Source: Squalus acanthias (taxonomy: Eukaryota). Taken from it: a stretch of DNA of 64,000 bases. Location: positions 37,574,001-37,638,000 of the forward strand of contig CM059432.1 of NCBI GenBank assembly GCA_030390025.1, written 5' to 3'. The position numbers were made by a program, and so were the translations under genes. Below the pieces are notes generated by a model. It was not told where the DNA came from. It ran no database searches and saw only the letters and a list, made by a program, of their open reading frames with translations. This document shows, in pieces, positions 1 to 64,000 of this stretch; within the stretch, counting starts at the first letter, position 1; every line of letters begins with the position of its first letter.

Positions 1-1115
1 ATATTGATCAGATGATCCCATATAAAACAAAGAGCACTATATTGTCCTTGTATAAGACCTTGGTTAGGCCTCATCTAGAATACTATGTCCAGTTTTGATC
101 CCCTCACATGGTGGGAGATATAGAGGCCCTGAAGAAGTTTCAGCGGAGGGGTACTAGAATGATACCTAGTTAAAGCTCTTAGTTATCACAATAGGTTTAG
201 AGAGCTGAGTCTTTTCACTAAGAACTCCTACTTCCACCTCCATAACAAGGCCCGACTCCACTCCTGCCTCAGCTCGTCTGCTGCTGAAACCCTCATCCAT
301 GCCTTTGCTACCTCTAAACTTGTTTATTCCAACACACTCCTGGCTGGCCTCCCATCTTCCACCCTCATAAACGTGAGGTCATCCAAAACTCTGCTGCCCG
401 TGTCCTAACTCGCACCAAGTCCTGTTCACCCATCACCCCTGTGCTCGCTGACCTACATTGGCTCCCGGTTAAAATTCTCATCCCTGTTTTCAAATCCCTC
501 CATTGCCTCAACCCTCCCTATCTCTGTAATCTTCTCCAGTCCTACAACACTCCGAGATATCTGCACTCCTCCAATTTTGACCTCTTGCGCATCCCCAATT
601 TTAATCTCTCCACCATTGGAGGCCATACCTTCAGCTGCCTAGGCCCTAAGCTCTGGAATTCCCTCCCTAAACCTCTCCGCCTCTCTACTTCTCTTTCCTC
701 CTTTAAGCCTCTCCTTAAAACCTACCTCTTTGACCAAGCTTTTGGTCATCTGCCCTAATATCACCTTATGTGGCTCGGTGTCAAATTTAGTTTGATAATG
801 CTCCTGTGAAGCGCCTTGGCACGTTTTACTATGTTAAAGGCGCTATATAAATGCAACTTCTTCTTGTTGTTGTAGAAAAGTGTAGGCTTTGGGGAGATTA
901 GATTGTGGTATTTAAAATACTATTAGTCTGTGTCCGGGTGGATAGACTATTTGAATTAAATAGATCAGGGAGAACTAGTGGATGTGAGTATAAAATATGC
1001 AAGCGCAGAACTAGGTTAGATATCAGGAAGGTTTTCTTCTTGCAGAGGCTCATAGATGTCTGGAACAAGTTCCCGGCTCATGCAGCGAGTATGGATTCAC
1101 TGCAAACGTTCAAAA
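1..1115 (+). mobile_element. Degenerate CR1 LINE 3' fragment, split by an L2 insertion
   Basis: YKTLVRPHLEYYVQF-like start. LSLFSL (~205-220) resumes as EKCRLWGD (~875), then RLIDVWNKFP. Stops are present. Confidence 0.8.
221..873 (+). mobile_element. L2 LINE 3' fragment
   Basis: RT C-terminal LADLHWLPV...GPKLWNSLP...FKPLLKTYLF, an L2-type tail (gcgctatataaatgcaa) and a (ttg)n end. It interrupts the CR1 frame. Confidence 0.85.
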
Positions 1116-1590
1116 GGACGCTTTTTGAAAATTCATCACGGGATTTCCCATCCCTAATTGTCCTTGAGAAGGTGGTGATGAGTATTTATGTGGCTGGTCC
1201 AGTTAAGTTTCTGGTCCATGGTGACCCCCAGGATGTTGATGGTGGGGGATTCGACGATGGCAATCTCATTGAATGTCAAGGGGCGGTGGTTAGACTCTCT
1301 CTTGTTGGAGATTGTCATTGCCTGGCACTTGTGTGGTGTGAATGTTACCTGCTACTTATCAGCCCAAGCCTGAATGTCGTCCAGGTCTTGCTGCATGCGG
1401 GCACGGACTGCTCTATTATCTGAGGAGTTGCGAATGGAATTGAACACCGAGCAATCATAAGCAAACATCCCCACTTCTGACCTTATGTTGGAGGGAAGGT
1501 CATTGATGAAGCAGCTGAAGATGGTTGGACCTAGGACACTACCCTGAGGAACTCCTGCAGCAATATCCTGGGGCTGAGATGATTGGCCAC
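1116..1590 (-). mobile_element. Internally deleted non-LTR retrotransposon (CR1-group), same family as 11041-11575
   Basis: Shares the 3' end motif tccctaattg(c/t)ccttgagaaggtggtg with 11100 and 32600; RT-like sequence follows. Confidence 0.65.
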
Positions 1591-1944
1591 AACCAGCTGG
1601 ACGAATTTCTAGCTGAGGTTGCTATCACTGGGTGCAATAGATAGGTGAGTTGTTGGGTGATGTGCCTTATGGTCACTGTGGTCTCCTGGAACTCGTTTTA
1701 ATTGCCTTCAGGGATCAGAGATGAATTTCCCAGAATTCTTTTTTCCTGAATTAGAAAGCCTAATTTATATTTAAATCTTTGATTCCAAGAGATAATTAGT
1801 TTCAATCCAAGCAAGACTAGCTTTCAGTTACCTGAACTAGAAAATTTCATTCACTTTGCTTCCAATTTCCACCCTTCCCTCACTTTCACATGCTCTTCCC
1901 TTTCCTTCCTTGACTTCTCTGTCTCCATTTCTGGGGATAGGCTA

Positions 1945-2808
1945 TTGACAAACATTCACTACAAGCCCACTGACTCCCACAGCTACCTGGACTATACTTC
2001 CTCCCACCCCGCCTCCTGTAAGGACTCTATTCCATTCTCCCAGTTTCTCCGTCTCCGTCACATCTGCTCTGACGATGTCACCTTCTATACTACTGCTTCC
2101 GACATGTCTTCCTTTTTCCTCAACCGAGGATTCTCCTCTACCATGGTCGACACGGCCCTTGACCGTGTCCGTTCTATTTCCCGCGCTTCTGCTCTCACCC
2201 CTGCCCCTCCCTCCCGGAACCATGATAGAGTTCCCCTTGTCCTCACCTTTCACCCCACCAGCCTCCACATTCAACGTGTCATCCTCCACCATTTCCGCCA
2301 CCTCCAGCGTGATCCCACCACCAAACACATCTTCCCCTCCCCTCCCCTTTCAGCATTCCGAAGGGACCGCTCCCTCCGCGACACCCTGGTTCACTCCTCA
2401 ATCACCCCCAACACCCCTTCCCCTTCACCCGGCACCTTCCCATGCAAGCGCAGGAGATGCAACACCTGCCCTTTTACCTCCTCACTTCCCACTGTCCAGG
2501 GCCCTAAATGCTCCTTCCAGGTGAAACAGCGATTTACTTGTACTTCTTGCAATTTAGTATACTGTATTCGCTGCTCACGATGCGGTCTCCTCTTCATTGG
2601 GGAGATCAAACGCAGATTGGGTGACCGCTTTGCGGAACACCTCCGTTCAGTCCGCAAGGGTGACCCCGAGCTTCCGGTCACCTGTCACTTTAATTCTCTG
2701 CTCCACTCCCACTCTGACTTCACCGTCATCGGCCTCTTACACTGTTCCAACAAAGCTCAACATAAGCTCAAGGAACAGCACCTCATCTTTCGATTAGACA
2801 CTTTATAG
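1945..2808 (+). pseudogene. Penelope RT thumb / GIY-YIG endonuclease coding fragment
   Basis: 287-aa open frame with PLE motifs; 5'-truncated. Confidence 0.85.
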
Positions 2809-3019
2809 CCTTCTGGACTCAACATCGAGTTCAACAATTTCAGACCATAACCTCTGCCCCTATTTTTTTTTCACATGGCAGCTGTTGATGATTCTGCCAT
2901 TCCCATTTACATCTCATCTAGAGTCATCTTTTGTTTCTGAACTTGTCCCATTACCATCTCCTTTTGCCTTGCACCATCATCCCTTTTGTCTTTTAATATC
3001 TCCTGCCTTCCATCCTATC

Positions 3020-3931
3020 TGGAAAATTTCCAAAATTTGCAGATCCCCCAAAAAATATCTAAAGGAAAAAAATAAGGACTTTGGAACTTTAAAGGAACAT
3101 GTCTGGACATGTACAGCACATGGATTGTCTGGGAATTCAAAGCCCAGCAACATTAACATTTGGACAAAGGCCCTGGGAGAAGGCCGCCCCACCCAAAACA
3201 CAGAGCCCATAGGAATGCTAGGCCCAGCAAGGAACCCAAAGCATGAGAACAATGCAAGCTTCCATGGAACAACAGCTCAACAGGATGTAAGCCATTTGAT
3301 TTGGTTTAGCATAGTTGAAGGCCCATCAAAATTTAACAAGACAATGAACAGGCCTCACCTGAAAACTCACTGCATTACGAAACCAGTTTTCGTGAGGAGT
3401 TTTGTGGGGGTGGGGGGGGTGCGAAAAAGGACTATATCTGCAGCAGGACCCAAGATTTCTTTCTCTTTTGACTCACCGACCACGTTTGGAACAACGCTCC
3501 CTCTCAGCTCTGCCCAGAAGCCACATGGTAAAGGAAGACATTCGATGACCAGAATCACCATCAACTTACCTGGCTGGATTTCGTACTGTTAATACCCCTG
3601 TTTGGTGAGCATTATCCCTGATCTCCTGAAACCGAAACCTAGCTAGAAGTGGGATTTTTGGGAGGGATAAAGGTTTTTTTCTTGTATACTGTCATTTTCC
3701 CTCACCTGCAACTGTGTGTTCCCCAAACCTGTTTAAGTGTGAAGTGTGTTTAAGTTTGTTACCTTTTAATTTTAATAAAAGTTATAGTTCTTTCATCGGA
3801 ACCTGTTGTCTACTGCATCTTTATTCACAACCCCTAAATAAGTCCAAGTTTTGAACCTGGGGCGTGGGAGCGATTCGAACCGCTCACTGAGTCAGGGGAA
3901 AGGCTGACTCTTATCACAACCACCCCCTACA
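3020..3931 (+). mobile_element. Solo LTR (912 bp)
   Basis: TG...TACA termini; 4-bp TSD tatc (3016-3019, 3932-3935); AATAAA near 3774. The 3' ~330 bp is homologous to 19089-20891. Confidence 0.85.
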
Positions 3932-4024
3932 TATCACAGACCTTCATTTTTGTTCTTTCCTCCTCTCCCCCCTTTCCCTGCCCCTGCACTTGCTTAAAAA
4001 TCTGTTACATCTCTAACTTTTTCC

Positions 4025-4061
4025 AGTTCTGATGAAGGGTCATCGACCTGAAACATTAACT
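4025..4061 (+). ncRNA. Minimal hammerhead ribozyme motif in the PLE terminal region (probably mutated in stem III)
   Basis: agtt-CTGATGA-a-gggtc-atc-gacct-GAAAC-att-aact; stem I is agtt/aact. Confidence 0.65.
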
Positions 4062-4102
4062 CTGTTTCTCTCTCCACAGATGCTGCCTGACCTGCTGAGT
4101 AT

Positions 4103-5766
4103 TGTAAGGGTTTGCGTGCGTGTCTCTCAGCCTGTGGGATTCGCGCGGCTCTGTGCAGCCTGTATGTCAGTGCGGGTTTAGGCCTTGTTGCCTGTTCTGG
4201 TCTCCAGCCAGTCTGGGAACACTAGACACACCTGTGAGTGGTTCGAATCACTCGCCCTTACGGTTCTAGACACTGGACTTAGATGCGAGAGCAGTAATGG
4301 AGATGAAACTCATGTAGACTCGGTCGAATGGTACGAAATGGAAAAATCTTTATTGCATGATATTTAAGATTACGAAATACATGTCATAAGCACAGATTAA
4401 TGACAGTACAATCTTACACACAGTTATGTAGCTAATTCTAGGGAAACGAGGAACGAACGACACACCGTAAATGGGGGCACACATTACAAGTATCCTTAAT
4501 ACTTAAACCCTCCCCTATCAATATCTGTCCTAGCTAGATTCGTAGGATTCGAGACTCATGCTCACCACTCGTGATAACTCGGAGAAATTCCGAATAGCTG
4601 ATCGGATGTTTTCACCGCAGCACCCACGTGTCGATCAGGGGGTCTCCTGGCCCTACTTGTTTACTTGCTTCTGCTCCGGCTAGCAGGCTGGAACGTCTGT
4701 TGTGATGAAGATCTGTGTTGGTTGGTTTAACATATCAGTCAACACTTAAGAGAATAATCTCTCGGTGTCCGTCATGAGGATCTGCCCTGATGGGTTTCAC
4801 AGATCAGTCAATATCTTCACGGAGAATCTTCCGGGGTCCGTTCTTTAAAGTTCAAAGAAGTCTTCCTGGCAAGGAAAAATGTCTATTCGACCTACAGGCG
4901 CGGTCGGGGCTTACTGACCGTGGCGATAAGTATGGTCTTCGTCTCTTCTCATCTCATCTCATCTCTTCTCATCTCATCTCGGGCCTTTGGTTCCGATGCC
5001 GGTTACCAACATAGGTCTTCGTGACACGACACGAGTTCAACAGTCTTTTAAAAGAGACACCAGGCAAAGCAGGAACAAGACGGCGAGTCAAGAACACAGG
5101 AGCAGCCACGAGGATAAGAGTCAATCGGATAAGAGAAAGATGGACGGTTGGAGCTTGTAATTATAGTACAAAATCTTCCGTTTCCCGCCCAACCTTAATG
5201 CCTCTTCTTTTGTTTGGGTTTGGCGCTCAAATGTCTTGTATAGGTGATCTCCGTTTTTAATGGGTTTCGGGGCTACTCGTAAATGTCTGAGTACCTGTTA
5301 ATATTTCTCCCATTGTTAAATCGGTCGGTGTTCTCCCTGGAGGGGTTTTGGGGCTTCCAAGTGTCTTGTGTAACTACCCGCTAACGGCTCTCTCATCGTA
5401 GAGTCGTTGGGATTTTACATATTAATGTCTTTGGATGGGCCCTTGATTACTTGGTACAATAGCTTTCATTCGTACCTGGGAGACCGATTTCAGTATTTAT
5501 GTGTATACTGCAAACCCATGATGTCTCGTGTGTTATCTTCAATGTGCTGAATCTTAATCGATCTTGCACAAATGTTTATTGGAACGCCATCTTGTCTGTC
5601 TGTCGAAAAGTCTAGAATGTTCCGCCACGAGGTGCGGCGGCCATTTTACAGGCTGCTTGTGTCCACTTTGAAAACCTGACAGCATTCTGCTGAAATAAAA
5701 GCTGTTTGAACGAAACTATGTGTTTTCTCCTTATGTATAAAATCGCGATATATTGCAAATTCTACA
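4103..5766 (-). mobile_element. Solo LTR-like element (1664 bp)
   Basis: TGTA...TACA termini; 4-bp TSD gtat (4099-4102, 5767-5770); splits the PLE tail gagtat|ttccagc. Orientation is tentative, taken from a minus-strand AATAAA near 4350. Confidence 0.8.
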
Positions 5767-5797
5767 GTATTTCCAGCATTTTCTGTTTTTATTCTAG

Positions 5798-5883
5798 CTT
5801 TCAGTTTCAGTTTCAGAACAAAAATAATTATTTCCAGGAAAGCTGTCATGATGAGTTGGCAGGAAACTGAGCAGCTATATAAA
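5798..5883 (+). promoter_or_regulatory. Promoter with ISRE/IRF-E repeat, GAS (STAT) element and TATA box
   Basis: ctttcagtttcagtttcag at 5798-5816, TTCCAGGAA at 5832-5840 and TATATAAA at 5876-5883, about 110 bp upstream of ATG 5990. Confidence 0.65.
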
Positions 5884-5989
5884 CACTGGGGTTAAACAAA
5901 GTCCTGCAGTACTCGAACCAGAGGAGAGAGACTCAGAGAGACAGACAGAGACAGAGAGAGAGAGAGAGCAACACAAAGCAGCTGGCAAC

Positions 5990-6029
5990 ATGAGCTGGTT
6001 CTCTTTTTCATCAGCTGGCAGAACTTCAG
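5990..6029 (+). CDS. Exon 1 of 151-aa permuted NlpC/P60-like protein gene (MSWFSFSSAGRTS)
   Basis: aacATG downstream of a TATA box; donor CAG|gtaaac; phase 1 matches exon 2. Confidence 0.6.
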
Positions 6030-6038
6030 GTAAACGAT

Positions 6039-6809
6039 GGGTCGAATTTTGCAGTCAGCGGCGAACGAACGGCACTAGCCGTTCATTATACTAGCACTTG
6101 CCCATAGACTTTCTACGGGCTTTTGTACGGAAAGTTCCTTTCAGCCAACCATCCACACAGTGCCCTCTACAGGGCATCTGGGACCTGTGTGAATAGGGCA
6201 AGCAACTGTGCATCTCCTTAACCAATCAGATTGAAGAATCATTAATGAGCAGCACAAAGACTGAAACAAGAAGTGTCAGTTAGAATATTCAATTCAATGT
6301 CAAATCAGGTAGAGAAAGCAAAATAAAACGAGGGAAAGAAAGATTGGATTAAGAGACAGAAAGAAAAAGTAAACAAAAAGATTTTTAAAATTTATTTTAC
6401 TTTTTTAAATTTCCAACAATAATTAAAATCTGAAGGAATGAGATTCAACACTGGTACGAGTTAATTTTCAGTGTCAGAGAGGTTGTCTGGCAATAATTAA
6501 GACTTACTCCACCGTTAAAAGGTTACTTCGATTGGAATGGACAAACCTAACTTTTTTCTGCGAGTTTAGTTTGTATCTTTGAGGAAAGTACAGCAAATTC
6601 ACGCCTTTCAATGTATTTGACTGGTGAGTCTCCTGGTGAGATGCCGTTATTGCACAGCTTCTGGAGGAGCAGGGCATCTCGGACAGCAACTTCCTCATTT
6701 TCAGGTTTAACTGTGGCTGTGCGGTCGTTGGAAGTTGTTGGCCAATTTCTACGTAAATAACGGTGAGCACTGTTAGCTTCACCGTTATTTCTACCGCAAG
6801 ATCAGGCCC
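6039..6809. mobile_element. Harbinger-type MITE, same family as 55262-58328, opposite orientation
   Basis: Degenerate TIRs gggtcgaattttgc / gcaagatcaggccc. Internal 6175-6240 is the reverse-complement homolog of 58125-58190. Confidence 0.7.
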
Positions 6810-9029
6810 AATAACTTTATTGTATTTCTTTTCCTCTGTCGCAGCCATTGATTTTTGTTCTGGGAATCTCTAAGGGGCTATTTTATTCTCTGTATGATTT
6901 CACTAAACTGTCTTTAGAAACTAAAGATTGTTTAGATGCAAGCACATCACGATATTTATTTCAATGCCATTCTGTACTATCCTAGTTTAAGCAATAATGA
7001 TGCCTAAAGATATGCACCCTGCATACAGTTTGAATTTAATTCAGTGTGTTTGTTTATTAATCAAAGGGTTGAAATTGCACTGTGCGGCAAATGTATTAAC
7101 AGGTTGGTAAGAAATTCCTTTGCCATTATTTTGATGAGTGTGGAGGAGTCCAGATCCCACATGTGTGAGGTGCTCATGCACGTTATTGAAAGCATATAGA
7201 CATCCTTGGAGCAAATGGCAGCTCCAGGACTATCTGCTGCACAGCCTCTCGCAGCTGAAGCCTTGCTCCCAGTCTCAGGTTTTCTCATGAATGCTCTGAT
7301 TGCTGCAATATTGGTTGTCAACTGCACTGTGGCAGCCTCCGTGGACACACTCACAGAGGGAGTAAAGTAGTATCCACTATGTGTTATGCCAATCCTGTCA
7401 TCAGGTCAGATCCTTGGGCAAAGTGGCAGAGAGGCCAGGAAAAGGGGATGGTTGGAACACACCTTGTTTGTTGGTGCTCTCCATCCAGATTGCGCCACAT
7501 CTTTAGCTATCACTCTCCCAGCTTCCCTTCCCCCTACATCACCTTGACTGCACGGGAGTCTGAAAGCAGGCAGGGCCAAGCTGCCCCTGGTTCAGCAGAT
7601 GAACTGCAGCCTGAAGCCGACCCATCTAGCTCACAGAGATCAAGGGTCACCTTGGGTCCTGGAGCCTAGCAGTAATGCCTGTCTCGGGGAACCACTTAGA
7701 CAAATGACCAGACTAGTAGGCTGTGCACAACAGACACCCAATGTTAGAAAGGGGGAAAGGCCACGGTGGAAAGAGTTAATTTGATACGGAGAAATTATGG
7801 CCCAGAATTTCCTCAATGTGATTTACACTGCTGTTGCCCCTTTAAAAATAGTGTTACATCTGCCACTGGCCTCCAAAGGGAGATACATGGACGTCTTCAT
7901 GATGTCACAAACACAAGACTTCTGCTGATTTGCATGGCAAAGTTTCCCTTAGGCCTATCACTACGGATCAGGTCAGAAACCTTGTGTACATTGTTACTGG
8001 ACCTGGCATTATGGATCTCCACCCATATTTCACAGCTCCTCTGCTATAGGCTCTTCTGGGGAACTAGGGTATAATACTTCCAACCTTTCTCCAATCTGCA
8101 CAACACCCATTAACCCCAACCCTTTTGTTTCCTGTATGATTATCAATTTTCCATCTATGACATGGGCAGTGTCTCAGTCACCCATATTCAAGGACAATAG
8201 TTGGCCCGGGTGTGGGAATAGGTCCCGGTTCATGTCTCTGTCCAATATCACTATGTGCTACATATGGGGCAGAAGTGTTAGGAAGACTGCTGTGGGAGAT
8301 GTAGAGCATCTGTGTTCAAGCATAGATATTTAACATTGAGATCAGCTCACCAGCTATTCTGCCCTTGATTAGCAGCCATCCCATTCTGAGATGACCAGCT
8401 GCCAGTTAAGGGCAGATGTCTGCCTATCAGGATGGCAACACCATTTCCCTTAGATAAGAATCAAGTTGTTCATGTTTGGTACACACAATTCCATAAGAAT
8501 TTGGCGCATTCTGCATGATCAGGGTGAATATCCTGCAGAATATCTTTTCCTTTTAATTTGGTGGTTGAGCCCCCTGATGTTCAGGATATTATTTGGATAT
8601 AATAAGCCGTATAATATAATCCATATTGTGCTTATTTGGACTGACGTGAGTGGGCCCTGTAGAATCATCTGTTGTTAAGGGAGGCAGACATCAAGGATGG
8701 TTCATGGTGAGTGGTTCACGTCAATTCCAGACCTTTTTCTGCCATATCCTCCTATTGGTCTGTTCGGCTACTTCTGCATTAGCCAGTAGATATTTACACC
8801 TCTTTGGATTGTGTGCAATAAATTCTCTTCATGGGTGGAGCTGCCATTTGCTCCAAGGCTACAGGGTGGAGAATAAATCTCACCCCAGTTTCCCAGGTAA
8901 GGGGATGAGGCTACTTTTTGTTTGGGTCCCTCCTTTGTGCCCAGTCTCACTTGGATAGTAGTTCGATGCATGTTAAAGGTCTGTAGGGTTACTAATGGTG
9001 CATTAAGTCCCCAGCTGCTGATATCTTTC

Positions 9030-9560
9030 AGAAGAGATGTTAAACCAAAGCCCCGTCTGCACCTCGGTGGATGTAAAAGATTCCATGGCGCTATTCGAAG
9101 AAGAGCAGGGGAGTTCTCCCCGGTGTCCTGGCCAATATTTATCCCTCCTTTGGCTCCTCCTTGGTTCAATGGTAACATGCTTGCTTCTGAGTCAGAAGGC
9201 CTTGAGTTGAAGCTTCATTCCAGAGACTAGAGCACATAATCTAGATCTGATGGTATCTTTCAGATAAGACATTAACTTGAGGCTCTGCCTGCTCTCTCAG
9301 GTGGATGTGAAAGACCCATGACACTATCTAAAAAGAGCAGGGGAGTTCTCCCCGGTGCCCTGGCCAATATTTATCCCTCAACCAACATCGCCAAACACAG
9401 ATTACACTATCTGGTCATTATCTTATTGCTGTTCTTGGGATCGTGCAATGCATAATTTGGCTGCCACGTTTCCTACATTATAACAGTGACTATACTTCAG
9501 AGTGTTTCATTGGCTGTAAAGTACTTATGGACGTCCTGAAGTCGTGCAAGTTGCTATATA
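9030..9560 (+). mobile_element. tRNA-derived Deu-domain SINE (SacSINE1-like), partial plus near-full copy
   Basis: Deu core cctggccaatatttatccctc...ctggtcatt...tttcctacatt and an L2-like tail. Confidence 0.75.
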
Positions 9561-10219
9561 AGTACAAGTCTTTTCTTTTTTCCGAGCAATGTTAGTTTTA
9601 GCTTGTCATATGCCAGTTCCAGCTAAGCTATGCTACACTTTTACCTAGTTATAGACACTGCTCGGGACGTCTCGGTCACCCATATTTGGGGACAACAGTG
9701 AAGTAGTTAGACAGGTGCTCGCCTAAGTGCAATTAAAAGGTAGGATTACATTTCCTGGTGACGTGTCATTTGTGCTAGATGGGCTGACCTTGCAGTTGTT
9801 AGCTTGGCCTGGGGGACTGGGGAGATCACCCAGGGCTGTGGAGTCTCTTGGACAACCATCTTGCTCTGTTGCAATGTTATCAGCTGTTACAATCTTGTTT
9901 TTGGAGGACTGGCACTGGGACTTTCCTTCTGCCTTGAGCATGGATGTCCTGGATTTGCCTGGGTCTCCTTCTGGGGATAAGTTCCAGCATCTGGATTCGA
10001 GCCAGTCACACATCTTGTGTCTTGTCTTCAGTGTGAGCAGCTCATGAGGGAAGAGGGATGTCAACTTTTGAGTCCTAATTTTCCCTTTGGGGACAGAGAT
10101 GACAGCCTTTTTGGGCTTTTTTCATCATTTAATGGAGTCTTTTACCTTGTGCAGTGGGCTGGCTGGTGCAGAGGAGAAAAGACGATTTAAGTTGACAGCT
10201 GGTCAGAGCACCTTGTTTA

Positions 10220-10640
10220 CGCTCAGTGGGTAACACTCTCGCCTCTGAGTCAGAAGGTTGTGGGTTCAAGTCCCACTCCAGAGACTTGAGCACAAAAATC
10301 TAGGCTGACATTCCAGTGTAGTACTGAGGGAGTGCTGCACTTTCAGAGGTGCTGTCTTTCTGATGAGATGTAAAACCTCAGGTGGATGTAAAAGATCCTA
10401 TGGCACTATTTTTCCCCGGTGTCCTGGCCAATATTTATCCCTCAATCAACATCTCTAAAAAAATAGATTATCTGGTCATTACCACATTGCTGTTTGTGGG
10501 AGCTTGCTGTGCGCAAATTGGCTGCCGCATTTCCTACAATACAATAGTGACTACACTTCAAAAAGTACTTCATTGGCTGTAAAGCGCTTCGGGACTGCCG
10601 GTGGTCGTGAAAGGAGCTATAGAAATGCAAGTCTTTCTTT
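10220..10640 (+). mobile_element. Deu-domain SINE (SacSINE1-like)
   Basis: tRNA-like head (gctcagtgggta...gggttcaagtccc), Deu core and tail gctatagaaatgcaagtctttc. Confidence 0.8.
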
Positions 10641-10789
10641 TTGTTCTACTTCCCTTGTTGTGATGTTATCGGAAGTCCTCCCAAAATTGTGAATTCTAAG
10701 TAGCCTTACAACATTACAAATTCTTTAAAATTCACATCATGAATCCTTTGCTTTGCTGAACATAGCAAATGACTTTTGTTATTTTACAG

Positions 10790-10967
10790 GTGGTGGAAAA
10801 CCCCATGACTTGCAGACAAAACCCCATGACTTGCAGACAAAATCTCAACTTACTGAACTGTACAACCAGCGTGTGGAAAAGGCAGAGAGAGTGCAGAGAG
10901 CCTTGAGTGGATCATCAGTAAGTGGAGTACCAATTATGGCTGGACCTTTCAGACATGAAGGTGTGAG
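10790..10967 (+). CDS. Exon 2 of permuted NlpC/P60-like protein gene (...GPFRHEGVR)
   Basis: Acceptor ttttgttattttacag, donor GAG|gtaagc; 178 nt; open frame; phases 1/2. Confidence 0.85.
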
Positions 10968-11040
10968 GTAAGCTTAGTATTTGTTTTATTGATTGGCGCT
11001 AGGTAGATAGCACTAAAAAAATACCCTTGACAGATAGGAT

Positions 11041-11575
11041 TTTTTTTTATTCGTTCATGGGATGTGGGCGTCGCTGGCAAGGCCAGCATTTATTGCCCAT
11101 CCCTAATTGCCCTTGAGAAGGTGGTGGTGAGCCGTCTTATTAAACCGCTGCAGTCCGTGTGGTGAAGGTACTCCCACAGTGTTGTTAGGTAGGGAGTTCC
11201 AGGATTTTGACCCAGCGACGATGAAAGATCGGCGATACACTTCTAAGTCAGGATGGTGTGTGACTTGGAGGGGAACTTGGAGGTGGTGGTGTTCCCATGC
11301 GCCTGCTGCCCTTGTCCTTCTAGGTGGAAGAGGTCGCGGGTTTGGGAGGTGCTGCCGAAGAAGCCTTGGCGAGTTGCTGCAGTGCATCTTGTCGATGGTA
11401 CACACTGCAGCCACGGTACGCCGGTGGTGGAGGGAGTGAATGTTTAAGGTGGTGGATGGGGTGCTTTGTCCTGGGTGGTGTTGAGCTTCTTGAGTGTTGT
11501 TGGAGCTGCACTCATCCAGGCAAGTGGAGAGTATTCCATCACACTCCTTACTTGTGCCTTGTAGATGGTGGATGG
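11041..11575 (-). mobile_element. Non-LTR retrotransposon 3' end (CR1-group)
   Basis: FIVAGSKSWNSLP...HHHLLKGN* and an A-rich tail; further copies at 18795-19088 and 32545-32730. Confidence 0.75.
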
Positions 11576-12257
11576 ATCACAGTATCATCACTGGTGACAT
11601 TGATCTTGTTCTCTTGGGGGGTATTAAATGCATTGTCTGAATGGTTGAAATACTTTTACCTGATAGTAACTGCTGTTGCCGTATAAAACAATATTCTTAC
11701 TGTTGATAATTCATTACTGCCACACAGGTGGAATACTGTAATGGGAGTGGGTCAGTGGAATTTGTAAATGGGTTATTGATTGACTTTTTTAACACATGAA
11801 AAAATAAAGTTAGCTGTGGATATTTTAAATGATCTGCCTCCTCTAAAACATAGTTGGAGTCCAGTCCTCAGTGAGTTAGGTCAAGTGCTATCCAGGGAGA
11901 AGGGCATATAACAAGGAAATTTCCCTTGAACCAATCCCATATACTCCTTATCATTAATAGTGGCTGCATTTTAAGAAATATAGATGTAAGTTTTACCAGG
12001 ATAAGTATTGCTCTATTTCTTAACTCGAACTGGACTCGTACTTTTTCTGCTGATAGGGTGGATGGGTGGCTAGGTGTCAGACTTCTGCTAGTGCCCCCTT
12101 TGATCTCCCTGCTTGGACAATGTATCAGTAAGTTTAGTGCCGCAATTATAGGATGCTACCCCCAATTCCTGTCCAGTGGAGGCAGTGAAAATCTGCTCTT
12201 AAAGAACCAGTGGTGAAACCTCTTCCCAGGGGTTAAAGTTGGGGGCCATTAAATGTC

Positions 12258-13605
12258 AGCCGCAGCTCAGTGGTAGCACTCTTGCCTCTGAGTCAGAAGA
12301 TCATGGGTTCATAGTCCCACTCCAGAGACTTGAGTACATAATCTAGGCTGACTTCAGTGCTGTACTGCAAGAGTGCTGCACTGTTGGAGGTGCTGTCTTT
12401 CGGATGAGATGTTAAACTGTGGCCCCATGTGCTCTCTCAGGTGGATGTAAAAGTTCTCATGGCACTATTTGAGAGAAGAACAGGGGAGCTCTCCTAGTAT
12501 CTTCATAGAATGATACAGCACAGAAGGAGGCCATTCAGCCCATTGTGCCTGTGCTGGCTCTTTGAAAGAGCGATGCAATTAGTTCCACTCCCCTGCTCTT
12601 TCTCCATAGCCCTGTAAATTTTTTCACTTCAAGTATGTATCCAATTTGCTTTGGAAAGTTATTATTGACTCTGCTTCCACCACCCTTTCAGGTAGTGCAT
12701 TCTAGATCGTAACAACTCGTTGCATAAAAAATGTTTCCTCATGTCGCCTTTTGTTCTTTTGCTAATTACCTTAAATCTGTGTCCTCTGGTTACCGACCCT
12801 TCTGCCAATGGAAACAATTTCTCCTTATTTACTCTATCAAAAACTTTCATGATTTTGAACACCTCTATCAAATCTCCCATGAACCTTCTCTGCTCTAAGG
12901 AGAACAACCCCGATTTCTTCAGTCTCTCTACGTAACTGAAGTCTTTCCTACCTTGTACCATTCTAGTAAATCTCCTCTGCACCCTCTCGAAGGCCTTGAC
13001 ATCCTTCCTAAAGTGTGGTGCCCAGAATTGGACACAATACTCCAGCTAGAGCCTAACCAGTGTTTTATAAAGGTTTAACATAACTTACTTGCTTTTGTAC
13101 TCTATGCCTCTATTTATATTACCAAGGATCCCATATGCCTTTTTAACAGCCTTCTCAACCTGTCCTGCCACCCTCAAAGACTTGTGTACATACTCCCCAG
13201 ATCTCTCTGTTCCTGCGCCCCCTTTAAAATTGTCCCATTTAGTTTATATTGCCTCTCCTCATTCTTGCTACCTAAATGAATCACTTCACACTTCTCTGCA
13301 TTAAATTTCATCTGCCATGTGTCTGCCCATTTCACCCGTCTGTCTATGTCCTCTGAAGTCTGTTACTATCCTCTTTACTGTTTACTACATTTCCGAGTTT
13401 TGTGTTTTGGCCAACATTTATTCCTCAGCCAATGCCTAAAACAGATTATCTGGTCATTATTTCATTGTATTTGTGGGAGCTTGCTGTGCGCAAATTGCCT
13501 GTCGCGTTTCCTACATTACAACAGTGACTGCACTTCAAAAGTTGGTTGTAAAGTGCTTTGAGACTTCCTGAGGTTGTGAAAGGTGCTATATAAATGCAAG
13601 TCTTA
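12258..13605 (+). mobile_element. Deu-domain SINE split by a CR1 insertion
   Basis: SINE head at 12258-12500; Deu core resumes at ~13405. Confidence 0.75.
12503..13404 (-). mobile_element. CR1 LINE 3' fragment
   Basis: QRRFTRMV...GLFSLEQRR..GDLIEVFKIM motif. Confidence 0.85.
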
Positions 13606-13976
13606 CCTAATATCTCATTGTCCAGGCTAACACTTGAAAAATAGTCACTCAAATGGCCACTCTTTATGCTTGAGCCTGGATAGTGAGTGCAAACCTACTC
13701 TCAGCCAACCACTGTGTATGCGCACTTCCAGCCAATATGGATGGATAGCAATTAGGAGATGATGAGGTTGATTGTAGCATTCTCTTACCTATCTTAGCTG
13801 AGACAGAGCAAGTGAACACAGATAGGGATCAAACCTAGGTCTCTCCCTGGTCTATATTACTGAAAACTGCAGCATTTACAGGACTTTAATTTACATTACT
13901 GCTGACAGAATGAGTGAACTTGAAATCTTGAAATGATCTTTAGTACAGAATGTTTTCGTTTATTTCTTGATCTTAG

Positions 13977-14085
13977 GGTTACCACAGTGAATGGGTCAGA
14001 ACTGCTGATTCACAAGGGGAATAATTTTGGTGATAGTCATCAAACAGTGGTGGTTGATGCCAAGCACATGTCAAGAGACTGGAAG
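13977..14085 (+). CDS. Exon 3 (VTTVNGSELLIHKGNNFGDSHQTVVVDAKHMSRDWK)
   Basis: Acceptor tttcttgatcttag, donor AAG|gtatgg; 109 nt; phases 2/0. Confidence 0.85.
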
Positions 14086-14219
14086 GTATGGATTAACCAT
14101 TTGATAAAATGCATATCAAAGTGAACTGTGTGTATTGGCCAAACACGAACACTAACCTTTACATCCATTTTGTGATGCAATAAACAGAATTTATTTAATT
14201 TGTGTTCATAATTTTGCAG

Positions 14220-14348
14220 GTAGTGGAACAAAGTAATGTCCAAGGATCAAAAGTCTCAGACTTTGTTAAAGCTGGTGGCAAAGATTACAACCTCTTCAAT
14301 GACAACTGTCAACATGCTGCAAGGAACATGATGAAAGAAGCCAAATAA
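14220..14348 (+). CDS. Exon 4 (VVEQSNVQGSKVSDFVKAGGKDYNLFNDNCQHAARNMMKEAK*)
   Basis: Acceptor attttgcag; phase 0; contains Y-x-L-x-x-x-N-C-x-H; TAA at 14346-14348. Confidence 0.85.
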   Translation, partial: VVEQSNVQGSKVSDFVKAGGKDYNLFNDNCQHAARNMMKEAK

Positions 14349-14564
14349 TGGTCTCAGAGGCATTGCTTATTTTTCTTAGGTCATTGCTAGTAGAATTTAG
14401 GAATTGTTTGCATAAACTGATCATTGGTCTTAATGAAAAAGTAGGAAAATGTAAGCTTTTATCTGCCGGCTCTCTTCATGCTACCTGTTTTGTGGCTGGT
14501 GTCACAACTATATTGCGCTCAGACCACCTGGAGTCCAAAGTAACAGCAAATTACAGCAACAAAA

Positions 14565-14570
14565 AATAAA
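14565..14570 (+). terminator. Candidate polyadenylation signal of the 4-exon gene
   Basis: AATAAA about 215 nt after the stop, followed by GT-rich ggtttgtttgttg. Confidence 0.55.
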
Positions 14571-15348
14571 ATACTCTACAAACTGTACAAAATAGGTTTG
14601 TTTGTTGAAGCTGAGAAGGACGTGGTTAGATCTGTTGAAGATTTTTCAACTTGTATTTTTAATTTAATTAGTAGTGTAAGTTTCCAGTTTGTCCTGATCA
14701 CAAGTTAATGTGAATGCAGAGCTGGCATATTTAAATGTAAAGCTTTCGAGACTACAAAGCATGTATTACTAGTAGTGTAAAATAGGATGGGCTTATTAGG
14801 AGTAATTGTACAAAACTGTGCTGCTGGGTTGGAGCCTTGTGCACCAGGAGCACATATTGGAAATCTGGGTACACAAGTTGTCAACAGTAGTCACCTCACC
14901 ATGTGTCAGAAACTGCTGGGCATATATCCCAATCATTACACCTATTGTTATTCCCAGAAAGTATCCCTCTTTTAAAAGCTGGGCCCTGGAGATCTAGATC
15001 CCGAGCCCACCAGCTGTGGATGGAGGTGAACACACCCTTTAGCGAGGTGCTTCCTGATCCTCCTCCAACACTTGCACCTGCTCGTGTTCACTTGTACCCT
15101 GTGCATTGCCCGTTGTGATGCCCTCCAACTGATCATCTGGATCCCCTGGCGTGGACGGCTCTGTGCTGGTGCTTGCCAGAATGAGATGCAGTGACGTGGT
15201 GCCAGGCAAGATCCTCGGTGACTGCTCCTGGGAGGGCTCCACTGCCATGTCTTCTGCCATGTCTGTTGAGACAGAAAGAGCAAACTGATAGGAAAAGGAA
15301 CTCAGAGCAACATAGCATCAAACTGCCCTTAGCAAGCAACTAGTATAG

Positions 15349-15479
15349 TAGGGTGACCATATTTTCTAAACTGTATCCGGGGACGCACAGGGTGGGAGCA
15401 CAGCAAAGTAGCCAGGACGGAAAATGTAGCATGCACAGAGTAGCGAGGCAAAATTATTTAGCAGCCTATATTTTAACAT

Positions 15480-15516
<37 letters not shown>

Positions 15517-15723
15517 GATAATTACTGCAGACGTGACGTCACACTATTGAAGCGCATTCAGACACCTGAACACCCACTCCTTCCACCCAGTGACTGAGGT
15601 CACACCTGATCCTCCTCCCCCAGTGACTGAGGTCACACCTGATCCTCCCCCCCCGCAGTGACTGAGGTCACACCTGATCCCCCCGCCCTCCCCTCCGGGA
15701 ATTGGGGACATATGGTCACCCTA
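15349..15723. mobile_element. hAT-superfamily MITE
   Basis: 14-bp TIR TAGGGTGACCATAT; 8-bp TSD tagtatag (15341-15348, 15724-15731); three internal copies of cagtgactgaggtcacacctgatcc. Confidence 0.9.
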
Positions 15724-16350
15724 TAGTATAGTGCTGTGGATGTATGTCAGCCTGTGTGCCAGTGCTTGTGGGAGGATCAAGGATAGAGTGTGAAGGAAGG
15801 ATCATTGTCATATAAATTCTTTCCTGACTCATAGGGAAAGAGATTGGCATTCATTGCGCCCATTTTTCGGGCATATACAATGACAAATTTAGCAGTGGGA
15901 CTGCCCCGACCCAATCTATGCATGGGTTTGGGCCACTCCTAAATTTATTGGGCACATTTTTTAGGCATCCTGGGTGGCCGCCTAAAACAGGCATTAGGCC
16001 CCTTGCATTTGTTAATGAGGCACCTCCTGGAATGGATGGAATGTTGGCCGGCAGGATTTAAATCAGGCCTGGGGGTTAAAATGTCCCAGACCTTATTTCT
16101 AGAGTAGTGAGTGAGTTTTCGAGCTCGCACCTGCCGAAAACTGGCCCAAAGTTAAAATCGGCACCCTTAAGATATTTTCTCAAGAGCTGCATCACTGACC
16201 ATTTCCAAATGTGGGCTTCAGGTCCCTTATGTTCCGGAGTGTACCCTTTCCTGCCCAATATCTAGTTGAATAACAGCATAATGTTGGGATCATATCAGAG
16301 AACTCTTACTCCAACACCTAACATGTATCACAAGCTGTCATATGAAATGT

Positions 16351-17672
16351 TGTGAAGGAATAAGCCATATAACCTATTCAGAAAAATACACCATTCTATG
16401 AAAGAATTCTGGCCTTATTAAAATATGACAAACTGGGTTTGGAAATCTGGAAGCCTCAACAATCTAAAGCTGTAACAGCATACAGCCTATTGAGATAAGA
16501 TAGTTGTTGACACTGAATCAATAACCTCATTGAAACAGAAGGTTGGAGGCTCCTGACGGTCTGAATCTTTGGAAAGAAGACAATGGTGCACCCTGGTTAA
16601 GGTGTTCTAAGTTACACTTCGTAAACAGGCACATAAAATTAAGAAACATATGCCTTCGTAAAAATGACATCAAGTAAAAGAAACACCTGCCGTTACACCG
16701 GTTTTGTGTTAAGCTTAAGACACCTACACAGGAGACATAATTCTGTATTGCAACCAGCTGAGGTGACTAAGAATTGCATAGATCACCCTAGTTAAGGTGT
16801 TCTAATTGCAAGAGCACAAACAGAAGGCCTTAGTAAAAATGACATCAAATAGAAACACCTGCTGTTACATCGTTTTTTATGGTAAGCTTCGAATACCTAG
16901 AGGAGAGACACGAGTCTGTATTGTTACCAGCTGAGGTAACTGTAAGAATAGCAGGGGTCAGCAGAAAAATGACTAGAGATAATTAGCTTACATCAGCAGA
17001 AAACTTCAAAGGAAATACCACTGAAAAAGGGTATAAATATTGAACTTTCAAATGGGATAATAGATTCGCTGTAAAGGGGCAAAGTGATTCTCGGCTTCAG
17101 AGGCAGGCTCTGTAAGTCTACAACTCTTTGTACCTCGGGGATCAACGGTACTGTATTTGATTTTGGTGGATATTCTGAATAAGACTCAGAACTGTAAAAC
17201 TGTAGAGAAGTTAAGATTTGAGAGTAAGGATCTCTGATAATACAATTGTAAGCTTTCTGTTTTTGGAACTGTTAATGTTGTGATTGACTCACCAACTGTA
17301 AAATACATGTCGGTTCTTTAATAAATCTATATATTTTTAGAATTGTCTCACATAATACTTCTGTATCAAACTCGCAAACTCAATCTCTGTACACTCTTTG
17401 GTGAGGAGTTGCAGAATTCTGGGGAAGTTTTCCGGACCCTCATAATATCCGGAACATTAAAGTCTAGCTAAACTTATTAAAAATGCTATCTGGCGGACGG
17501 TAACATCTTCAGGTTGTTCCTTTCCTTTAGGGAGAGATGGTCCAGACCTTTAGACCCAATTAAGCGTCTTTAGGATTCGGCTACCTCAAACTTTAGTTGA
17601 AAGTGAACGTCTGGGGAATACGCCTGATCTGGGGTAGCCCTAAAGGGGCTAGGACTAGTAATTATCCCTTCA
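16351..17672 (+). mobile_element. Solo LTR (ERV-like)
   Basis: TGTGAAGG...CCTTCA termini with atgt on both flanks; ~190-bp tandem duplication in the U3-like part; TATAAA near 17032 and AATAAA near 17320. Confidence 0.7.
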
Positions 17673-18794
17673 ATGTCATCTCTTTACAGACAGTGGACTA
17701 CACAAGCACTCTTACCAAGTTGAGACAAAGGTTTCAAACCAACAAATAGTTCTTTTTACATGAGTTAGATGAATCAACACTACACAGTTTTCACAGTGAT
17801 ATATATTTTCCCTATACTCTGGCCAGAATTTGTGGTATTTTTCTGAACTGGGTGGAATTCTGGTGGAAGTGGAAGTGGGTTCCACCCAAAATTCTGCTGC
17901 CCTGGCAGATGACATGCCCACCGTCTGCCCTCATTGGCCACCGGCATTTCAGGGCTGACATGTCTGCCTACCAAGTTGTCCATCACAGAGGCCTCGAGCC
18001 AACCATGGACCTGTCCTCTTTCCAAAGGGCTTGGAAATAGCTGTCAAACAAAGTCACTTCCCTGGGTTGAGGTACTATCCTTTGCTGCTTGACTAGGGGC
18101 CTCCAGAGGTCTATCTGCCTGACTGTGCCCCAAAATGTGCACATTGAATCGAATAACACTTTAAGCAGCAATACATTGCTGCAATATTTCTGTGGGACAA
18201 TGGGACCATCTTTAACAATAGCATAAGATGTTTGAGTTATAAATAGAGTCCTCATTAACACTATAAACCATTTATGAAAGCAGAAGGCTCAACCACATGG
18301 AGTTGACTAGAGTCATATTTAGACCTTACCAGGTCGAGGTTGTAGCATCTCTTCCCTGAAAGATATTAGTGAACCATTTGGATTTTCATGACAATCCGGC
18401 TATTTTTGTGATTATTTTTCTTGTTCCAACCCATAAATGACGAGATTTATTGAATTCATTTACACAATTTGCCATGACAGGATTTAACTTGCCTGTGGGT
18501 GGCAAGTCAGGTAAATGAAGTTGAATTACAGATCAGCCATGAGCTAACTGAATGGCAGAACAGGCTCAAGGGGCCGAATGGCCTTCTCCTGTTCTTATGC
18601 TCCTAAGTCTAGTACCAACTTGAAGACATGTGTAGCATGCATGCCGTGGGCATGGAAGGCACGTCAGCAGCTGGTCTTGTGTATGCTGGTGCTGATGGAA
18701 GGGTTGCAAGGCAAAACAAGTGGTGGAAAGTGCACAGAGAAGGCCATAGACAACCATAGGTAGGAGGAGAAATACAGAAGGAATGAAAATTCTT

Positions 18795-20912
18795 CCACAG
18801 CACCTCCCAAAACTCTACCACCTAGCAGGACAAGGGCAGCAGGCACATGGGAACACCATCACCTCCAAGTTCCCCTCCAAGTCACACACTATCCTGACTT
18901 GGAAATATATTGCCGTTCCTTCATCGTCGCTGAGTCAAAATCCTGGAACTCCCTCCCTAAAAGCACTGTGGGAGTAACTTCACCACGCGGACTGCAGCGA
19001 TTCAAGAAGGTGGCTCACCACCACCTTCTCAAGGGAAATCAGGGATGGGCAATAAAAGCTGGCCTTGCCAGCGACGCCCACATCCCAGTGTAGGTTTCAC
19101 AAAATCCCCCAGAAACTCAAACAGAACCCTAAAGGGGGTGATTTTTGGATTTTTCATACAAATTAGGGACGATGGGACCTAAGTGAAGTAATTTGAGGTA
19201 AAAACCTCAGTTTTGGACATTCTTAAGGACCAGGGAAGAAAAAACCCTGAGGAAAATGACTTTTGGATATTACTGTTGGGAAAAACACCTTTCACAGACA
19301 CAAGACAGGCCGCGGAGGGGTGTGGCGAGGCAGTGGACAGCTTTTGGCTATTGGGGCCCAGTCAAGCTGTCTGGGAATTGTTTGCACTGCAATCCAACCA
19401 AGGAGGAAGAGCCTCACCCAAAATCTCACATACACATCCAAATATGAATAATCCAAGACCCCTTTTGAAATTCCCAGGCCCAAACAGGATGCTAGAAGCC
19501 TGAAAACAATAAACATCCAGTACACCCATTACTCCATCAAAAACCAATCAGCCAAGTATCTACAGGGACAGATTAACAAGCCTGCCAAAAACCTAAGACA
19601 AAAGGGACAAGATTTGGCGTGTAGATAAAGGCCCTGCCTAAATGGGAGACATCGGAAGCCATCAGGACAATTTAACACCAAGTTAAAATCATCAAAACTT
19701 AACAAGCCCGCCAAAACCTAAGACAATGGAATGAACAGGCCTCAACTGAAGCCTAAATCACTTCAACACGAAACCGATTTAGTAAAGGGGTTTTGGCACG
19801 AAAAAGACAAAGGGCCTGAACAGTATAATTGAGGGCCTAATCCCCCAAGAAAGTTAGTTCCAGCAAGACACAGCAAGTTACTCACCACTATGGAGGGCCA
19901 CACGACACGAGCAGGAGGAGGCGAGAAGCAGCAAGGCCACGAGGCAGACCCGAGGCGAGATCGGAGGCAGGGACAGACAAGGCCAGGCAAGGGCTAGAAC
20001 TGAGACCACAAGCTGGGAGCGAGTCGGCATCGCTCAACATACGGTCCAGCTCTAGTAGGTACTAGCCAAGGCCACTGGAAGCTGGGAGCGAGTCAGCATC
20101 GCTCAATCCACGGTCCAGCTCCAGGAGGTACCGCCCCAACAGGCCTCCAACGCAACAAACTAACAACCAGAGCCACCAAGGGCTCCACGAGGTGAACTGA
20201 CACTCGAAAATACCGTGGAAACCAAGACCCCGCGCAACAACCAACCACCAGGCAACCACGACCAAGAACCAGACCAACACCAGGGAAAAACCGAAGACAC
20301 GCAAGTTTACCCACTACAAACTATTCCTGACTTACCCCTGAGTAAGATTTTCCGTTAAAAAAACTCTAAACCCTACCTCTAAGGGAGAAAAATCGGGTAC
20401 TTACCTGATAAAGTCCAATACGCACCTTACCGCATCTGCGGACAAACCCAAACTGACCTGGAGTGCAGCTGGAGTCTTCTTCCACGTCCGGGGTACGGCA
20501 GGTCCCAACAATCAAAAACCTTAGTGAACCCCGAAATCGCGAAATACCTCAACTGTCAAGAACTGTCATTGGTGAGCATTATCCCTGATCCTTTGGAATT
20601 GTAACCTAGCTAGACAGTGGGATTGGGAGGGATAAGGGTTTTTGTATATTGTCATTCTCCCTCGCCTGTACCGTGTGTTCTCCAACCTGTGTTTAAGCAT
20701 TTAAGTATGTTTTAAGTTTGTTACCTTTTTCTTTTAATAAAAGTCAAAATTCTTTCATCAGAACCTGTTGTCTACTGCATCTTTGTTCACAACCCCTAAA
20801 TAAGTCCACGGTCTAGAACCAGGGGCGTGGGAGCGATTCGAACCACTCACTGAGTCAGAGGTGAAACTGACCCCACACTCCACCCCCTACACCAGGAACT
20901 AATTAAAAAAAA
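18795..20912 (+). mobile_element. Non-LTR retrotransposon 3' end split by a solo LTR
   Basis: SKSWNSLP...HHHLLKGN; the A-tail lies after the LTR, at ~20900. Confidence 0.7.
19089..20891 (+). mobile_element. Solo LTR (1803 bp), same family as 3020-3931
   Basis: TGTAGG...CCTACA termini; 4-bp TSD ccag (19085-19088, 20892-20895); AATAAA near 20736. Confidence 0.85.
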
Positions 20913-23699
20913 ATCTCCAGGAAACTGTGGGACTGATGTCATCACTTCCAGCGCACAGTTGGACTGCAGGTTGCCAGTTGGCAAGTGAGGTAAAGGCAAT
21001 CATCTCAGATTGGGGTGCATCAAAGTAAGATTAACATTGAGGAAGCAGTTGCTTCACCTAAGATAATGCCTATGCCTATCGAATGCTTTCTCAGGATCCA
21101 ATTGCGCAGCATAAATGGGGCTTCCGCTGCACTTGTGGGGAAGTTACAGTGGCGTAATGGGAGCAGCTCCAAGGAAATTCGCAATCATGGTCATACTAGC
21201 AATACAATCAGATTAAAGGGCAGAGACTCGGAAAACCTATCCTTTAGGGTACATTTTACCACTGCGCATACCTGGCATGGAGCCTCGGAATAGGCCCGAG
21301 GAACTGAATGCCCTACTCCTGTTCCTATATTCCTTACCAACCTGGAGTGAATATCAGGAAATCAAGGATGTGCTTCCAATAGTGGGAAACAGGTCGATGA
21401 TTTCCCAAGATATACCGTGGCGGGCACAATATCTTGTGTGTGGCCTTGGAAAATCTACCCTTCAGAATAAACAATCAAATTACCTCAGAGTAGCACATAC
21501 GTACTGTCGTCTCACAGACATCACTTGATCACTGTGTTTACTTCACAGAGATGCCAACTCCATCTGAATGAGGAGTCACTCATTTTTAATGTAAAAATGA
21601 CATTACACTGTTTAGTTAGTAGCTTGCTGGTGTTAGAATGTCTGCAGTCCTTTTTATTTGTAATTTCACTGCTAACAATGTCGCTTAAATAAGACTGCTC
21701 CTTCCCAGTTACTGCATTTTAATATTATAATGCGTGTCTGGGCATGTTTGAGGTCAATTCCCTGTCATCCCTCCCATACCTCAATCACTCGTTAATAGTG
21801 ACACACCAAATGTTCACATGTACTCACCGAATGTTTAGTGAAAGGTAGTAACACCTGGCTGTTCTGCTGAGGACGGGGAGTATAGAAGCACCAGCTCCTC
21901 ATTGTTGTGCTTTCAAAATCATTTGGATTTTCAAATTTGAGTCATAAAAATTAGCAAAGTATTTACAAAGCATTTGAATGACACCTATTGTCAGAAGGCT
22001 GGTACTGCATGGTATTTGTCTCTTATCACAGATATAAACTGCAAAGTTCAGCTGGCACAACAGGTTAGATTGGGGACCAACACTAAAATTCATTCCACAG
22101 CCTGAGAGGATGTTTGCTCAGGGCAGGATCTGTCATGGCTGTGATGACCCCATGAATACATAGACTGCGGACAGTCAAGGCTAGATTCTCCTTGCCCGAT
22201 TTTGGGTGTGATAGCAGCAGGGAAAATTTGGGCAGTTAGGCCTACCGCCACCTCACCGCCCTGCCCCTCCCTCCACCCAGACTGAGGACTGCCGCTGGCC
22301 ATTCCTTCCCCGACCATCGTATGCAAATGCCGCTGGGGGGATGGGGGTCCGCATCCCGAGACAATTTTCCTCGCATCCACCCCGCACACTGCCAGGTGGA
22401 AGGTGGTGGTATGCCCAGGACAGTGGTGGTAATGGCCCTCAAGTCAGGGAACGGAAAGGAGAGGACCTTGTAAAGTCTCCTCTCCTTCCAACTCGGGCCC
22501 AGTACTTATCTGCTGAGGGCCGCGGTATAGGGGGCTGTAATTTGAGGTGTAAATCAGATACGCCAAAGGGGAGAATTTTAACTCCTTCCGGCCGGAGGAA
22601 AGCTCTTTTACCACCTTCTGGCTATTTTAGCATTGCTGTTTTCTTGGGTGATTGAGGAGCCCACTTGATGCAGGCGGGAGCCTCATGAATACATGTAAAT
22701 CGGGGTCCTATGATGTACGTAGGACCCTGAAGCTATTTTAACAACCTACTGGGGCTGTGGATGTATCTGGCAGGTTATAAGTGTAAAAAATATTTTTTGT
22801 GGGGCCAGGACGTCTCTGTGGAACCCAGCAATGTGACTCTGGGCACCCATTTTGGGCAGGCAGCTCGCCACAGCTATGTTAATACGGCCCGCCCATTAAA
22901 ATGGACCGTGGTCTCTCACAGCACCTCCCGGGTGACAGGCCCACCCATGTGTTCTGCCGGCTGACTGTCTGGAAATTAAAATTCTCCCTCAGAATCGCAC
23001 CCTTTAACAACAACGATTTGCGCTTATATAGCACCTTTAACATAGAAAAACATCCCAAAGTTCTTCACAGAAGTGTAAACAGACAAAAAAAAAGTTAATT
23101 TGAATTAAGCAACCACCAGTACTTAAACAACCAGCTAGTCTAGTGTCAGCTTGGTTCAGTAATAACCGTTCGGCTCACGGATTACAATCAATCATCCAAA
23201 TCAGTAAATTCTGGGTTCAAGCTCCTTTCCAAGACGTGTACTTCCAGCAACCAATCTACTGACAATGACTATAGAAGACTGTGTCCAATTTGTAAAGTAG
23301 AAATTGGTTGATCTCCTGTGTCTTTCTATTTGTCATCCACTCTTTTTGCCTCACTTTCTTGTTCTTTTTTGGCTCTGAGACACCAAGTGTTCTGGGTAGG
23401 TTTGTGTTGTGTTAATTTAAGATGTGGAATATATCTAATGAATAAAATGGAAAGCAATTCTTAAAATGGAACTACTGGTTCCTGTAAAAAAAAAGCTTCA
23501 GAAAGAAAGACTTGCATTTAAATAGCGCCTTTCGTGATCTTAGGATGTCTCAAAGTGCTTTACAGCCAATTAAGTGTAGTCACTGTTGTACTGTAGGAAT
23601 CAGGACATATAATTGGGGAATAAATTAAACAATTTATCACTGGTAATTATTGAAGATTGCAAAAACATCCACTTCGTGGCACTGCTTTCTCCTCGTTCC

Positions 23700-25429
23700 A
23701 TTCAAACTTGTCCCAAAAGGACAGTACATATTATCATCGGTGTACCATAGAGCATCCCCTCCTCCTCATTCTCTGTATACTGCCCCTTGGTGACATCATC
23801 CAGAAACATGAGCTCACATTCCGTATGTAGCTGATATTGCCCGCCTTTACTTTCCTGTCTTCTCTTTTAATTCCAGGACTATTGCTTGACTCTCCAAGTG
23901 CCTAACGAATTTCAAATCTTCGAGGAATCTATATTTACTCCAACTCAATGTAGGCAGACTTGACATCCTTTTTAGCTCCCAGCACCTTCTCCTCTTAACT
24001 CCATCATCCTCCGGTGATTGCCACTTTGGGTTAAGTCTGGTGCTGTGATACCTTAACAATTTGCTTGATCCAGAGATTAGCTTTCTTCCCCATATCTGCT
24101 CCATCACCAAGGCTGCTTTCAAACAGCATCCACCTCCACCACCGCTCCTACCTCTCCCTCACTGCTGACAAGACTCCAGTCTTTGCCTTTATCACATTGA
24201 GATTCATCTTCTCTAATGTTCTCCTGGCCGACCTTACCAATTCCACCCTCCATAAACTTTATCCGAGTCCTTTTGCCAACGTCCTTATCCACTCAAAGCC
24301 TCCACACTTCCAAGCTCCCTTGCATCCTCTGACATAGTCAGAATCCAAGGGGAGGAACCTCCGCATCTGCTCCAACCTCAACCCATTTTCCTGGGTTTGA
24401 ATACATTCCATACATCCCAGCAGGATTTCTGCCATCAAGACGGGGTCAGTCAATTGCAACTGAGGAAACTCAGTACTGCAGCAGGGAGGCAGTGAGGGAC
24501 CTGAAAGGGGTAGAAGGTCAGAATAAAGTTTCCCACTGAAGGCCTCGGCTGAGATTGAAGCCTGCAACAGGTTAAGTGTTTGGGGCGAATGGAAGTAGAG
24601 GGCACGCTCTATATTGGAGCAACTCAGGGCCCACCACCATCTTCCCCATGGCAGCCGCAGGAAGCAGCAATAAGTGGGGTGGATAGAAGGAAAAACAGCC
24701 AGGGACTCAGGCCCTACATACCTGTCATCATTTGCATGAGGTGAGAGGGGAAGCAGTGCAGTCTCAGTGGGATAAGGGGAGGGAAATCCTGGTTGCGGTG
24801 GTGAGGTGGCGGTAGGCTCCATTGCCCAAATTTTCTGAAATTCCCCACCGTGATCCTACCCGATTTAGACTGCAGATGGTCAGGGCTGGATAACGTAGCT
24901 AAACCGCCAGCCAAGACACAAATAGCATGAAGAGAGCAGGCGGATAAAATGGCACATTGTCCTTTTTTTAAAAAAAAAGGAAATCACTGAATCTATACCT
25001 TGGCACTTCTCCTTGACTGCCCGAACTCTCATTATACTACCAAATGTATCTGACACCCCTTGTATATCTACCTGGCAATAACCATGAGGAACTGGCTTGT
25101 CATTGCCTAGGTCCATTGGCTCCCCATGCTCGAGCGAATCGATTTTAAGAACCTTACCCTCACTTTCACATCCTTCCATGGCCTCATCCTACTGTACTTC
25201 TTCTGCTCCTCTGACACTGGTCTACTACTTGTCCTCTGCTCCACTGTTGGTGGCTGTTCTTTCAACCATATAATTCCTACCCTGTATAACTCCATCCCTA
25301 AATCCCAGCGCCATGCTGTCTCCCTACCTGCAGTCTAAGGTCTCTTCAACTGTACTTTCTGTTACACTTCTATCCTGGTCTTCCCTTTTGCTCAGTATCC
25401 ACTTGTTCCTCCACTCTGTAAAACACTTT
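23700..25429 (+). mobile_element. Old, degenerate L2 LINE interrupted by a GC-rich MITE-like insert (~24335-24890)
   Basis: Decayed RT motifs (GVP..SI.P.LL.ILY.LPLGDII; HWLP..ERIDFK). The tail continues after 30282. Confidence 0.55.
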
Positions 25430-25552
25430 GGGGTAGAAATTCATTATAGCGCAGGAATGGGCGCTAACTTTAGAGATGATTGAAATTTAGCGCCAGGCGC
25501 TAATGAATCTCACTGCACACAAAATTCAGTGTCATTGCTCAAAGAAAGGATG

Positions 25553-25647
25553 ATGTGGAGATGCCGGTGTTGGACTGGGGTGGACAAATGTGAGAAGTCA
25601 CACAACACCAGGTTATAGTCCAACAGCTTTATTTGAAATCACAATCA
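25553..25647 (-). mobile_element. Short Penelope-type terminal fragment
   Basis: Nearly identical to 38418-38509; TSD caaagaaaggatg (25540-25552, 25648-25660). Confidence 0.8.
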
Positions 25648-25892
25648 CAAAGAAAGGATGGAAGCGCTAAATCAGGCGCTAACGGCCTAGCTCAGTGGCG
25701 TTACACTCAAAGTGCTAACCAATATCAGGTGCAGTCTAATCGCAAGTCATCATTGCCACAGGCTCTTTCCAGTTCTTAAGGGGGAGGTTCATTGATGCTG
25801 CAGAACCTCATTCTCACATTGCTGCCTGTGAACCTGTGTCAGCAAGCAGGAGCAGGCCAAGCCCAAGGAGACGGACAACTTAAGCAGGTGTC

Positions 25893-27800
25893 ATGATGGC
25901 AGATCCACGCCCCAGGGAGAGAGCCCACAGATTATTGGACCAAGCATTGGAGGCATTGGTCTTCGCTGTGGAGAGATGGACGGCGGTGCTCTACCCAGCA
26001 AGTGGCAGGAGGCCCTCGCCGCAAGTCTTCCGTGCCATGTGGAGGGAGGTTGCCCAGCATGTCTGGGCAGCACTGTGGTCCCCAGGACCCACACACAGTG
26101 CAGGAAGAAATTTAACGACCTCACTTGGGTGGTCAGGGTGAGTCAATGCTTCAACTAATGCTACATACCACCATCTGAACCACAGTCATCACACACTGCC
26201 CAAAGCACCACACCCCCAGCACTCACCCACCAACAATCTCCACCTACCAACACTCACACCCACATCTCACACCTTGCATACAATGACAGCTATTCAACTA
26301 TGGCAGGCACATCTCCCAAGCACATTGCTCCACACTCACTCACACACTTTTATTTCTCTTGCAGACCAAGGCCGCTCACAACAGGAGGGAGCAGGAGCGC
26401 ACAGGTGGGGGACAAGCTGACACCCAACCACTCTCTGTGCTGGAAAGTAGAGCGCTGGAGATTATTGGGCACCAGGTGGTGGGCGCCGTGGCCACTGGCA
26501 ACGTTGATCCCCTTGGGGACAACAACGGTATGTTCATCCCTACTCCTTCTTCTCACATCCCACTTCCTCCTCACCCCACAAGCCTTTCGCACTTTCCAGC
26601 TAATCATGCTGTATGCATGCATTTCTCCCTTCCTGTCCCCCTCCCCTCACCTTAACCTGACTCTTGTGCCTTTATGCTTTCAGATAATGAACAAGCACCT
26701 GAGCAGCCTGTCCCTGAGGGCACCGTTGAGAGTGAGGCGGGAGAAGAGAAGGAGGAAGAACACACCGCGTCACTGCATGTCTCACCCGCAGACACCAGCT
26801 CAGATACTGGCACTACGCATTCTTTAGAGGCTAGTATAGTAGCGGGAACTGCACAGGGTGATGCATTGGGAATGAACGGGCTGCAGCAAGGCCAGGGGGA
26901 AATTGTAGCTCGGGGGCCAGCTCCCCAGAAGGCAAGTTCGCGCACGAGTTCTGCTGCACAGGACTCAGATGAGGACCTCGATGGGGAGGCCTTTAGAAGA
27001 AGAGTGATGGGCATGCACATGGAGATGATAGGTGCAATGGCAAGGGTGCCCGAGAGCCTCTCGCAATGGTAAGGAGCATGGAGGAGTCCACCTCCAACAT
27101 TGCACAGAGCTCTGCACACACCATGGAGCCAATCATTTGCAGTCTGCAAAGGATGGTCGACTCCCAGAGAGACCATGGCAACCCAGACCTGATGCCGTGT
27201 GTGATGGGCGATTAAGCAGTTTCCATTGCAGCACAGGCGGAAGTGACACAACATCTTAGTGTTGTAATGCAGTCTATGCTTGGTGGCATCCAATCTCAGA
27301 CTGCTCTCATGCAGTCTTAGCTTGATGCCACGCAAGCTCTGACTGCTGCCATCGTGACTGGGTCTACCACCGTCGACCGGGGCTTTCACGGTGTCGCAGC
27401 AGGCCAGCAATCTGTGCTGCAATGGATTGCTAGGGATGCTGTGATGCTGCCCCGGGGGAGTGGAAGTGGGTTGGTGGAGCAGGAACCTGCTGTCCTCTCT
27501 CAGGATGATAGCATTCCTGCTCCCACCCCTGCCACTCCGCCATTGCCCTTGTTGCTGCCTGTCATCCAGCCAGCCCAGACTGCTGCCGCCCATGCTGAGG
27601 TGGTGCAGTCTACAGCCGGGCCTTCCAGGCCCAGAGCTGGTCGAGGGCGTCCTGCAAGGCCATCTGAAGTCTCCCGCACGGACACTCAGCAACCTTGCAC
27701 CAGCCGTGCTGCAGCCACTGGGCCAACACTTCGTAGGAGCACTAGAGTAGGCAAAGGCACAGTAACGAGAGGCATTAAGGAATTGCACAAGGTTGAATAG
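25893..27800 (+). pseudogene. Harbinger Myb/SANT-like DNA-binding protein gene (3 exons: ~25893-26137, 26365-26527, 26684-27800), frameshifted
   Basis: W.EVA...RT..QCRKKFNDL trihelix motif; canonical splice sites; frameshifts and stops. Confidence 0.8.
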
Positions 27801-27965
27801 TTAGGATTGTTGTTGTAACTATGTGTTCACTGATTATTGATAAATTTATTAATTCAGTTTGGATTATTTTGTGGTGTCTCTCATTTCAACCTTGCGCTGT
27901 GAAATGGCCTGTGACAGGGATGGAATGATGGGTATGTGGTGAGCAACGGGGATCTGGGGTTTAAT

Positions 27966-29841
27966 TTATTGGAACCGCAGTCTGATGAGGCGGTCACGGA
28001 CTGTCCTTCCGGAAGGCCAATTGAGTGGCTGCCTCCTCCCTCGCTCCTGATCCTCCTCCTCCTCCTCCTCCTCCTCGTCTTCCGCTTCCTGCTCTTCCTC
28101 CTCGTCCTCCTCCTCGCCCTCTTCCTCCTCCTGAGGTGATCCCTGGTGGCAAGGGCTGGACCCTCATGATGGCCAAATTGTGGAGCATGCAGCAGACGAT
28201 GATGAATTGAGACACCCGTTCAGCCGATTACTGGAGGGCTCCTCCCGAGCGGTCAAGGCAGCGGAACCGTTGCTTGAGCACCCTGATGGTCTGCTCGATG
28301 ATGTTCCTGGTGGTGACATGGCTCTCATTATATGAGTGCTGGGCAGGAGTGTTGGGGTTGTGGATGGGAGTCATGAGCCAGGTGGAGAGCGGATAGCCCT
28401 TGTCTCCGACCAGCCAGCCGCGAGCTTGATGTGGTGGCTGGAAGAGTGCTGGCACTGCGGTCTGGCGCAGGATGAAGGCATCGTGGCTGCTGCCAGGATA
28501 GCGGGCATTCACATTGAGAATTCACTGTGTGTGGTCACACACCAACTGCACATTAAGTGAGTGGTAGCCTTTCCGGTTACGGAAGATGTCAGGATTGTTA
28601 TGCGGTGCCCGCAAAGCCACGTGGGTGCAGTCAATGGCGCCCTGCACCATGGGGAATCTCGCTATCCTGGCAAAGCCACATGCATGCTCGTCCTGCTTCT
28701 CTCTGGTGATGGGGAAGGAAATGTAGTCCCTTCTCCTACTGTAGAGAGCCTCTGTGACCTCCCGAATGCAGCGATGGACGGCGTCTGCGAGATGTGAGCT
28801 ATGTCTCCTGTTGCAGACTGGAAGGAACCGCTGGCGAAAAAATTGAGGGTGACGGTGACCTTGACTGTCACTGAGAGCGCCGTGGTCACCCTGATCTGAG
28901 GCTCGAGGTCTGGTTGCAGGAGGTTGTACGAAAGGCAGATATTTAGTAGACGAGAATCATATATGTATAACTTCAAGTGTAGCCATTGACCAAATAATAT
29001 TACCCATAATTACTCCTGGGTAATTAAAAAGCTAAGACTTATTCAAAATGCAGCTGCAAAGACAGTCAAACAGCGCTGATATGGGCCCTTGGTATAAAGG
29101 CCTTGTACCAGGGAGGCAGGAAATGAAAGAGATAAAGTAAATTCCAATGGGGTGAAAAACTATAAACAAGGCAACAGGAGTGTTGGGGTTGTGGACGGGA
29201 GTCAAAAGCCAGGTGGAGAGCGGAAAGACGGGATGCTACCTTCGTCTGAGTGACAATGGTATTTTGACCATTAGAACCAATTAAAAAAGGTGATTTTGTT
29301 AAAGACCATATATGGACACTGGCCAAACGAACTGTTGATAAGGAATGGGTTAAAACTTCGATATTCAAAGAACAACTTTACATAGACTTACTGCGAGAAC
29401 AAAGGAACAGACTTAAGACGACGTCATCTGTGTCCGAGAGGTTCCAGAGACCAAGGGCTGCGAGCTACTTGTTAAAACTATCGCCTAATATTAAGTATTG
29501 ATTACGCTGTATGCTTAATAAATCTGATCTATAGCTCAAACATACTGGCTGCTGCCTATTGGTGTCTTGTCCAAGAACTCAGAGATCATTAAAGATCTTA
29601 CAAGATGGCAGAGTTCTGTGACCACGTCCTTGCTGAAGCGGAGCCTTCTAATACACTGCTCCTCGCTTAATTGAAGGTAGGAGAAATTCTGTCGGAATAC
29701 CCTGGGAGGGTAAGGCCTCCTGTTGAGAGCCCTGATGGCCCTCCTCCTCCCTCTGGCCTCATGTTCCAATCTTTCTCGCTGCCTCCGCTCTCTCCGCAGT
29801 AGATCCTGGAGGGCGAGGTCGACTGCCAGTACAGCCCCCAT
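27966..29841 (-). pseudogene. Harbinger DDE transposase (HARBI1-like), disrupted and split by an LTR-like insert
   Basis: [58 protein letters not shown]. Confidence 0.9.
28925..29602 (+). mobile_element. Solo LTR-like element (678 bp) carrying a copy of the host Harbinger sequence
   Basis: TGTACGA...TCTTACA termini; imperfect TSD aggt/agat; CCAAT near 29145, TATAAA at 29161, AATAAA near 29517. It splits the codons for ELCH|LLQPDLEP. Confidence 0.8.
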
Positions 29842-32800
29842 TAATGTAACGATGTGTAGCACTTTGTTATGTTGTGAGAATAAATGTAACTAATTATTCG
29901 TAGCCACAACAGTCTGGAGACTAAACAACCTTTAAATGGCTGATTTAAACTGTTGCACAATGTCAATCTGACAAGGAAGCAATGAAACTGCACTAACCTG
30001 ACAGCTGCAACTCATTACTCATGATCCCTGGAGCCGGCTACTGACTGCTTCACGCCTCCTCTTCCTGTCGCTGTCGGGGCAAGGCGCTAAGGCAGGGGGC
30101 GATACTCAATTTGGCAGATTGGGCGCTGAGTGCGCATTGCACGCTTGCTGACGTCACGATCTGCTTGGCGCTGAAGTCCCTGGCGCTAACGCGTAGCGGC
30201 GGTGCTACGGGGGGGGGGGGGGGGCCGAATTTGGTGTGCGGCGCTGGATTCGCCTCGCCGCGGCCCGAATTTCTCCCCCTTTGAGATCTCTTTGTATGTG
30301 AGGAGAATTGGGGAATTCTGTAGGTGGTTGTTTGGATTCTCATTTTAGTTCAGGAAAAGTAATCAAGTTTTCATAAAGCAAGTGAGGGACACTTACTGTC
30401 AGAAGGCTGGTACTGCAGGATATTTTTCTATTTTCAGATAAACTCGACGCGTTTACTTCATGTTTTAGTTAGGAATCTGACTGGCCCACTGAGTTGGAGT
30501 AATTATTTCCCCTTGGGGCCTAGCACTGAATGAAGTTGAACAGCTCTCCTGGTGGATTCGTAGGTAAAGGCACTGCCTGGTGTAATAGAGACCTGAGGAT
30601 CCAGGGACGAATTTCCTCTTCAATTACGCTAAATCAGATGGAGAACCATTCCACTGGCTCCTGGCTCCACCCCTCTGTGCTACCTCTGGGATTTCCTGCT
30701 AGAAGTGACATCAGGCATACACTAAATAGGTCCAAATATGGGGCGTGTATTGTAATTAGATACACATAAAGCAAATATTTAATGCGGCAGCAAATGATGG
30801 GGAAAATTTAAATGTTAAAGGGCCACAGGGCGATTGATTGCACTAGTCAAAAATTGAAAAAAAATCAACTTCAGCAAGCACCAGCAGCTACGTTATTCTC
30901 TGGCAGGTTCCACAACCATTTCATTCCCCTTTTTACCTGAGGTGGGCGTGTGGGAACGGAGCCTGGCAAAATAATTCAAAATGCTCTGACTCAGAGAATC
31001 GTGGAATCACACAGCACAGAAGGAGGCCATTTGGCCCATCGTGCCTGTGCCGGCTATCCTAGTAGTCTCACTCCCGGGCTCTTCCCCACAGCCCAGCAAA
31101 TTTTTCCCCTTTCAAGTATATCAATTCCCTTTTGAAAGTTACTTTTGAAAGTTATCTTACTCAGAAAAAGATCAGTGAAACGTTGAGCCCTTCAGCAGAA
31201 TTCTAATAAAGGGCTATGGCTGAAATATTCGCATTTTTCCTCTTTACAGATGCCGCCCCAGTTGCTGAGTGTTTCCGGTATTTTGTTTTTGTTTAAGAAG
31301 CCAGCCACTTTGGAAAAGGAGAGAAGTGGAGAAATTTGGCCAAAAAAAAGGAAATCCAGTCCAGAGAAATGGAATTTAATGAGTAACCGGACCTACAGTA
31401 TTCTGTTCCGTAATGTTTCCACCACATAACATTCAAAGTTAATTGAAAGGAAAGGGAAAGTCCGGAGAAGTATCTTTTATTCAAAGTTCTTCCATTTGTG
31501 CTTGGAAAACAAATTAGCCATAAATATATAGTTTGCATGCTATTAAAATAGTGTTAACTTTCCTCAGCTAGTCCAACAACATGAATGATGGGGATGGGCT
31601 TACTGTGTCACAGAGCTGTTCTATTCATTTCAGTGCAACTTCAGACCAGCCTGGGAGACAATCTGGTGACACCTGGCTTCGAGAAAGCTCTCTACTTGTT
31701 CGGTACCAGTCAGTGGTATCCAGCCAGCTCCTAGTCCAGCATGAAGTGCAGGCCCATCGAAGTGAATGAAGCCAAGCACATTTCTTTTGGCATTGAGCGC
31801 TTAACTAAATTCCAGGTTTTCTTGTGGCGTCAGGAACAGCTGCAAATGAAAGATTGAGCACCAACACCAAAAAATAGTGGTTAAGTAAAAACAAATTCGA
31901 CCCCATCACATGTTAGAATTAGCACAGATGACTTGACATGGCACAACGACCCATAACAAATCCTGCAAGTTTTAAAGTTTGCTGCCTGCACTAAGATTTA
32001 CTGTCCGAGTGCCATCATTTGGCGGAAAAGATCCCGGATGCACGGAAAATGCCAGTTCCTGAGCAATAATAAATTCCTTACGCTCTGGATATTTTCAAGC
32101 CACAAAGTTGTACTGTATCGGTCAGTCAAAATAAACTGAAAATCAGCTTGCTGTTCTAATCATGGAATTTGATTGCAGGAATCTGCTGAATGTTTTGGCC
32201 ACCACAACAGCCTTACTTGCAAAAGATCGAATAAGGAGGAGCAGCTCTAATACACATTACACAGCATCCCACCCTGGGGCATGATCAAGGCAATTGGATT
32301 TGACTTGACATTTATAAACTGTTCAAGCTTCACTCTCACAGTTTAGAACACAATTTCAACTCATTGAAGTGCTCCTGCCTTTTAACACATTGCTTTATCC
32401 AAAGTATTGTCAAAGGTGTAGAATGTTTCAGCACCTTCTAACAAGCTTGTTTTAAAAAGTCCAAACAGTACAGCTGTCTCTCTATTACTGAAGGCTGTTT
32501 GTACAATTTAGAAAGTTCAGAATGTGTTTGAATGTCATGAGATTTTTCACAATTCTTTCTCGGGATCTGGGCATCGCTGGCAAGGCCGGCATTTATTGTC
32601 CATCCCTAGTTGCCCTTGAGAAGGTGTTGGTGAGCCGCCTTCTTGAACCGCTGCAGTCCGTGTGGTGAAGGTACTCCCACAGTGCTGTTAGGGAGGGAGT
32701 TCCAGGATTTTGACCCAGTAAGGATGAAGGAACACAGACTGTAAAATGACAACAATCATTATTTCTCTCAACAAAATGAATCGAATGAGATTAGATGGTC

Positions 32801-34166
32801 AGTGACTATTCTTTTTCCACAATGGACATAAGGCAGTCGAAAGAGTTAATCACACAGCAATTAAACTTTTAAAATTGGTAAGTCCCAAAACATTACTCAC
32901 CAGTCCTAAAATGCCTCACTCTATTGCACAGTTCTGAGTTTCGATAAATTCATGTATTATAGACTCAATAGCCCAATAATTTAGCTTCCAAATTGCAAAA
33001 TAATCGCTATACATCCTCCTAGGATTTATGTGACATCCTGCAGTGAGGCAAGTTCACACCTCTCCTATCGATAGCATTATTTTGATCTTACTGAGGTTGC
33101 AGGGCTACTGCTGTGCATACAAGAAACTCTGCAGGAAATGGGAGCTCTGGCAGTGCTGTAGCAAGAGATCCACTGAAAAACGAGACAGAGTAATGGATGG
33201 AAAATTGCAGGTAGCGCACCTGCGATATCCCAATATGTGCGGCCAGCAGCAAGGTTCCTCTGGCAGCTCATACTTGGAACATCATCCCCAGAGTGTAAAT
33301 GGACAACTGCTGCCTGCAAACTCAGCGGGAAAAAAAGGAATCTGGCTTGTACACCACATAGTGGATTAACCATGCTGCAGCATTTTCATTGAGCTCATCA
33401 CATAAAATATGAGGTGGGACTCCTGCTTTCAATGGTTTTATCATTCCCAACCAGCCGCTGCTGGTATAAGAACATAAGAACATAAGAATTGGGAGCAGGA
33501 GTAGGCCATACGGCCCCTTGAGCCTGCTCCGCCAGTCAATAAGATCATGGCTGATCTTCGGCCTCAACTCCACTTTCCCGCCCAATCTCCATATCCCTTG
33601 ATTCCCTTAGAGTCCAAAAATCTATCTATCTCAGCTTTGAATATACTCAGCGACTGAGCACCCACAGTACTTTGGGGCAGGGAATTCCAAAGATTCACAT
33701 CCCTCTGAATGAAGAAATTCCTCCTCATCTCAGTCTTAAAAGGCTGACCCCTTCCGTTTCCTAAGACTATGCCCCCTAGTTCTAAACTCTACAGCCAAGG
33801 GAAACAATCTCTCAGCATCTATCCTGTCAATCCTCCTCAGAATCTTATATGTTTCAATGAGATCACCTCTCATTCTTCTAAACTCCAGAGAGTATAGGCC
33901 CAATCTACTCAATCCCTCCTCATAGGACAACCATCACACCCCAGGAATCAATCTAGTGAACCTTTGTTGCACCGCCTCTAAGGCAAGTTTATCCTTCCTT
34001 AAATAAGGAGACCAAAACTGTGCACAGTACTCCAGGTGTGGTCTCACCAAAGCCCTGTACAATTGTAGCAAGACTTCCTTACTCTTGTACTCCAACCCCC
34101 TAGCAATAAAGGCCAACATGCCATTTGCCTTCCTAATTGCTTACTGTACCTGCATACTAACTCTCT

Positions 34167-36252
34167 GGTGGCGATTTTCCAGCCCCGAGGAGGCGGGTTT
34201 GGAGGCGGGACAGTTGGCAAAATCGCAAAAAGTGAGGGTGGGTTTGGAACCTGCCTCCAACCCGCCTCCGCGCAATTTTGCCGGAGGCGGGTTTCATGGG
34301 TGTGATTCGGTCATGCCTCCATCAGTCGGGAGAGGTAGTTAAGACCCTTAAATAGTCGTTAAGGGCCTCTATAATCCTATTTTGACAGGCCTTTGTTATT
34401 TTGCCACATTTTGTGCGTGTTGCACGACCCTCCTAAACCACGCCAGCTAATCCTGGCGGGTTGACAAGTGGGTGGCCTCCTCACAGCTGCAGCTCCACCA
34501 TTAAAACGGAGCTTTCATCAGGGAGTAGTTGCAGGTGGCAGAACTATTGTTCCACAGGTCTTTCAGCACTTTTAGCAGGCCTACAGAAGTCGGAGGTGCT
34601 GCAGCTTCTATCTCTCAACTGTGGGACCTCCTTGGAAGACCCTCTCCCCGTTGGACTGAGCACTTTCCCAACGGAGGTATCTGCCAGCAGCATGGGAACC
34701 ATTTATTTCCTTTCATCATGGACCTCAGATTTGGATGAGGAGCAGCCACGGCAGCAGCAGAATTAGGCAGCTCAGCAGCAGGAGCGCCAACCTCCTGCTC
34801 ACCCACCTGATGCTGCACAGGGCAGAAGGTGCCAGCGTATGGAAGCACATCGCCGCAGGAGATACCCCTCTCCCAGGATTTACAGACAGAGGATGAGCTA
34901 CCTCAACATGAGTGAGCAGCAGTGCCAAAGGAGGCTGAGACTTTCGCGAGAGGTTGTCGGAGACATCTGCACACTGCTGCACCAACACCTGGAGCCCAGA
35001 GGAGTGGGTGGACACCCCTTACCAGTGGCTGTCAAAGTCACCACCGCACTCAACTTTTTTGCCTCAGGCTCCTTCCAGGGATCATCAGCAGACATCAGCG
35101 GCATCTCCCAGTTGGCCGCCACAGTTGCATCACGCAGGTTACTGATGCCCTTTTTGCAAAGGCGTACAATTACATCCACTTCTCAAGGGATCAAGCAAGT
35201 ATAACCGCGCGTTCAGTTGGTTTTGCAAATATGGCAGGCTTGACAATGGTGCAGGGCGTCATAGACTGCACACATGTGGCGCTTAGGGCACCCCATCACA
35301 ACCCAGCTATCTTTGTCAACTGCAAGGGCTTCCACTCCCTCAACGTACAGCTGGTGTGTAACCACAAGAAGGAGATTTTGCATGTTTGCGCCAAGTTCTG
35401 TGGTAGTTGCCATGACTCGTTCATCCTGCGGAACCCTAGTGTTCCTCCGCTCTTCAATCTGCCAAACCAACTTAACGGATGGCTCCTTGGTGACAAGGGC
35501 TATCCCCTGAAGAAGTGGCTAATGCCACCAATCAGGAGGCCAGCTAATGAGGCTGAGGAGCGCTACAACGCCAGCCACATTTCGACCAGGTCCATCATCG
35601 AGCAAACCATTGGCTTGCTGAAGATGCGATTCAGATGCCTTGACAGATCAGGTGGAGCCCTGCAGTATTCAGCAGCCAGGGTCTCCAGAATGGTCATGGT
35701 CTGCTGTTCACTGCACAACATGGCTTGTAGCTTCCTGATGAGCAAGTGGCTCAGTTCATAGCCCCCTCAGATGAGGAGGAGGAGGAGGAGGACTGAGCGG
35801 CGGCATATCTACCAGCAGCAGCGGCAGCACACGAGCACATGGCTGCCCGTGATGCAAGGAATGCACTCATCCTGGCCAGATTTGCATAGGTTGCCCATTG
35901 TGGCACATGTGCTTGGCTCCTTATTAACACATGATAGACAATGGACATGGCTCTCTGGCCTCCTTTCACTCTGACCACCAACCTGACCACGCAAGTGTCA
36001 CGGAGCCCGCAATGTGGAGCTGCCTAAGCCAAAATAACAGATGCCATCACGCCAACAGTTTGCCATCACCTAATTTTAAAACATTCATACAGGGATGGCA
36101 TTTCATCAATAAACAGAAACAATCTCACAATCTGCACACAGATCTGGAGGTTATATCCCTTGCCAGCTGGACCCACACAGGCTTGGTTTCTTTGGGAGGC
36201 CTCTTCCTCCCAGATGAGGGGAAGAGCACCTCCCTGCTAGCTCTCGCCCCCT
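34167..36252. mobile_element. Harbinger transposon B, right end deleted
   Basis: Left end ggtggcgattttcc; transposase 34692-35889 (+, frameshifted) clearly homologous to element C; Myb exon-1 remnant on the minus strand at 36125-36250. Confidence 0.85.
34692..35889 (+). pseudogene. Harbinger DDE transposase pseudogene
   Basis: [20 protein letters not shown] and IEQTIG motifs; frameshifts near 35120 and 35725. Confidence 0.88.
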
Positions 36253-36502
36253 CATTATACTCCATCTGCCACTTTATTGCCCACTCACTTAACCTGTCTA
36301 TATCCCTTTGCAGGCTCTTTGTGTCCTCCTCACAGCTTACTTTCCCACATAGCTTTGTATCGTCAGCAAACTTGGATACATTACACTTGGTCCCTTCATC
36401 TAAGTCATTAATATAGATTGTAAATAGCTGAGGCCTAAGCACTGATCCTTGCGGCACCCCACTAGTTACAGTCTACCAATCTGAAAATTACCCAGTTATC
36501 CC

Positions 36503-36696
36503 TGTGGTAACACAATACAGCTTCCTGTGACTCGAACTTTATTGCATCACTTCCTGTGATTAGTCCAGGATAAATACTGGACTGAGCAGTTGGATCCTGG
36601 AGAGGCATAGAGTAAGACCTCTTTTGTATGTAGCACCTTTTTAGTTGATTAAAGCTTACTTTAAGTTCACCACACGTAAGGCTCATTCTTACGACA
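36503..36696 (-). mobile_element. Short solo LTR (194 bp)
   Basis: TGTGGTAA...TTACGACA termini; 5-bp TSD atccc (36498-36502, 36697-36701); interrupts the CR1. Confidence 0.8.
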
Positions 36697-38414
36697 ATCC
36701 CTACTCTGTTTTCTATCCGTTAACCAATCCTCTTTAATGCTGATACATTACCCCCAACCCCATGTGCCCTTATCCTGCTTAACAACCTTTTATGTGGCAC
36801 CTTATCGAATGCCTTTTGGAAATCCAAATATACTACATCCACTGGTTCCCCTTTATCTACCCTGATAGTTACATCCTCAAAAAACTCTAATAAATTTGTC
36901 AAACACGATTTCCCTTTCATAAAACCATGTTGGCTCTGCCTAATCATATTATGATTTTCTAAGTGCCCTGTTACCATTTCCTTAATAATGGATTCCAGCA
37001 TTTTCCTGCACTCCGGCATTGAATTTCTGTGAGGGTTCTCCCGAACGTTCGATGTAACTTCAGCAGAAGATTGGCAGAACACCTGGAGAAACAGCTTAAA
37101 TTCAACCCCTCCCTGTTCAGTGGGTGTGAACTCCCAACTCAAGTCGGAGCCATGGGCTGCATAGTCCAGAAGAATGGCATTTCTCCCAGTATAAATTACA
37201 TAAACAATCACTTCCAAAATAACATTGAGCAAAATGGCAACATGCTTGTGATCCGTCGATATGATTTCAGCTTACGGAAATGCATGGCAGCCTGCAATGA
37301 CCCAGTTGCATTAATGCTCAGGATAGCCTAGATCTTCCAGGACCTACCCCTGGAAATCTGGGTCAAAGACTGCTGGCTCGATGGGCTGCCTTGAGATGAA
37401 AGCATCGTGGTAGTTATCAGGAAAGCAAGCTGGAGATTGTGAGTGGGATCGTTTCCTGCTGACGTATGTGATACCATTGATCAAGGCAATACCTTGACCC
37501 TGGGTAAGCCTGCAGCTTTGTAAAAGTTGCAGTGCTTTGCTATGCTGGCACAGGTCATCAATGGGGAAAGTGGATGCACCAGCAGATAATTTACCTGTTA
37601 TTTGCTTAAGGTATCTGTGCATAGCTGATTGACTGGTGTTCCTAATGCCCCCAGTGGCAGCCTGGAATGACTCAGTTGCATAAATTCAGGGCAGCTGTGA
37701 CTCTTACAGTCACTAGCAGTGCAGTGTCTATGGTAAAAGTGGGCTATAGGTCAGCTTCCAGCATGTGGCATCGCTCAGTGATGTCTTCTTCTGTAATGCA
37801 CCATTCGCAAGCACTTTTCCGGGACAACTGGACATAGGTGTGCTCGGCCTGTATATTCTCTTGTGAGGGTGCTGGCACACTCCCTCCTCATTTCCTCTCA
37901 GTTCATACCGCCACTCTTCCTCCTCACTCCCTCTCAGTTATAGCTGGCCCTTTCCCTCCCCATTCCTTCTCAGTTATTGCTAACTCTGCTCCTCACTCCC
38001 TCTCAGTTAATGCTGGCACTCTCCTTCCTCCTCCATCCCAAAATGTCACTCCCAGCTTCTTTCGTCTTCCCCCCCCGGCCCCCCCCCCGCCGCCCCCGCC
38101 AAAGCACTGCTCCCAGGTTCGTTTCCTTCCCTCTCCCCTTCATTACCACCTATTTCCCTCTCCCTCACTGCCATCCATTTCCCTCTCCCAGCCCATTCTG
38201 TCCGACCTGGGTGCAGCTGCATCAATCTGGGTCACTCTCTCCTCTCAGGGCCGCTCTGAGCGCTAATGGAAGGGACAGCGACTTCTCTATACTGTGGGCA
38301 GGAAGGCCATTTGTGTAATGCCTCGCAACACTGGATGCCCATTTCAGATGAAGTGATAATGATGGAATCTAGAACGTACGATGTCACCATGTCATCACTG
38401 CCTCATTTAAATAC

Positions 38415-38796
38415 GTGATGTGGAGATGCCGGTGTTGGACTGGGGTGGACAAATGTGAGAAGTCGCACAACACCAGGTTATAGTCCAACAGTTTTATTTG
38501 AAATCACAAGCTTTCGGAGCGCTGCTCCTTCGTCAGGTGAAGTGAAGAAATGCATATGGGCACAGCATATATAGTCAGAGAACACTGCCAGACGATTACA
38601 GTTAATCTTTCTAACTGCCCTTTATGTAATAAAGGGCAGTTAGAAAGATTAACTGTAGTCGTCTGGCAGTGTTCTCTGACTATATATGCTGTGCCCATAT
38701 GCATTTCTTCACTTCACCTGACGAAGGAGCAGCGCTCCGAAAGCTTGTGATTTCAAATAAAACTGTTGGACTATAACCTGGTGTTGTGCGACTTCT
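38415..38796. mobile_element. Penelope-type inverted pseudo-LTR insertion forming a 169-bp-arm palindrome
   Basis: Arms at 38457-38625 and 38629-38797 with one mismatch; 13-bp TSD ctcatttaaatac. Confidence 0.9.
38714..38750 (+). ncRNA. Minimal hammerhead ribozyme (mirror copy on the minus strand at 38504-38540)
   Basis: tcac-CTGACGA-a-ggagc-agc-gctcc-GAAA-gctt-gtga; palindromic aagctt stem III. Confidence 0.8.
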
Positions 38797-39124
38797 CTCA
38801 TTTAAATACAGCTGCCCATTTTAGGTTGAAAGTTTCTGTTGAAAAAACACATCAGAAAATAGCGTGGGCAGTACAGTCGGGAAAGGATTTGGAGTAGTAG
38901 ATTTGCATTCCATTTCATACCACTGTCTGCCCTACAATCAGGTGGTGTACATAGGAAGATCAATACTGCAGCTTGCTTTTTTTAAGCAATGTATATGTTT
39001 TTGGTGCATATCAACTCCTCAGACATATGAAAATCTCACACCTAGAATTTGCCCAATGTTGACAGGTCTGCCTACCAGGCATTCTCTCCCTGTTAAGGGC
39101 TAAGTGCTTTTAGTTACTCCGTTA

Positions 39125-39314
39125 AGGGGTCATTTTAACTTTGGGTGGTGGTGTAAAATGGGCGATATCGAAATGGCTGCCCATTATACACCACACCTGA
39201 TTTTCCCTTCCTATGGGGATGGGGGGGGGGGGGGGGGGGGAGTGAGGGTGTATAAGAGGCAGCTGATTTGCTATCACCTGTTTTATACTATTGCCCAAAG
39301 TTAAAATTACCTCC
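39125..39314. mobile_element. Short MITE (Harbinger-like)
   Basis: ~20-bp TIRs ggggtcattttaactttggg / cccaaagttaaaattacctc. Confidence 0.65.
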
Positions 39315-40241
39315 TAGATGGTAGAAGATACAATCAGTTATAGAATAGAATCAGAGAATCATCCTACGAAACACCAGCAGAGGACTCTGCAAGACGAGCC
39401 ATTGAAGAGTGCAAAGTGAGTCTGGCAATTGGCTAATTCTAGGAGCACAAAATGTAGCATTATATTTAACAATATAATGGCTTTCCACACTGGCAACTTG
39501 TTTTTAGTTATAAAGTGATACTTTTCTCATTCATTGCAGCTATAAACAGAGTTATTGAAACCTTCCCCAAACTACTTGATTGTAATAAATCATCAAATAA
39601 ATGAAAGGAGCACAATTATTGGTAAAACACATGTTTAACCAAAAATGTTTGAATTTTTTTTTATTGAGGATGTAGACCTAGAAGTGTAGACAGACATCTG
39701 GTTGTTGATGCATGCCACTTGAGAGCAAAAAGGACTTCAATTAGCTTTTGAAAAATGATTCTGTTGTACTGACCTACTCTTTCGCACTGCATCTCAGCAG
39801 AATCCTGCCTGGCACCAGTGATAATAGCAAGTTTACACATTAACTCACCACAGTTAAATACTTGCAGGGCTATCTTCAAGGCACATAGGCTAGCGACAGA
39901 TCTCCTTCAGTCTTATAACCAGGAAGTTTACAAGAGGTCCAGACACATGATTCAAAGAGACACAAAAACAAATGAAAATGCTAGAAATACAGTTTACTGC
40001 TGTACTTCTTGTGCAATAGAAAAAAAAGCACATAAAACTATTGAGTATACACTAAAATTAAACTTTGGATCGTTAGTGAAGGAAAGAAAGAATTTGCATT
40101 TAAGTAGCACCTTTCACAACCCCATGAAGTCCCAAAGCGTTTTACAGTCAATGAAGTAATACTTTGAAGTGCAGTCATTGTTGGCTCTCATAATACATCT
40201 CCCATTTCTTTCAGCACTTTGGAACAAATGTTATCCTTGAG

Positions 40242-40445
40242 ATAAAAACAGAAAATGCTGGAGATACTCAGCAGGTCAGGCAGCATCTGTGAAGAGAGAA
40301 ACAGAGTTAAGGTTTCAGGTCGATTACCTTTCGTTAGAACTGGAAAAAAGAAGGAAATGGAACAGATTTTTAAGCAAGTGTAGGGGCTGGGAAAGCGGGG
40401 AAGGGATGAAAGAACGAAAGGGAAGGTCTGTGATAGGATAGAAGG
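40242..40445 (-). mobile_element. Penelope-like terminal fragment with a decayed hammerhead
   Basis: Reverse-complement homolog of 3932-4102 plus 5767-5793. Confidence 0.7.
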
Positions 40446-41659
40446 CTTGAGAGCCTTAATCCTTGAGAGCCTTAATCCTAGCCAAGAACTTTTCTGCATA
40501 ACTTCTATGCAATCAATTTTGGGATTATCCCTATCGGCAGCACTGGCACCTTAGCATCATCATCAAGAGTCAAATCAGATGCAAACCATTTTGCACTTCA
40601 GCCATATCTTTATCATCAATTCTAATCTGTCCTGTTGAATTTCTCAAAGGCCTAGTCCTTATCCACTTTCTGTCCTGACTAAAAAACCTTACCATCACTA
40701 TTCACAATCCTTTTTTATTCTGATGTTCTTTTGGCCTTGCCAGTCGTGGCTTTAGTTAACTTCAAATGTATCCAATATGATATCCTTACTCTCTTGATAG
40801 TTACGCCAGGAATTTCCTCAATGCTTCTCCTGCTCCCCCGGTGTAACTTACGGCGGCAGAGCAGGAGAAGGCCTCAGGAAATTCCCAGTGTTATTCCATT
40901 TATACCTGGTGTAATATTTCTTTTTGAATTTAATTTTCTACAAGCAATTCTATATAGACATTTGGGTTTCATTTTTCCACGTTCTCTTTTTTTTATTCAA
41001 GGAACGTGCACAATTTCACTGCATAGATATGAATGAACTGTATCATAGTCCAGGAGCATCACCCAAACAACCAGTCCCAAATCTACCCTCATTCTTGAAA
41101 ATTGAGCCTGGAACCAACATCTGGAGCTGTAATTTTCCTAACAGACTGAAATCTGATGATAAAATCATCACTATTTCTCAGATACTCCCCCACATGGAGA
41201 TCAGTTTTTCATGCCAGGGTCATTCTAAGGACTAAATCTAATATATTATTTTCCCCAAACGGCTAAGTAATGAAGAAAATGAGGTCCCAAGAACTGTGAT
41301 GAGGCTCTTCCCACATCATGAGCTTCACCCATAAAAAGTGGGTGCAGCGGGCTGGGAGGCCCCTTAAAACCAGAAGGTAGGCTTTTGATGCAGCTAATTT
41401 TTTTGTTCTTAATTTTTATTCTCTCTTGTTGCATTTTGCTGCGTGCATTAGTTTTCATTCCATTTTTTAGATTTTTGAGTTGTTTTTCCTTGCCAATACT
41501 TTTCTTCATTATTCTTGGTTGTTGCTAGCATTCAAATTGTACTGCACAATGTGCTAAGAATGGGTTTTCCTTTAGGGGCTCTGAATGCATTGCAATATTG
41601 AGATGAGATGAGTTGAGAGGAATCGCTGAAGTGCCAAAAAATGTAAGCTTTAGCTACCT

Positions 41660-42330
41660 TCATCGCTATCCTGTGACCTATACCTGGACATGTCTGATGA
41701 GAGCTATCTTTACCGCCCACACTTCACAAAACAGGATGTTACAGAGTTGTGCTATCTGCTGCACAATGACCTGCACACATCTCTCTCATAGAAGTGAAGG
41801 TCAACATTGCATGAAGCTTTCATCCTTCCAAACCACCTCAGAAGACATCTGCCACATCAGGCAGTCTGCAGTGCATACGTATCAAGCAAGTTACAACCAC
41901 AATGTTTGCGAAGGGGCAACTCTTTCATCCCTTTTCCTGTGGAAAGGGGGCATTAGATGGACAGGATGCACAACTTTCACTTGATGGCATGGTTTCCTCT
42001 AGTGCAAAGAGTTGTATGTATGGGCATCAGAGCTCTTCATATCAGCTCCATGACCTTCCTGAATAGAGATTGCACTGCTTGCACTCATTTAATGTTCAGT
42101 TGGTATCTGACCACAGAAACATCACAATATATGAGTTACTGTTAGCCAGGATGTAGCCATGGTGCCTTCAATGTGTCAGTCCATGAATAAGCTGCCTTAT
42201 TCAAAGAAGAAACCCTGAGTGGATGGTCCTTGGGAAAATGGGGCTGTCCTCTGGATCCATGGCTGCTGACCCCACTGAGAAGCCCCATAATGGTAGAGAA
42301 GCACCTTATCCTGATCACTTCAGCATCTGT
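41660..42330 (+). pseudogene. Highly decayed Harbinger transposase
   Basis: Remnants YLDMSDE, SFQTTSEDICHI.QSAVH, PGCSH.AF and GW.LG..G.PL.PWLLTPLRSP. Confidence 0.6.
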
Positions 42331-42392
42331 TGGCTGATTCCTTGACTGCCACCTCCACCTCCAATAATACTGTGCCATAGCTTAGTCACAAT

Positions 42393-44379
42393 GGCTGCGA
42401 TTTCCCCTACCTCAGCGGGTCCGGGGCGGGCGACGTCATTGCCGGGTCCTGTGTACAATGATTTTATGTTGATTGGGCTTGTTAAGCCTGCCCAGCGCGT
42501 TTGCTGGCCAACTGAAGGAAGCAGGTCTGATGACATCATTTGATGGCTATGATAAATTGACCCTTAGTGTTAGGGGGGGATTAAATATGTGGGGTTATGG
42601 GGATAGGATGGGATATGTTAGGGGGAATTAAATATGTGGGGTTACGGGGGTAGGGTGGGATATGTGTACTGTGGGGATTAAAGCAGGGACAGGGTACTGG
42701 ATTTGGATGATCAGCCATGATCGTACTGAATGGTGGAGCAGGCTCGACGGGCCGAATGGCCTACTCCTGCTCCTAGATTCTATGTTTCTATGTTTCTATG
42801 ATCAGCCGGTTTCCTTAAAGGGACCATGCGTAAATTTATTTTGACATTTGTGCTGTCAGTGTTCTACAGCATTGAGGTGCTGCAAACACTGACAAGCGCT
42901 GCACAGAGGTGCACGGCTGTACCCAGGCTCTCCCATGACTCCCTCCATATGCTCACAGCACGCAGGGAGGTTCTCTTCCCTTCCAATGGGCAGAAGAGAC
43001 CTCGCCAGGAGACCAACGCAGCCTGGTTGCACATTGCACAGGAGGACACAAGCAGGGATGTCGTCAGGAGGACCAGGCTGCAGTGGCACAAACCTTTCAA
43101 TGATCTCAGTAGATCATGAAACGTTACTGCAAAGCCACACTCAGCCTCATCCTGCTGTGCCACTCATCACATCCCCATCACTCTGCCTTCCCTACCCTCC
43201 TCCTGCACATCCTTACTCACACCAACTTACCTTGTACCTCCACCTATCACTATCTATATTATCACTTCCCCATCTCACTAGCCACCCCTCACACTCACCC
43301 TCATCCTAGTCCAATCATACCAACTAACAACACACAAGGGTAGCCACTTGGGTGTTTTATGAAATGTTCATGTAAACTTTCTGTTAATGTGGTGTCAAAC
43401 ATTGAAACCTTTATTTTCAACACTTTGTGTTCTTGGACAGATTTGTGTGCACCTTTGGAAGTGGCTTAGTGAGTTGCAGTGAATGGTGAGACATAACGGT
43501 CCCCCGCCGGAATGGTCATGAGTGTGAAAGGAATGGCTTGGGCATTGTAGGGATGCTTTATGGTGTTGGTGTGGGGTGGTGTCAACCTGGCGCATCATGT
43601 GGCAGCCAGGGTGTACAGCGTCAAGTGAAGTGAATCTGGCCATGGTGAGGCCATCCCATGCGTCCTGAGCAGCAATGTGCTCAGGTGCTGGTGCCCTGTG
43701 TCCTGTGCAGCATCAGTTGATTGCAGAGAAGGTTGGTGTTTTTGTTGCTGCTGATGTGCCTGGTGCTGCTGGTGTTGGGGCTGATTGTGGTGGGATTCTG
43801 AGGACCAAGGTGAAATAGTTTCAAGGGCACCGATGCTGATGTAAGTGATGCAGGTGAACTTGAGATGACAGAAGCAATCTGTCAATGGTGAGAGAGGTTG
43901 TTCCAATGAGGTGACACTGGATGGAGAGTTTGCTCCAAACACATGCAACCTGCATAAAGCTCAAACTGTCTTTCAAATGCAGTAAGCAACAGCTTCTGAG
44001 CTTGGAAAGTGAAGAGCTGTGAGATGGGAGCTTTTATAGCACATTTGCATCTGTCAAGTAATGAGATGATTCCATGGTAACACAACTCCCGAACTGCTTA
44101 CCTGACGAGATCCCCGAGCAGCGTGGACCCCGTGGGCGACCTCGTAAAATGTAAAGGTGAGCTCAAAATACTTTTTAATGGGCTGTTAACAAGGTCTTAA
44201 TGACCTGAATTGCCTCCCCCACCGCTGCGTGTTGGGTCTGTTCAGCCCTGATAGACCCGACATCTGGGAAAGTCATGTGGCGGCAGGTTGACAGCAGGGG
44301 TCCTGACCAGTTGTCAACATTTTTTTCCCACCCGACCGGCCACTGAACACGCCTGCAGACCCCCAGAAAAATTCCCCCT
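42393..44379. mobile_element. Internally deleted Harbinger (Myb exon remnant 42880-43117) with a CR1-tailed SINE fragment at ~42545-42798
   Basis: RREVLFPSNG.KRP...W..IAQE...W..PFNDL; weak TIRs; the left end resembles 63820-64000. Confidence 0.6.
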
Positions 44380-45662
44380 AATGAGTATATGCAAAGGGTA
44401 ATGGTTGTGTACAATGCCTGAAATGGTACCTGCTAGAGGGTGCAGAAGTTCCCAGCTTAGATTTGTGGTGTGTTTTCTCACAAGAAATGCGTGCAAAAGT
44501 GCAAAGCACACTGATTTACATTTTCCCCTGATACCAGCAAATGTCTTCCTTATTTTGAGCCAGGTTTGAAGCAGCTGGGTGACTGCACTGATTCAGTCAG
44601 AAACCTCTCTCCATGCAGTTGGCACTTGTGCTATTATTGGAGTGTGGCCTTCATCTCCAAATAGGGCCACCCTCTCCTTTGGTGTATCACCTGTACTAGA
44701 ACCTCCAGCTCTTCAGAATTCCACAGCAACTTCTCCTTTTATGGCAAGCTGCAGCCTTGCTGGATTTTGCTAAAGTGTGCCTCGGGCCAAGCTCTCTGGG
44801 CAAACCATTCCTGTGCCTGCAGCCTATTGAAATAAGGGGCAGGTCTTATACTTCAATATTCATTATAACCCACCTCCCGCGCTATCTTCTGGTGTGAGTC
44901 TGCCATGGATGTACAGTGTAAACAGCCCCATTTTTCAGAGATGGCAAAATTGGTGTTATCATCTTTATTTCAGTAAATTTACAGATGGAAGTTTTGTCAA
45001 AATGCAGTGATTTATTTTTAACAATGTTTGTTCCCAATTCTCACCACTCCTCTCCTGAAGGCAATCAATTCTAGGATATGGCTCCACAGCCAGTAGCAGA
45101 TCTCCAATACCTCTTTGTCTGTATATGTTTGAGTAAAGATAGTGGGCTGGATTTTCATAGGGCCATTGAGGCAGGATTGGAGGCGTGTGGGGGGTTAAAA
45201 TTGCAGAAACTGGCGGGCGGGCCCGATCCCGCCTCCACGCAATTTTGATGAAATTGTGTCTACTGGTCCCGTCTCCGTCCTGCCTCCAAGAGGCGGGAGA
45301 GGCCATTAATACCCTTAACAAGCCCTAAATTGGCTCTGTAATGCCATTTTGATAGTTATTTGCTAGTTTAACCCTTTTCCCACGTGAAGCACGCCTGATC
45401 TGAAACACGCCAGTGAAACCTGGTGGGAGCACAAGTGGATTGCTGACTATCAGCTGCAGCTCAACCATTAAATAGGAGATTTGATCAGCCATCATTTGCA
45501 GATGGCAGAACTTTGTTGTCATAGGTCTGGGGGAACTTTTAGAAGGCATAACCACAGCTCTGGAAGTTTGGAGCCTGACACCCATCTCCAGTGTGACCTC
45601 CTGGGAAACCCCTCTCGCCACCCTCATTGAGCGCTTCCTGAACTGAGGCATATACCAGAGGA

Positions 45663-46904
45663 ATGGGAGCCATTTATTTCCTTCCCTCCTGGGCATCAGA
45701 TGAGGACGAACACCAGCCGTGGCACCAGCAGAACCATGAACAACAGCAGCACCAACAGCAGGAGCGCCAAGCTGCTGCTCACCCACCTGAAGCTGCACAG
45801 GCCAGAAGGGGCCAGTGCATGGAAGGCCGTCGGCGCAGGTGATACCCCCCAAACAAGGTCTACAGACACAGGGTCAGCTACCTCAACATGTCTGAGCAGC
45901 AGTGCCAAAGGCGGCTCCGACTTTTGCGAGAGGTAGTGGGTGACATCTGCGCAATGCTGCAACAAGACCTGGAGCCCAGAGGACCAGGTGGACACCCCTT
46001 ACCAGTGGCCGTCAAAGTCACCACCGCACTCAACTTTTTTGCTTCAGGCTCATTCCAGGGATCAGCAGCAGACATCAGCGGCATCTCCCAGGCGGCCGCA
46101 CACACCTGCATCACGCAGGTAACCGATGCCCTCTTTGCCATCGCGCACAATCACATCCATTTCACCAAGGATCGAGCAAGTGTCACGGCGCGTGTGGTTG
46201 GATTAGCTAATCTGGCAGGCTTTCCAAGGGTGCAGGGCGTCGTTGACTGCACACATGTGGCCCTTAAGGCACCCCATCGCAATCCAGGTATTTTTGTCAA
46301 CCGCAAGGGCTTCCACTCCCTCAACGTTCAGCTGGTGTATGACCACAAGAAGGAAGTTTTGCATGTTTGTGCCAAGTACCCTGGCAGTTGCCATGACTCC
46401 TTCATACTGCACCAGTCTAGTGTGCCTCCGCTATTCAGTCCGCCAGACCAACTTAACGGATACCTACTTGGAGAGGGCTATCCCCTGAAGACGTGGCTAA
46501 TGACGCCGTTGAGGAGCCCATCCAACGCAGCTGAGGAGAGCTACAACTCCAGCCACATTTCCACCAGAGCCATAGTCGAGCAAAACATCGGTCTGCTGAA
46601 GATGCGCTTCAGATACCTGGATGGATCAGGTGGAGCCCTGCAATACTCAGCAGCCAGGGTCTCCAGAATCGTCGTGGTTTGCTGTGCACTTCACAACATG
46701 GCACAGCGTCGTGGCTTGCAGATGCCGGAGGACCAAGTGGCTGCTCACATATCCTCCTCAGATGAGGAGGAGGAGGAGGTGGAGGAGGAGGAGGAGAGAG
46801 AGAACGAACATCTTGCAGAGGCCCATCAACCAGCGGCAGCATTACGCGAGACCATAGCTGCCCGGAATGCAAGGAACGCACTCATCTTGGCCAGATTTAC
46901 TTAG
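45663..46904 (+). pseudogene. Harbinger transposase, nearly intact (TGA at 45840-45842; 3-nt deletion at the second catalytic Asp)
   Basis: One frame from ATG 45663 through ORF 45888-46904; GVVDCTH and VEQNIG are intact; LLGEGYP replaces LLGDKGYP. Confidence 0.88.
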
Positions 46905-46906
46905 CC

Positions 46907-47996
46907 TAGAACATATAGAACATAGAACAGTACAGCACAGTACAGGCCCTTCGGCCCTCGATGTTGTGCCGAGCATTGTTCGAGACCAAGATCAAGCTAT
47001 CACACTCCCTATCACTCTGGTGTGCTCCATGTGCTTATCCAATAACCGCTTGAAAGTTCCTAAAGTGTCCGACTCCACTATCACAGCAGGCAGTCCATTC
47101 CACACCCCAACCACTCTCTGAGTAAAGAATCTACCTCGGACATCCCTTCTATATCTCCCCCCATGCACCTTATAGTTATGCCCCCTTGTAACAGCTGCCT
47201 CTACCCGAGGAAATAGTCTCTGAACATCCACTCTATCTATCCCCCTCATCATCTTATAAACCTCTATTAAGTCGCCTCTCATCCTCCTCTGCTCTAAAGA
47301 GAAAAGCCCCAACTCCCTCAATCTTTCCTCATAAGACCTCCCCCCCAAACCAGGCAGCATCCTGGTAAATCTCCTTTGCACTCTTTCCAATGCTTCCACG
47401 TCCTTCCTATAGTGAGGTGACCAGAACTGCACACAATATTCCAAATGTGGTCTCACCAAGGTCCTGTACAGTTGCAGCATAACCTCACGGTTCTTAAACT
47501 CAAACCCTCTGTTAATAAACGCCAACACACCATAGGCCTTCTTTACTGCTCTATCCACTTGAGTGGCAACCTTCAGAGATCTGTGGATATGAACCCCCAG
47601 ATCCCTCTGCTCCTCCACGTTCCTCAGAACCCTGCCGTTGACCCTGTAATCCTTATTCAAATTTGCCCTACCAAAATGAATCACCTCGCACTTATCAGGG
47701 TTAAATTCCATCTGCCATTTTTCGGCCCAGCTCTGCATCCTATCAATGTCTCTTTGCAGCCTACAACAGCCCTCCACCTCATCCACTGCTCCACCAATCT
47801 TGGTGTCATCAGCAAATTTACTGATCCACCCTTCAGTCCCCTCCTCCAAGTCATTGATAAAAATCACAAACAGCAGAGGACCCAGCACCGACCCCTGTGG
47901 CACACCGCTGGTAACTGGTCTCCAGTCCGAAAATGTTCCATCCACCACCACCCTCTGCCTTCTATGAGATAGCCAGTTACTTATCCAATCGGCCAA
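46907..47996 (-). mobile_element. Young 5'-truncated CR1 LINE
   Basis: Uninterrupted RT frame (PQGSVLGP, KFADD, RPHLEYC); (catagaa)n tail; acttag on both flanks, at the transposase stop codon. Confidence 0.92.
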
Positions 47997-48254
47997 ACTT
48001 AGACAATCAAGTACTTTTGCCTCGCAGCTTCTTACCAGAGCTACGACAATGGCCCAGACCCAGCGGATCCCTAACAATTTGATCACCATACTGACAATTG
48101 CAAGTTATCCTAAGGCCTCATTGTGGAAGTCCCATTAGCGAAATGACAGACGCCACAACTGCAGCTGTAGTCATCAGAGTTTTTATTTACACTTAACATC
48201 TGATGGCTTTTTTACATTAAACATCAAATTTCACCCAAGTGACTACCCTTGTGA

Positions 48255-50167
48255 CTATTTGTGCAGTATCTTTCTCTTACGCATGCTCCTACGTGGTGCT
48301 TCCCCTGTGGCTTCAGCAGAGGTGGAGGCCCCCTGCTCAGTTTGTTGCTGCTCCTGTCTCGACATCTTTGGCGGGCGTCCTCTGGGGTTGCGAACCTGCG
48401 AAGGCTCGGCAACAGTCTGCTGCTCCTGCGGCTGGCCAGGGGTTGAGACACCGATCTCAGTTGGGTGCGGACTCTGACCGAGGACTTGTCAGTGGCATGG
48501 AAGTGTGAGCGCTTGGAGAGGAGCCCCCACCTCCTTGTTGTCTGCCACCAACATCCCTCTCATGGGTCAGGTCCACCTCAGCGCTTGCAAGTGGATTGAG
48601 AGCACCTTGCTGCACATCAGGGGGGCCATGGGGACCCGTATCTGCACTGGCAGTACTACTCAGAAGGACTTCCATGAAGGTCTGGTTTCTCTGTTCAATA
48701 GATGTCCATCGCTCCTCCAGAGATGTCATTCTATTCAGAACAATGACCATGTTTTCTGCACTCTGGCGACTTATCACCTCCATGGAGGTTGCCATCCTTT
48801 CCATGGTGATGCGTTCATGCGCCAATGACTCCACAAAGGCTCTGCTCATGTTCGCTATGGACTCCTCCATTCGCTCCACACTCGCAGCGACCCTGGAGAC
48901 AAAACCTGTCAGAGACTCCTGCATCTGTTCCTGGAGTTCCAGCACCGCTGATCTTATGGATGGCCCCAGAGGCAGAGGGTCGACATGCAGCTGAGCCGAG
49001 CTAGGAGAGTCCTGCGCCCTCCGACTAGGACTCTCCACTGCTGTCCCTGTCTCCACCATCTGCTGATGCTCACTTGTGAGCTGTGATACACCAGGTGACA
49101 ACACTACTCTATGTCCCGAGGGTCCCACCGAGGTGTGAGTCTCTGCGCTGGTGCTGGGTGGGCTGAATTCTGCTGACGCTGCGCCCTCAGAGGTTGCAGG
49201 TTCCTCTGAGGAGTCTGGATGCTCAGGCTCTTCCTCCTGGTTAGTGGGGACGGGTGCTTGCGATGGTCCTGTGGGGGAGTAAAGGAAAGAGTCAGAGATG
49301 TGATGCCAAGGTTACATGCACATTGCATATTGCAGATGATCATAAATCCATCTGTTAGAGCTTCATATTAATTATCAGTGACTCATGCAATGTCAATGAG
49401 AGAGATGGAACACTATTCTGTCACTAGCTTGCTGAGATGCACCCGTCTGTCCGTCCCCCACTTGTGTATCGTCCTCCACTCCCACGATCTCCAGGACCGC
49501 ATCCTCCCAGGGGGTGAGCTGGGCTAATGAAGGTGGCCCTCCTCCTGTCCTGGCTCGTTCCCTTTTATTGTGAGCTCTCTTTTCCTGCAATGAGGGAGAC
49601 AAGTGGCGTTTGAGTGAGGTTGAAGGAGTGAGTGTAGAGAATCCATAGCATAGATGCTTAGAAGGAGACAAAGATGGAGTGAGGTGGCAAGACCAAGGGC
49701 CCTCCCTGTGTGTTGTAAGTTGTTTTCATAGCATGACAGTGATAGGGAGTGTGAGGGCTGCATAGTCGAATAGTAAGGTGAATATGACCATAGAGGGAGA
49801 GGGAATGGGTAAGGGTGCATGGATGTCAGTGTCAAGTGGGATATGGAGGAAGAGGTTGCTAAAGCTGAGTGCTGGTGAGGAGAGGCAATGGGGATCAGAT
49901 TGAGGGTGAAGGGAAAGTCATACTCACTTTTGCAGTGCGTAGAAGGTCATGAAACCTCTTCCTGCACTGGAGCCAGGTTCTGTGGGTTATGGATAAAGAG
50001 TTGACCTCCTGGGCGACCTGGACCCACACAGCCTTGGTCTGCTGGGAAGGCTTCTTCCTCCCTGAGGAAGGGAAGAGCACCTCTCTGTTGGCTCTTGCTT
50101 CCTCCACTAAAGCTTGCAGGGCAACGTCATCGAACCTGGGAGCAGACCTGGGTCTTTGGCTGGCCAT
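48255..50167 (-). pseudogene. Harbinger Myb/SANT-like gene (exons ~50167-49928, 49584-~49430, 49268-48255)
   Basis: MASQRPRSAPRFDD...W.QVA...RTWLQCRKRFHDL; splice sites present; frameshift near 48460; exon-2 donor uncertain. Confidence 0.82.
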
Positions 50168-50846
50168 TCCTCCTGCAGTTGCCTCTAAGATACAGGTCCA
50201 AAAGCTTGGCAGTCTGCAGCAGAAGCAAGGCTTGTTGCAGACCTTAAATGCAGCAGCAATGATGACGTCATCGGAGGCGACTTTCAGACTGGAATAACTC
50301 ATTGGCCATGGGTTCCCACACGTTGGAACTCAATTGGCCAATTAAGTTAAAATCGCATCATTCTCCCACATCGATCTAGATTCGGGTGGGCAACACGAAA
50401 AGCGGGTAACACGACCCCAACCTGCCCCAGTATCAAAATCCAGCCCAGTGTCTTTCACCATAGACCCACGCACATCGCCTGATTTCTCCGAATTAGAACA
50501 TCCCAATCCATTGTGTTTTTCACATGACATCAATAGTAATAAATGTATCAAACAGCATTATGAAGAATTCAGGATCATTGATGTTCCCAATTTTTTTCCT
50601 TCTGAAGGAGATGGCTGAAGCTGGGTTACAGTTCCGCAGGTTACAGCAGCTCTCCTGTTTATCACCCAAATGGCCATTATTCATATGAGCTCAGCAGAAG
50701 GAAAAATGGGCAACACATGCACCCCATGAAAGGTGCTGCAATAGCTAAGGATAACGTTGTGAGAGACCTCGGAATCTTAGTCTCAAGACTTGTCCAACCA
50801 ACGCAGAGCAGCAATCAACAAAGCCAATGTTGAACTATAGATATCA

Positions 50847-51045
50847 TGATGTGGAGATGCCGGCGTTGGACTGGGGTGGACAAAAATCAGAAGTCGCACA
50901 ACACCAGGTTATAGTCCAACAGATTTATTTAATTTTACAAGCTTTCGGAGCTGTTCGCTCCTTCTTCAGGTAAGGTAGCTGTGAGAGAATCTCCCAGAAT
51001 TCACAAAATAAACACAGAAAAAATCTATTCAAATCTTTCCCTGAG
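50847..51045 (-). mobile_element. Penelope-type terminal fragment with hammerhead (50935-50973)
   Basis: On the minus strand: ttac-CTGAAGA-a-ggagc-gaaca-gctcc-GAAA-gctt-gtaa. Homologous to 53345-53496. Confidence 0.8.
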
Positions 51046-51079
51046 TTCTGTGTGCAGCTCTGGTCTCTGTGACCCCGAG

Positions 51080-51533
51080 GAAAGAAAGACTTGCATTTAT
51101 ATAGCGCCTTTCACGACCTCAGGACGTCCCAAAGCACTTTACAGCCAATGAAGCACTTTTGAAGTATAGTCACTGTTGGAATGTGGGAAACGTGGCAGCC
51201 AATTTGCGCACAGCAAGCTCCCACAAACAGCAGTGATAATGACCAGATAATCTGTTTTAGTGATGCTGATTGAGGGATAAATATTGGCCAGGACACCAGG
51301 GATAACTCCCCTGCTCTTCTTCGAAATAGTGCCATGGGATCTTTTACTTCCACCTGAGAGCAGACTTGGTTTAAAATCTCATCCGAAAGACCGTACCTCC
51401 GACCGTACAGCACTCCCTCAGTACTGCACTGGAGTGCCAGCTTGGATTTTTGTGCTCAAGTCTCTGGAGTGGGACTATGAGCCCACAACCTTCTGACTCA
51501 GAGCCGAGGGTGCTACCAACTCAGCCACGGCTG
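51080..51533 (-). mobile_element. Full-length Deu-domain SINE (SacSINE1-like)
   Basis: Reverse complement of the 10220 family, with head, core and tail. Confidence 0.85.
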
Positions 51534-51982
51534 AAGGAGGCATTCAAGAGTTGAAGGAAGTTCACAGATGAGTCACAAAATTGAGAAACACCATAACTTA
51601 CATTCATAGTGCCTTTAATGTAGAAAAACATGGAAAAGAAAAATGGGCTGTCAATTTGCTATCTGCCTGTTTTGCAATACTGGCGTTGACTAATTTCACT
51701 GACTTGGGCTTTTCTGCCTTGAAAGGAGGCCTCTAAGAGGTAATCTTATAGAGGTACATAAGATAGTAAATAGCATGGAAAAGTTATTGAGTGTCAGCAA
51801 GCTATTTGACTGGGTTAAGGGCATCCTGTCTTCACCTGGCACCCACATATTGCCAACAGGAGTCACTAAATAGTGATCATGTGTGCAAATCTGTCTGTTT
51901 CCACCCTCTCCAGAATGGGAATACAGCGGCTAATTGTAAAATCCCTTCACTGATCACCTGATATTAGGTTATAAAGCACAGA

Positions 51983-52082
51983 CCAAGGACCAAGGACCTT
52001 TCGTTGGCCAAGGACCAAGGACCTTTCGTTGGCCAAGGACCAAGGACCTTTCGTTGGCCAAGGACCAAGGACCTTTCGTTGG
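51983..52082. repeat. Minisatellite, 4 x 25 bp
   Basis: Perfect (ccaaggaccaaggacctttcgttgg)x4. Confidence 0.95.
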
Positions 52083-52534
52083 TGAAGAACCCTGAGGGAA
52101 TTCAATTTTCAGTTTAGCAGAATGAAAACTGAGAGGAAATAAAGTTCACCGTGTAAAAAGAAATATTGAGGACAGCAGATAAAATAGGCCATGTTAAACC
52201 TCAATTAGGAATGTAGGCCAAGGATATGCTTCCAAAATCAAGACATCTCCAGCGTAAGATTATTAAGGTTTGGAATAAGTTTCCACCCAGTGCAGTCTGT
52301 GCATTTCTCCCCTTTCATTTTTGAAAAGAAACTGGTTGATGATTTTGTTGCAAGGAAGCATGGGTTATACACAAGAATCTACAATGCTTGAATCTACAGA
52401 TGGTTGTCCCATGGACTAAGGTTTTAAGAGATTTGAAGAATAAAAGTACTGAGAACTGCCTTGTACAGTACAGTACAAACTCCATGGGCCAAATGGTCTT
52501 TGCTCATTCCAGAGCTTTATACTGTATTCAGATA

Positions 52535-53670
52535 GTCCCAGTCCCCGGCCCTTTCTCCGTAGCCCTGCAATTTTTTTTCCTTCAGGTACTTATCTAATTC
52601 CCTTTTGAAAGCCACAATTGAATCTGCCTCCACCACCCTTTCAGGCAGTGCATTCCAGATCATAACCACTCGCTGCGTAAAAAGGTTTTCCTCATATCGC
52701 ATTTGGATCTTCTGCCAATCACCTTAAATCTGTGTCCTCTCGTTCTTGACCCTTCTGCCGTTGGGAACAGTTTCTATCTACTCTGTCTAGACCCCTCATG
52801 ATTTTGAACACCTCTATCAAATCTCCTCTCAACCTTCTCTGCTCCATGGAGAACAACCTCAGCTTCTCCAGTCTATCCATGTAACTGAAGTCACTCATCC
52901 CTGGAACCATTCTTGTAAATCTTTTCTGCACCCTCTCTAAAGCTTTCACATCCTTCCTAAAGTGCGGTGCCCATAATTGGACACAATACTCCAATTGTAC
53001 CGGAACCAGTGTTTTATAAAGGTTCAGATCTTCCTTGCTTTTGTGCCCTATGCCTCTATTTATGAAGTGATCAAAGCCAGGCGAGTGCTGTGAGCGGGCC
53101 GAGTTGGGAGACGCGGTTTTTGCGCCGATTACGAATCACCGGGGCTCAGAGAGGTAACGCACCCGGCGGGTGAGCTTCATAAACACCTGGTGCAGGCCGC
53201 AAGCCCCGAATGAGAACCTACAGGTTCCGCGTTTGCAGCTCCGGGGCTTTTTCCCGGTAACAGGCCCAGGCTAAGGGCGGCCATCTTTGGACCCCCTGGG
53301 ACACATCTCATTGTCTTGGCTGTGCTCTTAGTGTGTCTTTGATGTAGGGAAATATTTGAATAGATTTTGTCTGTGTTTAAATTGTGAATTCTGGGAGATT
53401 CTCTCACTGCTAACTTACCTGAGGAAGGAGCGACAGCTCCGAAAGCTTGTAAAATTAAATAAATCTGTTGGACTATAACCTGGTGTTGTGCGACTTCTCT
53501 ATTTATGAAGTCCAGGATCCCGTACGCTTTTTTAACCGCTTTCTCAACCTGCCCTGCCACCTTCAACGATTTGTGCACACATACCCCCAGGTCTCTCTGT
53601 TCCTGCACCCCCTTTAGAATTGTACCCTTTGGTTTATATTGCCTCACCTCGTTCTTCCTACCAAAATATA
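52535..53670 (-). mobile_element. CR1 fragment split by a hammerhead-bearing insert
   Basis: EYCVQLWAPHFRKDV..., GVQEQRDLGV.VHKSLKVA. Confidence 0.85.
53069..53496 (+). mobile_element. Non-coding, hammerhead-containing PLE-related retroelement (retrozyme-like)
   Basis: 15-bp TSD ctctatttatgaagt (53054-53068, 53497-53511); hammerhead at 53415-53452 (CTGAGGA...GAAA); CpG-rich 5' half. Confidence 0.8.
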
Positions 53671-54064
53671 GGAAAATGTTTTGTGCACATTGCATTTTCA
53701 TCCAGGCATTTGTTATTATTTGCATAAGGTAGCTCCAATCTGTAGTTTACATTGATAGCAATCCACTCGTGGGTTTTGGCCAAAAATATTTTTAAAACCA
53801 CTAATATAACTGCAAATGGTCGGCCGGCAGGAGTCGCCAGCATGGAAATGACAACACCCGGCAAGGAGCCGATACCTAAATCTTACCCTTTGCAGAACAA
53901 AACATCGTTGAACGGATGATTTATTTTTTGCTTTCGGAAAAGAAGTTTGAATGATAAATGCAGATTTCTGCCCTCCAGCGCACAAATGTTTGCATTTTTT
54001 AAATCCTGCGCTACAAATACCTTTTTTTAAAAAAAAGACCCCAGCTGACACACACACACAGACA

Positions 54065-54450
54065 TGAGCTGGTGCCAGTGCCGCAGCTCTCAGATCATTG
54101 CACAAGTGCTCCGGCTGCCATGTGCCTGGGGAAGGGCTGCGGATCATGCGCGGCGCCTGGTGGCCGCCCCCTTGTCCTGGGTGAAGTGCTCCAGTTGGTC
54201 GGACGCGTTCCGGCTTCTCCCTCCCCACCCACCCAGCCCGTGTGTGTGTGTGTGTGTGTGCTGGGGCTGAGAGAGCGCTTCATAGTGTTCGCACAGAGCA
54301 GTGCAGGCACTCGCTTGGCTCTCTCATATGCGTTTATATATATGTACACATAAAAAAAATATATACACACAGACAGAAAAAAAAAACCAATCTATATGCA
54401 TAGATATCCACACACACTGCATTGGACACACTCAACATTAGCACGGGACG
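54065..54450 (+). promoter_or_regulatory. CABLES1 promoter / 5' UTR, CpG-rich with (CA)n and (GT)n tracts
   Basis: CpG density rises immediately upstream of ATG 54451. Confidence 0.55.
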
Positions 54451-55043
54451 ATGGCGGCTGCAACAAGCAGCAGCAGCAGCAGCACCACCACCACCGTATT
54501 GCAAATCAAACATTCCAGCATCGAGCCCAGCAGGAAGCGGATAGATCCGAGGAGGAGGCAGGCGGCGCTCAGCTTTCTGACCAACATCTCTCTGGATGGG
54601 CGGCTGGCGCAGGATGAGGGCGACGATGAGGTGGTGGAGGAGGACGGCGCTGCTGCTGCTGGCGAGGCGACCAGGACTAGTAGTCGGCAAAACAGCATCG
54701 CCGGGACGTGTCCGCAGAGTTTGCCTTTCAAAGCCGGGGCTGGGGTCCCGCCCGCCGCCGCCGCCGCATCTGCATCTGCCTCTCCTTTCGCTCCTCCGAC
54801 TTGCGGGAATGCAGCGGACGAGGAAGCGGCGATATCTGCCGAGCGCAGGTTGCAAGCCAGCGGTGCTGGCGCGTCCCCTCTCCCCGCTCCGTGTGTTCCT
54901 GCAGGCGGCGGTAGCAGGGCAAGGATCAACTCCTTCACTCAGGGAATACTGCCTGCTGCCTTCTTAAGACAAGCATCAGTCCCAAACTACTGCCTGGAAC
55001 AGGGGCAGATGGGCAGCAGTACTTTTGATTTGCAAAGATCCAG
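54451..55043 (+). CDS. CABLES1: CDK5 and ABL1 enzyme substrate 1, coding exon 1
   Basis: DPRRRQAALSFLTNISLDGRL and NSFTQGILP...LQRSR match CABLES1 rather than CABLES2; donor CAG|gttagt; phase 2. Confidence 0.93.
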
Positions 55044-55403
55044 GTTAGTATATAATCTTTACATTTTATATACAGTGATGATATTTGATCATTTTAAAAC
55101 AAATTATTGACCTGAGATGGTTCTCAATAGCAAAATAACAGTCAATACATGCCTGTTTGGGTTTCTGTATATCTATATATACATGTGTGTAGTTTTGCAT
55201 GTTATGTTTACATATGTGGATTTATGCTCTGTGTCTCAATATTATGAGCACTCAATTCATTGGGCCAGATTTTGCTCTCACAGTAACGGATAATGGCGCT
55301 CGCCGTTATTTATGCACAAATGTAACTTCAGGCGAGGGGCAGATGCCCGTTTAAATGGCAATATCCAAAAGTTGCTGCCTGAGTTGCGCTGCTCCGGCGC
55401 TAA

Positions 55404-55770
55404 CTAATCGGAGGTGGCAGCGGGACCTAAAGGAGAGCGCGGAGGAACAGCGCGACCTAATCGGAGGTAGCGGCGGCGGTGGGACATAAAGCAGAGAGCG
55501 GAGGAACAGTGCGACCTAATCGGAGGTAGCGGCGGCGGTGGGACATAAAGCAGAGAGCGGAGGAACAGTGCGACCTAATCGGAGGTAGCGGCGGCGGTGG
55601 GACATAAAGCAGAGAGCGGAGGAACAGTGCGACCTAATCGGAGGCAGAGGCAGTGGGACATAAAGCAGAGAGCGGAGGAACAGTGCGACCTAATCGGAGG
55701 TAGCGGCGGCGGTGGGACATAAAGCAGAGAGCGGAGGAACAGTGCGACCTAATCGGAGGCGGGGGCGGCG
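55404..55770 (+). repeat. ~59-bp tandem repeat, about 6 copies (CR1 5' UTR)
   Basis: Unit ctaatcggaggtagcggcggcggtgggacataaagcagagagcggaggaacagtgcgac. Confidence 0.9.
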
Positions 55771-57710
55771 GAACCTTCCACGATTTCCAAAAAAACAAGA
55801 TGTGACGTCACAGGACAGCAGGTAGGTGATTGGTTGGTGAGTGTTAAGGTTTTTTTCTCTCTGAACTAAGACAGTGGTTTAAACTAGGAGCGGGAAACTA
55901 TAACATACTGCATTAAATTTATAGCTTAACTAGTTAAACTAATTAATATAACTAAATAATAGTTGAATAAAGACTTTAATTAATTAAATAAATAAAATAA
56001 GGCTAGACTAAGATATGTCAGGGCAGGTTGTGTGTCTGGACTGCAGTATGTGGGAGTTTGTGGACAGCGAGACTGTCCCGAGCGAACACGTCTGCAGGAG
56101 ATGTCTCCATCTCGAATCTCTCCGGCTCAGAGTCATTGAGCTGGAGTGCGAGTTGGAGACACTCCGACACATAAGGGAGGGGGAGGAATTTCTGGACAGT
56201 TTTATCCACAATACAGTCACCCCACAGAGGAAAGCACAGGTTCAGGAAAGGGAGGGTGTGACTGCTAGGGAGACGGGTAGCAAGGATTTAGGAGAGGTTG
56301 AGAAGGAGGTCCTGCAGACACTGGTCCTGTCCAACAGGTACGATGTAGTCACTACCTGTGAGGACAAGGAGAAAGACGGCAGGGAGGACAGCCACAAGGC
56401 AGACCAAGGCACCGTGGCTCAGAAGGCTGTCCAAGGGGGGGAAGAGCAGAATAGAAATGTGGTAGTGATAGGGGACTCTATAATTAGGGTATAGATAGTG
56501 TGCTCTGCAGCCAAGAACGAGAATCCCGAAGGGTATGTTGCCTACCCGGTGCCAGGGTAAGGGATATCTCATGCTGGCTGGAGAGGAACTTGGAAAGGGA
56601 GGGGATAAATCCAGTTGTCGTGGTCCATGTTGGAACAAACGACATAGGTAGGAATAGGGAGGAGGTCCTGCTGAAAGAGTATCAGGAGTTAGGATCTAAA
56701 TTAAAAAGCAGGACATTGAGGGTAATAATCTCTGGATTATTGCCCGAGCCACGTGCAAATTGGCATAGAAACAGACAGATCAGGAGAATTAACACGTAGC
56801 TAAAGGTCTGGTGTGGGAAAGAGGGGTTCCTTTTCATGGGACACTGGCACCAGTTCTGGGACAGGAAGGAGCTGTACCGATGGGACGGGCTCCACCTGAA
56901 CCGGGATGCAGATATCAGCAAGACAAAATTAGAATCTATACGGATAGAGATAAAAGATAATAAAGGATCAATTACACTAATAGGGGTAGTCTACAGAGCA
57001 CCTAAAAGTGGAAGGGAGGTGGAGGAAGAAATATGCAGACAAATTAGGGAAATGAGTAAAAAACATAGAATAATAATCATGGGGGATTTCAACTAGCCCG
57101 ATATTAATTGGACAGAAAAGGTAGGCAAAGGGGATAAGGGAATGGAGTTCCTACAATGTGTACTGGACTCCTTTCTAACCCAATATGTAAAAAGCCCAGC
57201 AAGGGAGGATTCGCTATTGGATCTAGTAATGGGGAATGAACCAGAGCAGATAAGAGAAGTAAAAGTAGGAAAGGATGAACAGGCTGGGTCTCTTTTCTCT
57301 TGGAGAAAAAAGGCTGAGGGGTGACCTAATAGAGGTCTTTAAAATTATGAAAAGTTTTGATAGAGTGGATACAGAGAGAATGTTTCCACTTGTGGGGAAG
57401 AGCATAACTAGAGGCCATCAATATAAGATAGTCACCAAGAAATCCAATAGGGAATTCAGAAGAAACTTCTTGACCCAAAGAGTGGTGAGAATGTGGAACT
57501 CGCTACCACAGGGAGTGGTTGAAGTGAATAGTATAGATGCATTTAAGAGGAGGCTAGACAAGCATATGAGGGAAAAGGGAATAGAGGGTTCTGCTGATAG
57601 ATTTAGATGAGGAAAGACGGGAGGAGGCTCGAGCGGAGCATAAACGCTGGCATGGACTGGTTGGGCTGAATGGCCTGTTTCTGTGCCGTATATCCTATGT
57701 AAACCTATGT
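55404..57710 (+). mobile_element. Internally deleted CR1: 5' UTR tandem repeats, ORF1 (zinc-finger/leucine zipper + SGNH esterase), ORF2 remnants, 3' end
   Basis: CLDCSMW..C..C; VIGDSII, LPGARVRD, VHVGTND, WDGLHLN; APE fragment IMGDFN; C-terminal GLFSL..RLRGDLIEVFK. Confidence 0.9.
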
Positions 57711-59994
57711 ACAGTAACTTTGCTGTCTGCCTCACCACTGAAATGCATTGAATGGCGTGAAGTTGTTGTATTTGAGTGGTAGATATGAACTAAACTCGCC
57801 ACAGAAAGTTGAGTCCTATCATTTCAAGTCTAAGTACCTTTCTAACAATGTAATGTTAATTACTGCCAATCAACCTCTGTGGAATATAAAATTAACTATT
57901 ACCAGTGTGGAGTCTCATTCCTTCAGGTATTAATTGTTCTTGGAGATTTAAAAAATGTCAAACTTCATTTTTTTTAACTTTTCCTTTCTGTCCCTTTTGT
58001 ATCACGCTCTTAATCCAATCTTTCTTTCCCTCTCCTTATTTCTCTTTCTGTACCTGATTTGATATTGAATTCACCCTCTCTAATTTACACTTCCTTCTCA
58101 GCCCTAGCATGGTTTATTTCACAATCCTTCAATCTGATTGGTTAAGGGGAGACACAGTTACTTGCCCTGTTCGCTCAGGTCCCAGATGCCTGGTTTCCCT
58201 CGCTGCGATGTTATCAGTCCGCACTTAAAGCAACTTGCCCCGCAAAATATTTAAATTCCTAAACGTGCAAGGGCAAGTCTAACTAACGACAGATGCCGTT
58301 AGATGCCCACTAGAGCAAAATCTGGCCCATTATTTCTAACAATTTAGAGTCAAGAGATTTCAGTTTTGGAAGGCTGAAGTCTACTTTGGCGATTATCTAT
58401 TGTTAATGCTACATTTTATGTCAAAGTATGTGCAATATTTAAATGCAGGTTTAACATACTTTTTCAGTATGGTGCATTTATGTAAAAACTATTGTGTATC
58501 TATAGAGTTTAAGATATTGGAAGGTTGAGATTAAAATTACTCCCACAAATCAACCTGTGACTTCCTACAAAAATGTCCTGAAATTATTTTAAAGATTTTG
58601 TGTTTATTTGAAACCCTGATCTTTAACCAAAGCTTTCACCAACAAGAGTCTTTGGAATATTTAGCACTGGTGAAAAGGCAGCAATGAAGGAAAAATGTAA
58701 AATGCTTGAAGCAAATGTTTTAGTCATCAGTTATTCCAGATTTTCATATTCTATTTATCAGGTTAATTGTTATTACTGCTTTATTGTACTTGGTAGATTC
58801 CCCAGTTATTATGCAATCTGTGTTATTAACCTCACTGTTTTGTGTTATTGTTGGATGCAGAATAGTAGACTAGTTTTTTTGCTGCTGCTACTTAGCAGCT
58901 ACAGAAGGTCTATGCAAATGCTTAATGTAGGTGAGTAAACCAAAGCCACGTTTACATTTGAGTAAAGGTCTGGGAGAGCACCACTCAAGTGGCGACCCAT
59001 GACCTCTGTGGTTCACTATTTACCTTGATTTTGTAACTGTCCAAATCAAGTCCTGATGAGGCTGGAAACCTATGACTGATTATTAAAAGGAAATGTAATC
59101 CAGCTTGGCACATTTAGAGGTAAGAGGAGATCTGAAGGCAACTCGTGAGACCCACATGAGTGTATACACTTTACATTTAGCACTCTGGTTCCGATCGCAG
59201 GAGAGCAACTTTCGTGCATCAGTTTCCCTCAATGACATTGCTACAACCACTGACAATTCTGATGTCAGGATAAGGTTGCTGGTTTGAGCAATGTAAATGC
59301 AACGGAGCCAGTGCACAAACATTATTCACCTGTGATCTGAACTACAGAAGCACTAAATGTAAAAGTGCGTTATAAGTCTCCAATGCTTTTTGTTCTCTGA
59401 AAATGCCCTGCTTTACATTAGCTGATGTTAGTGGAACTAGCACACAGCAGCCGTCAACAACACTCCTCCAGTATAAAAGTGCCTTCTGCTTACGCCAAAG
59501 TTCAGATGTCTAACTGCATCTTGGCAATGTGGTAAAATGAACAGTTAATTCTTAACTCTATTAAGTGCTCACTGGTGTTTGCAAATGATAAAACGTGCAC
59601 TGAACGTAGCCTTGAAAGATAGGACCAATTAAAGTTAAAATTATTTATTAATAAAGGAAACCTTATACAGCAAAGCACTGTCCTAAAGTGAAAACAAACA
59701 AAACAGAGTGTAGAGAAAATATTTTTAACACCTTTTATAGTCTCCCAGGGGATGCACCTTGGACTCCAGCTTGGTGGTTAGTCGTGTAACTATAAATATC
59801 TCCATGGCCTTTGTATGACAGTGCTGCTTTGTAGCTAGTCTGTGGGGGGTGCTAAAGAGCAACTGCAAAGTGGAGCTGATTATCCCTCCTTTCAGCTAGA
59901 CCTCTCACCTCTACTCCGACCCAACTGAGGTTAGTATCTCACTATTTGAGAGAAGACAACTATTTTTGTTTTTGTGATATATGTGGCACATACA

Positions 59995-60610
59995 CTTGGT
60001 CTGGAGTACTGCGTTCAGGTTTGGGCACTGAACCTCAGGAAAGATATATTGGCCTTGGAGGAGGTACATCGCAGAGTCACCAGAATGATGCCGGGATTTA
60101 AAGGGTTAAATTATGAGGACACGTTGCATAAACTTGGCTTGTATTCCCTTGAGTTTAGAAGATTGAGGGGTGATCTAATCGAGGTGTTTAAAATGATAAA
60201 GGGATTCGGTAGGTTGGATACAGAGAAACTATTCCTTCTGTTGGGGGAATCCAGAACAAGAGGGCATAATCTTAAAATTAGAGCTCGGCCATTTAGGAGT
60301 GAAATCAGGAAGCATTTTTTTCACGCAGAGGGTTATGGAAATCTGGAACACGCTCCCTAATAGGCTGTGGATGCTGGGTCAATTGACATTTTCAAGACTG
60401 TGATCGATAGATTTTTGTTAAGTAAGGGTGTCAAAGGATATGGAACAAAAGCATTTAAATGGAGTTGAGGTACAGATCAGCCATGATCAAATTGAATGGC
60501 GGAGCAGGCTCGATGGCTGATGTGTACCTCAACTCCATTTAAACGCTTTTGTTCCATATCCTGTTGATACCCTTACCTAGGGCTGAATGGCCTATTCCTG
60601 TTCCTGTGTA
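59995..60610 (+). mobile_element. CR1 3' fragment with an internal fold-back duplication
   Basis: LEYCVQVW...GLYSLEFRRLRGDLIEVFKMIKG. Confidence 0.85.
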
Positions 60611-60964
60611 ACATATAAATTAATCTTTGCAATTAAAGTTCAAATTAGGGCTGGTTGGAGATCATGCCACAATTGTTCACGTCTATAATAGTTAAGAAGG
60701 GAAGTCAAAGTGTAATCCAGTTGTGGAATCTGTTGCCAGGGAAGGAAGCTGAAATGAAGAGTATAAATGGGAGAGAATTGGCACATTTCCGGAGAGGGGA
60801 GGAGATTGAGGGATATAATCAGAAGAAGTGGGTTTAATCTATGAAAAAGGGATGGGCTTATTGGGACCAATGATCATAAAAGTTTATGTTTTAATAGTTA
60901 TGGAAAATATTACTGATGCTTTTTTATGGTTTTAAGAGCTATAACACTGGCTTAAAGGAATAAT

Positions 60965-61707
60965 GGCCCAGAAATTAAACAATGAGTGTTCACACGGGGG
61001 TAAGGCTTCCCCGCGATATCTCACTCCGCGCCTACCTTTTTCCTCCGGGCCCACACGAACTTTAGTTTCAAGGCTGCAGCTGTGCAGTGCTTGCGTGACC
61101 CAGAGACGCAATTAGTTCGTGCGAGCTCTGGGATCACGTGATTCAGTTAGAGCCAATGGCAGCATACCATCTTTCATTCATAGTTTTAACAGCAAGGGCT
61201 GTCAAAGCTATGAATCCTACACACCCCCAAAAGAACAGCTAAACCTCAATTAAATTTAAAAAAAGCCATTACATTAATAAAATAAGTATAGTTAAATAAA
61301 TTAACCACTTTAAACAAAAAATTAAATTTTTGAAAAATTTTTAAATCTTTTTAAAAGTTATAAAAATAAACTTACCTTTCTTTAAAGTCTCTAAAAAAGA
61401 TAAACCTGTTGAAAATATTTTAAAATAATACTTAATTAACGACTTACCTTGTTAAAAGAGGGTCTTACGCCTCCCTTCTTTATGTGTAAAATCTTCCATG
61501 CTTACCTGCGCGTTCAAAGCACTAAGTGCACTGCGTGCGCGCAGCCTGTAGCGCGCACGCGGTTCACTTAGGAACCGCCCCCTTTTGAATTCACGAAGTG
61601 CCGGTTTCCCGCGCATGCGCAGTGCATGCAGGAAACCGGCAATTGGAGACCTAAAATGCGAGAGTACACAGTGCGTACTCTCGCGTATTAGGTCTAATTT
61701 TCGGGCC
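60965..61707. mobile_element. Harbinger-type MITE
   Basis: TIRs ggcccagaaatta / taattttcgggcc; TSD aat. Confidence 0.75.
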
Positions 61708-63684
61708 AATATTGAAAATATTAGGATTTTAATAAAGTGTACATAAACAGGGAAACATATAGCCAGCAATGAGTTATAAGACTAGTTTATTCTAAATTTA
61801 TGCTTTCTGGCGAATACTTGTGATCATCAAGATGAAGAATGCCAGCTGGGAAATGAAACACTTTTCTAACTTCAGGATCCAATGTCAACATCAGCCATCC
61901 CTAGGTCAGGTACAGCACAGCCAGGTATAAAGAAAGTCTCTCCTTCTACTCTTCCCCTATAATTGGGGATTCCTCTGATTACTATGTGTACTGACATCAG
62001 AAGTGCCTTTTGGAAAATTCCTCTGTTCAAATTTCTATCAAAATTGTATAAAGGTTCTAAAAGAATGCATTTGCCATTTTACCAGAAACACTGAACGGAG
62101 GAAAGCTCGAATGCATTCATGGTGTTGCTACGTATGACGAGCATGAGGAACTGTAACATCAGTGTGCTTTAACCGTGTCTTCGGAATAGCATATCCTACT
62201 GCACCAGTGTGAATTCACTTTCCCACAGCAACCATCTTTGAGTGAAATTACTAATTTAGTGCCAATGTGTAGGCAACTTGTGCTATGGGTCCTCATCCAC
62301 TAGGATTTTAGCTCGACAGCTCAATCTCATTTCACATGGGACACCTATAACCAGCACAGAGAGGATCATATCCTATTTGCCTGCACTGGTATGAAGAGAA
62401 AAGCCCTCTGTAGCATCGAGTCTTCAAGGTATAATTTACTTGAGGGAACCTGCTAATTTCCTAAATTGCAAGAATGAAGTATCAGGAGTTTAGAAACAAA
62501 AAGAGGAACCAATATTGAGTTATAGCCTCACAATTTTGCTTGGTCAGATGTTGACTGGGAGGGGGATTTAGGAAGCAGAAGTGGGTCTCATAGATAATTT
62601 GAGCTTGAAAGAGGGTCGAGAGGAGATAGGGAAGCAACTCCAGAAAGACGGGTCAGGACAATAGTGGGTGAGTGACTGGGGTGGGGGTTGGGGACGAGGG
62701 AAAGGGGAGGATGCAGGGGGACAGTTACATGGATGCCTCGATCTTGGTGATGAAGAAATCCCTAAGCTCCTTGCACATGGTGTTTGATGCGAGGGTGGGG
62801 GACTGGGGAGCACAGTTGAAGCAGGCCGTTGATCATGGAGAAAGGAGCCTGGGGTTATCCGTGCCTTCCAGAATTATTCTGGAACAGTCGGCGATTTTAG
62901 CTCAGGGAAGGAAAGCACGGTAGTGTTTGATGTGGTCAAGCAAAAATCTGGCGAGGAATGGCTAGTTTGCTGTGCACCAAGTATGTTGAAGTTTAGGTCC
63001 CTCAGATTGAGAGGGTTGTACTGGAGAAATAACAAGAGTAACAGACTGTGCTTGTTTTGCTTGGAATAAGGGAAGTGGGCATGTGAGTATGATTTATGAT
63101 AGAGATAGTGTTATGTAGGTGAAAGACTGATAAAGGTAACTACTATTTGATCTGAAGGTGTATGCCATTGTTTTACCAATACATTTTTTTAGGTATAATT
63201 TTTTCTGTCAGTGGATTACACAGAGAATAGCATTTTAGCTGAGATTGTGCTGCATAGTTGTATCATACCGAAGCAGTTTCAATGATGACATAGACATGTG
63301 TGCACCTTGAGCAATGTTTTTTCCAGCCTCCTCCCCTCCTCTCCTGAAAGCACTGAATTGCTGAGGTCGGCTTCCCTGGGCAGCCGACAGACATCCAGTG
63401 GATATTTTTCAGGTATGAGCTGAATGAGTGTCGGCAGGCCATTCAGCTGTGTGGAGGGCATCACAGCCAAGCTCAGTTCTGTCTTCACCAATGTGCAGTT
63501 TCAGCAGGGGCCTGGACTGATTTTTCCCAACCCTTTTCCAGGGGTGCTGAGATCAGCTAATTAAAGCTGGGAATTGACCCTGGGGCCTCTATTTTACATA
63601 ACTTGGTGTTCTACCAGGCAGTAGCTTAACCCACTAGGCCATGGTATTCGCACTCTCACCTTTTTATCAGTAGCATGAACGTGA

Positions 63685-63810
63685 AAATTGGCTGCCGCGT
63701 TTCCTACATTACAACAGTGACTACACTTGAAAAAGTACTTCATTGGCTGTAAAGCGTTTTAGGACATCTTGTGGTCGTGAAAGGCGCTATATAAATCCAA
63801 GGCTTTCTTC
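63685..63810 (+). mobile_element. Deu-domain SINE 3' fragment
   Basis: aattggctgccgcgtttcctacattacaacagtgac...aggcgctatataaat. Confidence 0.75.
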
Positions 63811-64000
63811 AAGTCTTTGGGTGCGATTTTTGTCAATGGATGCGGGTTGGGAGTGGGTCAGGTGGTTTCCGGCTTTCAGTCCCGCCCCCAACTGCATCTG
63901 GCCCACAGACGTGATTTTACGTTGATTGACCTTGTTAAGCCCGCCCTGCGGGTTTGCTGGTGAATTAAGAGGAAGCCGGTCAGATGACGTCATTTGATGA

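Follow-up and report, generated by a model that had tools for sequence, protein, structure and literature searches.

A four-exon Squalus acanthias gene for a predicted permuted NlpC/P60-type cysteine enzyme of an unnamed metazoan family

A 64 kb stretch of Squalus acanthias DNA (64,000 nucleotides, hereafter the window) almost certainly contains a genuine spliced gene of four exons encoding a 151-residue protein, which on sequence grounds belongs to an unnamed metazoan family without a Pfam model. Modelling of a homologue makes a permuted NlpC/P60 fold very probable, and the conserved residues together with that model suggest that the protein is likely to be an active enzyme; by analogy with related enzymes, lipid acyl groups have an even chance of being its substrate, and a role in defence is suggested tentatively.

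The exons given in the preliminary description were reproduced by splicing in silico, with canonical GT-AG sites, phases 1, 2 and 0, and 456 nt specifying 151 stop-free residues plus TAA, and the HEGVRV, LIHKG and DYNLFNDNCQHA stretches are present as claimed; the short length of the exons is the only reason that the gene was missed by the open reading frame track. The features of the locus are as follows.

5878..5883, + strand: TATA-like box TATAAA, 112 nt 5′ of the ATG, from sequence; putative promoter function
5920..5968, + strand: AG microsatellite, presumed 5′ UTR, from sequence; contigs seem to break here
5990..6029, + strand: coding exon 1, residues 1–13, Ser-rich, no signal peptide; phase-1 donor CAG/GTAAAC
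10790..10967, + strand: exon 2, N-terminal helix (LxxLYN), strand 1 and His69 strand
10797..10842, + strand: perfect 21-nt tandem duplication (7 extra residues) in exon 2, from sequence
10954..10956, + strand: His69 codon, predicted catalytic His (conservation and homologue model)
13977..14085, + strand: exon 3, LIHKG strand and family-specific TVVVDAxHMSxxW segment
14011..14013, + strand: His85 codon, predicted third triad residue (conservation and homologue model)
14220..14348, + strand: exon 4 coding part, VSDFVKAGG, YxLxxxNC, C-terminal helix and stop TAA
14307..14309, + strand: Cys139 codon, predicted nucleophile (conservation and homologue model)
14349..14577, + strand: 3′ UTR, with AATAAA at 14565–14570

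A profile made from 16 homologues alone, run against all six-frame stretches of the window, returned exactly three significant segments, corresponding to exons 2, 3 and 4 (E 1.9e-8, 1.4e-16 and 1.4e-15; next best 1.3) and co-linear at profile positions 17–64, 64–101 and 103–141, so the exon set is not a product of chance. No Rfam match was found across positions 4000–17000. The junctions between exons 2, 3 and 4 were found in contigs from three of four sequencing runs (X1, X5 and X9), each carrying the three exons at the predicted spacing, exons 2 and 4 lying one exon-3 length (109 letters) apart, with even depth over exon 3; the three runs bear three organism codes, none is recorded as RNA, and their RNA nature is a guess, the contigs being transcript-like. 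Those of X1 and X5 show no differences from the window in both listed pieces, that of X9 derives from a relative (8 and 20 differences across the two pieces), and the DNA-like run X11 reads positions 13870–14515 unspliced, through intron 3. The exon 1–2 joint is supported only indirectly, as the contigs carry 69 and 57 further letters 5′ of exon 2 and their projected ends (~5958 and 5970) fall inside the AG repeat at 5929–5978, where they appear cut. At the 3′ end, the alignment of X9 extends to 14577 and that of X1 to 14556 (20 letters remaining), and X5 continues to 14638. An upstream first exon encoding a signal peptide was also sought, six candidates passing the donor filter in 1–10700; a hydrophobic candidate at ~7000–7102 was rejected, with a bin depth of 5.4 in X5 against 0 in X1 and X9. 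The 21-nt duplication is probably lineage-specific: the X9 contig aligns only from 10818 and X11 shows 37 gap letters over that piece, which fits a single copy there.

Against a homologue-only profile (A3) the window protein scores E 7.3e-53 (164 bits, residues 26–148), with best identities to homologues of 50–54%. Members occur in teleosts, a newt, a shark, mussels, a gorgonian coral, a rotifer and a tardigrade, with no amniote among the named matches listed; all records are annotated as uncharacterised, two Oryzias records carrying the UniRef label ‘LRAT domain-containing’. The suggestion of an uncharacterised fish family thus holds for the first adjective but not for the restriction to fish. 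P0073, the shark record that carries a name, shares no more than 51% identity with the window protein, which indicates that other paralogues exist. Search sensitivity varied: exon 4 alone gave three candidates and no relative with a word index, and 32 matches by phmmer without one. PDB sequence searches gave nothing significant, and insensitive pattern scans confirmed no relative in phages, in 26 stretches of viral contigs or in prokaryote genomes (0/12 and 0/137). Among 7,998 longer proteins scored, no informative domain fusion was found, the two matches both being apparently mis-joined gene models; tandem copies and two-domain records do occur within the family (L002, P0047, P0084 and adjacent Gymnothorax loci). 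Searches by gene ids, peptide motifs and title/abstract-start keywords recovered no paper on the family.

Conservation was counted over the non-gap rows of 101 records, with Cys139 present in 99/99, His69 in 72/77, His85 in 82/89, Tyr132 in 99/100 and Asn138 in 95/100. The His..His..YxLxxxNCxH motif proposed earlier is retained at these five positions, but the His of NCxH, kept in only 40 of 98 rows, is no family invariant. The fold was examined in the AlphaFold model of the homologue P0049 (52.8% identical to the window protein over 125 aa), which has a pLDDT of 76.9 with most of the core above 90. The equivalents of His69 and His85 (H72 and H88) lie on strands 70–79 and 84–89, and the last helix (143–151) begins with C143, the Cys139 equivalent; a His and a third residue that is polar thus precede a Cys that sits near the C-terminus at a helix start. 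Sequence and secondary-structure position agree in placing the Cys-His-His triad with its His residues on strands 2 and 3, matching the arrangement described for PLAAT, in which the His residues occupy two neighbouring strands and the Cys begins a helix (PMC10102619). Searching 48,161 chains with the model placed permuted NlpC/P60 proteins in seven of the eight top rows (Z 4.6–6.6; later rows ≤3.8), rank 3 being an unclassified Euglena chain (rmsd 9.5); PLAAT4, Aichivirus 2A, TseH and DeSI-1 are tied at Z 6.2–6.6, moderate values in a range (Z <8) that can reflect a common arrangement. Foldseek found nothing at E≤0.001 in the PDB, and in a viral library three matches at that threshold, followed by DUF4105, Ac81 and PPPDE proteins. 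The GD motif on strand 1, described as typical of permuted NlpC/P60 members (PMC3142127, PMC10318531) and not a strict criterion, was found in none of 59 family records in the stretch from the LYN helix to the RP motif. The earlier candidate assignment to the permuted NlpC/P60 type is therefore borne out by the fold search and the conserved Cys-His-His.

Sequence comparison places the family outside both LRAT/PLAAT and DeSI, given that Pfam scores fall below cut-off and that NCEHF, a GD motif and any membrane anchor are lacking, in agreement with the preliminary view that the gene is not an orthologue of either. LRAT/PLAAT proteins (PF04970) resemble the family in the His-His-Cys order, the adjacent-strand His, the Cys opening the last helix and YxLxxxNC, and PLAAT4 (PDB 7zot) is the top fold match (Z 6.6, rmsd 3.4 Å, 91 residues, 11% identity). 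Their NCEHF(V) is, however, replaced in the family by NCxx(A/G), read as NCQHA in the window protein, the residue at Cys+3 in 95 records being Ala in 64, Gly in 29, another in 2 and Phe in none; the LRAT model matched 0 of 50 members at E≤0.5 and one of 10 other records at E 0.11 (13.3 bits against a cut-off of 24.3). PLAAT1–4, though not PLAAT5, possess a C-terminal TM helix, described as needed for full function (PMC10102619), whereas the family has none and many members have a signal-peptide-like start. Vibrio cholerae TseH (PDB 6v98; Z 6.3, rmsd 3.1 Å, 96 residues, 16% identity), whose cluster is an Atlas feature neighbour at 0.82 (a lead only), is like Tox-Act1-type effectors a soluble, exported enzyme and in this resembles the family, which differs in consisting of intron-containing animal genes without an immunity gene or a confirmed prokaryote, viral-contig or phage relative. 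Likeness extends to the picornavirus H-box/NC protein Aichivirus 2A (PDB 7zv6/7zv1; Z 6.5–6.8, 9–10% identity) and to giant-virus proteins of Tupanvirus (A0A6N1NL70) and Moumouvirus (A0A2P1EKP2), the best Foldseek matches (E 4.4e-7, TM 0.54, 26% identity), with a mostly viral Atlas cluster scoring 0.88–0.90; the 2A and giant-virus domains, in contrast, sit in polyproteins or larger proteins. Lower matches comprise YiiX (C92; Z 5.4), BcPPNE (C92; Z 4.6) and CLN5 (Z 4.7), at 9–14% identity and with larger domains; the CLN5 chain, named ‘BMP synthase’, is one that we take to be a lipid-linked permuted papain-like enzyme. YiiX and BcPPNE are described as enzymes of this lipid-linked kind, and C92 proteins as having an acidic third residue and a GD motif (PMC3142127), in both of which they differ from the family.

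Secretion separates the window protein from most of its relatives. Its lack of a signal peptide and of a C-terminal TM helix, as first described, agrees with a hydrophobicity scan (best N-terminal 9-mer 0.58, best 19-mer 0.57), but the former is not a family trait: 23 of 30 scoreable relatives have a signal-peptide-like hydrophobic start (13 of 43 records were skipped), leaving the window protein in a minority state with the seven signal-less relatives; signal-less, Ser-rich starts are also seen in P0060, P0024 and P0062. A TM check flagged one of 40 records, where the regex had mismatched within a fused transporter. The chain of the window protein stops 12 residues past Cys139 and has a pI of 9.5.

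The predicted fold and the conserved Cys-His-His make a lipid-cleaving cysteine enzyme likely; in its specific form, that a soluble permuted papain-like thiol enzyme uses Cys139-His69-His85 to cleave fatty-acyl groups of lipids or to transfer them, the proposal is evenly poised. In the proposed mechanism His85 would orient His69, and His69 would activate Cys139, located where the last helix begins; an acyl chain from a phospholipid ester or N-acyl amide would be taken up by Cys139 as a thioester, to be resolved by water or an acceptor. As there is no membrane anchor, membranes are proposed to be bound from solution (pI 9.5). Signal-bearing relatives may work extracellularly, with microbial membranes as a plausible target, and the signal-less window protein may act in the cytosol or exit by a non-classical route. 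Permuted NlpC/P60 members are described as having a hydrophobic pocket for lipids, and Tox-Act1 as having phospholipase activity, which TseH showed in one assay of two (PMC12994826), and fatty-acyl amide cleavage has been proposed for YiiX and BcPPNE (PMC3142127). Against a lipid reading stand the tie in Z between lipid enzymes and the isopeptidase DeSI-1, the recurrence of C97/PPPDE, not LRAT, among Pfam signals, the missing TM anchor, and the departures of the window copy (Ala51, no signal peptide, residue changes against X9).

A wider and rather doubtful reading holds that aquatic animals as distant as corals, sharks, teleosts and newts have an undescribed family in common. Its small Cys-His-His enzymes, secreted in most cases, would attack lipids or lipoproteins of the bacterial envelope, as the host's equivalent of the permuted-NlpC/P60 toxins of the T6SS, and the window gene would represent a signal-less intracellular branch. 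Less likely still is a host-defence amidase or endopeptidase cleaving either peptides of the bacterial cell wall or the acyl chain held in amide linkage by bacterial lipoproteins, as an animal counterpart of TseH-like T6SS effectors, a view consistent with the small, mostly basic and mostly signal-bearing family proteins, the tandem and two-domain copies, and the place of TseH among the top fold matches, although the window copy is without a signal peptide. One locus of 21, L005, encodes a signal peptide, an all-beta domain of ~80 residues that presumably, by eye, resembles SH3b, and the family domain; the extra domain gave no Pfam, NCBIfam or PDB sequence match to SH3b, and its low-confidence model (pLDDT 43.7) reached a best Z of 2.3. 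SH3b is described as binding peptidoglycan and as present in oyster immune proteins (PMC11810698), which would favour such an amidase, but the account in PMC12994826 assigns peptidoglycan hydrolysis to canonical members and excludes permuted ones.

That the protein is a cytosolic DeSI/PPPDE-like isopeptidase removing ubiquitin, SUMO or a related modifier is improbable. DeSI-1 (PPPDE, C97, PF05903; PDB 2wp7) gives the lowest rmsd (2.8 Å over 92 residues, Z 6.2, 18% identity), the window copy is probably cytosolic, and neither DeSI nor the family has a TM anchor, the GD motif being absent too. Peptidase_C97 is the only recurring Pfam signal (sub-threshold in each of the six out of 50 members that show it, and reaching at most 19 bits in a full-length homologue), and an exon-by-exon scan of the window protein gave it E 0.0076 in exon 4, but at 16.5 bits against a cut-off of 29.2 and over only the shared YxLxxxNC stretch. 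The third His kept by the family is replaced by Phe in PPPDE1 as described in PMC3142127, and DeSI differs further in that the family has secreted-looking members; the hydrophobic N-terminal stretch in most scoreable records makes ubiquitin or SUMO an unlikely target for the family as a whole.

Equally improbable is an expressed but drifting or non-catalytic paralogue, its constraint relaxed after loss of secretion, as could be read from the missing signal peptide, Ala51 in place of a near-invariant Pro (70/73), the 7-residue duplication, nine residue changes to four silent codons among the changes listed against X9 (pN/pS ~0.5–0.7, on listed changes only and indistinguishable from 1), a long end branch without supported sister or group in a tree of 46 rows, and the further paralogues indicated by P0073, but opposed by the open frame, intact splice sites and transcript-like contigs, by listed X9 and X11 differences that all spare His69, His85, Tyr132, Asn138 and Cys139, and by the signal-less Ser-rich starts elsewhere in the family.

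The window gene itself is ordinary, since equivalents are already in databases as ‘uncharacterized’. Other animal permuted NlpC/P60 enzymes (LRAT/PLAAT, DeSI, MKROS, TMEM222) are described as targeting lipids or ubiquitin-like tags; the present family forms a branch of its own, its triad intact, across several animal phyla, and both its range beyond fish and its mostly signal-bearing members go beyond the earlier reading, the latter implying an extracellular thiol enzyme. With ~125 residues and one Cys it should be easy to express and test, and teleost orthologue candidates open the way to genetics.

The window gene had been described preliminarily as four exons with canonical splice sites, and the window sequence agrees with that model throughout: coordinates and GT-AG ends are as claimed, the phases are 1, 2 and 0, and 151 residues are followed by TAA. 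The gene and the other features of the window are as follows.

5878, TATAAA in the sequence
5990-6029, +, exon 1
10790-10967, +, exon 2
13977-14085, +, exon 3
14220-14348, +, exon 4
14565, AATAAA in the sequence
45843-46901, +, DDE_Tnp_4 nuclease frame (E 9e-33)
46995-48104, -, reverse-transcriptase fragment, between the DDE_Tnp_4 and Myb/SANT-like frames
49898-50329, -, Myb/SANT-like frame, convergent to the DDE_Tnp_4 frame (E 5.5e-12)
54448-55107, +, open frame, CABLES1-like by motif

The DDE_Tnp_4 and Myb/SANT-like frames are arranged like the two genes of a transposon, presumably of PIF/Harbinger type. The frame at 54448-55107, which had no Pfam match, probably corresponds to the first exon of CABLES1 by the motif RRRQAALSFLTNISLDG; between it and the window gene lie ~40 kb of repeats. 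The host is a vertebrate and, as its repeats suggest, probably a cartilaginous fish. A 33-35-nt tandem repeat in three copies lies at 15577-15688, 1.2 kb 3' of the stop.

Among all six-frame stretches of the window, exons 2, 3 and 4 were the sole significant matches (E 1.9e-8, 1.4e-16 and 1.4e-15; next 1.3) to a profile of 16 homologues from which the window sequence was left out; they are co-ordered and abutting along this profile, which the spliced protein matches at E 7.3e-53, and the scan found no second gene copy in the window. The 3' part of the gene is present in 16 sequencing runs, none recorded as RNA, and contigs from four of these (X1, X5, X9 and X11) were aligned to the window. The X1 (716 nt) and X5 (766 nt) contigs each carry exon 2 and exon 4 pieces with 0 differences, separated by 109 letters, the length of exon 3, with depth over the exon 3 positions equal to that of the flanking pieces; X9, from a related organism, has the same arrangement with 8+20 differences. 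Exons 2, 3 and 4 are therefore joined at the predicted spacing in three of the four runs, as read from the table of aligned pieces, these joints being omitted from the repeat-crowded table of joints. A single X11 contig spans 13870-14515 with intron 3 retained, as expected of DNA, and a low-depth X1 contig (14061-14241, depth 3 vs 18.6) running unspliced through intron 3 is a retained intron, pre-mRNA or DNA. The exon 1-exon 2 joint fits the contigs indirectly: their exon 2 piece reaches over a CAG with which exon 1 also ends, and the remainders 5' of exon 2 (69 and 57 letters) would end inside an AG repeat, where the contigs break off. Introns 2 and 3 look common to the window gene and bony fish, because homologue records with splicing errors have extra sequence at these two sites within the protein, between R and V in P0066 (Scleropages) and between W-x and V in P0021 and P0077. 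Metagenome loci L008-L013 and L015-L021 have an intron near a GYG(D/E)S-xTVV segment, between S and x, a position unused in the window gene.

An exon 4 query retrieved 32 proteins at E<=0.001 from 1.84 billion, and a family profile recognised 43 members among 3,001 candidates and 2 among 7,998 longer proteins, with top full-length identities to the window protein of 50-54%. The suggestion of an uncharacterised fish family holds as to annotation, all named members being 'uncharacterized' or 'hypothetical' save two Oryzias records (UniRef 'LRAT domain-containing'), but not as to range: alongside teleosts (Scleropages, Gadus, Gymnothorax, Oryzias, Monopterus and others) stand Pleurodeles, Pristiophorus, Mytilus, Rotaria, Ramazzottius and Paramuricea, respectively newt, shark, mussel, rotifer, tardigrade and coral genera. 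Atlas clusters comprise a chordate (108 members, 0.96) and a mollusc group (90 members, 0.92), neither of which has a Pfam family in common, along with one that is mostly viral (0.88-0.90). Relatives were recognised in 21/43 candidate metagenome stretches, intron-split or transcript-like, one locus carrying two tandem copies; scans of low sensitivity confirmed no prokaryotic or phage relatives, and a 46-row tree left the window protein unplaced. Residues 365-468 of P0084 (Arctogadus) form a second, much more divergent domain copy (E 6.9e-15, His and NC retained), pointing to possible further distant paralogues in fish. The Mytilus records P0047 and P0074 have a longer loop and IC/MC in place of NC, with no Asn ahead of Cys, and P0047 has two family domains in tandem.

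The proposed catalytic pattern His..His..YxLxxxNCxH survives in all but its last position. Counting non-gap rows of 101 records, redundant and including fragments, Cys139 is conserved in 99/99, Tyr132 in 99/100, Asn138 in 95/100, His85 in 82/89 and His69 in 72/77, whereas His141 of NCxH is found in merely 40/98; Trp108 (92/93) and Met104 (93/99) are also conserved, and Ala51 of the window protein is Pro in 70/73 homologue rows. Structure was predicted from a 50-row alignment for P0049, a homologue with 52.8% identity across 125 residues, standing in for the window protein; the model (pLDDT 76.9, with 76 residues scoring over 90 and disorder in residues 1-31) places two His on neighbouring strands and Cys at the start of the last helix. 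Foldseek gave no PDB match at E<=0.001, with Aichivirus 2A, TseH and parechovirus 2A at non-significant ranks 2, 5 and 10. Exhaustive alignment returned PLAAT4 (Z 6.6), Aichivirus 2A (6.5), an unclassified Euglena chain (third, Z 6.4, rmsd 9.5), TseH (6.3) and DeSI-1 (6.2), then YiiX (5.4), CLN5 (4.7), BcPPNE (4.6) and values <=3.8; these scores are moderate, the top five are tied and a further comparison was concordant. Picornavirus 2A H-box/NC proteins are reportedly PLAAT3 homologues (bioRxiv 10.1101/2024.04.06.588386). Because the match list is consistent and the motifs agree, predicted membership of the permuted NlpC/P60 superfamily, as first proposed, is firm despite these moderate, tied scores. 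In a viral structure library three matches pass E 0.001, a Tupanvirus protein first; the top matches, BFVD A0A6N1NL70 (Tupanvirus) and A0A2P1EKP2 (Moumouvirus F-box/FNIP protein), at 22-26% identity over ~110 columns, may be the nearest sister group.

Within the superfamily, the distinction already suggested from known families is upheld. Assignment to PPPDE/DeSI fails on a Pfam score of 16.5 vs 29.2 bits and on the third His, kept here whereas PPPDE1 has a catalytic dyad, and C92 enzymes have an acidic third residue where this family has His (PMC3142127). The Cys-His-His triad type of the window protein is that of PLAATs (PMC10102619), but it is no LRAT/PLAAT member: Pfam LRAT scores stay below the cut-off, and the family is without NCEHF, the GD motif (0/59 records) and a TM segment. 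The predicted lack of a C-terminal TM helix extends to all family members, the single flagged record being a mismatch in a fused transporter. A hydrophobic N-terminal stretch is present in 23/30 scoreable records by a hydropathy rule, not SignalP (43 profile-found records, 13 unscorable), and absent in 7/30, some of which may be 5'-truncated; by eye, the window protein's N-terminus resembles the post-signal-peptide part of Mytilus and Lota records. The signal-less members P0062, P0090 and P0092 begin Met-Gly-(Asn/Ser), which we take to be a possible N-myristoylation motif, suggesting a putative third targeting mode.

By established papain-type chemistry, a Cys139 thiolate would be activated by His69, with His85 orienting, and would form an acyl-thioester then hydrolysed or transferred to an acceptor. 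Permuted NlpC/P60 members are described as acting on lipids, Tox-Act1 and, depending on the assay, TseH showing phospholipase activity (PMC12994826), and C97 members are the isopeptidase exception among permuted enzymes (PMC10318531); for a mostly secreted family, lipid or envelope substrates fit better than ubiquitin or SUMO. A soluble lipid acyl-hydrolase/transferase was therefore chosen from triad type, lipid-directed permuted members and secretion, at roughly even chances, and the window protein would work most like a PLAAT without anchor, or like TseH.

A defence role is a further step, raised because the proteins are small and mostly secreted, have a basic pI, occur as tandem copies and change fast, and we consider it rather doubtful. 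In an incomplete list of differences between X9 and the window gene, 9 altered residues stand against 4 silent codons, with pN/pS 0.54-0.74 and Fisher p 0.33-0.53 against equality; relaxed selection on the window copy also fits these counts and ratios. The metagenome locus L005 (273-959, +) has a signal peptide and a ~80-residue Cys-containing all-beta domain ahead of the enzyme domain, which by eye and by motif resembles SH3b, an identity that five tests left without confirmation. PMC11810698 shows no more than the occurrence of SH3b domains in oyster immune proteins.

Searches by gene ids, family motifs or keywords, in literature from which most subscription papers are absent, found no publications on the family. 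Databases already contain its genes; the novelty appears to lie in recognising that they form a single branch of permuted NlpC/P60 enzymes, pan-metazoan and largely secreted.

Follow-up and report, generated by a model that had tools for sequence, protein, structure and literature searches.

An LTR inserted in a Harbinger transposase gene of Squalus acanthias carries, shortly after its TATA box, a 50-nt copy of the very transposase that it interrupts. This raises the question of whether the LTR family carries the sequence as an antisense guide or silencing element directed at its host transposon, or whether one LTR copy acquired it in a single templated event. We addressed this question in a 64,000-nt stretch of contig CM059432.1 (hereafter the window, whose numbering is used for all plain positions) and among copies of both elements in the 3.7-Gb genome.

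The nested LTR and its transposase-derived patch

The host is a broken Harbinger (DDE_Tnp_4) transposase gene on the minus strand (27966–29841; end points set by eye), whose frames match DDE_Tnp_4 and are disrupted by stops, a frameshift and the LTR. This copy is dead, and is ~4.5% diverged from its family (35/775 sites). The LTR splits the transposase between ..VTELCH and LLQPDLE.., and uninterrupted Harbinger copies elsewhere read through the insertion site. The inserted element (28925–29602, plus strand) is a 678-bp solo LTR with TG...CA ends (TGTA at the start, TACA at the end) and the same short U3 form as copy L002; leaving aside the block described below, it shares ~96% identity with its nearest copies. 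It is flanked by a short 4-bp duplication with one mismatch (AGGT at 28921–28924 on the left, one change from the AGAT at 29603–29606 on the right, both given on the plus strand), and empty-site joints were also seen. The promoter-like words reported by the first-pass annotation are all present on the plus strand: a CCAAT box-like word (29144–29148; called from sequence only), a TATA box-like TATAAA (29161–29166) that is conserved across LTR copies, and an AATAAA poly(A) signal-like word (29517–29522).

The surroundings hold further Harbinger-related sequence. Two other transposase frames lie in the window at 34916–35761 (+) and 45843–46904 (+) (DDE_Tnp_4, E 7e-35 and 9e-33, respectively), both with ~65% DNA identity to the host Harbinger family, and the latter is open for 353 codons. 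The host Harbinger has a probable partner gene at ~25893–27800 (+), facing the transposase in convergent orientation; its first exon, recognised by eye, is presumably Myb/SANT-like, and a Pfam search with the frame downstream of that exon returned no match. Read-through from this putative gene would already be antisense to the transposase.

Both a repeat finder and BLAST confirmed the reported match of 29175–29224 to 28344–28393 (47/50 in the same orientation), with the three mismatches at 29196, 29205 and 29206 on the plus strand, and agreed on its extension to 49/53 (29175–29227 versus 28344–28396). The start-to-start spacing of patch and donor is 831 nt, the BLASTN E value within the window is 8e-17, and, apart from the donor, no place in the window matched this LTR by BLASTN. 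The likely donor (28344–28393, minus strand) falls within a DDE_Tnp_4 match (E 1.5e-19), directly follows GDKGY, in line with the position after the GDKG motif first claimed for it, and ends 531 bp from the LTR insertion point, where ~530 bp had been proposed. Read antisense, the host segment gives PLSTWLMTPIHNPNTP and the LTR copy PLSTWLLTPVHNPNTP.

The patch, antisense to the transposase and composed of host-matching pieces of 21, 8 and 18 nt, takes the place of the middle of the family's normal post-TATA block. The window block is 73 nt long; the patch alters block length by 13–14 nt, and its junctions are clean. Judged against the blocks of other copies, the left junction shows an exact CA microhomology (CAGGA in L017), and the right junction an exact GGA, or 5/6 with one mismatch. 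Immediately before the patch, two adjacent bases (29172–29173, +) carry a change private to this copy, which may belong to the same event. Neither patch nor donor forms a hairpin or unusual fold (z −0.07 to −1.18). Judging from TATA spacing, a plus-strand transcript of the LTR would be expected to start inside the patch, and, if it did so ~30 nt past the TATA box, its first ~35 nt at most would be antisense to the transposase.

The post-TATA block across the LTR family

We then investigated whether other LTR copies carry the patch. The left junction has one exact match in the 3.7-Gb genome, and the right junction one match with up to 3 mismatches allowed. A genome search with the LTR yielded 2435 candidates, 40 of which were scored, and the patch was absent from all 29 other top LTR copies; with a 111-nt query, a full-length match was found at the window locus alone among the best 40 of 1152 candidates, the rest being Harbinger copies. 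Copies with exact flanking anchors numbered 419 (76 with a 62–92-nt gap, 342 with 32–61 nt and one with 93–122 nt). Inspection by eye covered 185 of these, including all 76 and 100 of the 342, and Harbinger sequence was seen in no other copy among the 185; the ~234 remaining belong to the 59–61-nt class. The 12 short-gap copies, all listed, are plain deletions, and a one-position test of the 59–61-nt class, which detects only copies with an exact right anchor, gave three matches, of which one was the window copy, one a copy with a point change and one a copy with a deletion. The patch occurs in a single copy and is not a family guide. The first-pass annotation had named the lack of the 50-mer in other copies as the outcome that would point to a local event, and that lack, as observed here, supports its second reading, a one-off templated capture.

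A sequence seen once could also be an assembly or consensus artefact mixing two repeats. The best public read run contains 52% of sampled words, no RNA run is among those listed as containing them, and among the contigs from four read runs no listed piece spans the patch, where depth is ambiguous between LTR and Harbinger. An artefact is nonetheless very unlikely, considering that the patch shows mismatches of its own against all Harbinger copies examined and changes the block length across clean junctions.

The family itself was characterized through four fetched paired copies (L061, L120, L121 and L124) of 5–7 kb, or ~5 kb minus nested insertions, in which LTRs 95–98% alike flank a ~3.7-kb interior. 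These full-length relatives have a TGG-starting primer site, TGGCACCC, after the 5′ LTR, a candidate match to an arginine tRNA, and a purine tract, GAGGTGGGGA, before the 3′ LTR. No pol was found in the interior: four interior frames of L061 had no Pfam match above the cut-off, one frame gave a single weak match in PDB, to a hypothetical protein, and interior frames of at least 150 aa were absent from L061, L120 and L121 and numbered one (153 aa) in L124. Since the interior lacks long frames and recognisable domains, this high-copy, ~5-kb LTR retroelement or ERV-like element appears to be non-autonomous. Short open stretches at L061:3379-4155 (−) resemble gag-like and envelope-like remnants by impression, a likeness that neither Pfam nor PDB supported.

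In all copies, a purine-rich block separates the TATA box from a conserved word further downstream; it is 59–68 nt long in most copies and falls into a few related types. Among the other copies, no part of R/U5 varies more than this block (mean pairwise difference per 20-nt bin of 0.16–0.36, versus 0.03–0.16 elsewhere in R/U5). In a tree built from the rest of the LTR, the block types lie scattered (window 29180–29240; L002–L030 and L063–L092; 54 copies, with 4 dropped for having no LTR end and 2 as duplicates; support values unread), a pattern that suggests frequent recombination near the predicted U3/R border.

Several features of copy number stand apart from this. One block type is concentrated in unplaced contigs (G000:C2671, C625, C3707 and other small ones), where it often occurs as inverted pairs ~4.8 kb apart, an arrangement that looks like a piece of some larger amplified unit. 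Groups of LTR copies (L010, L013, L016, L019 and L008, L009 on G000:C26) have near-identical flanks, indicating amplification by segmental duplication rather than independent insertion. L065 contains an internal U3 duplication.

If the family as a whole carried an antisense guide or a source of small RNAs against Harbinger, traces of it would be expected in where the LTRs insert and in what their blocks match. None of the 69 other fetched copies lies inside this Harbinger family, although L027 has a piece of it ~1.2 kb away, and the other copies occupy varied insertion sites with 4-bp duplications. None of the 69 matches its own 1.1–1.5-kb flanks, and the longest exact block–flank match is 7–10 nt among 27 other delimitable copies. 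The 70-copy flank comparison returned four rows, namely the window copy, the L065 U3 duplication, and two from a mis-set L110 boundary, which were dropped. Standard blocks (13 other variants), compared with 366 kb of masked fetched DNA (~0.01% of the genome), gave nothing clearly above shuffles (scores of 25–32 versus shuffle maxima of 28–35). In favor of a guide, two block types weakly resemble the host segment (types L067 and L065 rank in the top 0.2–0.8% and the top 2% of window tiles, respectively); against it, neither resemblance is ever the best match in the window, and most of the remaining 12 types score as chance would predict. With a single-copy patch as well, a guide of this kind is scarcely credible, and the family-wide guide or silencing cassette first proposed is not supported. 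The related suggestion that other copies carry different cassettes matching their own hosts likewise found no example within the 1.1–1.5-kb flanks, the one comparable donor (that of L125, described below) lying at 3.5 kb.

Origin of the patch

Since no other copy found carries the patch, we regard it as most likely a repair scar rather than an inherited guide. It probably arose once the LTR was in place, when repair synthesis was primed by short homologies and used the nearby Harbinger as its template in cis. The course of events began when the LTR element inserted in the ordinary way, with its 4-bp duplication, into an older copy of Harbinger. The block may then have suffered a lesion, perhaps in the course of the recombination that gave rise to the solo LTR, and the free end would have switched to the neighboring host strand at 2–5 nt of shared sequence. 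From the mismatch pattern, synthesis would have alternated between the host and the LTR block, copying 21, 8 and 18 host bases, before rejoining the LTR at GGA. Polymerase-theta-type end joining and an MMBIR-type template switch are both candidate routes, as the enzyme is not readable from the sequence. Templated insertions are expected to have a template close to the junction, here 831 nt away, and microhomology at both junctions, as found against other copies' blocks. Because the host copy is dead and diverged and the patch is single-copy, the patch has no indicated role, and would be a neutral scar.

The alternation is suggested by the mismatches themselves. The three mismatches recreate ACGG and AAAA, words that occur in that order in the blocks of L002, L020 and L005, so that the patch looks like a patchwork of host bases alternating with the LTR block. 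A random doublet plus a single change equaled this likeness in 0.1–0.4% of 4000 trials, a post hoc P of 0.001–0.004 against three copies of one block type (L002/L020/L005); against three other block types, P was 0.56, 0.20 and 0.96.

We investigated whether the template was the local copy or a distant one. A 30-base context is matched exactly by 274 Harbinger copies, from which the family was extrapolated to ~1100–1750 copies; on this basis, the chance of a donor copy lying within 831 nt is ~0.0005–0.0008, and that of landing inside the Harbinger family is ~0.001–0.002. Capture in trans from any Harbinger copy, followed by chance insertion into a Harbinger, can draw on this large donor family, and some copies fit the patch slightly better than the local one (50/53 versus 49/53). 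What sets those better matches apart is confined to the CpG site or to 29206, and with a ~0.1–0.2% chance of landing in this family we consider such a sequence of events highly improbable.

The CpG site bears on the choice of template in a limited way. At host position 28365 the 274 copies carry G (257), A (12), C (4) or T (1), the sole T being the local host, and the patch has C in a CpG. A unique local T facing a C in the patch fits a history in which the host still had C at the time of copying and lost it to decay afterwards, and CpG decay in the host copy affects 7/40 sites. The argument is weak (likelihood ratio ~2–10) because G>T and G>C are alike across the family (71 and 77 of 5930), and retention of an LTR base would account for the C just as well.

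Two subfamily explanations were also rejected. The conservative M>L and I>V changes prompted a search for a closer Harbinger subfamily, and no copy with the AA variant at 29205–29206 appeared among those listed (0/28 aligned, 0/17 non-G and 0/100 listed G copies; 157 further G-allele copies fall outside the listed set). Nor was any signal shared between the local host and the C-allele copies that would make them one subfamily.

A second capture was found at the same block. L125 (G000:C129:76741-76876, −), a solo LTR with a CACC duplication, is longer by ~48 nt at the 3′ end of the block; the addition consists of a 31-nt foreign piece, a short run of A and a duplication of 13 nt, and the insertion also reuses the block's A-run. 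The foreign piece is 31/31 identical to L126:6257-6287, which lies 3488 nt away, inverted and downstream. This donor lies a short way past the stop of an RT-type reading frame that has a GIY-YIG-like motif at its end, in an element that we take, from its translation, to be Penelope-like; Pfam returned no match for three frames from a related element in the window. The 31-mer has 3309 exact genome copies, giving a chance proximity of ~0.6% if these are evenly spread, and more in repeat-rich contigs.

Side observations concern the same elements: the U3 of L125 also holds ~1 kb of extra sequence, several exact 31-mer matches elsewhere are paired ~3.2 kb apart, and a tandem array of the same Penelope-like element (L128, G000:C15:26577000-26586500; 3209-bp unit, 99.9% identical) directly adjoins a solo LTR of this family.

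Among 71 copies, short foreign pieces with a traceable donor occurred in the block only, and the two captures suggest a capture hotspot there. They are too few to establish one, since both came from block-aimed searches and the 71-copy comparison is small; with the discovery case set aside, the test rests on 1 event in roughly 27 of the 80 kb surveyed, and is not significant. We consider a true capture hotspot at the transcription start, free of any guiding role, to be unlikely.

The position of the block also bears on RNA-level capture in cis, in which a read-through transcript would template a reverse-transcriptase jump at the U3/R border and the cDNA would then convert the parent locus. TATA spacing would place the block at the transcript start and first strand transfer, as this route predicts; the block is the most variable part of R/U5 and both captures lie in or at it, and the window donor is upstream on the same strand. 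The strong-stop region has been viewed as a mutation hotspot, for which our literature search gave no support. Set against these points, the route requires two rare steps, no daughter copy exists, the L125 donor is downstream and inverted, and the start site itself rests on TATA spacing. We judge RNA-level capture to be improbable, and retain post-insertion repair from the local template.

The reverse order of events, capture before integration and then homology-guided insertion near a match to the captured transposon piece, deserves separate weighing because both captured pieces (2/2) lie near a matching donor (chance ~0.0008 and 0.006) and both are antisense to the donor coding strand when read from the LTR promoter. 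Neither patch was amplified, however, the insertion ends are ordinary (TG..CA with 4-bp duplications), offsets and orientations differ (0.5 kb in the same sense versus 3.5 kb inverted), and standard blocks match nothing beyond shuffles in the 366 kb of masked DNA. We know of no sequence-guided integration of an LTR element, and no such system appeared among the papers listed in the literature search. Guided insertion is accordingly rated as very doubtful, as is the broader notion that the block serves as a spacer-acquisition site for 30–50-nt antisense transposon pieces that steer integration to matching neighbors or silence them, to which we give equally little weight.

Comparison with known systems

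As an insertion, the LTR resembles the solo LTRs of LTR retroelements and ERVs in its TG..CA ends and 4-bp duplication, and its relatives have paired LTRs, a primer site and a purine tract; it differs in that pol was not found in the interior of this family, for which ERV and Gypsy are both candidate superfamilies. No LTR carrying an antisense piece of its host DNA transposon emerged among the papers listed in the literature search.

On the reading preferred here, what the locus offers is a clear natural repair patch in the germline that is easy to dissect, with hundreds of unpatched acceptor and donor copies as controls. It also illustrates how a nested LTR promoter can accidentally gain an antisense piece of its host, the raw material for silencing RNAs. 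The significance would be much greater if patched copies were amplified in other species, or if captures at the block proved enriched and pre-integration.

Short-range template switching is the topic of an existing literature (PMC9435742, PMC7954356), and the preferred reading, post-insertion repair in cis, can be compared with several known systems. As reviewed, insertions by polymerase theta take their template from the flanking DNA, need minimal pairing as a primer, frequently form patchworks and usually stay <25 bp (PMC12426944). The patch shares with these TMEJ/MMEJ products a nearby template and, on the preferred reading, few-base priming and a candidate patchwork of small segments (here at most 21 nt each), whereas its 50-nt total and the 831-nt donor distance are large for the typical products described there (PMC12426944).

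Yeast interchromosomal template switching between homeologous genes, as reported in PMC12891019, likewise uses short microhomologies for a jump into a second template and another back out of it. That system needs ~200 bp of 72% homeology (PMC12891019), in contrast to the 53-nt match between LTR and host here, where normal blocks are weakly alike at best. In human cells, the Indel-Seq assay is reported to show that transcription favors insertions at breaks (10.1101/2022.09.30.509517); junction microhomology is common to those insertions and the patch, and a link to promoters and transcription could explain why the block is promoter-proximal. The donors described for that assay lie near induced breaks on other loci, unlike the cis donor observed here.

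MMBIR-type insertions of at least 25 bp are reported among human germline variants, with several switches and microhomology of 2–12 bp (PMC8421209), and templated insertions from nearby sequence have been reported at rearrangement junctions (PMC5120786). The window patch resembles these MMBIR/FoSTeS insertions (MMB-TIs) in being germline, at least 25 bp long and apparently built through several switches, in the use of direct or inverted templates and in the range of microhomology (PMC8421209, PMC5120786). It differs from those described in that one transposon nested in the other supplies acceptor and donor, and in that the patch comes with no larger rearrangement. As read here, the patch is an example of germline templated repair and points to no new system.
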